Source of the DNA: an uncultured Clostridium sp.
Lineage (GTDB): Bacteria > Bacillota > Clostridia > TANB77 > CAG-508
Length of the DNA: 64,000 nt
NCBI GenBank assembly: GCA_958413095.1
Contig: CATYUF010000002.1
Span: forward strand, 5,439 to 69,438
Reading direction: 5' to 3'
How positions within the stretch are numbered: the first letter of the stretch is position 1; each line of letters begins with the position of its first letter. Below the pieces are notes generated by a model. That model was not told the origin of the DNA, did not search any database, and was given only the letters and a program-made list of their open reading frames with translations. Below are positions 1-64,000 of this stretch, piece after piece. A program made the translations under genes and the position numbers.

Positions 1-1442
1 TCTTTTTCATGATATTTAGCGTTTAAAACTTCGTGTTTTATTCCTTCTTTTCTCAATAAGCTACTTAATTTTTCAGATTTTTCAATTGATACAGTACCTA
101 CTAAAACTGGTTGACCTTTTTCATGGCTTTCTTTAATGCTATTTACAATTGCATTGAATTTAGCATTTTCATTTTTATATATTACATCATTTTCATCTTT
201 ACGAACCATTGGTTTATTTGTTGGAATTGCCACAACATCTAAGTTGTATATTTCTTCAAACTCAGCTTCTTCTGTCATTGCAGTACCTGTCATACCTGAT
301 AATTTGTCATACATTCTAAAGTAATTTTGGAAGGTAATTGTAGCTAATGTTTTTGATTCATCTGCTATTTTTACATGTTCTTTTGCCTCAATAGCTTGAT
401 GTAAGCCATTGTTATATCTTCTTCCATACATGATACGACCAGTAAATTCGTCAACAATTAATACTTCTCCATCTTTTACAATGTAATCAATATCTTTTTT
501 CATTACTCCATGCGCTCTTAAAGCTTGATTTACATGATGTACTAATGTTGAGTTTTCTAAGTCATTGAAGTTTTCTAAGTTAAATGCTTGTTCTGCTTTT
601 TTAATACCTTTTAATGTAAGTGAAGCAGATTTTGCTTTTAAGTCTACTATATAATCATAATTTTCATTATCTTCTGCTTGTTCAAAATCTTTTACATCTT
701 CTTCAACTATAACTTTTGGAGTTAATTTTGATACGAAGTTATCGGCTTTTTTATATAAATCTGATGATTGATTTGCTCTACCTGAAATAATAAGAGGTGT
801 TCTTGCTTCATCTATTAAAATACTATCTATTTCATCGACAATTGCATAATGTAATCCTCTTTGAACTAATTGGTCTTTATATATAACCATATTATCTCTT
901 AAATAATCAAATCCAAATTCATTATTTGTACCATATGTAACATCTGCAGCATATGCTTCTTGTTTAGCTTTTGGCTCCATTCCTGCTATTACTAAACCAA
1001 CAGATAGTCCTAAAAATTTATATAATTTTCCCATCCATTCACTATCTCTTTTTGCTAGATAGTCGTTGACAGTAATAACATGAACTCCTTTGCCTTCTAG
1101 AGCATTTAAGTATACTGGTAATGTTGCAACTAATGTTTTTCCTTCTCCAGTTTTCATTTCAGCAATTCTACCTTGATGTAGAATAATCCCACCTATTAAT
1201 TGAACATCAAAATGTCTCATTCCTAAAACTCTTTTTGAAGCTTCTCTAACAACTGCAAATGCTTCTGGTAATATATCATCTAAAGTTCTACCATCTGCTA
1301 ATTGTTTTTTGAAATAATCTGTTTTTTGTCTTAATTCATGGTCTGTTAACTTGGAAATCTCTTCTTCCATATCATTTATTTTCTTTATTATTGGTTTTAT
1401 TCTTTTTACTTCTTTTTCACTATATGTTTTAAATAATCCCAT
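1..1442 (-). CDS. secA: Preprotein translocase ATPase SecA, N-terminal ~480 aa (3' end runs off the left window edge)
   Basis: Absent from the ORF track because it has no stop in the window. My minus-strand translation from the ATG at 1442-1440 (SD aggagg upstream) reads [17 protein letters not shown]...[57 protein letters not shown]...[20 protein letters not shown], the SecA motor-domain signature. Confidence 0.95.
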
Positions 1443-1617
1443 TTTGTATATATTCCTCCTAAGTTTATATTTTCTTTGTAACTATATCACTAAATTATTA
1501 TTTTATCAATAGTTTTACTTCAAAAATTTGATAAAGATGACTTTATAATTTTTCTTTCATAAAATTGTTTTTTCTGCATAGATTTTACTAAATTTATTTA
1601 ATAAAAAGGAGTTATTT

Positions 1618-2166
1618 ATGTTTATATATAATTTTAAAGTTAATGGAAGTAAAATTTTTAAGTATTTCTTTACTTTTATAGTTATTCTTATTGTTTTTAT
1701 AATGATTTTTGTTAGTTTTAAGGTATTTAATGGTGCTAGTACGGCTAAAGAAATTTCTTCATGTATGCCTCAAAAAGATGCTTTTAAAATAGCGACTAAA
1801 AATTATACTAATGTACTTAAATCTGTTCATGATAATATTGATACATATGTTGGTAAGAAAATTAATTTTGTTGGCTATGTTTATAGGGTTTCGGATTTGA
1901 AAGATAGCCAATTTGTTTTGGCTAGAGATATGATTATTTCTTCTAATAGACAGTATGTTGTTGTAGGGTTTCTTTGTGACTATAGAAATGCTAAAGATTT
2001 TAAAGATGGTTGTTGGGTTGAAATTACTGGTAAAATTACTAAGGGTGATTATCATGGCGATATGCCTATTATTGAGGTTACTGAATTAAAAGTAGTTGAT
2101 AAGCCTAATGAGGAATATGTGTATCCTCCTGATGAGAGTTATATTCCTACTAGTGAAGTTTTATAA
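1618..2166 (+). CDS. Membrane-anchored protein, C-terminal region resembles DUF1980/TIGR03943-type domains (tentative)
   Basis: 182-aa ORF with SD aaaggag upstream and one N-terminal TM helix. The C-terminal ...FVLARDMII...GFLCDY...WVEITGKI...PIIEV...P.EEYVYP pattern resembles DUF1980. Product assignment is weak. Confidence 0.45.
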   Translation: MFIYNFKVNGSKIFKYFFTFIVILIVFIMIFVSFKVFNGASTAKEISSCMPQKDAFKIATKNYTNVLKSVHDNIDTYVGKKINFVGYVYRVSDLKDSQFVLARDMIISSNRQYVVVGFLCDYRNAKDFKDGCWVEITGKITKGDYHGDMPIIEVTELKVVDKPNEEYVYPPDESYIPTSEVL

Positions 2167-2197
2167 TTAAAGAAATAAGAAAATAAAGAAGAACATA

Positions 2198-3052
2198 TTA
2201 ACGTTCTTCTTTATCCTCTATTTCCTCAACTATATTTATATTCGAATTTTTTGGTTTTGCATTTCCTCTTAAATGCATATTTTCAGATTTTTTTAATGAT
2301 AAAGCTTTATACTTCTTAGAATATGCTGTTGTAGATCTTTCCTTCATTAATTGTTCGTCTCTATCTGTATATATTATATTAAGATTATTGAAATCTTTAA
2401 AATCATTTTTTAAATCTGATCCTAAATATATAGCTTCTATAGGTTCATTATATTTTGCTTTTATATAATCATTGGCAATTTCCAAATCTCTGGTGTAATA
2501 TATATATACATCATATACAAATTTAAAATGCCTCAAGATACTCATTCTTTCTTCTTCTGATATTATTGGTGTTTTATTCTTATGTTTTTTAACTAATTCG
2601 TCTGCTTTAACTCCTACAACTAATTTTTCACAGTCTTGACTTGCTATAGTTAAATTTTCTAAATGTCCTGCATGGAATAAGTCATATGTTCCTGGAGCAT
2701 ATCCTAATTTATATTTCTTTTTTTGTGATTGGTCCTTTTGAAGTTTTTTCTTATTCTCACTATATTCCGTAAATGCTTCTTTGATTTTTTCTTTTACTAT
2801 TTTCTCGTCTAAACTAGGAATTGAAAATACAAAATCAACTCCTCGAATTTTTTCCATTATTCTCATTCTATCTTCTATTGTTTTAAGTGGTTTGTTTAAA
2901 CCTAGTGCTTGACATAAATTATCTTCATAAATTCCTATTGCAAAGTTTTCTATCCCTTTTTCTTTGCTTTTTTGTATTTGTTTGTCAATATCTTTTAAAT
3001 CATTTTCTCTTAATATATCATATGCTCCAGTAGAATATGCTATCATTTTCAT
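2198..3052 (-). CDS. Cytidylyltransferase/adenylyltransferase family protein (TagD-like nucleotidyltransferase fold)
   Basis: 284-aa ORF. The GTYDLFHAGHLENL motif is the (H/T)xGH signature of glycerol-3-phosphate/choline-phosphate cytidylyltransferases. A degenerate N-terminal repeat of the fold is also present. Confidence 0.7.
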   Translation of the reverse strand: MKMIAYSTGAYDILRENDLKDIDKQIQKSKEKGIENFAIGIYEDNLCQALGLNKPLKTIEDRMRIMEKIRGVDFVFSIPSLDEKIVKEKIKEAFTEYSENKKKLQKDQSQKKKYKLGYAPGTYDLFHAGHLENLTIASQDCEKLVVGVKADELVKKHKNKTPIISEEERMSILRHFKFVYDVYIYYTRDLEIANDYIKAKYNEPIEAIYLGSDLKNDFKDFNNLNIIYTDRDEQLMKERSTTAYSKKYKALSLKKSENMHLRGNAKPKNSNINIVEEIEDKEER

Positions 3053-3059
3053 TCCCCCT

Positions 3060-3566
3060 TTAAATTAAATTCTTATATGTGTTCCATTTCTTGTCATCAT
3101 TTAATGCTTCTGATTTTACTTTATCTAAATCCAAATCAGAAATTTCATCTATCATTTTATATAAAAGAGAATAAGTTAATAACTGCATCTCTCCTTCTTT
3201 AAAATTAACTGTATCTTGTACTTCTTTAATAAGTTTTACATTATATTTTTCAATTAAATTCTTATTAGAAATATCATAATCGTTATAGATATGTTCTTTA
3301 GAGATTTTTTCTAAATAATGATTATAAAATAAATAATCTGTAATAAGATGCAAAAATTTTCCTTTATTTAATTGAGTGTCTATTTCATTTTTTAAAATAA
3401 ATTCCTTTAAATTAGTAAATGCTGGAGATTTTCCATAATGTGTTTCAAATTTTTTATTAGTTAAATCAGGATATACTGATCCTTTTATAAACTCTTCATT
3501 ATACTCTTTTCCTTTTTTTCGTAGATATTCTTGTGCTATTGCAATATGTATTACATATCCTGGCAT
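3060..3566 (-). CDS. Hypothetical protein
   Basis: 168-aa ORF immediately upstream of, and co-oriented with, 2198..3052. I do not confidently recognise a family. Confidence 0.5.
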   Translation of the reverse strand: MPGYVIHIAIAQEYLRKKGKEYNEEFIKGSVYPDLTNKKFETHYGKSPAFTNLKEFILKNEIDTQLNKGKFLHLITDYLFYNHYLEKISKEHIYNDYDISNKNLIEKYNVKLIKEVQDTVNFKEGEMQLLTYSLLYKMIDEISDLDLDKVKSEALNDDKKWNTYKNLI

Positions 3567-3681
3567 TAAATCACTTCCTATAATTTATAATATATTATAT
3601 AGTATATCACTAAAATTGAATTTTTTCAATAATTTAACCTATTGTTTTTCATTTACCGTTAGTATATTAAGATTGTGTTTA

Positions 3682-3710
3682 TTTACACAACTATTTATAT
3701 ATGTTATAAT
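3682..3710 (+). promoter_or_regulatory. Candidate sigma-A promoter of guaA (TTTACA-17 nt-TATAAT)
   Basis: tttaca at 3682-3687, a 17-nt spacer, tataat at 3705-3710, 28 nt upstream of the guaA ATG. Confidence 0.5.
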
Positions 3711-3737
3711 TGTTTAAACATAAATTAGGAGGTAACT

Positions 3738-5276
3738 ATGAAAAATAACGAACTAATTTTAATACTAGATTTTGGTGGTCAATACAACCAATTAATTGCA
3801 AGAAGAGTTAGAGAATGCAATGTATATTCAGAAGTTGTACCATACAATATCTCAATTGAAAAAATCAAAGAAAAAAATCCAAAAGGAATAATTTTTACAG
3901 GAGGTCCTGCAAGTGTGTATGGAGAAGATTCTCCAAGATGTGCTGAAGGTATATTTGACTTAGGAATCCCTGTTCTTGGTATTTGTTATGGTATGCAATT
4001 AATGACTCATACTTTAGGCGGTAAAGTTTCAAGAGCTGATAAAAGAGAATATGGAGCTACTGAGGTTAAAATAAATAACACCTCTTCCCTATTTACTCCT
4101 TTTGATGAAACTAATACATTTTTAATGAGTCATACTGATTTTGTTTCTGAGGTTCCAGAGGGCTTCAAAAATATCGGTTCTACTGCTCATTGCCCTAATG
4201 CAGCAATGGAAAATGTTGAAAAGAATTTATATGGAATTCAATTCCATCCTGAAGTTAATTTATCAGTAAATGGAACTCAAGTAATTAAAAATTTCTTGTT
4301 TAATATTTGTAAATGTTCTGCTGATTGGCAAATTGCTTCTTTTGTTGAAGAAAGTATCAAAAATTTAAAAGAAAAAATTGGAGATAAAAAAGCTTTATGT
4401 GCTTTATCAGGTGGAGTTGATTCTTCTGTTGCAGCTGTTTTATTAAGTAAAGCTATTGGAAAAAATTTAACTTGTATTTTTGTTGACCACGGTTTACTTA
4501 GAAAAAATGAAGGTGATGAAGTTGAAGAAATTTTTAGAAATCAATTTGATATTAATTTAATAAGAGTTAATGCTAAAGATAGATTTTTAGAGAAATTATC
4601 TGGTGTTTCAGATCCTGAAAGAAAAAGAAAAATTATTGGTGAAGAATTTATAAGAGTTTTTGAAGAAGAGGCTAAAAAAATCGGAACTGTTGATTTCTTA
4701 GTTCAAGGAACTATTTACCCTGATGTAATAGAAAGTGGCTCAGGAAAAAGTTCTGTTATTAAGAGTCATCACAATGTAGGTGGTTTACCTGACTATGTTG
4801 ATTTTAAAGAAATAGTTGAACCTTTAAGAGACTTATTTAAAGATGAAGTTAGGCAAACTGGTTTAGAGTTAGGTATTCCAGAAAATTTAGTATTTAGACA
4901 ACCTTTCCCTGGTCCTGGATTGGCTATAAGGGTTATTGGTGATATAACTGACGATAAGTTAGATATATTAAAAGAAGCTGATAGTATTTTTAGAGAAGAA
5001 ATTGCTAATGCTGGTCTTCATAAATCTATAAATCAATACTTTGCAGTATTAACTAATTTAAAATCTGTTGGTGTTATGGGTGATGAAAGAACTTATGACT
5101 ATACTGTTGCTTTAAGAGCTGTTGAAACAACAGATTTTATGACTGGTGTTTGGAGTAAAATCCCTTATGAAATATTAGAAAAAGTTTCTTCAAGAATTGT
5201 TAATGAAGTAAATCATGTAAATAGAGTTGTTTATGATATTACTTCTAAGCCACCTGCAACAATAGAGTGGGAATAA
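3738..5276 (+). CDS. guaA: GMP synthase (glutamine-hydrolysing)
   Basis: 512 aa. GATase-1 domain ([12 protein letters not shown]), ATP-PPase loop SGGVDSS and the C-terminal ...[15 protein letters not shown] typical of GuaA. SD aggagg. Confidence 0.97.
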
Positions 5277-5380
5277 TAAGATGAAAATTCTGACAATCCA
5301 TATTAGATTTTACAAAAATGTTTTTATTTAACTAATATCGTAAAAAATCATTCAAACATAAAGTTATCTAAAATGCAATA

Positions 5381-5417
5381 AAAAATGTCATAGGTAAAAA
5401 TTATCTATGACATTTTT
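5381..5417. terminator. Bidirectional intrinsic terminator between guaA (+) and 5438..5866 (-)
   Basis: aaaaATGTCATAG-gtaaaaattat-CTATGACATtttt: a 9-bp stem flanked by an A-run and a T-run. Confidence 0.6.
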
Positions 5418-5437
5418 AAATTGTTTTTTCAGGTTTA

Positions 5438-5866
5438 TTAGTTATCTTCTGTAGTATGAAGTTTTTTCGCTTTTTCCATTTGATTTCTGATAGATGAAAT
5501 TTTGTCAAAATCTTTTTCTATGTTTTTAAATTCCATTTCACATAAAAAATAATCCATTCCTTTAAGTACACATTTCATTTCATAAATATTAGGTAATTCG
5601 ATAAAGTAATCATCTTCTGAAGTTTTAAATAACAAGTATTGATAATTATTATCGAAGATATGAAGAATTATTTGATTTTCTTTTATTTCTCCATAAATAT
5701 AATCATTTGTAAGAAAACCTTCAAATTTTTCATTTTCAATTATAATTGCTCCATCACTCCAACTAATATTTTCTTCATATTCAAAATAATTATTTTCATC
5801 TTCTTGTTCTACAGTTATTATTTTTATCCGAACTTCAACTCTATAACAAATCCTTCCCTTTAACAT
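5438..5866 (-). CDS. Hypothetical protein
   Basis: Tracked as 5438..5890. The internal ATG at 5866 is preceded by aaaggagg, so I prefer that start. No recognisable family. Confidence 0.5.
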   Translation of the reverse strand: MLKGRICYRVEVRIKIITVEQEDENNYFEYEENISWSDGAIIIENEKFEGFLTNDYIYGEIKENQIILHIFDNNYQYLLFKTSEDDYFIELPNIYEMKCVLKGMDYFLCEMEFKNIEKDFDKISSIRNQMEKAKKLHTTEDN

Positions 5867-5950
5867 TTTTCTTCCTCCTTTTAAACTCATAAAAGTTGAT
5901 ATATGCAGTTTTTATATATCTATATTAACATAATTTTGCACTTTTTTCAA

Positions 5951-7048
5951 TTACTTTCTATCAAATATTGTTTTAAAAAATCCTTGGTCTATTAAATTAG
6001 CAAATATATTTTTAAAAATAATTAGTACAATAGGCCCTATTAGTAACCCAATTATTCCTATAAATTTGAAACCTGTATACATAGCAATTAGTGTAAAGAT
6101 TGGATGTATTCCTATGTTCTTACTTACTAATTTAGGTTCTAAAAATTGTCTTACTATTGACATTATTATTAATAGAGTTATTATTGCAATTCCTAATCTT
6201 AAATCTCCATTTAATCCTGATATTATTGCCCATGGTATCATTACTGTCCCTGAACCTAAAATTGGTAGTGCATCTACAAATCCTATTAATAATGCCATTA
6301 GAAGAGGATATTGAATATTAAAGTTTAAAAAAGATAATAAATATAATCCAACTAATGAAATTATAAATGATATTAATATTAATGTGGCTTCTGCTTTTAA
6401 ATATCCACCTAATGTTTGTATTAAGTCTTTTAGATGCAAATTTATTTTCCTAAACCATACTTTTGGCAAATGATATTCTAGTTGATCTAAGATATATATT
6501 TTATCAACACATATGAAATATAAAGCAATAACAGTTATACCAACACAAATTGCTATTGTAGGTATCTGTGTAATAAAGTTAATTAATCCTGTTAATGCAT
6601 TTCTAATCCATGTTGATGCAGTTTCCAAGATGTTTGTTGTTGAATTATTAACTACTGCTACTATTTCATCTGATAGATGTATTTTATCAAAGTCAAATGT
6701 ACTTATAAATGCTTGGATTTGATTATATGCTTTATCTACATAATTATTTAACCCTTGTAATAATCTAGAGGATTCTGAAAATAATGTAATAATAATCCAT
6801 GTAAGACTTCCTAATATTATTACTGATACAATTATAAATATGATTATTGAACTTGTCCTTCTTGTAAGGTGAGTTTTATTCATTATGAATTTTATCATTG
6901 GTTCTATTAATAACGAAATAATAAAAGCAATTAAAAACGGCATATAAAAAATTGATAATTTTAATACTAGATACAATCCTAATAGTAACAATGCTACATA
7001 TAAAATCCTTGTCCCTACTTTTGTCCAATATGAAATATTAAATATCAT
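5951..7048 (-). CDS. AI-2E family transporter / sporulation integral membrane protein YtvI-like
   Basis: 365 aa and polytopic. Size and C-terminal ...PILGSG....PW......G......I.....I...RQ..EPK pattern are typical of PerM/AI-2E (YtvI) proteins. Confidence 0.7.
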   Translation of the reverse strand: MIFNISYWTKVGTRILYVALLLLGLYLVLKLSIFYMPFLIAFIISLLIEPMIKFIMNKTHLTRRTSSIIIFIIVSVIILGSLTWIIITLFSESSRLLQGLNNYVDKAYNQIQAFISTFDFDKIHLSDEIVAVVNNSTTNILETASTWIRNALTGLINFITQIPTIAICVGITVIALYFICVDKIYILDQLEYHLPKVWFRKINLHLKDLIQTLGGYLKAEATLILISFIISLVGLYLLSFLNFNIQYPLLMALLIGFVDALPILGSGTVMIPWAIISGLNGDLRLGIAIITLLIIMSIVRQFLEPKLVSKNIGIHPIFTLIAMYTGFKFIGIIGLLIGPIVLIIFKNIFANLIDQGFFKTIFDRK

Positions 7049-7263
7049 GCTTTAAATTTCCTCCTTTAATAAGTATATGTAAATTTAATAAAATTATCAC
7101 TATTGAAGAATTAATATATTTTTATTCACTTTTTCGAACATGAAACATTATTACATTATGATATTTTTATCTTGTGTTCATTAATTTAAAATTATTTATA
7201 GATTAACTATCTCAAAAATTTTATATGGTTGTATATAAATATTTCAAAATTTGATACAATAAT

Positions 7264-7307
7264 ATAAAGCTTGAATTATTAATAAAAATTAATGATTCAA
7301 GCTTTAT
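7264..7307 (-). terminator. Probable terminator downstream of the CBS gene
   Basis: ATAAAGCTTGAAT (7264-7276) pairs perfectly with ATTCAAGCTTTAT (7295-7307). It lies 19 nt after the stop at 7326. The U-run is weak. Confidence 0.45.
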
Positions 7308-7325
7308 ATTATTTGTTTTTAGCCT

Positions 7326-7772
7326 TTATTCCGCATTTAAATTTTTATTTTCACAACAAATATCACTTATAACTGTTGATACTTGGTCTTTTCCTAATTC
7401 ATTTATATTTTGAGCAATATCTCCTAAAGTTAATATTCCTACAACTTTATTATTTTTGTCACATATAGGTAATCTTTTTATTTGATTTTGGCTCATTTTA
7501 TTTTCAGCAACTGTCATCTCATCATTTTCTTGACAAGTACAAACTTTAGTTGACATTATGTCACTAACTGGTGTTGTTTTACAGTCTTTATCACAAGCTA
7601 TTGTTCTTAAAATAATATCTCTATCTGTTACAATTCCACATATACAATTATTATTATCACAAATCGGAATTGAGCCTATATGTCTTTCGGCCATTAACTT
7701 TGCAACTTCATTTAATTTTGTTTCTGGTTTAACACAACAAACATCATTACACATACATTCATTAACTTTCAT
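7326..7772 (-). CDS. CBS domain pair protein (Cys-rich)
   Basis: Two CBS repeats (...HIGSIPICD..N...GIVTDRDI... and ...IKRLPICDKNNKVVGILTLGDI...). Start moved to the ATG at 7772, which follows aaaggtgg. Confidence 0.8.
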   Translation of the reverse strand: MKVNECMCNDVCCVKPETKLNEVAKLMAERHIGSIPICDNNNCICGIVTDRDIILRTIACDKDCKTTPVSDIMSTKVCTCQENDEMTVAENKMSQNQIKRLPICDKNNKVVGILTLGDIAQNINELGKDQVSTVISDICCENKNLNAE

Positions 7773-7938
7773 ATTTTTACCACCTTTCAAAAATTACTAT
7801 ATATATTTTGCACATTTAGATAAAATCTATTCTAAAGAATATTTGAAAAAATGGTAAATTTTTCTTTTATAAATATAAATAAAATATTATCTTTTTCATA
7901 TCTCTTGTATAAAGTATTATTATCTGCTTTTTTTCATT

Positions 7939-8580
7939 TTAAAATTCATATATGTCATAATAATCTTGTGAATATTCTAAATCTCTAGGCATCATTGGTG
8001 GTCTTGGTCCTCCTCCACCTGGACCTCCTGGAAAACCTGGAAATGGTGGTCTGTGATGTGGTGGTCTTGGTGGCCTAGATGGTTTTATATTTGGTCGGTT
8101 TAACAATTCTCTAATTATTAGAATTTTAATTAAATCTCTTAAATTGTTGTTTGTGATTCTTCTGGTTTCTTTATTTCTTGTATCCTTCATGGAGTGTTCG
8201 CTATTTTCTTTACTATTTACAACTTCTTTTTGATTTCTATTACTTGCATTTTCTGCCGTCTTTGTTCTTACTGCATTTTCTAGATTAATATTTATATTTA
8301 TTTGATTATTATCTTCTATTGCATAATAAATTTCATTTGTGATTTTATCTATTTCTTCCTCTGTATTTAAGTTAAAATTATCATTACATGCCTTTTTTAC
8401 CATTGGATATATAATTTTATATATTTCTGGATAACATTGCTCTATTTGGCTTTTTGGTACTTGTGAATTAGTATAACTATTTTCTTCCATATTCATATTG
8501 CAAGAATAACAGTTGTTATTTGTATTATTTGGATATCCAATTATATTTCTTATGTATTCTTCATAAATATTATTATACAA
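7939..8580 (-). CDS. Hypothetical protein with Pro/Gly-rich C-terminal tail
   Basis: 213-aa ORF ending ...SRPPRPPHHRPPFPGFPGGPGGGGPRPPMMPRDLEYSQDYYDIYEF. Family not recognised. Confidence 0.55.
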   Translation of the reverse strand: MYNNIYEEYIRNIIGYPNNTNNNCYSCNMNMEENSYTNSQVPKSQIEQCYPEIYKIIYPMVKKACNDNFNLNTEEEIDKITNEIYYAIEDNNQINININLENAVRTKTAENASNRNQKEVVNSKENSEHSMKDTRNKETRRITNNNLRDLIKILIIRELLNRPNIKPSRPPRPPHHRPPFPGFPGGPGGGGPRPPMMPRDLEYSQDYYDIYEF

Positions 8581-8717
8581 ATTTATACCTCCTTGTTTGT
8601 TTTATATACAATATGATTTATGTCTTGCATTGGTGAATAAATTTCACTTTTTATAAAATTTATGTTATAATATAAATAATTTAGTTGGTTACTTATATTC
8701 TTATATGGAGGTACGAT

Positions 8718-8930
8718 ATGAAAACAAATACTTTAAGTGCAAATTTTGACTCCCTAGTTCGGAAATGGGAAAATGCTTGTTTAGTAGATTCTGATATAAA
8801 AACAAAAATCAGTATTGCTAACGAAATATGTTACTTTTATGAAAATAATTTAACTAATATTCATTTTTTACAAAAAGATTTAAAACTAATTGAAGAAATT
8901 AAAATGTTTTTATTTCTTAATAATAAGTAA
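8718..8930 (+). CDS. Small hypothetical protein (70 aa)
   Basis: The ATG at 8718 is preceded by ggagg and followed by a terminator. Contains the only other in-frame CGG codon I noticed (8760-8762). Confidence 0.4.
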   Translation: MKTNTLSANFDSLVRKWENACLVDSDIKTKISIANEICYFYENNLTNIHFLQKDLKLIEEIKMFLFLNNK

Positions 8931-8941
8931 CCTGTAATTAA

Positions 8942-8966
8942 AGAGAGCTCGCTATTTGAGCTCTCT
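8942..8966 (+). terminator. Intrinsic terminator
   Basis: AGAGAGCTC-gctattt-GAGCTCTCT followed by aatattttt. Confidence 0.6.
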
Positions 8967-9126
8967 AATATTTTTGCATAAGTTTTAATTCTATATATTC
9001 TTTTCATTAATATAATTATATACTTTCAATTTTTTTACCAATTAGTAGTACTTTAGCTAAAATTAAAATTTTATATCTATTTTATCCTTAATTTTATTTC
9101 ATATTGTAATTTCTTTTTAAATAATT

Positions 9127-10530
9127 TTAATTAATCTTTTTTACTAATTCTTTAAATTGATTTCCTCTATCTGCAAAATTTTTAAACATATCGAAACTAG
9201 CACTTGCTGGTGAAAATAAAACAACTTGACCTGGTTTAGCTACTTTTTTTGCAAGTTTTATAGTTTCTTCTAAACTTTCACACATGTGAATATCTAACTC
9301 TTTATTTTCTTTTTCCAATTCTAATTTTACAACATCAAAAATTTTACCTGAAGTTTGCCCTATTAATATTAGTGATTTTACTTTTTTTATTATAGGCTTT
9401 GCAAGTGGTGTATAATCCAAGTTTTTATCATATCCTCCTGCTATTAATATTATATCTTCCTTGAAAGCATTTATTCCTGATAAAGTTCTTGAAGGTGATG
9501 AACTTGCAGAATCATTATACCACTTTACTCCATCTAGTTCTCTTATAAATTCTATTCTATGTTCAACTGGTTTAAATTCTTTAATAGCCTCTACTGCTAT
9601 ATCCATATCAACTAATGATGATGTTGCAGCAATCGCTGTTGCAATATTTTGATAGTTATGATTTCCTCTTAAAATTACATCTTCTACATTTAAAATATGT
9701 TTTCTTATTTTATCTTCGCATTCTTTAATTACATCTTCATCTACTATATATCCATTATCCAATTTATTTTTCCTACTAAAGAAAATAACTTTTCCATTTG
9801 CTTCCTTTTCGCAATTTCTTGTTATTTCATTGTCATAATTTAATACTAAAACACCTTTCTCATCTTGATATTTAAAAATATTTTTCTTTGCTTCTATATA
9901 TTCTTCATAGTCTTTATGAATATTTAAGTGATTTGGTGTTATATTAGTAATAACTGCAATATCTGGGCTTATTTCCATTCCCATTAATTGAAAACTACTT
10001 AATTCTAAAACAAGAATATCCTTGGGTTTCATATCTGGTAATTTCGTAAATAATGGTGTGCCAATATTACCACCTAAAAATGTATTATATCCAGCTTTTT
10101 TTAAAATTGCATTAATTAAGCTTGTTGTCGTTGTTTTTCCATCACTACCAGTAACTCCAACGATTTTGCAAGGACACATTTTCATTAATAATTCTACTTC
10201 TGTTGTTACGATTGCACCATTATTAGCTTCATCCACTAATTCTTTTCTAGTTGGTAAACAACTTGGAGATCTAAAAATTACATTAAAACCTTTTAAATTT
10301 TTTAAAGCATCTTCTCCAAAATGAAAACCAAATTCATATGTAGTTATTTTACCCATTATATCTTTAGATATACTATCAATATCACGTTCATCAAAAACTG
10401 TTACATTAGCTTTTTTTTCATATAAATATTCCATAAGTGGCAAATTACTTACACCCAATCCAATAATTGCTACTTTTCTAAATCTTATATAATCATTAAA
10501 TTCATTTAATTTTTTATTAATATATTCCAT
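9127..10530 (-). CDS. murD: UDP-N-acetylmuramoylalanine--D-glutamate ligase
   Basis: 467 aa. N-terminal Rossmann motif VAIIGLGVSN, Mur ligase P-loop GVTGSDGKTTTTSLI and a typical MurD C-terminus (...SPASASFD.F.NF..RG..F). Confidence 0.93.
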   Translation of the reverse strand: MEYINKKLNEFNDYIRFRKVAIIGLGVSNLPLMEYLYEKKANVTVFDERDIDSISKDIMGKITTYEFGFHFGEDALKNLKGFNVIFRSPSCLPTRKELVDEANNGAIVTTEVELLMKMCPCKIVGVTGSDGKTTTTSLINAILKKAGYNTFLGGNIGTPLFTKLPDMKPKDILVLELSSFQLMGMEISPDIAVITNITPNHLNIHKDYEEYIEAKKNIFKYQDEKGVLVLNYDNEITRNCEKEANGKVIFFSRKNKLDNGYIVDEDVIKECEDKIRKHILNVEDVILRGNHNYQNIATAIAATSSLVDMDIAVEAIKEFKPVEHRIEFIRELDGVKWYNDSASSSPSRTLSGINAFKEDIILIAGGYDKNLDYTPLAKPIIKKVKSLILIGQTSGKIFDVVKLELEKENKELDIHMCESLEETIKLAKKVAKPGQVVLFSPASASFDMFKNFADRGNQFKELVKKIN

Positions 10531-10758
10531 TATAACTTTGGTTCCTTTCTCAGTTTTTATAAGACATATATTTATAAAATGCCATGTCCTTTAACCTAAA
10601 TACTTTTTATAATATATTATATATCACAATTTATAAATTTGTGCAATATCCTCCAAAATCTCAAAATTGTTTATTTTTTCGATTATAACTATTTAATATT
10701 TTATAAGTACCTTATTTAATGTTTAGTTAATTTATTTAATAGAAATATTTTTTCAGAT

Positions 10759-10787
10759 GTATATTTTAAAATTTTTTAGGCAAACTA
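10759..10787 (+). promoter_or_regulatory. Possible forespore-type (sigma-G/F-like) promoter for the small N/K-rich ORF
   Basis: GTATA (10759-10763), 17 nt, CAAACTA (10781-10787). This resembles the GHATR-N17/18-CAtnnTA class. Inference only. Confidence 0.25.
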
Positions 10788-10817
10788 TTATTAGTATTTT
10801 GAATGGAGGTGCTTTTA

Positions 10818-10907
10818 ATGGCAAAGAAAAATAAAGAAAATAAGAATAATAAAAATAATTCAAATAATCAAAATAATGAAAGACAAAACAACAATAATAA
10901 CAAATAA
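10818..10907 (+). CDS. 29-aa Asn/Lys-rich peptide MAKKNKENKNNKNNSNNQNNERQNNNNNK
   Basis: Not in the track (under 60 aa). Strong SD ggagg 8 nt upstream of the ATG and a hairpin terminator downstream. Confidence 0.4.
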   Translation: MAKKNKENKNNKNNSNNQNNERQNNNNNK

Positions 10908-10939
10908 TTAAATTTATTTTATCTTAATAATTAAATAGA

Positions 10940-21041: not shown

Positions 21042-21077
21042 AATAGAGAGGACTTGCAATCGCTTGTCCTCTCTATT
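21042..21077. terminator. Hairpin downstream of the YtrA-like operon
   Basis: AATAGAGAGGAC (21042-21053) pairs perfectly with GTCCTCTCTATT (21066-21077). The T-run is only on the plus side, so orientation is ambiguous. Confidence 0.4.
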
Positions 21078-21208
21078 TTCCGTATTTGCTACTATTTTTA
21101 TCTACATAAAGTATGAGTTTTTTGACCATTTCCTTTAGTTTATAAACATTAATTTATCATTTATATATTCGATTTTCTATTCTTGTATGTTTTTTAATTA
21201 ATCACTTT

Positions 21209-21883
21209 CTATTCTTCTTTCTTACTATAAATTTTACATGATATTTTATAAGAAATAAAGTACATTAATACAATTACTGCTATAAGAAAAAACATTCCAT
21301 AATTGTTTAGAATATTTTCTATTATTTCTATATTTATATTTATGTTCATTTTTATAAGTAAAAATGCTATTCCTGATACAATTACAACTATACCAAGAAC
21401 TAATATAAACATTTGAATTCTTCCTTTTTCTGCTCCCCACTTGTATATACTTGGTATTTGAATTGATTGTATCAAAGCTATACCAAACATTCCTCCTATT
21501 GTTGAAACAAGTAATCCTTTATAATCTATATTTATCATATCTTCTGGTTTTATGTAGTTCATTATGTTTGTAACTAATATGGTAATTATTATGCCTATTA
21601 TTCCGCCTACTATTGCTGAACCTATTGATAAAATAAATTTTGATTTTACTATTTCTTTTCTATTTGTAGGTAATGTTAAAATATATTTATTTGATTTTGC
21701 TATTTCATCATAATTAAATGTAGAAAGTGCAATCATTCCAACCATTGTGCATATTATAATTGGTCCATATGTAACTGCTTTTGAACCTATTATTGCAATA
21801 CCACAAAATAACACCATAATAATCATAGATGTTTTATATACTGCTAAATTATATAAATCTTTTTTTATTAATCCTTTTATCAT
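21209..21883 (-). CDS. ABC-2 type transporter permease
   Basis: 224 aa with six predicted TM segments, directly downstream of the ABC ATPase. Confidence 0.7.
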   Translation of the reverse strand: MIKGLIKKDLYNLAVYKTSMIIMVLFCGIAIIGSKAVTYGPIIICTMVGMIALSTFNYDEIAKSNKYILTLPTNRKEIVKSKFILSIGSAIVGGIIGIIITILVTNIMNYIKPEDMINIDYKGLLVSTIGGMFGIALIQSIQIPSIYKWGAEKGRIQMFILVLGIVVIVSGIAFLLIKMNININIEIIENILNNYGMFFLIAVIVLMYFISYKISCKIYSKKEE

Positions 21884-21885
21884 TA

Positions 21886-22743
21886 TTATTTTCCCCCCTT
21901 TACATATAATAACATTATATCTTCAATACTTGGTTTATCGATGGTTAATATATTATATTTTTTTATAATATTTTCTTTATTATCTGTTAAAACCTCATAT
22001 TGATATTTTTCTTTTTTAAATCTTATATAATCTTGTTTGTCTATTTTTAAAAATTCTTCTTTGCTACATTTTATTATTCCATAGTTCTCTAATAGTTCTG
22101 TTGTTGGAATATTAAAAATTATCTCACCTTTTTCTATAAACACAATATAATCTGATATATGCTCTAAATCGGTTGTTATATGAGTAGAAATAAAGATAGA
22201 CCTTGTTTCATCTTCTTCTATATAGTTTCTAAAAATATCTAAAATCTCATTTCTAACAACCGGATCTAATCCACTTGTTGGTTCATCTAGTATAAGAAGT
22301 TTTGGATTATGAGAAATTGCAGTTGCTATTTTTAATTTCATTTTCATGCCACTTGAATAATCTTTTAATAGTTTATTTGTTGGTAAATTAAATTGTTTTA
22401 AATAATTTACATATTTACTTTCATCCCATTCTTTGTAAATATCTTTCATAATAGAATTTATTTGTTTTGCCGTTAAATAATCTGATAAAAAACTGTCATC
22501 CAAAACAACTCCAATATTTTGTTTTATTTCTTTTTCATATTGTTTTATATCCTTGCCTAATATTTTTATATCTCCATTTGCATTTGTTATATTCAGTATT
22601 GATTTTATCGTTGTCGTTTTTCCTGCTCCATTTTCTCCTACAAATCCTACTATGCTACCTTTTGGTACTGTGAAATTAATATTTTTTAATTCAAATCCAT
22701 CATATTTTTTTGTTAGATTATTTACTTCTATGTTATTTTCCAT
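21886..22743 (-). CDS. ABC transporter ATP-binding protein
   Basis: Walker A GENGAGKTT, signature SSGMKMKL, Walker B LLILDEP. Confidence 0.92.
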   Translation of the reverse strand: MENNIEVNNLTKKYDGFELKNINFTVPKGSIVGFVGENGAGKTTTIKSILNITNANGDIKILGKDIKQYEKEIKQNIGVVLDDSFLSDYLTAKQINSIMKDIYKEWDESKYVNYLKQFNLPTNKLLKDYSSGMKMKLKIATAISHNPKLLILDEPTSGLDPVVRNEILDIFRNYIEEDETRSIFISTHITTDLEHISDYIVFIEKGEIIFNIPTTELLENYGIIKCSKEEFLKIDKQDYIRFKKEKYQYEVLTDNKENIIKKYNILTIDKPSIEDIMLLYVKGGK

Positions 22744-22744
22744 T

Positions 22745-23122
22745 TTATATTTCCCCCTTATACATTAGTTTAAAAAGTTCTATAATTTCTTGTTCAGATA
22801 TGTCTGATATTTGTGCTAATTTAATAATTTTTTCTATGTAATTTTGTATTTCTTTTTTCTTTTCTTCTTGTATCAATTCTGAATTCTTTTGTGCTACAAA
22901 ACTCCCTTTTCCTTGAACACTTTTTACATATCCTTCTTGTTCTAATTCATCATAAGCTTTTTTTACTGTTAGAAAACTTATTTTTAAGTCATTTGCCATT
23001 ACTCTAACAGATGGCAACATATCTTCTTCATGTAATTCATTTTCTAATATTGCTTGTTTTATTGCTTGTTTTATTTGTTCATATATTGGGATACTGCTAC
23101 TGTTAGTTATAATAATATTCAT
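22745..23122 (-). CDS. GntR family (YtrA subfamily) transcriptional regulator
   Basis: 125 aa. Winged-helix motif ...LPSVRVMANDLKISFLTVKKAYDELEQEGYV....GKGSFV and a short C-terminus typical of YtrA-type regulators that precede ABC genes. Confidence 0.85.
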   Translation of the reverse strand: MNIIITNSSSIPIYEQIKQAIKQAILENELHEEDMLPSVRVMANDLKISFLTVKKAYDELEQEGYVKSVQGKGSFVAQKNSELIQEEKKKEIQNYIEKIIKLAQISDISEQEIIELFKLMYKGEI

Positions 23123-23139
23123 AGGCTCCTCCTTTTTCT

Positions 23140-23166
23140 TATAACACTATATAACAGTATATAACA
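23140..23166. promoter_or_regulatory. Three phased TATAACA repeats upstream of the GntR gene (candidate operator)
   Basis: TATAACA at 23140, 23150 and 23160 (10-bp phasing), 18-44 nt upstream of the GntR start codon. Confidence 0.35.
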
Positions 23167-23201
23167 TTTGTCAATAGATTTATTAAATATTTTTATATAA
23201 T

Positions 23202-23229
23202 AAAAAAGAGAACAGAAAATTCTGCTCTC
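23202..23229 (-). terminator. Intrinsic terminator after the BceB-like permease gene
   Basis: The minus strand reads GAGAGCAG-aatttt-CTGTTCTC (one mismatch) followed by ttttttatt. Confidence 0.5.
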
Positions 23230-23312
23230 ACTTTTTATTATACCTTTACATATTTCCAATAATTAGACCGATAAAAATAATTTGTGCTATTCTGATAAAT
23301 AACCATTACCAT

Positions 23313-25325
23313 TTACTTTTCTCTTATTATCCTTTTACTAGAAAAATACGAAATCAAGAAATATCCACCATAAATTAATACAATAAATCCAGCTGTTATT
23401 ATAATTGAAGTAAGCATATTTCCTTTCCCCATATTTTCTATCATATATGAAGCAACACTAATTCCTGGTATTGAATGAATTATTGCAAGTACTAATGGAA
23501 ATAAAAAGAATAATCCAACTTGTTTAAATAAAGCTCTATTTATAAGCTTTTCGCTACACCCTATCTTTCGTAGCACATCATACCTTTCTTTATTATCATT
23601 GCTTTCTGACAATTCTTTTAAAGCAATTATTGCTCCACTAGAAATTAAGAATACAATTCCTAAGTATAACCCTAAAAATACTACCATTGCTCCAAATCCT
23701 ATACTACTATCTGCTAGTTCTTGTCTTGTAATAGAATATGTATGTCCAAAATCTTCTATCTCTTTTTTCACTTCTTTTTCTACTTCTAGTTTTTCTTTCT
23801 TATCACTTGCATTATAATTTGCAAACACTTTATTAATTGCTTTCATATCTTCACTAACTGCATTATCTGGTACTACAATAATTCCTGTATTTTTCATATC
23901 TGAATCTATTTCTAAATTAACATTTTTTGTTTCTTCATATTTAGGAATATATTGTTTTCCATTAATATTTAATATTGGCTTATTTTTTAAAGCTTTACTT
24001 CTTATTCTACTCATATACTCTTGGTCTGAAATAATGATATATTGATTATCTTCTAATTTAAAATTTTCTTTTCCTAGTAATTTTGCAATTTCATTGTATT
24101 TACTTATTTTAATTAGTTGTTCTTCACCATCTAATGCAAGTTTCATTGATGGATTTTCTTCTAATACTTCTGGTATTGTTTCTCCTAATACATCTTCTTG
24201 TGTTACTTGGTTTGTAATATAGATATCTAATAAATGTATTTCTTTAAAATATTTTTCCATATCTATATTGTTTTGTTTAAATTCATCTTGTATTGAACAA
24301 CCTTTTCCATCTTTATTTTTACTTATTTCAATATCAACATTTGGTAATTCTGCAATTTTATCATTCATAGCATCATTTAATGACATAGCTGTTGAAAATA
24401 TACATATTGTAACAAATAGCATTAAACATATAATCGTTGTTGAAATTACAGTTGTATTAATTTTGCTACTTAATTGTTTTGTTATAAATGCATTTATTCC
24501 TTTATAATATGTTTTCTTCATTGTCATTACTATTTTTAGTAACATTCCTGATAATGACCAAAATATTAAAAAAGTTGATACTATACCTAAAATTATCTGC
24601 ATTAAAACTTGGCTTTCTTTTACTAAATTATCTCTATTTATTGTTACATTATAGTAAGCATATCCTAGCATCGCAACTGAAATAAGAAATATAATAACAC
24701 ATAAAGTAATGTTTTTTAGTTTTACTTTTTCTGATTTTTTCTTTGAATTTATTAAGTCTATTAACTTACATCTATTTACAGATATTACATTAAATATCAT
24801 TATTAGTATGTAAATAATTGCAAAATAAATACAAGTTTTTAGTAATGCACTTGTCGAAAAGGTAAATGCAAAGTTTGTCATATTAGCCTCAAACATATTA
24901 GCAACAACGACTGACATTAATTGTGATAAGCCGATTCCAATAACTAGCCCTACAATTAATGAAATAATTCCTACTAGCAAAGTTTCTGCTAAAATAATTC
25001 TTGATATTTTTCTTTTTTTCATGCCAAGTAGCATATATATTCCAAATTCCTTTTTTCTTCTTTTCATTAGAAAGCCACTAGCATATATAATAAGAAATGC
25101 TAAGATAAATGCTACAAAAACACTTATTATTGTAAGAACTTGTGACATGGTTTCTAACATTTCGTGCTTTGTGTTTGTTAGTTCTAGCATAAGAGTTTGG
25201 CTTTCTATACTGTTAAACATATAAAATATAGATACACCTACAATTAATGTAAAGAAATATACTGCATAATCTTTAAAACTCTTTTTAACATTTTTTATGG
25301 CTAAATTAAAGTACATCATTAACAT
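23313..25325 (-). CDS. BceB-type ABC permease (FtsX domain, 10 TM, large extracellular loop), module 1
   Basis: 670 aa. N-terminal MYFNLAIKNVKKSFKDYAVYFFTL..., large loop between TM7 and TM8, two FtsX-like halves. Overlaps the ATPase gene. Confidence 0.85.
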   Translation of the reverse strand: MLMMYFNLAIKNVKKSFKDYAVYFFTLIVGVSIFYMFNSIESQTLMLELTNTKHEMLETMSQVLTIISVFVAFILAFLIIYASGFLMKRRKKEFGIYMLLGMKKRKISRIILAETLLVGIISLIVGLVIGIGLSQLMSVVVANMFEANMTNFAFTFSTSALLKTCIYFAIIYILIMIFNVISVNRCKLIDLINSKKKSEKVKLKNITLCVIIFLISVAMLGYAYYNVTINRDNLVKESQVLMQIILGIVSTFLIFWSLSGMLLKIVMTMKKTYYKGINAFITKQLSSKINTTVISTTIICLMLFVTICIFSTAMSLNDAMNDKIAELPNVDIEISKNKDGKGCSIQDEFKQNNIDMEKYFKEIHLLDIYITNQVTQEDVLGETIPEVLEENPSMKLALDGEEQLIKISKYNEIAKLLGKENFKLEDNQYIIISDQEYMSRIRSKALKNKPILNINGKQYIPKYEETKNVNLEIDSDMKNTGIIVVPDNAVSEDMKAINKVFANYNASDKKEKLEVEKEVKKEIEDFGHTYSITRQELADSSIGFGAMVVFLGLYLGIVFLISSGAIIALKELSESNDNKERYDVLRKIGCSEKLINRALFKQVGLFFLFPLVLAIIHSIPGISVASYMIENMGKGNMLTSIIITAGFIVLIYGGYFLISYFSSKRIIREK

Positions 25326-26073
25326 CTCCTCCTAACAAGGTTACTACATCTATAATCTTGTCAAAGAATGCTTTCCTGCCCATATTTCCCTTATATATTT
25401 CATTATATATTTTTCCGTCTTTTATAAAAATCACTCTATTGGCAAAACTAGCAGCAAAAGAATCATGTGTGACCATTAAAATAGTAGCATTTAATTTTGT
25501 ATTCAAATAATTAAAAGTTTCTAATAATATTTTTGAAGATTTACTATCTAATGCTCCTGTTGGTTCATCTGCTAAAACTATCTTTGGATTAGTTATAATT
25601 GCCCTTGCTACTGCTACTCTCTGTTTTTGTCCTCCTGATATTTCGTATGGATATTTATTCAAAACTTCTATTATTCCTAAATTTCTTGCTATTTCATTTA
25701 CTCTCTTAGTGATTTCTTTTACTCCAACATCTTGGATAGAAAGTGCTAGTGAAATATTTTCATATGCCGTTAAGGTATCTAGTAAATTGAAGTCTTGAAA
25801 AATAAAGCCTAAATTTTCTCTACGAAAATCATTTAATTTATCTCCTTTAAATTTTGTAATATCTTCCCCATCTACAAAAATATGTCCACTTGTTACTTTA
25901 TCACTGGTTGACATACAATTTAATAAAGTTGTTTTTCCTGAACCACTTGCACCCATTATGGCAACAAATTCTCCTTTTTCTACTTCAAAAGATATGTTAT
26001 CTATTGCTTTTGTTACATTTGATTTATTACCATAGTATTTTTCTACTTTGTCTAATTTTAAAATATTTGACAT
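25306..26073 (-). CDS. BceA-type ABC ATP-binding protein, module 1
   Basis: Walker A GASGSGKTT, signature SGGQKQRVAVARA, Walker B VLADEPTGALD. Start set to the ATG at 26073 after aggagaaagg. Confidence 0.92.
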   Translation of the reverse strand: MSNILKLDKVEKYYGNKSNVTKAIDNISFEVEKGEFVAIMGASGSGKTTLLNCMSTSDKVTSGHIFVDGEDITKFKGDKLNDFRRENLGFIFQDFNLLDTLTAYENISLALSIQDVGVKEITKRVNEIARNLGIIEVLNKYPYEISGGQKQRVAVARAIITNPKIVLADEPTGALDSKSSKILLETFNYLNTKLNATILMVTHDSFAASFANRVIFIKDGKIYNEIYKGNMGRKAFFDKIIDVVTLLGGDVNDVL

Positions 26074-26146
26074 TGGTATCCCTTCCTTTCTCCTTAAATT
26101 CATTATATAATTTAAAATTTTTATCTTCCATTGATTTATATAACAA

Positions 26147-26168
26147 AACCTTACATTGCTGTAAGGTT
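26147..26168. promoter_or_regulatory. Candidate BceR-type response-regulator binding site (AACC-TTACA-ttgc-TGTAA-GGTT)
   Basis: Perfect palindrome centred about 84 nt upstream of the bceA-like ATG and about 40 nt upstream of a TATAAT. As I recall it, the core matches the TNACA-N4-TGTAA repeat described for BceR-like regulators. Confidence 0.55.
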
Positions 26169-26241
26169 TCTTCTGTGTATCATAAAATTTTTTCTTTATT
26201 TTAAGTTCTTTTCAAATATTATAAAACTTATCTTTGTAATT

Positions 26242-27255
26242 TTATTTTAAGATATTGTAAGCTTTATTTTTATTAAAAGTAATAAATACACTTGTATATT
26301 TATTTTGTTCCGATTCTATTTCTATTTTGTGTCCTAACTTTTCACATAATTGTTTTGCAATGTATAGTCCCATTCCTGTTGAAGTTTGTATTTTTCTACC
26401 ATTTTCCCCTGTAAAAGATTTATCAAATACCTTTTTTATATCTGACTTAGGTATTCCTATTCCATTGTCTTGTATTTTTAATATTATGTTCTTTTCATTT
26501 TCAACTGCTGAAATTGTAATAATAGATTTTTCTTTATCTACATATTTTAAGCTATTACTAATAATTTGATTTATTATAAATTCCAACCATTTATTGTCTG
26601 ATAATACTTTCTTATTATCTAGTTTTTCTAATTTTATTTCTATTTTCTCTAATATAAAAATTTCTTTATTTTTCTTAATTACTTTACTTACAATTTCTCT
26701 TAAATCACATTCTTTAATTATATAATCTTTTTCTGCATTTTCACTTCTTGCATAATATAGCACTTGTTCTACAAAATTTTCTATTCTTTTTGTTGGCTCT
26801 ATTACTTTACTAATATCATCTTTTTTGTATGTCATAAGTAGTATGCTAGATAAAGGAAGTTTTACTTCATGTACCCACATTTCAATATATTCCTTAAATT
26901 CTTCTAAGCTTAGTTTATATTTTTTTATTTCTTCATTCATGGTCTTATTGATTTCATATAAGGAATTGTAAAAAATTTGTCCTTCTAAAAAACTGGGTTT
27001 TTCTACTAATTCTGTAATGATATATTTTTTATCTAAATTATCTAATTGTTTAGTTAGCTCATTATAAAATTTACTTTTTCTGTTATAATTATAAACAAAA
27101 ATTAGTATTCCAAATAATGCTAAGATAATATATGTGCAAATAAATGATTCTATACTTAATTTTAATATTCTAAAAAACAAAAATAGTATTATTAATGTTA
27201 CTAAATATATTGATATATTAACTATATTATCTTTTATGTAATCTTTTAATCTCAT
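26242..27255 (-). CDS. BceS-type intramembrane-sensing histidine kinase, module 1
   Basis: 337 aa. Two N-terminal TM helices with almost no extracellular loop, H-box WVHEVKLPL, N and G boxes (...DNGIGI...GMGLY). Confidence 0.88.
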   Translation of the reverse strand: MRLKDYIKDNIVNISIYLVTLIILFLFFRILKLSIESFICTYIILALFGILIFVYNYNRKSKFYNELTKQLDNLDKKYIITELVEKPSFLEGQIFYNSLYEINKTMNEEIKKYKLSLEEFKEYIEMWVHEVKLPLSSILLMTYKKDDISKVIEPTKRIENFVEQVLYYARSENAEKDYIIKECDLREIVSKVIKKNKEIFILEKIEIKLEKLDNKKVLSDNKWLEFIINQIISNSLKYVDKEKSIITISAVENEKNIILKIQDNGIGIPKSDIKKVFDKSFTGENGRKIQTSTGMGLYIAKQLCEKLGHKIEIESEQNKYTSVFITFNKNKAYNILK

Positions 27256-27914
27256 ACTAGTATATAACCTTGTCCTCTCCTAGTTTCAATTACATTTTTT
27301 AGTTCTACTTCTTCTAATTTACTTCTTAATCTTGAGATATTAACTGTTAAAGTGTTATCGTCTACAAACTCGTCTGATTCCCATAGATAACTTATAATTT
27401 CTTCTCTCGATACTATTTTTCCTTGATTTTTTAATAAATATTCTAACATTAAGAGCTCATTTTTTGAAAGTATAATCACTTTATCTTTACATATGATTTG
27501 GCTTCTTGCTCTGTCTATTTTTATATTTTTGTATTCAAGTTTTTGTGCCTCATTTTGTGTTCTTTTTAATATGGCTTCTATTCTTAATAATAATATTGTT
27601 GGATTATATGGTTTTGTAATATAGTCATCTGCTCCAGAACTCATACTTATTACTTCATCTGTGTCTGTATTTCTACTAGTTACCATGATTACTGGTATAT
27701 TTGATTTTTTTCTAATTTCTTTTAATAGCAATTGTCCATTGTTATTTGGTAAATTTATGTCTAATAAAATTAAGTTTGCATTTTGCTTTAATATATTTTT
27801 TGTTATTTCTTGAAAATCTTCTAATATTATTGTTTGGTATCCTGCATTTTCTAATAATTCTTTTAGCTCTTGGGCTAGTAGTTTGTCATCTTCTATGATT
27901 AATATTTTTGGCAT
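27252..27914 (-). CDS. OmpR/BceR-family response regulator, module 1
   Basis: 220 aa. Receiver domain (ILIIEDD...LLDINLP...) plus a winged-helix C-terminus (...TLTVNISRLRSKLE.....IETRRGQGY). Confidence 0.92.
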   Translation of the reverse strand: MPKILIIEDDKLLAQELKELLENAGYQTIILEDFQEITKNILKQNANLILLDINLPNNNGQLLLKEIRKKSNIPVIMVTSRNTDTDEVISMSSGADDYITKPYNPTILLLRIEAILKRTQNEAQKLEYKNIKIDRARSQIICKDKVIILSKNELLMLEYLLKNQGKIVSREEIISYLWESDEFVDDNTLTVNISRLRSKLEEVELKNVIETRRGQGYILV

Positions 27915-28008
27915 AATGATTTCTCCTTTATATTATAAGTTTTCCTTTATTTCTGGGAATAAATCATATAAATTATATCCTAATAAATCATCAAAATATG
28001 TCTTTAAT

Positions 28009-28632
28009 TTATATGTTTCTTTGATATGATATTGGATATTTCATACTCTTTAATATATTGTAAACCTCATACCAACTGTAACATCTATAAATATTTTCTC
28101 CATTGCATTCTTTATTGTATCTTGCATTAAAGCATATAACTGGTATATTTTTTGATATATTATTTATATTCTCTACTTTATCTTCTATCATTACATCAAT
28201 GTTATTTTTTTGACATATCTCTACTTTATCTTCTGGACTAAATATAATTTTGTCATAATATATTTTATTTTCTTCTAGCCAATTTTTAACTATTTCTCTC
28301 ATTTGTTGTCCTTCGGCTGTGTCTCTATTAGTCAAATACCTAGCAGTTATTATATATATTTCTTTTCCTTCATCTTTCAATTTATTTATTACTTCACTAG
28401 CAAATTTTCTTGCTGGTTCATTTTTAGCATATTCATATAAATATTTTTTCCAAAATTCGTCTTCTGCTTTTTGGTCCACATTAAATATTTCTTCAATATC
28501 ATATCCTTCTGAATTTATAATTCCTTTATGATATTTTTCAAATGCAAATTTGCTTCCATAATCTAATTGCCATTGTTCTATGTCTGTTAATACTCCATCT
28601 ATATCAATTCCTATTCGCATTTTTCCCTCCAT
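28009..28632 (-). CDS. HAD-superfamily 5'(3')-deoxyribonucleotidase-like (NT5C-type) hydrolase
   Basis: 207 aa. The N-terminal IGIDIDGVLTD motif (DxDxV/T) and the size fit the NT5C family. Confidence 0.6.
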   Translation of the reverse strand: MEGKMRIGIDIDGVLTDIEQWQLDYGSKFAFEKYHKGIINSEGYDIEEIFNVDQKAEDEFWKKYLYEYAKNEPARKFASEVINKLKDEGKEIYIITARYLTNRDTAEGQQMREIVKNWLEENKIYYDKIIFSPEDKVEICQKNNIDVMIEDKVENINNISKNIPVICFNARYNKECNGENIYRCYSWYEVYNILKSMKYPISYQRNI

Positions 28633-28926
28633 AATCTATTTTCTACTATCCTAAATATTGTTTATATTACCATGAAAAATTTAAATTAGCAAACTCAAAA
28701 ACTATCTACTTAGCTTTTAATATAAAATATAGCACTCTATAACAAGTGCCATATATTATGTATTCAATTATCTTTTTTATTCTTTAACAAATAAATAGAC
28801 AAACAACTTAATCCTATCCCTAACATAGTAATTCCATTATTCATATCAATTTGTTTTAATATAGAAGTAACTATAATACAAATTCCCATTGCAAGGCCAA
28901 CTCCAATTAAAGCAATATTGATAATA

Positions 28927-29322
28927 TCATCTACTTCTCAGATATACTGATAAATTGCCATCAGTATTATATATTGCTAAAAATATATTATCAGTTTTTA
29001 TAATTCCTTGTTTTTGTAGCATTTCCATTAACCATAATTTATCAACTTTAAGTTCTTTTAAATTTTCTTCCATAATCTTTCCATCTAATATAAGATTTGT
29101 AATAATTCCATCTTCTTTTGGTTTCATATTAAAGTCACTCGGATTGGCAGGTCTCTTATCGCTGTATGGTAAAAAACTAATTTTCCCATTTTCCTCTAAC
29201 AGAGCCGTTTTTATATCACGATACTAAGTTGTGACATTTCTCTTTGTCCCATTATTTTTGTTAAAGTAAATAAAATGATAATTGAGCCTATCGATAATCC
29301 TATGATTTTTAGTATTTCCATA
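28927..29322 (-). pseudogene. DUF421 (YetF-like) membrane protein remnant with an internal deletion or frame break
   Basis: The ATG at 29322 gives MEILKIIGLSIGSIIILFTLTKIMGQREMSQLS, then stops. Another frame continues RDIKTALLEENGKISFLPYSDKRPANPSDFNMKPKEDGIITNLILDGKIMEENLKELKVDKLWL... (tracked ORF 28927..29127). The central TM/DUF421 core expected between these pieces is missing. Confidence 0.6.
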
Positions 29323-29416
29323 ATTCTCTCCTTGTATCATATTTTATTAATAAAAATATGTTGATGTTGCATATTGTTTCCAAAATTCATAAGATTATAC
29401 AATATAAAAGCCTTTT

Positions 29417-30013
29417 CTATATATTATTTACTATAAAATCTATAACATCATTTTCTTGATAATTCTCATTATTTTTCTTTTTATCTTCTTCAGTTAAATC
29501 AACAAAATATTTATTACACTCTGGCAATATTGATATTGAATCTAATGGATATCCAGGATTTCTTTTTTTGCAAGGCTTTCCTACAAAATAAAAATCACCT
29601 TTACTCCAACTGTATTCTTTAGATTCTTTCCCATTATATATTACCATACCATATACCCATTTAGCAGTTAATTTTCCTCCATGTTCGTTTACTAGATTAC
29701 TATAATATTCTATCATTTCTTCGTCAGTTAATTCTTTTCCATTTACTCTTCTTACATATGTTCCTGGTTGCTTTTCTTCTGGTAATTCTTCTATGTATAA
29801 ATTATTATCCATTCCTATTGTTGTTATTTTTGTTTTATCATAGTATGCTTTTGCTTTTATATATGCATTTTCTATTGCATTTTTTCCACTTTCTTCTGGT
29901 TTCAAATTTATTCCTAAATCATTTATTGTTAATACTTCTATATTTCTCTCTTGCAATTTTTTTGCATATTTTTTTATTTTTGCCGGATTTGTTGTTGCAA
30001 ATAATATTTTCAT
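29417..30013 (-). CDS. Ham1/RdgB-family non-canonical purine NTP pyrophosphatase-like protein
   Basis: 198 aa. MKILFATTNPAKIKKY..., ...EESGKNAIENAYIKAKAYY..., ...GMDNNLYIEEL...PGTYVRR resemble the ITPase family. Confidence 0.6.
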   Translation of the reverse strand: MKILFATTNPAKIKKYAKKLQERNIEVLTINDLGINLKPEESGKNAIENAYIKAKAYYDKTKITTIGMDNNLYIEELPEEKQPGTYVRRVNGKELTDEEMIEYYSNLVNEHGGKLTAKWVYGMVIYNGKESKEYSWSKGDFYFVGKPCKKRNPGYPLDSISILPECNKYFVDLTEEDKKKNNENYQENDVIDFIVNNI

Positions 30014-30079
30014 TTTTTATCTCCTACTTTATAATTTTATAATATCTAACTTTATTACCTTATTTTTATTACTTCTATT

Positions 30080-30466
30080 TTATATTTCATTATTGCCCAT
30101 CAATTCAATTTTGGTAACTTCATTTAATGGTGTTGGATACATTGAATTAATTATTTCGTCCTCAAAAGTGATTTGTACTTTGTCCCCTACTTTTAAATCC
30201 GAAATACTAATATTCTTATTTTTATAAATTATTTCTACTTTTTCATTTTTTTCTATATTAAAATAAATTTCTCCTCTCCATTGTTCTTCATTTGTTTCAA
30301 GTCCTTTTACAAAAATTATTGTATTACCATTATCTTTTTCTATTTTCTCTTCTATTATTGCATAAAAAGATGACTCATTAAATTGTTTAATAGCAAAATA
30401 GCCTAAAATAGCTATTAGAATTAATAGAACAATAATTGATAGACTTATAAATATCTTTTTCTTCAT
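30080..30466 (-). CDS. Membrane-anchored hypothetical protein
   Basis: 128 aa with an N-terminal signal/anchor helix. No family recognised. Confidence 0.5.
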   Translation of the reverse strand: MKKKIFISLSIIVLLILIAILGYFAIKQFNESSFYAIIEEKIEKDNGNTIIFVKGLETNEEQWRGEIYFNIEKNEKVEIIYKNKNISISDLKVGDKVQITFEDEIINSMYPTPLNEVTKIELMGNNEI

Positions 30467-30529
30467 TGTTTACATCTCCATTTTTTCAATTTTTTTGTAT
30501 TTAACTATAAATATTATAATTAAAATACT

Positions 30530-32104
30530 TTATTCCTTTTTCCAAACAGTCTCTCCACTTTTTATAGTTTCTAAAACTTTTACATTTCTAATTTCTTCTT
30601 TTTCAACTTTTAATGGATTTTTATCTACTATAATCAAATCTGCAAACTTCCCTTCTTTTATACTTCCTTTATAATCTTCTTCAAAATATTGATATGCAGA
30701 ATTGATTGTTACTGCTTTTATAGCATCTAGAACTGATATTTTTTCATCTTCTCCTAAAACTTTCCCTTCTTTTGTTTTTCTATTTACTGCACACCATATT
30801 GTTTCAAACATATTTGGTTCTATTACTGGTGCATCTTGGTGGAAGGTAAATTTTATATCATTTTGTATTGCACTACCTGCTGGGCTTATTTTACTTGCTC
30901 TTTCAAATCCAAAATTTTTTATATGAATATCTCCCCAATGGTATATATGTGCAATGAAAAATGAAGGAATTATTCCATTTTCTTTTACTTCTTTTAATTG
31001 GTCTGTTCCTAATAACTGTCCATGTATTAATACTGGTCTGATTTCTTCTATATTTTTATTTGTTGAGTTTATTGCATTAATATATTGTTCAGCCGCTTTA
31101 TCTCCATTGCAGTGAGCTAATATTTGTAATTTTTCTTCATATGCACTTTCTACATCTTTTTTTACATCTTCATCATTCATAGTTCCATAACCATAATATT
31201 CTTTGTCATCTATATATGGTGTTCTCATCCAAGCTGTTCTACTTTGTGGTGAACCATCTAAAAATATTTTTATTCCACCTATTTTAAAATGATTTTTATA
31301 TTTTTTTATGTTTTCTTTAAAGTTTTCTTTTATTTCCTCTTCTGCCTTTTTGTCCATATATGCTATTACATCTAGATATAATTTTTTATCTTCTACCAGT
31401 TTTTTGTATATTGGCATTAATTCTTTTACCATCATACCTTCTTGAAGTGTTGTTATTCCATATGATGCATATTTCTTTTGTGCTCTTTCACACAATGCTT
31501 CTAAATCTTCTAGATTTGCCATTGGGATTTTCTTTACTACTTCAATAAAAGCATTTTCTTCTAAATATCCTGTTAGTTCATCATTTACTTTTTCTATTTT
31601 TCCTCCAGAAGGTTCTATAGTTTCTTTGGTTATATTTAACCATTCTAAACCTTTTGAATTCAAAACTCCATTATGTCCTGATTTGTGATGAATTACTATT
31701 GGATTATTAGGAATTATTTCATCTAATTCTTTTTTGGTTATATGTCTTTTTTCTGCTAACATATTATGGTCATACCCACAAGCTATAATCCATTTTCCAT
31801 CTTGTACTTGATTTTCTTTTTTGTATTTTAATAATTCTTCTTGTATTTCTTTAACACTTTTACATTTTTCTAATGATACTTGTAACAAACTATTTGCTAC
31901 TGCAAAAAAGTGACTATGTGGGTCTATAAATGCTGGCATCATTGTTTTTCCTTCTAAATCAATTATTTTTGTTTCTTCATCTTTTAACTTTAAAATTTCA
32001 TCTTTTGTTCCTGTTTTTCTTATCTTCCCGTTTTCTACCAATATAGCTTCTATATCATTATTTTCTAAAGTTATAAATTCTCCATTCATATAAATTTTAT
32101 TCAT
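30530..32104 (-). CDS. Amidohydrolase family protein (amidohydrolase-3 / YtcJ-like)
   Basis: FIDPHSHF metal-binding motif and a C-terminal ...GSI..GK.ADL.I.D.NPL motif. The start is uncertain (track start 32152; ATG at 32104 preferred). Confidence 0.82.
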   Translation of the reverse strand: MNKIYMNGEFITLENNDIEAILVENGKIRKTGTKDEILKLKDEETKIIDLEGKTMMPAFIDPHSHFFAVANSLLQVSLEKCKSVKEIQEELLKYKKENQVQDGKWIIACGYDHNMLAEKRHITKKELDEIIPNNPIVIHHKSGHNGVLNSKGLEWLNITKETIEPSGGKIEKVNDELTGYLEENAFIEVVKKIPMANLEDLEALCERAQKKYASYGITTLQEGMMVKELMPIYKKLVEDKKLYLDVIAYMDKKAEEEIKENFKENIKKYKNHFKIGGIKIFLDGSPQSRTAWMRTPYIDDKEYYGYGTMNDEDVKKDVESAYEEKLQILAHCNGDKAAEQYINAINSTNKNIEEIRPVLIHGQLLGTDQLKEVKENGIIPSFFIAHIYHWGDIHIKNFGFERASKISPAGSAIQNDIKFTFHQDAPVIEPNMFETIWCAVNRKTKEGKVLGEDEKISVLDAIKAVTINSAYQYFEEDYKGSIKEGKFADLIIVDKNPLKVEKEEIRNVKVLETIKSGETVWKKE

Positions 32105-32204
32105 ATAATCACATTCTTTCTTTTTAGATATTTTATAAAATTTATATATCAAAATATAAATTTTATAAAAACTTTGTTAATCTTTCTCATTGTTAAATAT
32201 ATCT

Positions 32205-32756
32205 CTACATTTCTTCTACTTTTATTCCCAAAAGTGTATACCATATATTTCCCCAAGCATTTTTCATCATTTTTTCATATTCTTTTTTGTTGTGCTTTTT
32301 TCCATATGTTAATATTTCATAATATCTTCTTCCCTCTTTATTTTTAAATCCTGTTTCTATAAATCCATTTCTTTCATAAAACTTTTTTCTTTTTACTCTC
32401 TGCTCATAATTATCAGCATTTGAATCAATTTCCTCTATACATAAAACAACACTTTCTTGATTGCTTTCTTCTTTTATTTTATCTAATACTATACTACCAT
32501 AACCTTTTCCTCTATTATCAGAATCTATTGCTAGGTAAAGAACATAAGTTATATTTTCATTATTAATTAAATATGTTAACCCTACAAATTTTTCTTCATC
32601 ATAAATACTATAGAAAAATTCATTTTCACTTTTAGACCTAATTTTCAATAACCATAATGGCAATATTTCATCTCTTGGAAATGCTTTTTTATATAGCTCT
32701 TTTAATTTACTGTATTCACTTTTTTCTTTAGGTATTTCTCTAAAACTTATTTTCAT
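32205..32756 (-). CDS. GNAT family N-acetyltransferase
   Basis: 183 aa. Acetyl-CoA binding motif ...LAIDSDNRGKGYGS. Confidence 0.85.
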   Translation of the reverse strand: MKISFREIPKEKSEYSKLKELYKKAFPRDEILPLWLLKIRSKSENEFFYSIYDEEKFVGLTYLINNENITYVLYLAIDSDNRGKGYGSIVLDKIKEESNQESVVLCIEEIDSNADNYEQRVKRKKFYERNGFIETGFKNKEGRRYYEILTYGKKHNKKEYEKMMKNAWGNIWYTLLGIKVEEM

Positions 32757-32888
32757 ATTATCTTCCCTTCTTTATTTATTTTTTAAAATCAGCATTTTTC
32801 CGTATACAACAAGTAAAAGTGACCTTTAAAAAGACCCTCGATAGCCTTTCTAATGTAGTTTCGCTACTTTTCTTATTATCTTTTACAA

Positions 32889-33386
32889 TTATTTAAAATT
32901 TATTTCCTTTATGTCATCTTTTATTAAATAATGCATTTCTTCATGTATATCAATGTCATTTACAATTTTCTCTACTGCTAATTTTATATATTTCACTTCT
33001 GCTTCTGCTAACACTTGTCCTGATTTATCTAATATTTCTGTTTTAACTTTTAAAAATCTAGAATTTTCCTTTTCTACTTGTCCTCTTCCTATTAAATCTG
33101 TATCATATGGTACTGGTTTTCTATATTTTACTTCCATGGATGTTGTAACTCCAAATATTTCTTCACTTTCTGTCCAACAAGCTCTTAACCCTAATTCATC
33201 AAGCATTGCTGCTATTATTCCCCCATGAACTCTTTGAGGAAAACTTTGATGCTCTTTTTTATATCGAAACGATGTCATTACACTTCCATCTTCCATATTA
33301 TAAAATTGTGCTTTTAGTCCTATTGGATTATCCATTCCACATATAATGCACATTTTACTGTTTCTTTGTTTACTTACTACTTTCAT
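32889..33386 (-). CDS. PaaI-family hotdog-fold thioesterase
   Basis: 165 aa. N-terminal CIICG zinc-ribbon-like motif and the HGGIIAAMLDE motif. Confidence 0.78.
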   Translation of the reverse strand: MKVVSKQRNSKMCIICGMDNPIGLKAQFYNMEDGSVMTSFRYKKEHQSFPQRVHGGIIAAMLDELGLRACWTESEEIFGVTTSMEVKYRKPVPYDTDLIGRGQVEKENSRFLKVKTEILDKSGQVLAEAEVKYIKLAVEKIVNDIDIHEEMHYLIKDDIKEINFK

Positions 33387-33528
33387 TCTACTCTATCCTT
33401 TCCTTCCTAAATACAAATTATTTCCCCTATTCATTAAAACTTAATATAACACAAATATCAAAAATTCGCTACACATTTTCCATTTTTCTTTTTTCACATT
33501 ACTGTATACTATTTTTTATTGTAGAGTA

Positions 33529-33742
33529 GCTCAAAATGGTTATAATTATGATTTTTTGGAATTTTGATGTTCGACTGAAATGAAGATTAGAATTGGTTAG
33601 GCTTTCGAATGAGGAATGCTCACGGTACCTGAAGTATGAAGGGGTCTGAGTGAGAGAGGCTCATGAGGAAGCCTTACCAATTCTTTCTGAATGGAACAAG
33701 TAGTCAAAATTCAAAAAAATCATAATTATAACCATTTTGAGC
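33529..33742. repeat. 214-nt long imperfect palindrome (MITE-like element or structured RNA gene)
   Basis: 33529-33568 pairs with 33703-33742 (40 bp, 1 mismatch). An inner helix AGAATTGGTTAGGCTT / AAGCCTTACCAATTCT has 1 mismatch. The apex is richer in G+C, with internal loops between the helices. Confidence 0.7.
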
Positions 33743-33750
33743 GGCTAATT

Positions 33751-33798
33751 AAAAAACTGTTCGTTAATTATTATATCATCACTAATAATTAACGAACA
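33751..33798 (-). terminator. Intrinsic terminator of the yhgE/pip-like gene
   Basis: Perfect 16-bp stem, TGTTCGTTAATTATTA (33758-33773) with TAATAATTAACGAACA (33783-33798), followed on the minus strand by gtttttt. Confidence 0.75.
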
Positions 33799-33825
33799 AT
33801 TAAATCTCCTATAAAATTATACCAT

Positions 33826-35868
33826 TTATTTTACATTTTCATTTAGTATATTTTCATTTTTCTTATTTTTCTTATTTCTTATAAAGTCAAATAATACTGT
33901 TAACAGTGTAAATGCTACAAATATTCCAACTAATACTGTCATATTACTAACAATCATATCTACATTTATATTTATTAATGCTTCTTTTATCAATCTAATA
34001 GTATAATTCATTGGCATTACACTATAAATATTTTGGAAGAATTCAGGTACTGTTTCTATTGGGAATGTTCCTCCACTTGCTGCTAATTGTAAAACCAATA
34101 ATAATATACATAAGAATTTACCTACATCTCCAAAGTTTACAATTAAGAATTGAACTATACTTGTAAATGCCATTGAAATTAATATGCAAGTTCCATAATA
34201 TAACCACATATTTGTCACATCAAATCCTAAGCCTAATTTCAATAAGAATCCTAATACAATTCCTTGAATAGCTGCTATTCCAATATATAATGCTGTTCTT
34301 AAATATTTATTTTTAGCATTTTTTCCTAATAATTTATATCTATCTTCTGGGTCATTATATAACATTACTAACATGATTAATCCACCAACCCATAATGATA
34401 TAGACATAAAGTATGGTGCAAAACCTAATCCATAAGAATTTACTTGTGCATAATCTTTTTCTTCTATTTTTACTGGATTTGCTACATATTCATCTAAGCC
34501 TTCTAGGTTTGTTAGTTGTTCTTTTGTAGCTTCTATACCATTATCTATTTCTGTTTTAAAAGTATTTGTACCTGCTACTAATGTATTACTTCCATCAAGT
34601 GCTTGTTTTGAACCTTCATTTAATTGATTTATTCCTGCTGATACTTTTTTAGAGTTTATGCTTAATTCATTTAAGCCTGAAGTTAAAGCATGACTTCCTG
34701 TTTGTGCTTTACTTAATCCTTGTTTTAATTCTAACATTCCTGTATTTAAAGTTTTAGCACCTGCTTGTAAATCTTGTAATTTCTTAGCTTGACTAGCAAA
34801 TGTTTGTATTCCTGAATTTAAGTTACTTGCTCCTGTTTTTAATTCATTTCCTTTTGTTTTTAATGTATTTAACCCTTGCATATTTCCTGCTGAATTATTT
34901 ATATTTTGTAAATCCTTCATTATTTTTTGAAAATTTGGCTCTGCCATTACACTTGGATTTTTTGCTACATAACTTTGTATATCTGCACCTAATGTTTTTA
35001 CTTGTGATACAGTATTGTTAACTCCTGCTATTGCTGTATTTACTCCATTTACATATGCTGAAACTCCTGATGATAAATTACTTGCTCCTGTTGAAATTTG
35101 ATTTATCCCTGAAGTTACTGCTGATAAATTCTTAGTTGCATTTTCAAGTTGTATAGTTCCTTGATATAGTTGTTCTGCTCCACTATTTAATTGATTAAGT
35201 CCATTATTCAATTCTTTACTTCCATTATATGCTGTGTCTACACCAGTATCAAATTTATTATAATTTGTTTGTAATTCATTTGTACCTGAATTTAATGTTT
35301 GCAATCCTGTTGATAGTTGATTAGCTCCATCTTTTATTTGTGTTGCTCCATCTGATATATCTTGCATTTTTTCTGGTACTTCATTTAACTTGTTTGATAA
35401 TGTTTCTACAACTTTTTTACTTACTTCACTTCTTAATTCAGTTTCAACTGTTGTTACTACTTTCGCAATTATTTGTGATGCTAAGTAATTGCTTTTTTGG
35501 TTTGGTGAATATGTTATTGTAGTTGTTTTTCTGTCTTTATTCTCTGCTGAATTTAAATCTTGTGTAAAGTTTTCTGGAATAGTTATTGTCGCATAGTATT
35601 CTTCATTTATCAAACCATCTTCTGCTTTTTTGCTGTCATTTAATACTTCTACGCTCATTACATCTTTTTCTTTTAATTCCTCTACTAGATTATTTCCTAA
35701 ATTTTCATTATTACTTCCTTTATCTAAATTTACAATTGCTATTTTCATTCCATGTAAATTTCCATATGGGTCCCAAAATGCTTTTAAATAAAAAAAGCTA
35801 TACATTACTGGTATTACAATAATTGCTACTATTATAATCCATTTCATTATTTTCTTTTTCTTATCCAT
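33826..35868 (-). CDS. YhgE/Pip domain-containing membrane protein
   Basis: 680 aa. N-terminal TM, a long Asn/Gln/Thr-rich coiled repeat region (repeated ...L..G...L..G...) and a C-terminal ABC-2-like 5-TM domain. Confidence 0.85.
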   Translation of the reverse strand: MDKKKKIMKWIIIVAIIVIPVMYSFFYLKAFWDPYGNLHGMKIAIVNLDKGSNNENLGNNLVEELKEKDVMSVEVLNDSKKAEDGLINEEYYATITIPENFTQDLNSAENKDRKTTTITYSPNQKSNYLASQIIAKVVTTVETELRSEVSKKVVETLSNKLNEVPEKMQDISDGATQIKDGANQLSTGLQTLNSGTNELQTNYNKFDTGVDTAYNGSKELNNGLNQLNSGAEQLYQGTIQLENATKNLSAVTSGINQISTGASNLSSGVSAYVNGVNTAIAGVNNTVSQVKTLGADIQSYVAKNPSVMAEPNFQKIMKDLQNINNSAGNMQGLNTLKTKGNELKTGASNLNSGIQTFASQAKKLQDLQAGAKTLNTGMLELKQGLSKAQTGSHALTSGLNELSINSKKVSAGINQLNEGSKQALDGSNTLVAGTNTFKTEIDNGIEATKEQLTNLEGLDEYVANPVKIEEKDYAQVNSYGLGFAPYFMSISLWVGGLIMLVMLYNDPEDRYKLLGKNAKNKYLRTALYIGIAAIQGIVLGFLLKLGLGFDVTNMWLYYGTCILISMAFTSIVQFLIVNFGDVGKFLCILLLVLQLAASGGTFPIETVPEFFQNIYSVMPMNYTIRLIKEALININVDMIVSNMTVLVGIFVAFTLLTVLFDFIRNKKNKKNENILNENVK

Positions 35869-35978
35869 TTCTACTTCCTCCTATAAAATTTTTACCATTT
35901 TCTATTATAGATTTTTTCTTTCTTTTTGCAACAACAGACCATATACTTGTGATGTTTATTATACATTTTTTATTTTTT

Positions 35979-36017
35979 GTATATACATTTGTTTATTATC
36001 TTTACTTTTGTATACAA
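35979..36017. promoter_or_regulatory. Two TGTATA(TA)CA palindromes in the yhgE/tetR divergent region (candidate TetR operators)
   Basis: TGTATATACA at 35979-35988 and TTGTATACAA at 36008-36017. Confidence 0.35.
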
Positions 36018-36068
36018 TCTGATTTATAATTTATATAGATTACAATTTTATAGTAAGGATGATGTAGT

Positions 36069-36632
36069 TTGAAAGATTTAAGAGTAAAAAAAACATATCT
36101 ATTTTTAAAAAAAGCATTAATTGAACTTCTATCTAAAAAATCATTTGAGGAAATAAGAGTAAATGATATTTGCAATTTAGCAATGGTTCATAGAACAACT
36201 TTTTATAGCCATTTTTCAGATAAATATGAATTACTTGATTTTTGTATTAAAGATATTGAACAAGAGTTATGGGAAAAAATTTCTCATAATACATATTCAA
36301 ACAATAAAGATTTTTATACAAAAATGATAATGAGTATGCTCGAATATATTGGAGAAAACAAAGTATTTTTCAAAAACATTCTAAAAAAGAATTCTGATAG
36401 TGGAATTATAAATATATTTACAAATGCTTGTATTTCATATATATATGAAATGTTAAATAAGGAAGAAATAAATGGAATTTCACATGATGTGCCTATCGAA
36501 GTTATATCTCAATTTTATGCAGGAGCTGTAATTTCAACTATTATTTGGTGGTTAAAATCTGATAATTCTTTGTCTGAAACTCAGCTTTGTAATTATATTA
36601 TTTCTTTGATTTTTGATATTCCTCATAAATAA
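36069..36632 (+). CDS. TetR/AcrR family transcriptional regulator (TTG start)
   Basis: 187 aa. N-terminal HTH ...FEEIRVNDICNLAMVHRTTFYSHF. Divergent from yhgE. Confidence 0.85.
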   Translation: MKDLRVKKTYLFLKKALIELLSKKSFEEIRVNDICNLAMVHRTTFYSHFSDKYELLDFCIKDIEQELWEKISHNTYSNNKDFYTKMIMSMLEYIGENKVFFKNILKKNSDSGIINIFTNACISYIYEMLNKEEINGISHDVPIEVISQFYAGAVISTIIWWLKSDNSLSETQLCNYIISLIFDIPHK

Positions 36633-36742
36633 AATTATATTTAAACATTTGATAATTATTTTTAAAAATTGCTCCCACTTTCTTAGTAAGTGAGAGCAAT
36701 TTTTAAATATTAACTTATTTGATTTTGTAACAAATATCTATC

Positions 36743-37435
36743 TTACTTGCCTAAAATCTTATCTTTCTCTTCCTCTGTCAAATAACCATACTTAACCATT
36801 TTTTCAGCAACTTGTTTTTGTCTTTGTTTAGCCAATTCTGGATTTTGTGTCGGCGCATATACTGAAGGTGCATTTGGTATTCCTGCTAACATAATACATT
36901 CACTATCACTTAAATTAGTAATTGCTCTTCCAAAATAACCTTTTGCTGCATCTTTTATATTATAATATCCATTTCCAAAATAAATAGTATTTATATACAA
37001 TTCTAAAATTTCATTTTTAGTATATTGTTTTTCTAATTCAAAAGCAACAAATACTTCTGCTACTTTTCTAGTAATTTTCTTTTCTTGAGTAAAATATTCA
37101 TTTTTAGCAATTTGTTGTGTTATGGTACTTCCTCCTTCAACAAAACTCATTGCTTTTATATCATTTATAATAGCTCGTCCTATTGCAATTACATCAATTC
37201 CATTATGTTCATAAAATCTGTGGTCTTCTACTGATATTACTGCATTTATATATATTTGTGGCAATTCTGAAAGTTTTGTATAATTTTCCTTTTGTCTTAT
37301 TTCTTCTACTTTTTCTTGTATAGGCATTTCTTGAATTGCCTCTTTATACATATTATATCCATTTCCTATTATCAACAATCCTAAGCTAGTTAATAGTAAT
37401 ATTAGTATTATTAAAAACTTAAAAATTTTTTTCAT
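36743..37435 (-). CDS. Monofunctional peptidoglycan glycosyltransferase (GT51)
   Basis: Motifs SVEDHRFYEHNGID, GGSTITQQIAKN and RKV.E...A..LE. Start at the ATG at 37435 after gaggtgg. Confidence 0.85.
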   Translation of the reverse strand: MKKIFKFLIILILLLTSLGLLIIGNGYNMYKEAIQEMPIQEKVEEIRQKENYTKLSELPQIYINAVISVEDHRFYEHNGIDVIAIGRAIINDIKAMSFVEGGSTITQQIAKNEYFTQEKKITRKVAEVFVAFELEKQYTKNEILELYINTIYFGNGYYNIKDAAKGYFGRAITNLSDSECIMLAGIPNAPSVYAPTQNPELAKQRQKQVAEKMVKYGYLTEEEKDKILGK

Positions 37436-37521
37436 ATATTGCCACCTCATTTCTACAAATTATTTTTCGACTTATTTTACTTTTATTTCTATATTTCTGA
37501 AAAACTATTTTCTTTTAATGA

Positions 37522-39615
37522 TTAATCTTCCTCTCTTATTATATTTTTACTTTCTAAATATGTTGCTAAGAAGTATAAACCATATATTCCTCCAATAACT
37601 ATTACAGATACTATAATTGATGGTAATAAATCTTCTGAACTACATAATCCAGCCATCATTGACATTGCAAATTGAATTCCAAAAATTGAATGTACTACTG
37701 CTAAAATCAATGGTAATATGAAAAATATTCCTATTTGTCTAAATAATGCTCTATTAATCATTTTTTCATCTGCACCAATTCTTCTTAAAATTCTATATCT
37801 TTGCTTATTATCTGAACTTTCTGTTAATTGTTTTAATGCTAATATTGCTGAACTTGCTATTAAGAATATTATTCCTAAATATATTGCTATAAATGTAATA
37901 ATTGTTGCTATTCCTACACTTGATGATATTACAACAATCTTTGTTAATCCATCAACTTGAACTCCATTTTCTAACATTTTTTTAGCAACTTCTGAATCTC
38001 TTTCTGCCAACATTTCATCTATTTTTTCTTTTTCATCTTCTGAATCTGTATTATAGTTTGCAGCTAAAAGTGATTGTTCTTTCATATCTTCTGTTAAGTT
38101 ACAACTATCTGGTACTAAAACAATCCCTCCATTTGTATGACTCGTTGATATCATAATAAATCCTTCTTTGCATTCATCATATTTTGGTTTATATTTCTTA
38201 CCACTAACTGTTATTTCAGTATTATCTCTTAGACTAGAATCTCTTAAAACTTTTAATGAGTCAAAATCACATAGTACCATATATTCATCATCCTTTAAGG
38301 AATATTCTTCTTGCCCATATAGCCTTGCAATTTTATTATAATCTGATATCTTTACAATTGTTTCAGGCAAGTCAAATCCTATCATCATTGAATACTCATT
38401 TTTTATTCTTTCATACTGTTTTCCAAAACTATCTTTTAGTGTTAATTCATTTGTTGCATAAATTGGTATTTCCACTATATCTTTTAATAAATTCATATCA
38501 AATCCGGCTTTACTTAATGATTCTTCCATTGTAATTCTTGATTCGTCTATTTCTTGTTGTGTATATTTCTTTGTATCTCCTTTTGATGTAGTATAATTTT
38601 CCGGAAGATTTACAGTTTTATATAAATTCAAATCTACTGGAGTCATTTCTTTTAAATCCTTTTGCATTGTATTTCTTAATGAAAATGCAGAAGATAAAAT
38701 ACTTATAGTCATAAATAACATTAAACAAATCAAACTTATACTTATTACTGTTGTATTTATTTTATTATTTAATTGTCTTAATACAAACATATTTGCATCT
38801 TTATAATACACCTTTTTCCTTGTTTGCACAACTTTTAATATAAATCCTGATAAAGACCAGAAAAATAATATAGTTGCAACAATGCCACTTAAAATAATTG
38901 GTACCAATTTGTCTACTGTTGAAAGTGTCTTTACTCCACCTGTAACTTTATAATAATCATAAGCTAATATTCCTATTGAAATTAAGAATACTATAATACA
39001 AATTATTGGATTCTTTATTTTTACTGTTTCATTTTTCTTATTTGCTGTAAGTAAATTTATTAATTTATATTTTGAAATTGTAATTGTATTAAATATAATT
39101 ACTACTAAATACATAATTGCAAAATATATACAAGTTTTTATACAAGCTGTTTTTGAAAATACAAATGTAAATTCACTCATATCTGCTTCAAATAATTTTG
39201 CCACTAAAATAGACATAAATTGTGCGCCTAAGACACCTACTAATATTCCTACTGCAAGTGAAATAATTCCTATAAATATTGTCTCTAATAATATTATTCT
39301 AGAAATTTGTTTTTTTCCCATTCCTAAGGTCATATATATACCAAATTCTTTTTTTCTTCGATTTACTATAAAATTATTTGCATAAACAATTAATAATGCT
39401 AAAATAACTGCAACAAATACAGATACCAATCCCAACATATTAATCATTAATGTTATAATATCTTTTGTTGATTGTGATACTTGTAACATTGCTTGTTGAC
39501 TATCTAATGAGTTAAACATGTAGAAAATTGCTATTCCTAAAACTAAAGTTAAGAAATATATTGCATAATCTTTAAAACTCTTTTTAATATTCTTTAAAGA
39601 TAACTTAAATAACAT
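37522..39615 (-). CDS. BceB-type ABC permease, module 2
   Basis: 697 aa, colinear with 23313..25325 (MLFKLSLKNIKKSFKDYAIYFLTL..., same topology). Confidence 0.85.
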   Translation of the reverse strand: MLFKLSLKNIKKSFKDYAIYFLTLVLGIAIFYMFNSLDSQQAMLQVSQSTKDIITLMINMLGLVSVFVAVILALLIVYANNFIVNRRKKEFGIYMTLGMGKKQISRIILLETIFIGIISLAVGILVGVLGAQFMSILVAKLFEADMSEFTFVFSKTACIKTCIYFAIMYLVVIIFNTITISKYKLINLLTANKKNETVKIKNPIICIIVFLISIGILAYDYYKVTGGVKTLSTVDKLVPIILSGIVATILFFWSLSGFILKVVQTRKKVYYKDANMFVLRQLNNKINTTVISISLICLMLFMTISILSSAFSLRNTMQKDLKEMTPVDLNLYKTVNLPENYTTSKGDTKKYTQQEIDESRITMEESLSKAGFDMNLLKDIVEIPIYATNELTLKDSFGKQYERIKNEYSMMIGFDLPETIVKISDYNKIARLYGQEEYSLKDDEYMVLCDFDSLKVLRDSSLRDNTEITVSGKKYKPKYDECKEGFIMISTSHTNGGIVLVPDSCNLTEDMKEQSLLAANYNTDSEDEKEKIDEMLAERDSEVAKKMLENGVQVDGLTKIVVISSSVGIATIITFIAIYLGIIFLIASSAILALKQLTESSDNKQRYRILRRIGADEKMINRALFRQIGIFFILPLILAVVHSIFGIQFAMSMMAGLCSSEDLLPSIIVSVIVIGGIYGLYFLATYLESKNIIREED

Positions 39616-40372
39616 CGCCTAGTTCACCTCCTAATAGAGTTTGAACTTCTATTATTTTCTCAAAGAATTGTTTTCTTGTATCTTCTCCTTTTACCAATTC
39701 ATTAAAGATTTTTCCATCTTTTATAAATAATATTCTATTTGCATAGCTAGCAGTAAACGAATCATGTGTTACCATTAATATAGTTGCATTAAAATCATTA
39801 TTTAAAGCTTCTAAATTTTCTAGTAATTGTCTTGCTGACTTTGAATCTAATGCCCCAGTTGGCTCATCTGCTAATATCAAGTTTGGATTTGTTATTATAG
39901 CTCTTGCTGATGCAACTCTTTGTTTTTGTCCTCCTGAAATTTGATATGGGTATTTATTTAATATATCTGTTATTCCAAGTTGATTAGCAACTTTTTCAAC
40001 TCTTTTATCTATCTCCTTAGCATTTACTTTTTGTATAGTTAAGGCTAAAGCTATATTCTCACGAGCTGTTAGTGTATCTAAAAGGTTAAAATCTTGAAAT
40101 ATAAATCCCAATTCTTCTCTTCTAAATTTGTTTAGCTTATTTCCTTTTAGCTTTGTAATATCTTGATTGTTTATTACAATTTTTCCTGAAGTTACTCTAT
40201 CTATTGTAGAAATACAATTTAATAATGTGGTTTTACCTGAGCCAGATGCTCCCATTATTCCTATAAATTCTCCTTCATTTACTGTGAAACTAATATTATC
40301 TATGGCTTTTGTTAGATTAGATTTGTTTCCATAGTATTTTTCTATATTTTTTACTTCTAATATATTGTTCAT
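39605..40372 (-). CDS. BceA-type ABC ATP-binding protein, module 2
   Basis: Walker A GASGSGKTT, SGGQKQRVASARA, ILADEPTGALD. Confidence 0.93.
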   Translation of the reverse strand: MNNILEVKNIEKYYGNKSNLTKAIDNISFTVNEGEFIGIMGASGSGKTTLLNCISTIDRVTSGKIVINNQDITKLKGNKLNKFRREELGFIFQDFNLLDTLTARENIALALTIQKVNAKEIDKRVEKVANQLGITDILNKYPYQISGGQKQRVASARAIITNPNLILADEPTGALDSKSARQLLENLEALNNDFNATILMVTHDSFTASYANRILFIKDGKIFNELVKGEDTRKQFFEKIIEVQTLLGGELGDVI

Positions 40373-40453
40373 TGAAAAACAACTCCTTTCGCATATTTAA
40401 GATTATCTTAATTATACGAAAGGAGTTTGTTTTATGCAATTCTTTTTGCTTAC

Positions 40454-40481
40454 ATTTAGCTTACAGTTTTGTAAGCTAAAT
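40454..40481. promoter_or_regulatory. Candidate BceR-type regulator binding site (ATTTAGC-TTACA-gttt-TGTAA-GCTAAAT)
   Basis: Perfect 12-bp-arm palindrome centred about 95 nt upstream of the module-2 bceA-like ATG. It has the same TTACA-N4-TGTAA core as at 26147..26168 but different flanks. Confidence 0.55.
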
Positions 40482-40484
40482 GAC

Positions 40485-40556
40485 TTTTGTCTCCGACCCT
40501 AAAATCACTAAAATCATAATGATTTTGGGGTCGTGATTTTGGGGTCGGAGACAAAA
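40485..40556. repeat. G+C-rich nested inverted/direct repeat element between the module-2 kinase and ABC genes
   Basis: TTTTGTCTCCGACCC (40485-40499) is inverted relative to GGGGTCGGAGACAAAA (40541-40556). There is a tandem GATTTTGGGGTCG at 40521-40533 and 40535-40547, and a central AAATCATAATGATTT palindrome. Confidence 0.6.
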
Positions 40557-40557
40557 A

Positions 40558-41568
40558 TCATTTTATAAAACTACTTCTTGGAAAAATAATTTTTATTTCT
40601 GTTCCTAAATTAATTTCAGAATTTAGCTCTATCCCTAATCCTAATCTAGTACAAAGTACCTTGCATAAATACAGTCCTAATCCTGTTGATTTTTTTCCAT
40701 CTATTCTTCCATTTTCTCCTGTAAAGCCTTTTTCAAATACTCTTGTTATTTCTCCTTTTTTTATTCCTATTCCATTGTCTTTTATATGTAGTATAACTTT
40801 TTCTTTTTTATCTTCACTATATATCTCTATTTTTTTATTTTCTTTTTGACTATATTTTATTGAATTTTGTATTATTTGATTTAGAATAAATGTGCACCAT
40901 TTGTTATCTGTATAAACTTCTTTTTCTATATCATGTATTTCTAAATTAATTTTATTTTGTAATAAATTTCTTTTATTTTTTAAAATTGCTGTATTTACTA
41001 TTTCTTTTAAGCTAGTTTTTCTTATATAATAATCTTTTTCAACATTATTGCTTCTTGCATAATAAAGAGCTTGTTCAATATAGTTTTCTATTTTATCTAA
41101 TTCTTCATTTATACTTTTTGTTGCTTCTGATGGATTATTTTCTATTATTAATTTACTTGTTGCTATTGGTATTTTTATCTCATGAATCCATAATTCTATA
41201 TATTCTTTATAATCTTCTTGTAAATATTTATATTTATTCACATTTTCTAGCATTGACTTTCCAGCATCTTGAATTATATCTTTTGTTTTCTTGCCTTCTA
41301 CAAAATTTGGCATTTCCATTAGTTCAGATATTAAATATTTCTCATCTAATTCTTCTAATTTTTCATTAATTCTCTTGTAATATTTATTTTTAGTCCAATA
41401 CTCTATTATTAATGCTATTATAAATAAAATTATTGGAATTATTCCTATACAAACTCTCACATATAATGTTGTATTGACTGTTAATAAAAATGTTTGTACT
41501 GCAAATATACTTAGAATTAAAAATATTATATATATTACCTTATCTTTTATAAAATTTTTGAAACTCAT
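40558..41568 (-). CDS. BceS-type intramembrane-sensing histidine kinase, module 2
   Basis: 336 aa. Two N-terminal TM helices, H-box WIHEIKIPI, ...DNGIGI...GLGLY. Confidence 0.88.
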   Translation of the reverse strand: MSFKNFIKDKVIYIIFLILSIFAVQTFLLTVNTTLYVRVCIGIIPIILFIIALIIEYWTKNKYYKRINEKLEELDEKYLISELMEMPNFVEGKKTKDIIQDAGKSMLENVNKYKYLQEDYKEYIELWIHEIKIPIATSKLIIENNPSEATKSINEELDKIENYIEQALYYARSNNVEKDYYIRKTSLKEIVNTAILKNKRNLLQNKINLEIHDIEKEVYTDNKWCTFILNQIIQNSIKYSQKENKKIEIYSEDKKEKVILHIKDNGIGIKKGEITRVFEKGFTGENGRIDGKKSTGLGLYLCKVLCTRLGLGIELNSEINLGTEIKIIFPRSSFIK

Positions 41569-42236
41569 TTTAACATATACCCCTGTCCTCTTTTTGTTTC
41601 TATTCTATCTTGTAAACCTATTTCATCTAGTTTTGTTCTTAATCTTGTCATATTTACAGTTAGTGTATTATCATCTATAAAACTTTCACTATCCCATAAA
41701 TAATTTATTATTTCATCTCTTGAAACTATTTGGCCTTTTTTTAAAGCTAAATAGTGTAAAATTTTTAATTCATTTTTTGTCAACTCTTTTTGTTCATCAC
41801 CTCTTTCTATACAACTCTTTGATATATTTAAAATAAAATCATTACAATTTATCTTATTGGGGTTACCTTCATTATTTTGAGTTCTTTTCAAAAGACCTGC
41901 TATTTTTGCTAATAATATTTGAACATTATATGGTTTTACAACATATTGATCTGCACCATTATTTAAACTTATTAATTCATCAATTTCACTATTTCTACTT
42001 GTTACCATTATTATTGGCAAATTTGAAACTTTTCTAATTTCTTTGCATATATATTCTCCATCTGTATATGGTAAATTTATGTCTAGCAATATTAAATCTG
42101 CATTTTCTTTTAATATATCTTGTATTGCATTTTCAAATTCTTCTAATATTTTAACTTCATATCCATTCTTTTCTAAAAAAATTTTTAATTCTTTTCTTAG
42201 TTTTTCATCATCTTCTACTATTAATATTTTTGACAT
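41565..42236 (-). CDS. OmpR/BceR-family response regulator, module 2
   Basis: 223 aa. ILIVEDD...LLDINLP... plus ...TLTVNMTRLRTKLDE....IETKRGQGY. Confidence 0.92.
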   Translation of the reverse strand: MSKILIVEDDEKLRKELKIFLEKNGYEVKILEEFENAIQDILKENADLILLDINLPYTDGEYICKEIRKVSNLPIIMVTSRNSEIDELISLNNGADQYVVKPYNVQILLAKIAGLLKRTQNNEGNPNKINCNDFILNISKSCIERGDEQKELTKNELKILHYLALKKGQIVSRDEIINYLWDSESFIDDNTLTVNMTRLRTKLDEIGLQDRIETKRGQGYMLK

Positions 42237-42423
42237 TGTTTTCTCCTTTATTTAGAGTTTATTTACTTTTTCTTATTGTATAGAAAAATCATCTTTTTTT
42301 CACATTATAGCATATAAAAAAATAAAATTAAACAATTTCATTAAATTACTAGACATTTGTTTTATTTTTGTGATATTATTGTGTATGAACTTAAGAGAAT
42401 TTATTTATGGAGGTAATTTAATT

Positions 42424-42846
42424 ATGTCAAAAAAATTAAAAATATTATTAATTTTACTAATATCTTTTGTTTTAGTAAGTTTTTCAACATCTACATATGC
42501 TGTTAATATGGATTTAACTGATGATGAAGGTTCTACAAGTAATGAAGAAACATCTAATACAGGTAATACTGTTTCATCAGAAAATACTTCTAATACATCT
42601 ACAAATGAATCCAGTAATTCTTCTAATGACACTACAAATTCAATAGATTCAGAAAATACTAATACAACTTCAAACACTTCTTCAACAGGTAATAAAACTA
42701 CTACTCCACCAGTTACACAAACTGTTGCCGGAAGTCAATCTAGTGGTGAATTACAAATTTCTGATATTTTAAATATATTATTAATCGTAATTGGAGTTTT
42801 ATTAATTTTATTAGGAATTGCTATATTGATTAGATTAAAAAAATAG
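42424..42846 (+). CDS. Secreted Ser/Thr/Asn-rich low-complexity protein with a C-terminal TM anchor
   Basis: ATG at 42424 after ggagg. Signal peptide MSKKLKILLILLISFVLVSFSTSTYA, then an S/T/N-rich region, then the hydrophobic tail ILNILLIVIGVLLILLGIAILIRLKK. Confidence 0.6.
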   Translation: MSKKLKILLILLISFVLVSFSTSTYAVNMDLTDDEGSTSNEETSNTGNTVSSENTSNTSTNESSNSSNDTTNSIDSENTNTTSNTSSTGNKTTTPPVTQTVAGSQSSGELQISDILNILLIVIGVLLILLGIAILIRLKK

Positions 42847-43037
42847 ATTTTAAATTTTGTACCAAATCTTATAAAAGTATTAAGATTTGGTATTTTTTAG
42901 TTATGGAATTTTACATTTATATCTTTTTTATTTTATGTATATTTTACTCTTTTTTTTCAATACTATTATTATATCTTATTTGCTAATAATTTATTAAAAA
43001 TATTAGTAAATATATTAATAAAAAGGAGGCAAATTTT

Positions 43038-43523
43038 ATGCATAAAAAATTATTTATTACTTTAGCATTAATCACATGTGTTGTTATGTTTTTTGCTACT
43101 AGTTGTTTTGCAGCAGATGGCGCAATGCATGATATGGGTGAATCAGCAAAAAATATAGCTGAAGATGTTAAAAATGGTGTATCTGGTGCAATAAATAATG
43201 TTGAAGGAACTACTAGAAATACTGCTGAAGATATATCTAATGGTTCTAAAAATGTAACAGGTTCTATGGAAAATACTATGAGCAATGCTAGTAATACTGT
43301 AACTGAGGGGATGAATAATACTTCTAGAGAAATGAATGATGGTATGAATAATAATACTTATAGTGCTACAAGAACTTCTGCTGATGGTACAACTACTTTT
43401 ATGGGTATGGGTGCTACTGCTTGGACTTGGCTAATACTTGGTATAGCTGCATTAGCAATTATTGCTGCCGTTTGGTATTATTCAATGCAAACCAATTCTT
43501 CTAAGTATAATAATAGAAGATAA
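43038..43523 (+). CDS. Secreted Asn/Met/Gly-rich repeat protein with a C-terminal TM anchor
   Basis: SD aaaaggagg. Signal peptide, repeated N.(S/T)...(D/E).(S/M)NG-type units, and a C-terminal helix WTWLILGIAALAIIAAVWYY. Confidence 0.6.
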   Translation: MHKKLFITLALITCVVMFFATSCFAADGAMHDMGESAKNIAEDVKNGVSGAINNVEGTTRNTAEDISNGSKNVTGSMENTMSNASNTVTEGMNNTSREMNDGMNNNTYSATRTSADGTTTFMGMGATAWTWLILGIAALAIIAAVWYYSMQTNSSKYNNRR

Positions 43524-43985
43524 TATTTTATTATTTTAATAACATTATTATTAAATGATATATCTAAATAAATATATTAAAAAGACTAAAATTACTACTA
43601 ATGATATATCTAATGATTTTAATAGATGTCATAAAATAAAAATATAAAAATAAAAACTTTAAGTTTAATTTTTTCCTTTTATTTTTACTTTATGACATCT
43701 TAATTTTGTATAAAAATAAATTTATTTTAATTTTTCATTTTATATTAATTATATTTATGCTATAATACTTTATATAATAAAAGTTCTCATCAGTCTTTTT
43801 TTAGGTTACTTTTATTTATTGTATATAAAAAATCTTATATAGGAGCAATGCAAAATCTAATTTTTCCTATACAATAAAAATAAATAATTTTACATAGTAG
43901 AGAAATAATGAAATTAAATAAAATTTAAATATCATATCTCAAAAAATATTTTAAAAAACAAAATTAGGAGGATTTATAATTATAT

Positions 43986-44444
43986 ATGAATACAAAATTA
44001 ATAGCTAAAAACCCTACTGCATATCACAATTATAATATCGAAAATAAATTAGAAGCTGGTATAGTTCTTTATGGTACTGAAATTAAATCTATTCGAAATG
44101 GTAAAGCTAATTTAAAAGATAGCTATGCTAACATTAAAAATGGAGAAGTATTTGTTTATGGAATGCACATTAGTCCTTATGAACATGGTAATATATTTAA
44201 TAAAGACCCTTTAAGAGCTAGAAAATTACTTTTAAATAAAAAAGAAATTAATAAATTAGTTGGTCTGATTAATCAAAAAGGTTATAGCTTAATTCCTTTG
44301 AATATGTATTTTAAAGGAAATCTAGTTAAATTAGAATTAGGTATTGGTAAAGGAAAAAAACTTTATGACAAAAGACAAGATTTAGCTAAAAAAGATGCTC
44401 AAAGGCAAATTGACATAAATTTAAAATCTAAAAATTATAGCTAA
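43986..44444 (+). CDS. smpB: SsrA-binding protein
   Basis: 152 aa. Contains ...A.NP.A.H.Y.I....[24 protein letters not shown]......E....[10 protein letters not shown].....DP.R.RKLLL.K.EI. Confidence 0.95.
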
Positions 44445-44576
44445 AATTCACTATTATCAGCTATTTCCAGCGACTAATTTGTAGAATCTATTATATAGTA
44501 TCAAAATTATTAACTTTATATTATCCAACTTTATATAAAATTATATTTATATTATATACTTTTTTCATGCATAAAA

Positions 44577-44617
44577 AATAACTATCTTAGAAATTTAATA
44601 TTCTAAAATAGTTATTT
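44577..44617. terminator. Imperfect hairpin between convergent smpB and fba
   Basis: AATAACTATCTTAGAA...TTCTAAAATAGTTATT with flanking A- and T-runs. Confidence 0.4.
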
Positions 44618-44691
44618 TTATTATATAAGAAATATTTTTTTAATTTCAATTTTTACAACATAAATTAAAATTATTAGTTCCTCTACTTTTC

Positions 44692-45621
44692 TTATATTTT
44701 ATTACTTGACCCAAACACATCTTTCATTTTATGTGATACTGTTTCTTTTACCAATTCTCTTGCAGGTGTCAAATATTTTCTTGGATCAAATGCATTTGGT
44801 TCTTCTTTTAATACTTTTCTTATTCCAGCAGTTAAAGCTAATCTTAAATCTGTATCAACATTGATTTTTGAAACTCCTGATTTACTTGCTTCTTTTAATA
44901 TTTCATCTGGCACACCTTTAGCTCCAGGAATATTTCCACCATATTCATTACACATTTCTACTAATTCAGGTATAACTGTTGAAGCTCCATGTAATACTAT
45001 TGGAGTATTTGGTATTCTTTCTTTTATTTCTTTTAATATATCAAATCTTAATTTTGCTTCTCCTTTAAATTTATATGCTCCATGACTTGTTCCAATAGCT
45101 ATTGCTAATGAATCACATCCTGTTCTTCTTACAAATTCTTCTGCTTGTTCTGGATCAGTATACATTGCATCTGATTCTGATACATTTACATCATCTTCAA
45201 TTCCAGCTAATTTTCCAAGTTCAGCTTCTACAACTACTCCTTTACTATGAGCATAGTCAACTACTTTTTTTGTTAATGCAACATTTTCCTCAAAATCATA
45301 TTTTGAACCATCAATCATTACAGATGTGAATCCATTATCTATACACATTTTTGCTGTTTCAAAGTCTGGACCATGGTCTAAATGTATTGCTACTGGCACT
45401 TCTGGATGTTCTTCTACTGCTGCTTCTACCATTTTCATTAAATATCCTATTCTTGCATATTTTATTGCACTAGATGAAGCTTGTAATATTACTGGTGATT
45501 TATTTTCTGCTGCTGCATCCATTATCGCTTGTACTATTTCCATATTATTTACATTAAATGCCCCTATTGCAAATCCTTCTTTCATTGATTTTTCAAACAT
45601 TTCTTTTGTTGTAACTAACAT
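44692..45621 (-). CDS. fba: Class II fructose-1,6-bisphosphate aldolase
   Basis: Motifs PVILQASSSAIKY, HLDHG, LHGASTV and KINVDTDLR. Start at the ATG at 45621 after ggagg. Confidence 0.93.
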   Translation of the reverse strand: MLVTTKEMFEKSMKEGFAIGAFNVNNMEIVQAIMDAAAENKSPVILQASSSAIKYARIGYLMKMVEAAVEEHPEVPVAIHLDHGPDFETAKMCIDNGFTSVMIDGSKYDFEENVALTKKVVDYAHSKGVVVEAELGKLAGIEDDVNVSESDAMYTDPEQAEEFVRRTGCDSLAIAIGTSHGAYKFKGEAKLRFDILKEIKERIPNTPIVLHGASTVIPELVEMCNEYGGNIPGAKGVPDEILKEASKSGVSKINVDTDLRLALTAGIRKVLKEEPNAFDPRKYLTPARELVKETVSHKMKDVFGSSNKI

Positions 45622-45715
45622 AATCTTTTCCTCCATTTCCGGCTTTTGCCTTTGTTTTGCTATTGCTATTTTATTTCTTATTTTCTAATATGTCAAGAAA
45701 AAAATGAGAAGAAAA

Positions 45716-45883
45716 TTAATTCTTCTCATAAATATAACTTGAACACATAGATTCATCTGCCTTTTTAGTTTTACAATTCTCTATCGGAGCCACCTGTATC
45801 GCTTGCAATTTGCATAAATTTTTGTTTTTTTCATTATATTTGCAACTTTCTACTGTGCAATGTATTTTTTGATTTCCTTCCAT
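45716..45883 (-). CDS. DUF1540-like small Cys-rich protein (55 aa)
   Basis: Not in the track. My translation is MEGNQKIHCTVESCKYNEKNKNLCKLQAIQVAPIENCKTKKADESMCSSYIYEKN. The C-V-x-x-C-x-Y ... C ... I-x-V ... C pattern resembles DUF1540. Confidence 0.55.
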   Translation of the reverse strand: MEGNQKIHCTVESCKYNEKNKNLCKLQAIQVAPIENCKTKKADESMCSSYIYEKN

Positions 45884-46186
45884 TTTATCATCTTCCTTTC
45901 CTTTTTAGAAATAAATTAAAAAAATAAATTCTAAGTTTTTGATTTCATTAAAGCTACTATTTTGCTTTTACTTTTTTAGCAAATAATATCGTTATCCATT
46001 TACTATTATGTGAATATTTTTTATTTATATTCAATATTTAAGTTTTAATATAATTTATAAATATATTTATTATGAATTATATTATATTTTAATATCTAAA
46101 TTTTTATAATAAAACTGTTTTCTTCATTGTTTATATTGTTTTTTATTTATATCAAAGCACACAATTCAATAATGTTTAAACTCATA

Positions 46187-47743
46187 TTATAATTTTGAAA
46201 TATCTATTATATCCAAATCGTCATATGCTGGTTCTACTATATTTTTTCCTTTATAATTAAATCGTGAACCATGGCAAGGACAGTCCCAAGTTTTCTCAAC
46301 TTGATTCCATACAAGCAAGCAACCTAAATGCGTACATTTAGGATTTACTGCATATATTTCTCCTTTTTCGTCCTTGTATATTCCTACCTTTCTACCATTT
46401 ACTTCAATTATTCCTCCTGTTTCTTTTTTTATTTTCTTTTCTACTACATCTTTTTCTTTCAATTTATTTATAACTAATGCCTTACTAGAATCTACTAACA
46501 TATTTTTCATTTCTTCATGATTTTTTATTGGTTGCATTCTTGAAGCCAAAAATATATCTTTATATTCATTTTTTCTGCCTACTATATCATCTACAATTAT
46601 ATCAACTGCAACAGATGATAAAGTCATTCCCCATTTTTTAAATCCTGTTGCTACATAAACATTTGGTAATAAGTTAGATGCTTGTCCTATATATGGTAAT
46701 TTATCCAATGTTATACAATCTTGAGCATTCCATTTTGCTAATATTTTAGCATCAGGATAATATTCTCTTGCAAATTTTTCTAATCTTCCATAACTTTCCT
46801 CATATGTTGTCTCTTTACCCGTTTTATTATCTCCACCACCTATTAATAGCACATCTTTTCCATTATATTTCGCCTTTCTTATTGTTATATTTGGATTACT
46901 TATACTTATATACATGCCACTTGGTAATTCTTTTTTAGTTTCAATAGCAATTAAATATGACATTGATTGATACATTTTAGCTGAATATAGCCCTTTAACT
47001 TTAAAAAATGGATAATGACTTGACATTATTACATATGATGCAGATATTGAAAAATTATCTGTTTCTACTATATATTTTTCGTTTTCTCCTTTCTTTATTT
47101 CCTTTGCTATTGTATGTGTATAAATTTTATTTCCTTTCTCTTCAATATATTTAACTAATCCATTTATATATTTTATTGGATGGAATTGTGCTTGCTCTTT
47201 AAAACATATTCCTCCTTCTATTTTAAAAGGTAAATCAATATCTGTTACATACTCGCATTTATAATTTAGATTTTTTAATGTTTTTATTTCTTTTTCAAGC
47301 TGTTCTATTTCTTCTTTTTTAGTAGTATAAATGTAACTATTTAGTCTTTCAAAATCACATTCTATATTTTCATTTTTTATTCTACTTTCAATTTTATTAA
47401 TTGCATTTTCATTTGCTTCTAAATATTTTTTTGCTGTATCAATGCTAAATGATTCTTCTAAGTAATTGTAAAAGCTGTCATGTTGACTTGTTATTTTTCC
47501 CGTTGTTCTACCGGTTGTTCCTGAGCCAATTTCATTTTTTTCTATTATAGAAACAGTATAACCTAATTTTGATAATTCGTAACCACAAGTAACTCCCGTT
47601 ATTCCTGCTCCTATTATACATACATCTACTTCTTTTTTAGTTTCTTTTGTATTTTCATATTCTTGCTTTATTTTATCTTTTTGATTGTTTTCTAAATTAT
47701 TTCTATTATCGTTTATTTTATCTTGCCATATAGATTTTCTCAT
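46187..47743 (-). CDS. FAD-dependent oxidoreductase fused to a C-terminal Rieske [2Fe-2S] domain
   Basis: 518 aa. Dinucleotide motif VCIIGAGITGVT and Rieske motifs CTHLGC...CPCHGSRF. Confidence 0.85.
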   Translation of the reverse strand: MRKSIWQDKINDNRNNLENNQKDKIKQEYENTKETKKEVDVCIIGAGITGVTCGYELSKLGYTVSIIEKNEIGSGTTGRTTGKITSQHDSFYNYLEESFSIDTAKKYLEANENAINKIESRIKNENIECDFERLNSYIYTTKKEEIEQLEKEIKTLKNLNYKCEYVTDIDLPFKIEGGICFKEQAQFHPIKYINGLVKYIEEKGNKIYTHTIAKEIKKGENEKYIVETDNFSISASYVIMSSHYPFFKVKGLYSAKMYQSMSYLIAIETKKELPSGMYISISNPNITIRKAKYNGKDVLLIGGGDNKTGKETTYEESYGRLEKFAREYYPDAKILAKWNAQDCITLDKLPYIGQASNLLPNVYVATGFKKWGMTLSSVAVDIIVDDIVGRKNEYKDIFLASRMQPIKNHEEMKNMLVDSSKALVINKLKEKDVVEKKIKKETGGIIEVNGRKVGIYKDEKGEIYAVNPKCTHLGCLLVWNQVEKTWDCPCHGSRFNYKGKNIVEPAYDDLDIIDISKL

Positions 47744-47918
47744 AATCGTGTCCTTTCTAATATTTTACTATACTTAGTATTAACACAATTATAGATTTTA
47801 TAATTTTATTTTATGATATATTAATATTTTTGATAATAACATTACTATATTATTCTTTTTATTTTATAACTAATCAAAAAACTATCTTTGAATTTAAAAT
47901 TCCAAAGATAGTTTTCAG

Positions 47919-48364
47919 CTAATCTATTTCCTTTTTGCATTTTTCTTCTATATTTTTAAAACCTAAATACCAACTTATTCCATTTCTATCTTCTCTCATT
48001 TGATTCGCTCTTTCCTGTAACTCACAATATGTTTTTGGCATTGGCATTATCACTGGTTGATTTGGAATCCAATTTGCAGCAGTCATTCCTTTACTACATT
48101 CTGATACTTGCAGTGCTTGTATTGTTCTTATTATTTCTGGTATAAATCTTCCTACATTCATTGGATATACAAATATTGTCCTTATTATTCCTCTATCATC
48201 TATTATATATACGTTTCTCACCGTTTCTGTATTACTAATATCATTTGATATCATTCCATATTTTCTTGCTATTTCTCCATTTCTATCTGCTATTATTGGA
48301 AATGATATTTGTATTCCTGTTTTGCAATATATATCATATACCCATGCTAGATGTGATGCATTAC
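47919..48364 (-). pseudogene. 3' portion (codons 81 to end) of a split 1-Cys (Prx6-type) peroxiredoxin gene
   Basis: The minus frame from 48362 reads NASHLAWVYDIYCKTGIQISFPIIADRNGEIARKYGMISNDISNTETVRNVYIIDDRGIIRTIFVYPMNVGRFIPEIIRTIQALQ... with no start codon or SD of its own. It continues the 60800..61084 fragment exactly. Confidence 0.88.
48342..48364. repeat. attL core CCATGCTAGATGTGATGCATTAC
   Basis: Direct repeat of 60824-60846 with a single T/A difference at core position 7. Confidence 0.8.
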
Positions 48365-48430
48365 CAAAGTTACCATTTTTTACACTCTAGGAAATCACAT
48401 TTCCTGAATGTGTTGTTTTGCTTATTCTAC

Positions 48431-50080
48431 TTAAGCACTTTCTATAAATTTCACATTATTTAATTGTTCTTTTATAATGTTTAATTCTGAAAAATTAAAG
48501 TATATATAGATATTTTTAAATTCATCTAATTCTATTTTGTTAATTAATTCAAATAATATTTTTCTGTTTAAATTTTCTTTTTTAAAACTTAAAAAGTTTT
48601 CTATGATTTTATCAATATTCTCTTTATTTTTATTTTTTCGTTTTTTCTCTTTAATTATGCAAATCTTTTCTTCAATACTTTTCTTTTGATTATTTAATTT
48701 TTCTCTTTCTTCTAAAAAAATTCTTGAATACCTAAAATAATCATCATTTGATATAATGCCATTCAAATTATCAAAATACATTTTATCTATTTTTTTTGTA
48801 ACATCTTCAATTTTTTTTATAACATTAGATAAATTCTGTTCTTCTTTTTTTATAATTAAATTGTAATTATCTTTACTTTTTTCATAAATTAATTTCAAAG
48901 CATTTTTATCATAATGTAAAAGGCAAATTTCTTTTATTTGATTAATCACTCTACTTTCAAATTTACTATAATTATAATTACAAGTCCTACATTTTTTATC
49001 TTTCCCCCTTGCTAAAGCACAATCTACATATCCTATTTTTTTCTTTTTACCTCTGTAGCAAATTCTTAACTGCCTTCCGCAATTATGACAAAATATTAGT
49101 CCTTTTAGTAATTCATCATGCTTTGGTGCTGACATACTTTTTCTACTTTTTAAAATTTCTTGTACTTTAGTAAATAATTTTTTTGATATAATCGCTTCAT
49201 GAGTATTTTCAACTCTTATGTATTCGCTTTCAACCTTTTGCTTTCTTTTCTTAACTTTATAAGATACAGATACACACTTATTTTGAACTGTATTTCCAAT
49301 ATAGGCTTCATTTATTAATATCGCTCTTATTGATTTAGGACTCCATGTTGTTCTTTGATGCTTTTGATTTAAATATTTACTAGGAGGATCTATTCCCTCT
49401 TTATCTAAAATGTTTGAAATTTTCTGAACTCCATTTCCTTCTGAATACAGTTCAAATATCTTTTCTATTACATAAGATACATTTTCATCTATTTCTAACT
49501 TATTCTTATGTGTTTTACTTTTTCTATAGCCATATGGTGCAACACTACCTAAGTATTCACCTTTTAACTCTTTTTCTCTTAGTACTCCTTTAATTTTTTT
49601 TGAAATATCTTTTGCATACATATCATTTATAATTGCTTTAAATGGTGTTACATCATTATTTGTACTGTCTATAAATGTGTCTATTCCATCAAGGATTGAA
49701 ACATATCTTACATTTTTTTCTGGAAAATAATTCTCAATATAATAACCTGTTTTTATGTAATCTCTCCCTAATCTTGATAAATCTTTAGTTATAACCATAT
49801 TTATTTTTTTATTTTCAATATCCTCAATCATCCTATTAAAATTTGGTCTATCAAAAGTTGTTCCAGAAATACCATCATCTTTGTATTCATCTATAAATAT
49901 AAGCCTATTTTCCTTTATATATCTTTGCAATATATCCCTTTGATTTGATATACTATCACTTTCTAGCTTGTCGCCATCTTCACGAGATAAACGAATATAA
50001 ATGCCTACTTTGAAAATTTTATTAAACTCTATTCCGATTGCTAAAAACCATTTTTTCACGCTCCCTTTTGTTCCTAGCAA
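48431..50080 (-). CDS. Large serine recombinase (resolvase/invertase N-domain, recombinase domain, zinc ribbon, coiled coil)
   Basis: 549 aa. Catalytic region VGIYIRLSREDGD...SISNQRDIL, ...GISGTTFDRP.F..M, ...KDLSRLGRD, a Cys4 ribbon (CHNCGRQL...C...C..C) and a Lys/Glu-rich coiled C-terminus. TTG/GTG start is uncertain. Confidence 0.92.
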   Translation of the reverse strand: MLGTKGSVKKWFLAIGIEFNKIFKVGIYIRLSREDGDKLESDSISNQRDILQRYIKENRLIFIDEYKDDGISGTTFDRPNFNRMIEDIENKKINMVITKDLSRLGRDYIKTGYYIENYFPEKNVRYVSILDGIDTFIDSTNNDVTPFKAIINDMYAKDISKKIKGVLREKELKGEYLGSVAPYGYRKSKTHKNKLEIDENVSYVIEKIFELYSEGNGVQKISNILDKEGIDPPSKYLNQKHQRTTWSPKSIRAILINEAYIGNTVQNKCVSVSYKVKKRKQKVESEYIRVENTHEAIISKKLFTKVQEILKSRKSMSAPKHDELLKGLIFCHNCGRQLRICYRGKKKKIGYVDCALARGKDKKCRTCNYNYSKFESRVINQIKEICLLHYDKNALKLIYEKSKDNYNLIIKKEEQNLSNVIKKIEDVTKKIDKMYFDNLNGIISNDDYFRYSRIFLEEREKLNNQKKSIEEKICIIKEKKRKNKNKENIDKIIENFLSFKKENLNRKILFELINKIELDEFKNIYIYFNFSELNIIKEQLNNVKFIESA

Positions 50081-50112
50081 TCACCTGCTTAGAAACTATT
50101 TTAAACTGTAAT

Positions 50113-50253
50113 CTAGTTTTTTTCAAGTTTTTTTTGGTCTTTTATTCGGTCTTTTAAATAAATTTCAAATGCCTTACCAATACTTTCATTTATTTCACCT
50201 TTTGTAGAATCAAATATACAAAATATCTTGCCTTCTTCCTCTTGTTCTTTCAT
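50113..50253 (-). CDS. 46-aa hypothetical protein immediately upstream of the recombinase gene
   Basis: Not in the track. My translation is MKEQEEEGKIFCIFDSTKGEINESIGKAFEIYLKDRIKDQKKLEKN. The SD is weak. Confidence 0.3.
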   Translation of the reverse strand: MKEQEEEGKIFCIFDSTKGEINESIGKAFEIYLKDRIKDQKKLEKN

Positions 50254-50428
50254 GCCACACCTTCTTTAAAATATGCTTTTTCTAATATGTATGCTTAAAA
50301 TTTAATAAAAATTATATTGATTTTTTCACATAACAAAAATAAGTGAAAGAGTTTCTTACCCATTCACTTATTTGCTCATAAAATTTGATTTTGTCCTCCC
50401 TGTTTTTCAAAAATTTTTTCAATTCTAA

Positions 50429-50566
50429 TTAGTATCCATACTTCTCTTGCATTTTTTTGAAAACATTCCTTGCATCATGTACTTTTCCTTCTTTATATTC
50501 TTTTTTGCTCTTTTCAAGTTTATTTGAAAAGTTTTCAAAATCTTTAATATTCATTTCTCTTTGCAT
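50429..50566 (-). CDS. 45-aa hypothetical protein (C-terminus reminiscent of small antitoxin/RHH-type proteins)
   Basis: Not in the track. My translation is MQREMNIKDFENFSNKLEKSKKEYKEGKVHDARNVFKKMQEKYGY. No convincing SD. Confidence 0.25.
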   Translation of the reverse strand: MQREMNIKDFENFSNKLEKSKKEYKEGKVHDARNVFKKMQEKYGY

Positions 50567-50830
50567 TTTTTCGCAACCTTTCTTCTATTTAATGTTTATT
50601 TTTATAATTTACTAAGTCTTAATCATTGTTTAAAAAATTCTGTTTTTTATATCTCTTTTTAATATGTTTGCATTTTTCTCCGAAAAACATCCCTTAATTC
50701 TTGCTAAATTTATTAATGACATTGCATTACTGTAATAATTTTTTGATTCTACTACTACTAATTCAAATAGCACATAATATGAAATTGTAAAATCATAATT
50801 ATTTGATATCTCACAATAAAAATAAAAGGT

Positions 50831-50863
50831 AAACGGAGAACATTAATAAAATGTTCTCCGTTT
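50831..50863 (-). terminator. Intrinsic terminator after the Erm/KsgA-like gene
   Basis: AAACGGAGAACAT-taataaa-ATGTTCTCCGTTT, a perfect 13-bp stem followed on the minus strand by a T-rich tract. Confidence 0.7.
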
Positions 50864-50903
50864 TAGGTAATTACTCAATTACCTTTAATTAGTTTGCATT
50901 CTG

Positions 50904-52022
50904 TCATCCCAAGATTTCCATCAACTCTTCTTTCGAAGCGAACTCTAATCCTCGATGAAGTAAAGCATTATATCTTCTGTCATCATACAGATAAGCATAT
51001 TTTTCTGATGCCTTTTTCTGTGTCTTAGTTACAACAACTTCCTCTTCCTCTTCAAAGTTATCCAAATCATATCTACCTGTTCTCAGATAACTCTCATAAG
51101 GATCTTCCTCAAAGTGTTTTCTTGAAGCCTTAGCACCTTTAATTTTCGAATCATTCCTGATTAAATCCTGTAATAGCTGAGAAATCTGTGCATTGTTTAA
51201 GTCATAAATGCTACTGTCTCCAATTCTCTTCGAAGTAAAGCTTCCACTGAAATTCTGATTAGAAGAATTTTTGTGTTTGTTCAAGTTATAAATTCTTCCT
51301 TGAACCAACATCATCTGATATACTCTACTAATTGTAGGAGTCTTCCGATTTCTGTCCATCAAAATTTCTTCCATTATTCTATCAACAGTTGTTTTTTTCT
51401 TCTTCGGTGTAAGATTTACCAAAAAAGATGTAACTGCTGGTTCAGGATAAAATGCTTTGCTCGGAATTACCTGATCAATATCAACATTAAGATATGTTTG
51501 ACAAATTGCTGAAATTAATCCAAATTCCTGATTCAAGTGTTTACTATTTCCTTCGGAAACCTGTATTGGTGCCACCATTTTTCTAGTAGAGTTCTGAGAT
51601 AACACCAATGTGATACTCTTTACTCTTGAACTCTTTTTGTCCTTGTTGTTCACGTAAAGTGCCCCAGACTGTGCAAGATTTACCAAGAAAGGTTCTGTTA
51701 TAGTATATGGAAGATTTGCAACAATTCTATCATAATCAACATATGACATATCAAGTGCATTACCTTCAACAACCGTAACATTATCATAATTCTTGAATTT
51801 CTTTTTCAGTAAATCTGCATAATAATGGTCAAGCTCAATAACTGTCAGTGGATTTCCTAGCCTAGCTAAAACTTCGGTTAGTGCTCCTGCTCCACCACCA
51901 ACTTCTACAACAGACTCTCCTTTTTGTATATTAGCCTTCCGACAAATATGTTCAATGAGTTGCTTGTCGACCATAAAATGTTGGTCTTTTGTTGGATTAG
52001 GATTCTTTTCAAATTCAGTCAT
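50904..52022 (-). CDS. Erm/KsgA-family rRNA adenine N6-methyltransferase-like protein with a ~170-aa C-terminal extension
   Basis: 372 aa. QHFM (compare QNFL), SAM motif VVEVGGGAGALT, IELD, and catalytic ANLPY (compare N(L/I)PY). The C-terminal half is charged and low in complexity. G+C is visibly higher than in neighbouring genes. Confidence 0.8.
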   Translation of the reverse strand: MTEFEKNPNPTKDQHFMVDKQLIEHICRKANIQKGESVVEVGGGAGALTEVLARLGNPLTVIELDHYYADLLKKKFKNYDNVTVVEGNALDMSYVDYDRIVANLPYTITEPFLVNLAQSGALYVNNKDKKSSRVKSITLVLSQNSTRKMVAPIQVSEGNSKHLNQEFGLISAICQTYLNVDIDQVIPSKAFYPEPAVTSFLVNLTPKKKKTTVDRIMEEILMDRNRKTPTISRVYQMMLVQGRIYNLNKHKNSSNQNFSGSFTSKRIGDSSIYDLNNAQISQLLQDLIRNDSKIKGAKASRKHFEEDPYESYLRTGRYDLDNFEEEEEVVVTKTQKKASEKYAYLYDDRRYNALLHRGLEFASKEELMEILG

Positions 52023-52129
52023 AGTAATACCTCCTAAATGTTATAAAAATATATTGACTGCAAACTTAAAAATACAAAACGTTTCCGTTTACATAACAAT
52101 TATACGCTAATTTGCTTTTTTTGTCAAAT

Positions 52130-53087
52130 TTAATTATCGTCTAACATTTTTATTATATTTTTATATATAAACATTGGTATTATCTTTAATATTTGAAATA
52201 TTATAAAACTATTTATTATACCAATTTTATCTGCACACAAACCTATCAATAAACTTATAATTGCAAAAATAATATTTTTAAATAATGATTTTATTGAACC
52301 CATACTTGCTCTATGTTTTTCATCATATAATTGTTGTTCTATTTCCATTTGTATAACTTCCGTTGTAAGTAATGAATTAGAAACCATTATTATTGGTGAA
52401 ATTATTGATTTTAATATAACACCAATTATATTAGATAACATACTATATATATTTACAATATAATATAATCTTTCTTTTCCAGTATTTTCGACTAATTTTC
52501 CATTATTCCAATTTGCAATAGTTGCTCCTATATTTGATAAAATTCCTGGTATTCCCAAAGCCCATTTGGGATAGAAAGTACTTCTAAATTGAAAACATGC
52601 TTCTCCTATTCCCTCATTTATACCATCAGCTATAATTTGTCTTTTTAAAACTTTATTTGTCATAATAAGCTTTAATGATTGTTTTGCTTGTTCTTTTACA
52701 TTTTCCTGTCTTTTTATATTTTTTATTTCTTTTAATTTAAATGAAGCGATTATTAATAATATTTTTGGGATAAATGACAACAATATAATTATTTTATATG
52801 ATGTAAAAAAAGCTATAATGCAACCAATTAGTGCAGATACTGCTCCAGCTAAGTATTTCATGGAGTTTATTTTTCCTGCATAATTGTTATATTCAATTTC
52901 TTTTGAGTCTTCTTTAAGAAGCTCATAAATATATAATACATGATATTAATGTTGCTATACTAAATATACTCATTCCTAACATCATAGAATTAGTAACTTC
53001 AATGTAAAATAGAATAGCTATAACTCCATATAGTTTAAATTCACTAAAAAAATTTAGCCAATATACTATCTTATATTTTCTTTCCAT
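52130..53087 (-). pseudogene. Frameshifted, degenerate MFS-like membrane transporter gene
   Basis: The ATG at 53087 gives MERKYKIVYWLNFFSEFKLYGVIAILFYIEVTNSMMLGMSIFSIATLISCIIYL*. Another frame continues ...YELLKEDSKEIEYNNYAGKINSMKYLAGAVSALIG... (tracked ORF 52130..52861). The total length is short for an MFS protein and the usual loop 2-3 motif is missing. Confidence 0.5.
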
Positions 53088-53091
53088 ATTA

Positions 53092-53670
53092 TTACCTATT
53101 TATTGCAGAAAAAAACTCTTGACGCAAATTGCTATCATTTTTAAATTTTCCTCTCATTGTATATGTATCAGTTACAACTCCTGGCTTTTTTATTCCTCTT
53201 GCAGTCATACAGGAATGTTCTCCCTCAATATATACAGCAACATCATCAGTATTACATGCTTTTGCAATTACCTCCGCAATGTCTGTGCCAATTTTTTCTT
53301 GTAATTGTAATCTTTTTGTTATCATATCTACAATTCTAGCAATTTTAGATAATCCTAAAACTCTTCCATTAGGTAAATATGCAACTGTTATTTTCATATT
53401 ATACATAAGAGCTAAATGATGTTCACAATAACTAAAAGCAGGGATATCTTTCATTATAACAATATTATCTCCACCTTGTTCAAAAGTTTTATTAAACATA
53501 TTTGCAATCTCATCATTGGAATATTGTATTCCTTCAAATACCTCTTCATACATTTTAGCTACTCTTTTAGGAGTTTCCTTTAATCCCTCTCGTTCTGGAT
53601 TTTCTCCAATGGCTTCTAGTATATCATATATAGCTTTTTCAATTTTTTTTCTATCAAAAGTCTTACTCAT
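53092..53670 (-). CDS. folE: GTP cyclohydrolase I
   Basis: 192 aa. Contains ...[21 protein letters not shown]..., ...FSYCEHHL and ...EGEHSCM..RG. Confidence 0.93.
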
Positions 53671-53700
53671 TTTTACCTCCTAGTTGATATAGTATATATT

Positions 53701-54351
53701 TTATACTCCCCTCATATCAGGATTCCAAATAACTTTATGCAACTGAATTTGCATACGTACTTTTGTCATATCTATACCATTTGAATTACATTTTTTCATA
53801 AATTCAACAATTTTTGGTAATTTAATTTTTTGATATATTGGACTAATATATACAAAACTTTTTATTTTAAATTTTCTTAGTACTTCTTCAACTGTTTTTA
53901 AATCGCTTTCTTCCACAACAAATTTCAAAACATCCTCTTCGCCTAATTTTTCTATATTTGCTAAATTCATTGTATTTTCCATATTACTTGAAGGACATTT
54001 GTAATCCATAGTAATTAAACATTTTCCAACATACTTTTCAATGTTGATACTTCCATTTGTTTCGATATTAACTTTATAATTTGATTTAAGTAATTCTTCT
54101 ATCAATATATCAATATCTTTATGTTGTAAAGGTTCTCCACCTGTTAGTGTAACATTTTTTATTCCAATTTTATCTAATTCATCAATAATTTCATTTACTG
54201 ACATTTCTGTTCCTGCATTTTTATCTAACGCATATTGTGTATCGCAATATGAACATCTTAAATTACATCCAGCTAACCTTACAAAACTTGCTAATTCTCC
54301 TGCTCTAATACCTTCTCCATCAATACTTCCAAATATTTCATTTACGACCAT
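53701..54351 (-). CDS. queE: 7-carboxy-7-deazaguanine synthase (radical SAM)
   Basis: 216 aa. EIFGSIDGEG..AG....FVRLAGCNLRCSYCDT.Y and ...VTLTGGEPL. Its start overlaps the queD stop (TAATG). Confidence 0.9.
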   Translation of the reverse strand: MVVNEIFGSIDGEGIRAGELASFVRLAGCNLRCSYCDTQYALDKNAGTEMSVNEIIDELDKIGIKNVTLTGGEPLQHKDIDILIEELLKSNYKVNIETNGSINIEKYVGKCLITMDYKCPSSNMENTMNLANIEKLGEEDVLKFVVEESDLKTVEEVLRKFKIKSFVYISPIYQKIKLPKIVEFMKKCNSNGIDMTKVRMQIQLHKVIWNPDMRGV

Positions 54352-54686
54352 TATTCCACCTCATAAACAGCTATATTATCTTTACTTTCTTGAACACTTA
54401 CTTTATAGCATTTTTCACCTAACTCATCTGCAATCCATTTTGCAATATTTTCTGCTGTTGTATTAAATGGAAGTATATCATTTAAATTTTGATGATCTAA
54501 TTTATTTTTAATCTTTTGTTTAATATGTGTAAAGTCCATTACCATTCCATCTTGATTTAACTCTCTACTTTTCATATATATCTGAATAATCCAATTATGT
54601 CCATGTAGATTTTCGCACTTGCTTTCATAAGATAATTTTAATTGATGACTTGCACTTATTTCTATTGTTTTTTTCACGTAATACAT
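54351..54686 (-). CDS. queD: 6-carboxy-5,6,7,8-tetrahydropterin synthase
   Basis: 111 aa from the ATG at 54686 (SD aggagg). Motifs SASHQL....KCENLHGHNW, ....GMVMDF..IK and ..LDHQNLND. The longer tracked ORF (to 54821) runs through a terminator hairpin. Confidence 0.9.
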   Translation of the reverse strand: MYYVKKTIEISASHQLKLSYESKCENLHGHNWIIQIYMKSRELNQDGMVMDFTHIKQKIKNKLDHQNLNDILPFNTTAENIAKWIADELGEKCYKVSVQESKDNIAVYEVE

Positions 54687-54774
54687 TTTAATACCTCCTA
54701 AAACACTTGTATTTATTGGAATTTTATCACTTTTTTTGAAATGAGTAAAGTATAAAGCACAGTTTTTTATAGAA

Positions 54775-54819
54775 AAAGCAGAAAAATGGAAGCATTTGAT
54801 TTTAAAATTAAATGCTTCC
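54775..54819 (-). terminator. Hairpin plus T-tract between the carbamoyltransferase gene and queD
   Basis: GGAAGCATTT (54788-54797) pairs with AAATGCTTCC (54810-54819), followed on the minus strand by atttttctgcttttt. Confidence 0.55.
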
Positions 54820-54826
54820 ATTTTTA

Positions 54827-56470
54827 TTAATGCAATTTTACAATGTAACTACCAATTGCTAAAAAGTCTAAGTTCATCTTTCTAGCACTATCCAATGCCT
54901 TAAATGGAGTATCAACAATCGGTTCCCCTTTGATATTAAATGAAGTATTAATTACTACAGGAATTCCTGTTATGTTATAAAATTCATTTATAATATCATA
55001 AAATAAAGCATTGTATTTTTTAGTAACTGACTGAATTCTAGCTGTACCATCAATATGAGTAACAGCTTCAAGATTTTTTTGTTCTTTTTTTAGCACATTG
55101 CAGTTAATAGTCATATATGGCGAAAACTGCTCTGAACTAAAATAATTTGTCTGTTTTTCAAACAAAACAGCCGGTGCTAATGGCCTCCAAACTTCCCTAC
55201 CTTTGAGAGTATTAAGTTTAACCAACATATCTTTTTTTCTTGGATCTGCCAGTAAACTACGATTTCCAAGTGCTCTTGGACCATACTCTAATCTCCCTTG
55301 AAAGTTTGCAACAATACAGCCATCTGAGATTAACTTTGCAGCATCATGTGCTAAATCATTTGATTCGTAAAATTCACAATTTTCACGAATTAATATCTCT
55401 TTTACTTCTTCATCTGAGAACGAATTGCCCTGATATGGAATCATCTCAAAACAAACTTCTTCATTCAAAGCAATCGCTCCTGCTATTGCTGAACCAAGAG
55501 AGATTCCTCCATCATTTGCTGCTGGTTGAGTAAAGATATTAGCTACCTCTTTCAACTCTGATAAAATTCCATTAGCAGCACAATTTAGTCCGACTCCACC
55601 TGCTATCGCCACATTGTCCAAACTGTATTTGCGACAATTATACACAACAATCTGAGATAATATTTCTTCAAGCAGTTTTTGAGCTGACGAAGCTAAATTA
55701 GCATATGGAATAATATCATCTGTTACGTCTTCAATCTTTCCCGTTCTCGGAGCAATAATTGTACTCAGAATCTGTTTCCATTTTGCAATAGTTTCTTCTT
55801 CCTCATCCTTACTCTTTTTTTCAACAGTAAAAGAACAACTTAACTTACCTTCTCTATTCACATTAATGTACTTTTTCAGTTCATTAATATAAACTGGTTC
55901 TCCATAAGAAGCAAGTCCCATTGTTTTTCCCTCTTGTCCTGAGAAAAAACCGATATGTTCGGTGACTGCCGCATAAAAATAGCCAAGAGAAATAGGAGTT
56001 TCATAAATCTTATCCATTCTCTTTTGTTTTCTATCACCAACAAATACCGAAGTAGCAATATCCTCTCCTTGTCCATCAATAACAATTGTCAAAGCTTTTT
56101 CAAAGTTAGAAGGATAAAACGCACTATATGCATGTGCTTTATGGTGCTCTAGATACATAAGTTTATCTGCGTATTTACCTGTTCCAAATAAAGCCATAGA
56201 CATTTCTTCATTAGAGATAAATTTTTCTCCAAACATCTGCCACAATTCTGGATAATTCCATCCAATAACAACCTTATCAATGTCATCGATTGAAATCTTT
56301 TCATGTTGACAAATCATGTCAATTGATTTCTTTGGAATCATATCATATGCATGTCTCAGTCCAACTAACCGCTCTTCTTCAATAGCAAATTTTAATTTGC
56401 CATCAACTAACAATGCTGCTCCACCATCATGTCCTCTAACAGTCCATCCGTTAAGTCCTAAAATTTTCAT
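54827..56470 (-). CDS. NodU/CmcH-family carbamoyltransferase
   Basis: 547 aa. MKILGLNG....HDGGAALL.DG, LEHHKAHAYSAF, GPRALGNRSLLADPR, HIDGTARIQSV and VINTSFN, giving the Kae1-like plus YrdC-like architecture. G+C is visibly higher than in neighbouring genes. Confidence 0.9.
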   Translation of the reverse strand: MKILGLNGWTVRGHDGGAALLVDGKLKFAIEEERLVGLRHAYDMIPKKSIDMICQHEKISIDDIDKVVIGWNYPELWQMFGEKFISNEEMSMALFGTGKYADKLMYLEHHKAHAYSAFYPSNFEKALTIVIDGQGEDIATSVFVGDRKQKRMDKIYETPISLGYFYAAVTEHIGFFSGQEGKTMGLASYGEPVYINELKKYINVNREGKLSCSFTVEKKSKDEEEETIAKWKQILSTIIAPRTGKIEDVTDDIIPYANLASSAQKLLEEILSQIVVYNCRKYSLDNVAIAGGVGLNCAANGILSELKEVANIFTQPAANDGGISLGSAIAGAIALNEEVCFEMIPYQGNSFSDEEVKEILIRENCEFYESNDLAHDAAKLISDGCIVANFQGRLEYGPRALGNRSLLADPRKKDMLVKLNTLKGREVWRPLAPAVLFEKQTNYFSSEQFSPYMTINCNVLKKEQKNLEAVTHIDGTARIQSVTKKYNALFYDIINEFYNITGIPVVINTSFNIKGEPIVDTPFKALDSARKMNLDFLAIGSYIVKLH

Positions 56471-56631
56471 AGTAAGCCTCCTTATTGAACTTATGTTACA
56501 TTGTTTTCAATGTGCATTTTTTTATTATAATTATAATTATAACTATAATTGATAATAAAAATATGCCTTATTATATCATCACAAACTTATTATGTCAATT
56601 GTTTGATAAAAGAATATAATGCAAATATTCC

Positions 56632-57957
56632 TTAACTCACATTATATTCTTTTATTATATTCTTAAACTTTGTTCCTAATAAAATTAGAGCTATCAAATT
56701 TGGAATTATTATAAAACCTACTGATATATCTGCTAATGCCCATATAGCATCTATTGGCAATAGTACTGCAAATATAACAGGAATATAATATATCCATTTT
56801 AGATATTTAAATTTATTTTCTCCAAATAAATATGTAATACTTGTTTTAAATTCAATAAAATATCCCAAATATGAAGTATAAGCAAATAATGCTATAATTA
56901 TACTCAAAATTACTTTTCCATAGTTTCCATATATCGTTTGAAAAGCATCTAAAACAAGTACTGCTCCTGAATTTCCCGTTGATATACTTCCTGTTACCAT
57001 AATTAATAAAGCCGTTAATGTACATGTTACAAAGCTAACAACTGCAACTTCAAATATTCCCCACATACCTTGCTCAACCGGTTTAGCATTCTTTTGAGTT
57101 GCATACACCGTTGCAGAAGTTCCTAAACCTGCTTCATTTGCAAAAATTCCTCTTGCTGCACCCTTACTAATAGCCATCATAATTGTCGCACCTGCAAAAC
57201 CGCCCATTACTGGTGCTGGTTGAAAAGCATATTTTATAATATCTATTAACACATTTGGAATTTTAGTTATATTAATAATTACAATTAGTATCGCAGATAT
57301 TAAATAAATTAATGTCATTACAGGAACTATTCTTTTTAAAAATATCCCCATTTTATCTAATCCTTTATTAATAATTATTATTGAAATTCCTATTGCAATA
57401 ATTCCTATTAAAATTAATGGTACTTTAAATGTTTCATTTATAGTTGTTGCTAACGTATTCATCTGTGCAAAACATGAATCAGTAATTACATATGTCAATA
57501 ATGATACACTATAAACAACTGCTAGTATTTTCCCTAATTTTCCTGATACTTGTTTTATATAATACATTGGTCCGCCACTGTATGTTCCATCTTCTTTCTT
57601 TTTTCTATATTTAACGGATAATGTAACTTCTGCCATTTTTGTAGCCATACTAATAAAGGAGATAATCCACATCCAAAAGATTGCTCCTGGTCCTCCTACA
57701 GCTATTGCTGATGCTATACCTGCAATATTTCCTGTTCCTATTGTACCAGCTAAAACCATACTTATTGTTTTTTTATCATCATCTGTTTTATTTTTATTAT
57801 CTATTAATTTTCCTACTGTTGACCTAAATATATGTTTTATTTTTGTTAATTGAAAGAATTTACAGCATACACACATATATATTCCAACACATACAACAAA
57901 TATAGTTAAAGGTAATCCCCATAAAAAATCTGTTATTTCTGTAATCATATCTAACAT
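56632..57957 (-). CDS. Alanine/glycine:cation (sodium:alanine) symporter family protein (AGCS)
   Basis: 441 aa and polytopic. Motifs ...LAGTIGTGNIAGIASAI..GGPGAIFWMW and ...GIFANEAGLG. Confidence 0.85.
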   Translation of the reverse strand: MLDMITEITDFLWGLPLTIFVVCVGIYMCVCCKFFQLTKIKHIFRSTVGKLIDNKNKTDDDKKTISMVLAGTIGTGNIAGIASAIAVGGPGAIFWMWIISFISMATKMAEVTLSVKYRKKKEDGTYSGGPMYYIKQVSGKLGKILAVVYSVSLLTYVITDSCFAQMNTLATTINETFKVPLILIGIIAIGISIIIINKGLDKMGIFLKRIVPVMTLIYLISAILIVIINITKIPNVLIDIIKYAFQPAPVMGGFAGATIMMAISKGAARGIFANEAGLGTSATVYATQKNAKPVEQGMWGIFEVAVVSFVTCTLTALLIMVTGSISTGNSGAVLVLDAFQTIYGNYGKVILSIIIALFAYTSYLGYFIEFKTSITYLFGENKFKYLKWIYYIPVIFAVLLPIDAIWALADISVGFIIIPNLIALILLGTKFKNIIKEYNVS

Positions 57958-57971
57958 GTTATCTTCTCCAT

Positions 57972-58724
57972 TTATTTCACTATTTTTATACCAAATAATT
58001 TTCTCTCTAATAATATTCCCCTATCAGTAGCATATTGGTTAACATATTTATTAAACTTACTAAAATCTTCTCTTTCTTTTCCAAAATTAGGAATAATTGG
58101 TGTGTTATTTAATAAAAATAATAAATCTTCTTCTGTCTCATAGTATTCTTGTTGTAAAATATCATAAAATTCGACTTTTTCAAATTTAACACCTTTTAAT
58201 TCTTTTTTTATTTTATCAATCAGTTTTGTTTTTGAATTAAATCCCTGTCCTCTTCCAAAAATTTTCTTTAACTCTAAACAGTCATCTTCGTCTATTTGTT
58301 CTGAAAAGAAATATCCATTTTTTCTTAATACTCTATTAACTTCCTTTACATCAAACGGAGTATGCCTTGCAGAAATAATATCAAAAAATTCATCTGGAAA
58401 GTTAATATTTTCTGAATCCATTTCAAAAAATCTAATATTATTTTTATTATTTTGTTTATTTGCACTTTTAACCATCTCTATTGAAAAATCTGTACCTATT
58501 TTCAATAAGCATTTGTCTGAGATTAAATTACTTAATTTTTCTCCTCCACCTGTACCTATATCTAACAATATAGTATTTGTTTTAACTTTACTATTTATTT
58601 CATCAAAAAATTGAAACTCACTATTATCAACCATTTGATATTTCATTTTTGAAAAATCCCAACCAATGGTCTTTCCAACTTTATTATAGAATTCTTTTTC
58701 TTCTTCACTATTATAATTTATCAT
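57972..58724 (-). CDS. Class I SAM-dependent methyltransferase
   Basis: 250 aa. Motif I ILLDIGTGGGEKL and a post-I acidic residue (GTDFS). Confidence 0.8.
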   Translation of the reverse strand: MINYNSEEEKEFYNKVGKTIGWDFSKMKYQMVDNSEFQFFDEINSKVKTNTILLDIGTGGGEKLSNLISDKCLLKIGTDFSIEMVKSANKQNNKNNIRFFEMDSENINFPDEFFDIISARHTPFDVKEVNRVLRKNGYFFSEQIDEDDCLELKKIFGRGQGFNSKTKLIDKIKKELKGVKFEKVEFYDILQQEYYETEEDLLFLLNNTPIIPNFGKEREDFSKFNKYVNQYATDRGILLERKLFGIKIVK

Positions 58725-58826
58725 TTTGCTACCTCCTGCTAAGATATTATCATAAATATACTATTTTTTCAATAAATTATAAGAAATAATAAGGAAAGAG
58801 TATTCAACTCCTTCCTTATTATGTAT

Positions 58827-59615
58827 TCAAATTGGCTTGTGAATAAAGTAACCTAAACAATATACTACATTCCAGAATATATAGTAAATTCCAGATATAC
58901 AATTTTTCTTGAAAATTGGTATTATTAAATTCCAGTTTGCTGTCGGTCTCTTTTTATGCAATTTTTTATCTGCTGCCTTTTTCACCCCATATCCATACCT
59001 ATATGCAGATTTCAAATCTTGTTTAAAAGTGAGGTTATCATGGATACATGTTGTACTCTTAATTTCACCAACTTTTATATCTGCTTTTCTCGCTCTAATA
59101 TTCAATTCAGAATCTTCTATCCATTGAATATCATTATCAAAAAAATAATTGCAAACCATCGGTTTTAACTTTTTATTAATTCCTATGGCTGGACACAAAG
59201 CATAACCTGGTATTCCCATTTCTCTGGTATAGCTAATAACTTTGCTTGAATGTGTATCTTGTTTAAAGAATACTTTTCCATCTACCAGCAAGTATTGTTC
59301 TAGCATATGATAGAATTCAAGTAATGCTCCTTTTACTATCAAGCAATCACTATCATAAAACACAACCTTTTCATACTTTGCTCTCTCAATACCATAATTT
59401 CTTGCTTTGCTCAAATTTCTTTCTGGTAATTCAATTACATTGACATTTAAAGATGATTTCTTTTTAAAGTCTTGTACTATATTTCTTACTTTTTCTGTTG
59501 CACCATTTAAAACAACAATAACTTCACAATTGATGTCAATGGTTTCTAGCATATTTCTTATCCGTAGGTCATCTGCTACACATACAACCAAAGATAAATC
59601 AATTTCATTCTTCAT
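58827..59615 (-). CDS. Glycosyltransferase family 2 (GT-A fold)
   Basis: 262 aa. N-terminal LSLVVCVADD..., ...ARNYGIE.A... and a DxD-type FYDSDC. Confidence 0.8.
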   Translation of the reverse strand: MKNEIDLSLVVCVADDLRIRNMLETIDINCEVIVVLNGATEKVRNIVQDFKKKSSLNVNVIELPERNLSKARNYGIERAKYEKVVFYDSDCLIVKGALLEFYHMLEQYLLVDGKVFFKQDTHSSKVISYTREMGIPGYALCPAIGINKKLKPMVCNYFFDNDIQWIEDSELNIRARKADIKVGEIKSTTCIHDNLTFKQDLKSAYRYGYGVKKAADKKLHKKRPTANWNLIIPIFKKNCISGIYYIFWNVVYCLGYFIHKPI

Positions 59616-59690
59616 AATTTACCTCCTTTTGAATACAGACAAGGATTTAGACTATCTGTCTAAATCCTTGTCTGTAGTGTTTTCAGAAAC

Positions 59691-60332
59691 TTACTCAGCT
59701 GGATCTGTTAATCCCAAGCTTTCGAAAGATTCTTTTCGATTTCTGCAAGGCTGACAAATTCCACATGGCTTCTCTCCATTTGACACACAAGTCCATGTAT
59801 GTTCAAGAGGAACTTTGTACTCCAAAGCTGTCTTGATAATTTCCTGTTTGTTCTTATAATTCAATGGTGCTTCAATAATTACATTTGGATTGTTTTTTAC
59901 TGCAATCTGAATTAACTGATTCATCATTTTAATAAACTCAGGAGAATTATCTGGGCAAATCCATGGACCTGCTTCGCTACCAATAAAAATCCTTTCAAAT
60001 TCTTCATCAGTTTCTGCCCATGCAATTGCTGCTGTCAAAATACAAGCATTTCTGAACGGAACATAAATCAAATCATCTTCTTCACTTGCTTTAATTCCAG
60101 TATCAGTAATCATTGATATTCCAAGTTTTCCTAACCATGTCATATCAATAATTTTGTGTTCTTTTGCACTATAATGCTGTGCAAAAAACTTCGTGTTTGA
60201 AATTTCCCGCTCAATGTTTTTCTGACCATAGTTAACTGTCAGGAAATACAGTTCGTACCCCCGTGCCTTTGCTATAGCAGCACAAGTTGTACTATCAATT
60301 CCACCGCTGATTGTAATAATTGCTTTTTTCAT
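59691..60332 (-). CDS. queC: 7-cyano-7-deazaguanine (preQ0) synthase
   Basis: 213 aa. PP-loop AIITISGGIDSTT, ...YVPFRNA and a C-terminal Zn motif C....KPCGICQPC..R. G+C is visibly higher than in neighbouring genes. Confidence 0.92.
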   Translation of the reverse strand: MKKAIITISGGIDSTTCAAIAKARGYELYFLTVNYGQKNIEREISNTKFFAQHYSAKEHKIIDMTWLGKLGISMITDTGIKASEEDDLIYVPFRNACILTAAIAWAETDEEFERIFIGSEAGPWICPDNSPEFIKMMNQLIQIAVKNNPNVIIEAPLNYKNKQEIIKTALEYKVPLEHTWTCVSNGEKPCGICQPCRNRKESFESLGLTDPAE

Positions 60333-60439
60333 TCAACCCATCCTTTCTAAGCATTGGTTTTCTTCAACTTATAGTTTCTTGTACACTATTACCATCTTGC
60401 TAAAATCTCAGCCAGATACAAAAAGAAATGTACGGACTT

Positions 60440-60468
60440 ATGTTAACATTTTTGTTGCAATTTGTCAA
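60440..60468 (-). promoter_or_regulatory. Candidate sigma-A promoter for the island operon (TTGACA-17 nt-TAACAT on the minus strand)
   Basis: The minus strand has ttgaca (60468-60463), a 17-nt spacer and taacat (60445-60440), about 105 nt upstream of the queC ATG. Confidence 0.3.

Positions 60469-64000: not shown

Follow-up and report, generated by a model that had tools for sequence, protein, structure and literature searches.

The window analysed here, a 64,000-nucleotide stretch of a gut Clostridium-like chromosome, carries an island of ~12.5 kb that holds a serine recombinase and interrupts a peroxiredoxin gene. With a probability of roughly 60%, judged from gene content, we read this island as a specialised-metabolite cluster that would make a glycosylated, O-carbamoylated and, here, methylated 7-deazaguanine derivative, with a KsgA-like enzyme predicted to protect the ribosome. 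The natural-product reading, proposed in a preliminary description of this DNA, is supported by ~50 distinct related loci in uncultured gut and rumen Firmicutes that keep the same core, and by the tailoring and export genes typical of secondary metabolism that these relatives contain. The shared core consists of a QueC-family gene, a private family of GT2 glycosyltransferases, a TobZ-like carbamoyltransferase and a KsgA/Dim1-like methyltransferase (370–405 aa), hereafter RrnaAD-long. Since the loci were collected independently from two sides, the carbamoyltransferase and the methyltransferase, and the same gene set recurs, the arrangement is not due to chance.

Direct repeats of 23 bp, identical at 22 of 23 bases, bound the island at 48342..48364 (CCATGCTAGATGTGATGCATTAC) and 60824..60846. 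The left repeat lies within the peroxiredoxin reading frame, at codons 'NASHLAW', and the interrupted gene survives as an N-terminal fragment with AhpC-TSA/Redoxin matches (60800..61084, minus strand) and a C-terminal part (47919–48366). Translation of 48431..50080 (minus strand) yields a large serine recombinase of 549 aa, the presumed island integrase. An identical gene, with Resolvase, Recombinase and Zn_ribbon_recom domains, is present in locus L090, and homologues adjoin the cluster in L016, L018, L085 and L137. The recombinase, the repeats and the interrupted gene support the view that the cluster is mobile cargo. Among gut Firmicutes, the whole unit would be carried by serine-recombinase islands as well as by conjugative elements.

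Open reading frames and Pfam and NCBIfam matches recovered every previously named gene, all of them minus-strand, at the positions first given or close to them. The QueC-family gene (59691..60332; PF06508, 171 bits) is separated by a palindrome with a 19-bp stem (59634..59676) from the GT2 gene (58827..59615, assigned by Pfam). Two accessory genes follow, a class I SAM methyltransferase (57972..58724; Pfam) and an AGCS (Na+:alanine/glycine) family transporter (56632..57957; TIGR00835, 379 bits, cut-off 273). AGCS proteins are importer-type transporters, unusual for a biosynthetic cluster, which we counted against a metabolite. The TobZ/NodU/CmcH-type carbamoyltransferase (54827..56470, 547 aa) has both Pfam domains and a TobZ match, and is preceded by a perfect-consensus sigma-70 promoter with an extended -10 TG (56570..56598, minus strand). 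Just past its stop codon, an intrinsic-terminator hairpin (54778..54833, minus strand; stem AAAATGGAAGCATTT/AAATGCTTCCATTTT, then a T-run) is the predicted divide between two transcription units. A 'mir-302' match to this hairpin was rejected as spurious, being a palindrome that matches both strands.

Beyond the hairpin lie QueD (6-carboxytetrahydropterin synthase; 54351..54686), QueE (7-carboxy-7-deazaguanine synthase of the Clostridial type; 53701..54351) and FolE (GTP cyclohydrolase I; 53092..53670). Each scores above its curated cut-off (TIGR03367, 92.3 vs 89.25; TIGR03963, 263.7 vs 260.1; TIGR00063, 203.6 vs 181.6). The true start of queD is at 54686, which has a ribosome-binding site upstream, and not at 54821; related contigs also call a protein of 111 aa. 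As described earlier, the adjacent MFS gene (52136..53084, minus strand) is decayed, an exporter pseudogene: aligned with its intact 393-aa homologue in L018, it lacks residues 53–113, and residues 3–52 and 114–386 lie in different frames. The gene is also intact in L085 and L093-96. This pseudogene, together with decaying cluster parts in L085, L001 and L018, was likewise counted against a metabolite. Last comes the RrnaAD-long gene (50904..52022, 372 aa; PF00398, E 2e-31), annotated as a KsgA/Dim1-like adenine-N6 methyltransferase. It lies downstream of a perfect sigma-70 promoter (TTGACA-17-TATAAT; 52099..52127, minus strand), one of just two 12/12 consensus matches within the island, and is followed by a terminator-like hairpin with a 14-bp stem and a T-rich tail (50831..50863, minus strand). 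The reported lack of TGT/DpdA and QueF genes within the island holds.

The same description had the pathway to preQ0 complete. FolE, QueD and QueE are canonical, but the QueC-family protein scores 142.8, under the NCBI equivalog cut-off of 150.3, and belongs to a discrete subfamily without Tyr131 and Tyr189, both of which are essential for E. coli QueC to make preQ0. The complete pathway has thus been interpreted rather than observed, and preQ0 as the intermediate is unproven. The position of the YPDC motif reads [C/T]PDN in the window subfamily. We assign 59691..60332 to a non-canonical QueC-family ATP-dependent enzyme with 7-carboxy-7-deazaguanine (CDG) as its predicted substrate.

The island GT2 belongs to a discrete family private to these clusters (116 matches, nearly all at 52% identity or more). 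It carries DxD (D88/D90) and ED (E167/D168) motifs and a hydrophobic C-terminal helix. Its structural neighbours are generic, another point that we counted against a metabolite. Its nearest relative outside the family is a GT2 from the Bacillus cereus group (35% identity). The carbamoyltransferase aligns with TobZ over its full length (E 6e-79). Its subfamily, at 42% identity or more, occurs solely beside QueC and GT2, both of which are present at every such locus, whereas generic carbamoyltransferases at 37% identity or less have neither.

Across the ~50 loci gene order is shuffled, and GT2, the carbamoyltransferase and RrnaAD-long stay with QueC. Co-conservation of the tailoring genes with the que genes thus stands for GT2 and the carbamoyltransferase but not for the SAM methyltransferase, found in the closest relatives only. 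In about one third of loci a YhhQ-type (Vut_1) transporter replaces FolE/QueD/QueE, and the two never occur together; as mutually exclusive alternatives, they show that the cluster is built around a 7-deazaguanine precursor. AGCS goes with the de novo genes (present at ~14 of 17 non-redundant loci that have them, compared with ~2 of 9 Vut_1 loci) and is split in L001, L018 and L085; L085 also has a truncated QueD and has lost QueE. Variable neighbours are of kinds typical for tailoring, export and immunity, and include ATP-grasp (DcsG-like), FemAB-like, rSAM-SPASM, B12-rSAM, PALP+OCD, SHMT and DegT aminotransferase genes, an S66 (MccF-like) peptidase, AMP-binding and PP-binding genes, and exporters of the ABC and MFS types. 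Two further methyltransferases, a second KsgA/Erm-like one and one of the TlyA family, also accompany the cluster, including on a conjugative element. Such extras, with a carrier protein, exporters and additional rRNA methyltransferases among them, look like those of a diversifying biosynthetic cluster. One locus, L004, sits among defence-like genes.

The proposed pathway would begin with conversion of GTP to CDG by FolE, QueD and QueE, since their family membership lies above curated cut-offs and the route is established. The variant QueC-family enzyme would then activate the CDG carboxylate using ATP; as it lacks Tyr131/Tyr189, the group that it forms at C7 may not be the nitrile of preQ0 but either a carboxamide or an N-substituted amide. 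The private GT2 would use a UDP-sugar to attach a hexose or HexNAc. Because of its full-length homology to TobZ, the carbamoyltransferase is expected to form carbamoyl-AMP and carbamoylate a sugar hydroxyl, and the SAM methyltransferase would contribute a methyl group. RrnaAD-long, with its own promoter and terminator, most likely methylates an rRNA adenine, shielding the producer ribosome; the MFS exporter that accompanies it in relatives is dead in this island.

The role of RrnaAD-long is where the strongest alternative arises. The protein scores below both equivalog cut-offs (139.6 against 171 for TIGR00755; 104.5 against 212 for Erm), has a short insertion past motif IV, and carries a C-terminal extension of ~60–80 aa ending in a conserved KYxYLYDxxRYxxLLxRGLE. 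Its fold is still the two-domain one of KsgA, with every catalytic motif in place (ExGGGxG, NLPY and FxPxPxVxS are invariant); with its AF2 model (pLDDT 82), the top 49 Foldseek matches are KsgA/Dim1/TFB1M, over both domains. The preliminary description had named this 'Erm/KsgA-like' gene last. It is no trailing add-on: no other gene is so tightly linked to the deazaguanine genes, which it adjoins at every locus with enough flank, and among those loci we saw no orphan copies. This absence fits an essential pathway enzyme equally with a resistance gene. Enzymes of the N(L/I)PY type methylate exocyclic amines, and RrnaAD-long could instead be a tailoring N-methyltransferase in the same metabolite pathway, acting on an exocyclic amine of deazaguanine (e.g. 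N2), with protection by export alone. Its one-to-one occurrence with the deazaguanine genes, even at loci with another set of sugar-tailoring genes (L087 and L099, of type B), and a divergence matching that of the biosynthetic enzymes (53–57% vs 56–61% identity), favour such a function. KsgA and TlyA methylations, moreover, classically raise rather than lower sensitivity to kasugamycin and capreomycin, which we counted against a resistance role. Against tailoring, RrnaAD-long still has the complete C-terminal domain with which KsgA binds RNA, as well as the FxPxPxVxS motif of the adenine pocket, lies at cluster edges next to MFS exporters and genes for RNA enzymes (second KsgA/Erm-like, TlyA-family), and has its own consensus promoter; cousins in Bacillus and L136 have ABC exporters in its place. 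We thus regard tailoring as unlikely, and RrnaAD-long as probably guarding the producer's own ribosome through rRNA methylation.

A less probable alternative still, and a doubtful one, is that the cluster modifies RNA (the ribosome) or protein instead of making a diffusible metabolite. The QueC-family ligase would join carboxy-deazaguanine to a macromolecule, in the manner of Cap9/QatC at protein N-termini, and the KsgA-like, TlyA-like, GT2 and carbamoyltransferase enzymes would act there too. Protein-modifying QueC-family ligases are established (PMC13082051; bioRxiv 10.1101/2025.04.06.647259), window QueC and Cap9 have 'AG.P...D(C/N)SPxF' in common, several partners have RNA-modification ancestry (the carbamoyltransferase is Kae1/YrdC-related), and the surroundings of L004 are defence-like. 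However, TGT-like, CD-NTase and QatA/B/D partners and a conserved small substrate protein are absent, a PADLOC search detected no defence system, and the methyltransferase motifs are all of the ordinary SAM/adenine type. A dedicated precursor supply, by de novo genes or transporter, speaks for a stoichiometric output. The presence of exporters, of carrier-protein/adenylation genes and of numerous tailoring genes that vary between loci also counts against this reading. Finally, although FolE, QueD and QueE are canonical and gut bacteria often salvage queuosine precursors, it is very improbable that the island merely boosts queuosine supply for host tRNA with the other genes, including an erm-like antibiotic-resistance gene, as unrelated passengers, given the strict co-conservation of GT2, the carbamoyltransferase and RrnaAD-long with QueC over ~50 loci, the many loci with QueC that lack FolE/QueD/QueE, the missing preQ0-forming residues, the RrnaAD-long scores under both the Erm and KsgA cut-offs, and the absence of queF and tgt from the island and of any detectable preQ1 riboswitch at the cluster.

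The Dpd and phage systems that modify DNA with 7-deazaguanines also place folE/queD/queE/queC cassettes on mobile DNA, but their defining DpdA/TGT-like inserting enzyme is absent at the island, and searches for phage copies or viral relatives of the cluster found none. Clusters for 7-deazapurines without TGT/DpdA have precedent (bioRxiv 10.64898/2026.04.15.718813). The huimycin (Kutzneria albida; MIBiG BGC0002354) and dapiramicin types, like the island, combine FolE/QueD/QueE/QueC with one glycosyltransferase and one SAM methyltransferase, and have no TGT/DpdA. The analogy to huimycin drawn earlier is solely one of pathway logic: the glycosyltransferase HuiG is of the GT4/GT-B type (PF13439) and the island enzyme a GT2 (bioRxiv 10.64898/2026.04.15.718813). 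A further precedent is AvpGT, a GT2 that is nucleoside-specific and works on tubercidin (PMC11959488). Unlike the island enzyme, HuiB is a QueC of the canonical kind (72% identity to ToyM). The huimycin cluster has an actinomycete host and encodes HuiA as its pathway regulator (within the huimycin family, a LuxR-family protein), has neither an rRNA methyltransferase nor an AGCS/Vut_1 transporter, and lies off recombinase islands. A carbamoyltransferase gene, KALB_4074, lies directly 3' of huiG, and huimycin is made without need of it (PMC7439116).

RoyL of roseomycin A (a peptidyl-7-deazapurine), Cap9 and QatC are, like the island enzyme, divergent QueC-family members kept for a role other than preQ0, and form CDG-amides. 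As with peptidyl-7-deazapurines, island-related loci include ATP-grasp ligases and genes that handle amino acids. RoyL, known by description, reportedly has the YPDC Cys (Cys139), in contrast to the [C/T]PDN of the window subfamily; Cap9 and QatC have protein targets and need CD-NTase/Cap10 or QatABD, absent at the island. TobZ, the nebramycin 5' 6''-O-carbamoyltransferase, shares the full-length YrdC-like and Kae1-like architecture of the island enzyme at ~35% identity or less, and acts on a sugar hydroxyl in an antibiotic pathway.

We found no published description of this gene combination, in line with the earlier failure to recognise it, but it marks a widespread family rather than a peculiarity of the island, and it has cousins in cultured Bacillus. 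An uncharacterised plasmid cluster of the Bacillus cereus group (e.g. pBc138-312k, NZ_PP277075.1) has a carbamoyltransferase and a GT2 at 36% and 35% identity to the island's, and shares a SAM methyltransferase, queC/queD/queE/folE, an exporter and mobile DNA. It differs in its canonical QueC, ArcS-core (DUF5591), BpsA-like polyamine synthase and PIG-L deacetylase; its exporter is of the ABC-2 type, and it lacks a KsgA-like gene. RrnaAD-long itself has the RrnaAD fold, both domains and all catalytic motifs of the KsgA/RsmA/Dim1 16S rRNA dimethyltransferases, but is set apart from KsgA and Erm by its sub-cut-off scores, insertion and C-terminal extension. Its siting, in an antibiotic-like cluster near exporters, parallels that of the Erm self-resistance methyltransferases of MLS antibiotic producers.

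The island that carries the 7-deazaguanine genes, an insertion of ~12.5 kb, is bounded by 23-bp direct repeats (48342–48364 and 60824–60846) that agree in 22 of 23 bases. Both repeats sit in the 'NASHLAW' codons of a peroxiredoxin (AhpC-TSA/Redoxin) gene, which the island cuts into two parts (60800–61084 and 47919–48366), so the host would lack that peroxiredoxin, barring a second copy elsewhere. Together with a large serine recombinase encoded at one end (48431–50080), the repeats and the interrupted gene bear out the mobility proposed in the preliminary description. The same island was found, identical and at the same site, in several metagenome samples, and our search for an empty peroxiredoxin site returned only exact-match contigs that contain the island. 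The G+C content of the window is ~25%, and its YtvI, NuoF-like and aldolase genes mark it as chromosomal DNA of a spore-forming Clostridia-like organism. Outside the island, 21886–27914 and 37522–42236 apparently hold two similar modules, each with a large permease-like ORF, an ABC ATPase, a SapS-like histidine kinase and a response regulator; they appear similar to Bce-type peptide-antibiotic sensing and detoxification modules. Our scans of these modules covered the two kinases (26242–27255 and 40558–41568) and one PmtA-like ATPase (21886–22743).

All of the genes previously named in the island were found on the minus strand and are supported by Pfam and NCBIfam. In 5'→3' order they encode a QueC-family protein (60332–59691), a GT2 glycosyltransferase (59615–58827), a SAM methyltransferase (58724–57972), an AGCS transporter (57957–56632), a NodU/CmcH carbamoyltransferase (56470–54827), QueD (true start at 54686, preceded by a ribosome-binding site), QueE (54351–53701), FolE (53670–53092) and an RrnaAD-family methyltransferase (52022–50904). 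The MFS gene between folE and the RrnaAD gene, also on the minus strand, is indeed a pseudogene: when aligned to the intact homologue of the related locus L018, residues 3–52 and 114–386 lie in different frames and residues 53–113 are absent. Perfect TTGACA-17-TATAAT promoters occur just twice in the island, 5' of the carbamoyltransferase gene (56598 to 56570) and 5' of the RrnaAD gene (52127 to 52099). A terminator hairpin lies 3' of the former (54778–54833), and the latter has a terminator of its own (50863 to 50831). An Rfam scan of 47–64 kb at E≤1 identified no family and no preQ1 riboswitch, and no preQ1 or other riboswitch was found 5' of the que genes in seven related loci; a 'mir-302' match on both strands was discarded as the terminator palindrome 3' of the carbamoyltransferase gene. 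Between the RrnaAD gene and the recombinase (50081–50903) are two small ORFs of ~45 aa, called as 45 and 46 aa in the identical island L090. Neither has a family match; an excisionase-like or regulator-like role in the island is possible.

Close homologues of the carbamoyltransferase are numerous. With one genome taken per GTDB species, only 13 loci encode one at 42% identity or more, all of them in uncultured Clostridia, Bacilli or Erysipelotrichaceae of gut or rumen, and que genes are absent from the vicinity of the next matches (at most 37%). QueC, GT2 and the carbamoyltransferase occur together in all 14 loci analysed, the window included. FolE, QueD and QueE are present in eight of these and a Vut_1/YhhQ-family transporter in the other six, an exactly complementary distribution. 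An RrnaAD protein of 370–405 aa, hereafter RrnaAD-long, is encoded in 12 of the 14, the two remaining contigs stopping too early to show it. Because the order of the cluster genes is shuffled between loci, the association is functional and goes beyond inherited synteny. The co-conservation with que genes expected earlier holds for GT2 and the carbamoyltransferase and fails for the SAM methyltransferase, whose window type is limited to the closest relatives.

RrnaAD-long lies beside deazaguanine genes wherever the flanking sequence suffices, and no orphan copy was seen in its contexts or in 33 metagenome loci. It was not found on sequenced plasmids. Viral contigs contained no RrnaAD-long relatives and only generic carbamoyltransferases (≤37% identity), which argues against phage carriage of the cluster. 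A second cluster type (L087, L099–101 and L119) combines RrnaAD-long and deazaguanine genes with a Nucleotid_trans-type transferase, a DegT sugar aminotransferase, a HAD phosphatase and a methyltransferase instead of GT2 and the carbamoyltransferase. In this type and in the conjugative-element locus L088, RrnaAD-long is accompanied by a short KsgA/Erm-like gene (TIGR00755, 137–159 bits, under the cut-off of 171) and a TlyA-family 2'-O-methyltransferase (218 bits, over the cut-off of 185.8). The element in L088/L089 (1–9878) carries TraG/VirD4-like, TrbL, PrgI and ArdC genes, and its cluster includes an 846-aa carbamoyltransferase-methyltransferase fusion.

The remaining genes vary between loci. 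The AGCS transporter is present in ~14 of 17 non-redundant loci with FolE, QueD and QueE versus ~2 of 9 Vut_1 loci, with decayed copies in L001, L018 and L085. Additional genes elsewhere encode a DcsG-like ATP-grasp protein (fused with the carbamoyltransferase in L013), a FemAB/GNAT-like protein or double methyltransferases; a GT2-radical-SAM fusion, rSAM-SPASM or B12-rSAM enzymes; an S66 (MccF-like) peptidase, an SbnA/SbnB-like PALP and OCD pair or SHMT homologues; an AMP-binding enzyme with a carrier protein; and ABC or MFS exporters. Such variability is typical of a biosynthetic cluster that is diversifying and that also provides for export and immunity. The SHMT homologues belong to distant cluster versions (L017, 11649–15420, where the SbnA/SbnB-like pair is also found; L136, 11628–12959; L137, 11452–12714), and high-carbon peptidyl nucleoside antibiotics are typified by SHMT-like transaldolases. 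In L001 (7150–7608 and 16773–17123), a 78%-identical relative, an inserted IS200-type Y1 transposase separates GT2 from the methyltransferase, the cluster is followed immediately downstream by a bacterial RNase P RNA gene, and the MFS gene is decayed along with AGCS. L085/L096 (7679–8139) have lost queE and most of queD and have a split AGCS gene while the MFS and KsgA-like genes are intact, which fits selection on export and immunity once biosynthesis decays. The Vut_1-type cluster of L004/L009 (900–7717 and 20689–21644) sits amid defence-island-like genes, namely an AAA_11/AAA_12 helicase with DUF2726, DUF2130, NUDIX and NERD/HRDC.

The complete preQ0 pathway described earlier stands for three of its four enzymes. 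FolE (TIGR00063, 203.6 versus a cut-off of 181.6), QueD (TIGR03367, 92.3 versus 89.25) and QueE (TIGR03963, 263.7 versus 260.1) score at the equivalog level, and QueC falls below it (TIGR00364, 142.8 versus 150.3). Against solved structures, the window QueC matched two canonical QueCs with 65 and 58 bits and the protein ligase Cap9 with 47 bits, so that its distance to the canonical enzymes is almost as great as that to the ligase. Canonical QueC is defined by YxQxHxxE, VPxRN, YPDC and a zinc motif with Tyr189; in E. coli QueC, Y35, R99, Y131 (where Phe is partly tolerated) and Y189 are essential for Q synthesis (PMC13082051). All 31 distinct cluster QueCs retain Tyr35 and Arg99 and all 31 break this catalytic signature, with Tyr131 replaced by Cys or Thr, Tyr189 by Val, Ile or His, and Cys134 by Asn, inside the motif 'GPWICPDNSPEF'. 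Among the 150 nearest 50%-identity representatives (from 1.84 billion proteins), ~125 combine an aromatic residue at 131 with Tyr189. Since [C/T]PDN without Tyr189 is confined to only ~15 top matches of the 150, the cluster QueC forms a discrete subfamily. By sequence comparison, only [C/T]PDN and the loss of Tyr189 are diagnostic of it: three candidate Cap9-like signs, the YxQ(x)5E spacing, the C(x)7C zinc-motif spacing and His39 to Asn, proved common in canonical-looking QueCs of the same survey.

QueC is also kept in loci without FolE, QueD and QueE, where there would be no need for a housekeeping QueC. Known members of the QueC family that act as CDG-amide ligases are RoyL, Cap9 and QatC (PMC13082051, a 2026 preprint, among the sources); the amine pocket of RoyL is reported to include Tyr41, His45 and Glu48. 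Taken together, the subfamily sequence, its retention in these loci and the ligase precedents suggest that the cluster QueC does not simply make preQ0. It is possible instead that the enzyme is a nitrile synthase in which the loss of Tyr131 and Tyr189 is compensated. As stated previously, gene and domain scans of the island found no queF, tgt or dpdA, and queA is likewise absent; elsewhere in the window, neither TGT nor QueA was present among ten size-matched ORFs tested.

The GT2 belongs to a family confined to these clusters: 116 matches were obtained, nearly all at 52% identity or above, followed by 45%, 39% and 37%. The protein contains DxD and ED motifs and, at its C terminus, a hydrophobic helix, and its predicted model (pLDDT 92) resembles many GT2 enzymes in Foldseek. 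One of many matches with a similar score is AvpGT, a tubercidin 3'-O-glucosyltransferase (PMC11959488), a model-based resemblance that offers a lead to the acceptor and not an assignment. The carbamoyltransferase passes both Pfam cut-offs (Carbam_trans_N, 138.3 versus 24; Carbam_trans_C, 207.5 versus 27) and aligns end to end (residues 1–544) with TobZ, a sugar O-carbamoyltransferase.

RrnaAD-long is well conserved: its SAM and adenine motifs are invariant, and its C-terminal extension closes with a conserved KYxYLYDxxRYxxLLxRGLE. Its AF2 model (pLDDT 82) superposes on KsgA, Dim1 and TFB1M over ~285 columns that cover both the catalytic and RNA-binding domains. A housekeeping KsgA/RsmA is disfavored by score (TIGR00755, 139.6 versus 171) and by length (372 aa with the extension versus the usual 250–290 aa), even though fold and catalytic motifs are KsgA-like. 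An Erm 23S rRNA (A2058) methyltransferase can also be set aside, with NF000499 at 104.5 versus a cut-off of 212 and ErmC' ranking only 50th in Foldseek, after KsgA/Dim1. We favor a ribosome-protecting role, given the RNA-binding domain retained in the model, the location of the gene at the edge of the cluster, next to exporter genes and further rRNA methyltransferases, its own promoter and the mobile DNA. A tailoring N-methyltransferase is a live alternative, for which the strict linkage to the cluster and the absence of orphan copies both speak.

We therefore put the probability at roughly 0.6 that the island carries a mobile gene cluster whose product is a glycosylated, carbamoylated 7-deazaguanine, with self-protection by an rRNA methyltransferase. 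The mobile 7-deazaguanine natural-product locus proposed earlier is thereby sharpened: the co-conserved GT2 and carbamoyltransferase and the lack of TGT support it, and the canonical preQ0 route becomes uncertain. A bolder proposal is rather doubtful, namely that gut anaerobes share a mobile, unseen class of ribosome-directed 7-deazaguanine glycoside antibiotics whose scaffold comes from a new QueC subfamily with CDG ligation or amidation, and not preQ0 synthesis, as its reaction, with immunity from new KsgA-like, Erm-like and TlyA-like rRNA methyltransferases. If it were true, resistance determinants to a never-isolated antibiotic would already be spreading in the gut microbiome, and if the product hits the ribosome, a new antibiotic scaffold and its resistance mechanism would both be directly testable. 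7-Deazapurine natural products have so far come almost throughout from actinomycetes; the cluster family would extend this chemistry to mobile elements of uncultured Firmicutes from gut and rumen, and would supply a role for the discrete QueC subfamily that departs from the recently defined catalytic signature. RrnaAD-long would define a tightly linked new branch of the KsgA/Erm superfamily and may be a mobile ribosome-protection determinant.

The nearest GT2 relatives beyond the private family are likewise found in deazaguanine clusters. On 16 Bacillus cereus-group plasmids, a BpsA-like gene, a carbamoyltransferase (36%), DUF5591, a GT2 (35%), a methyltransferase, a PIG-L deacetylase and an ABC-2 exporter precede canonical queC, queD, queE and folE, and these plasmids would give a culturable route to the chemistry. 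The uncharacterised cluster exemplified by L135 (B. cereus plasmid NZ_PP277075.1, 34347–45278), which occurs on plasmids of cultured B. cereus, B. toyonensis and B. mycoides, combines a stand-alone ArcS-core (DUF5591) protein, a BpsA-like polyamine synthase and the GT2, carbamoyltransferase, PIG-L and ABC-2 genes with a canonical preQ0 pathway. Archaeosine synthase, whose catalytic core is DUF5591, acts on the preQ0 nitrile (bioRxiv 10.1101/2023.04.13.536721), and the cluster product may be an archaeosine-like amidine metabolite. Further cousins are L136, a Rep3/ParA plasmid-like contig that also encodes adenylation and carrier functions, and L137, a recombinase island with two RrnaAD genes and SHMT. 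These cousins indicate that deazaguanine genes with GT2 and carbamoyltransferase form a broader module, whose C7 substituent appears to be N-derivatised by differing means in each lineage.

Among known systems, an anti-phage system was rejected, as PADLOC gave only generic QueC and methyltransferase similarity. Specifically, type IV CBASS (Cap9/Cap10) and QatABCD are rejected with QatC at 13 bits and the CD-NTase, Cap10 and QatA/B/D partners absent. Dpd-type or phage 7-deazaguanine DNA modification is discounted as well, with no DpdA/TGT-like enzyme by the que genes and no relatives in viral contigs; the TGT domain is absent from the island and ~50 related loci. A published rule for 7-deazapurine metabolites calls for no dpdA in the region and no tRNA-inserting TGT genome-wide (bioRxiv 10.64898/2026.04.15.718813), and the 64-kb window agrees with its regional half, having a full CDG/preQ0 gene set with tailoring and transporter genes and no dpdA. 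A 2026 survey of ~2 million genomes lists 933 putative 7-deazapurine clusters, ~70% in Streptomyces, and its text mentions no carbamoyltransferases, Clostridia or rRNA methyltransferases. Full-text literature searches for QueC/preQ0 with carbamoyltransferase and glycosyltransferase found the cluster described nowhere, and the 2026 genome-mining preprint is silent on it, in agreement with the earlier remark that the combination was not recognised from a described cluster. The analogy with huimycin drawn earlier holds for the shared logic of que genes, glycosyltransferase and methyltransferase with a carbamoyltransferase nearby; it breaks down for the glycosyltransferase family and the QueC type, as huimycin uses a GT4 enzyme (HuiG, PF13439) and a canonical QueC whereas the window has a variant QueC and a glycosyltransferase that matches PF00535 (GT2) only, ruling out homology to HuiG. 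The island contains neither of the huimycin-family markers, PF13439 GT4 and a LuxR-type regulator, and no regulator gene. In Kutzneria albida, the carbamoyltransferase gene KALB_4074 lies directly 3' of huiG and is dispensable in a heterologous host (PMC7439116); the native product of the huimycin cluster might be a carbamoylated huimycin.
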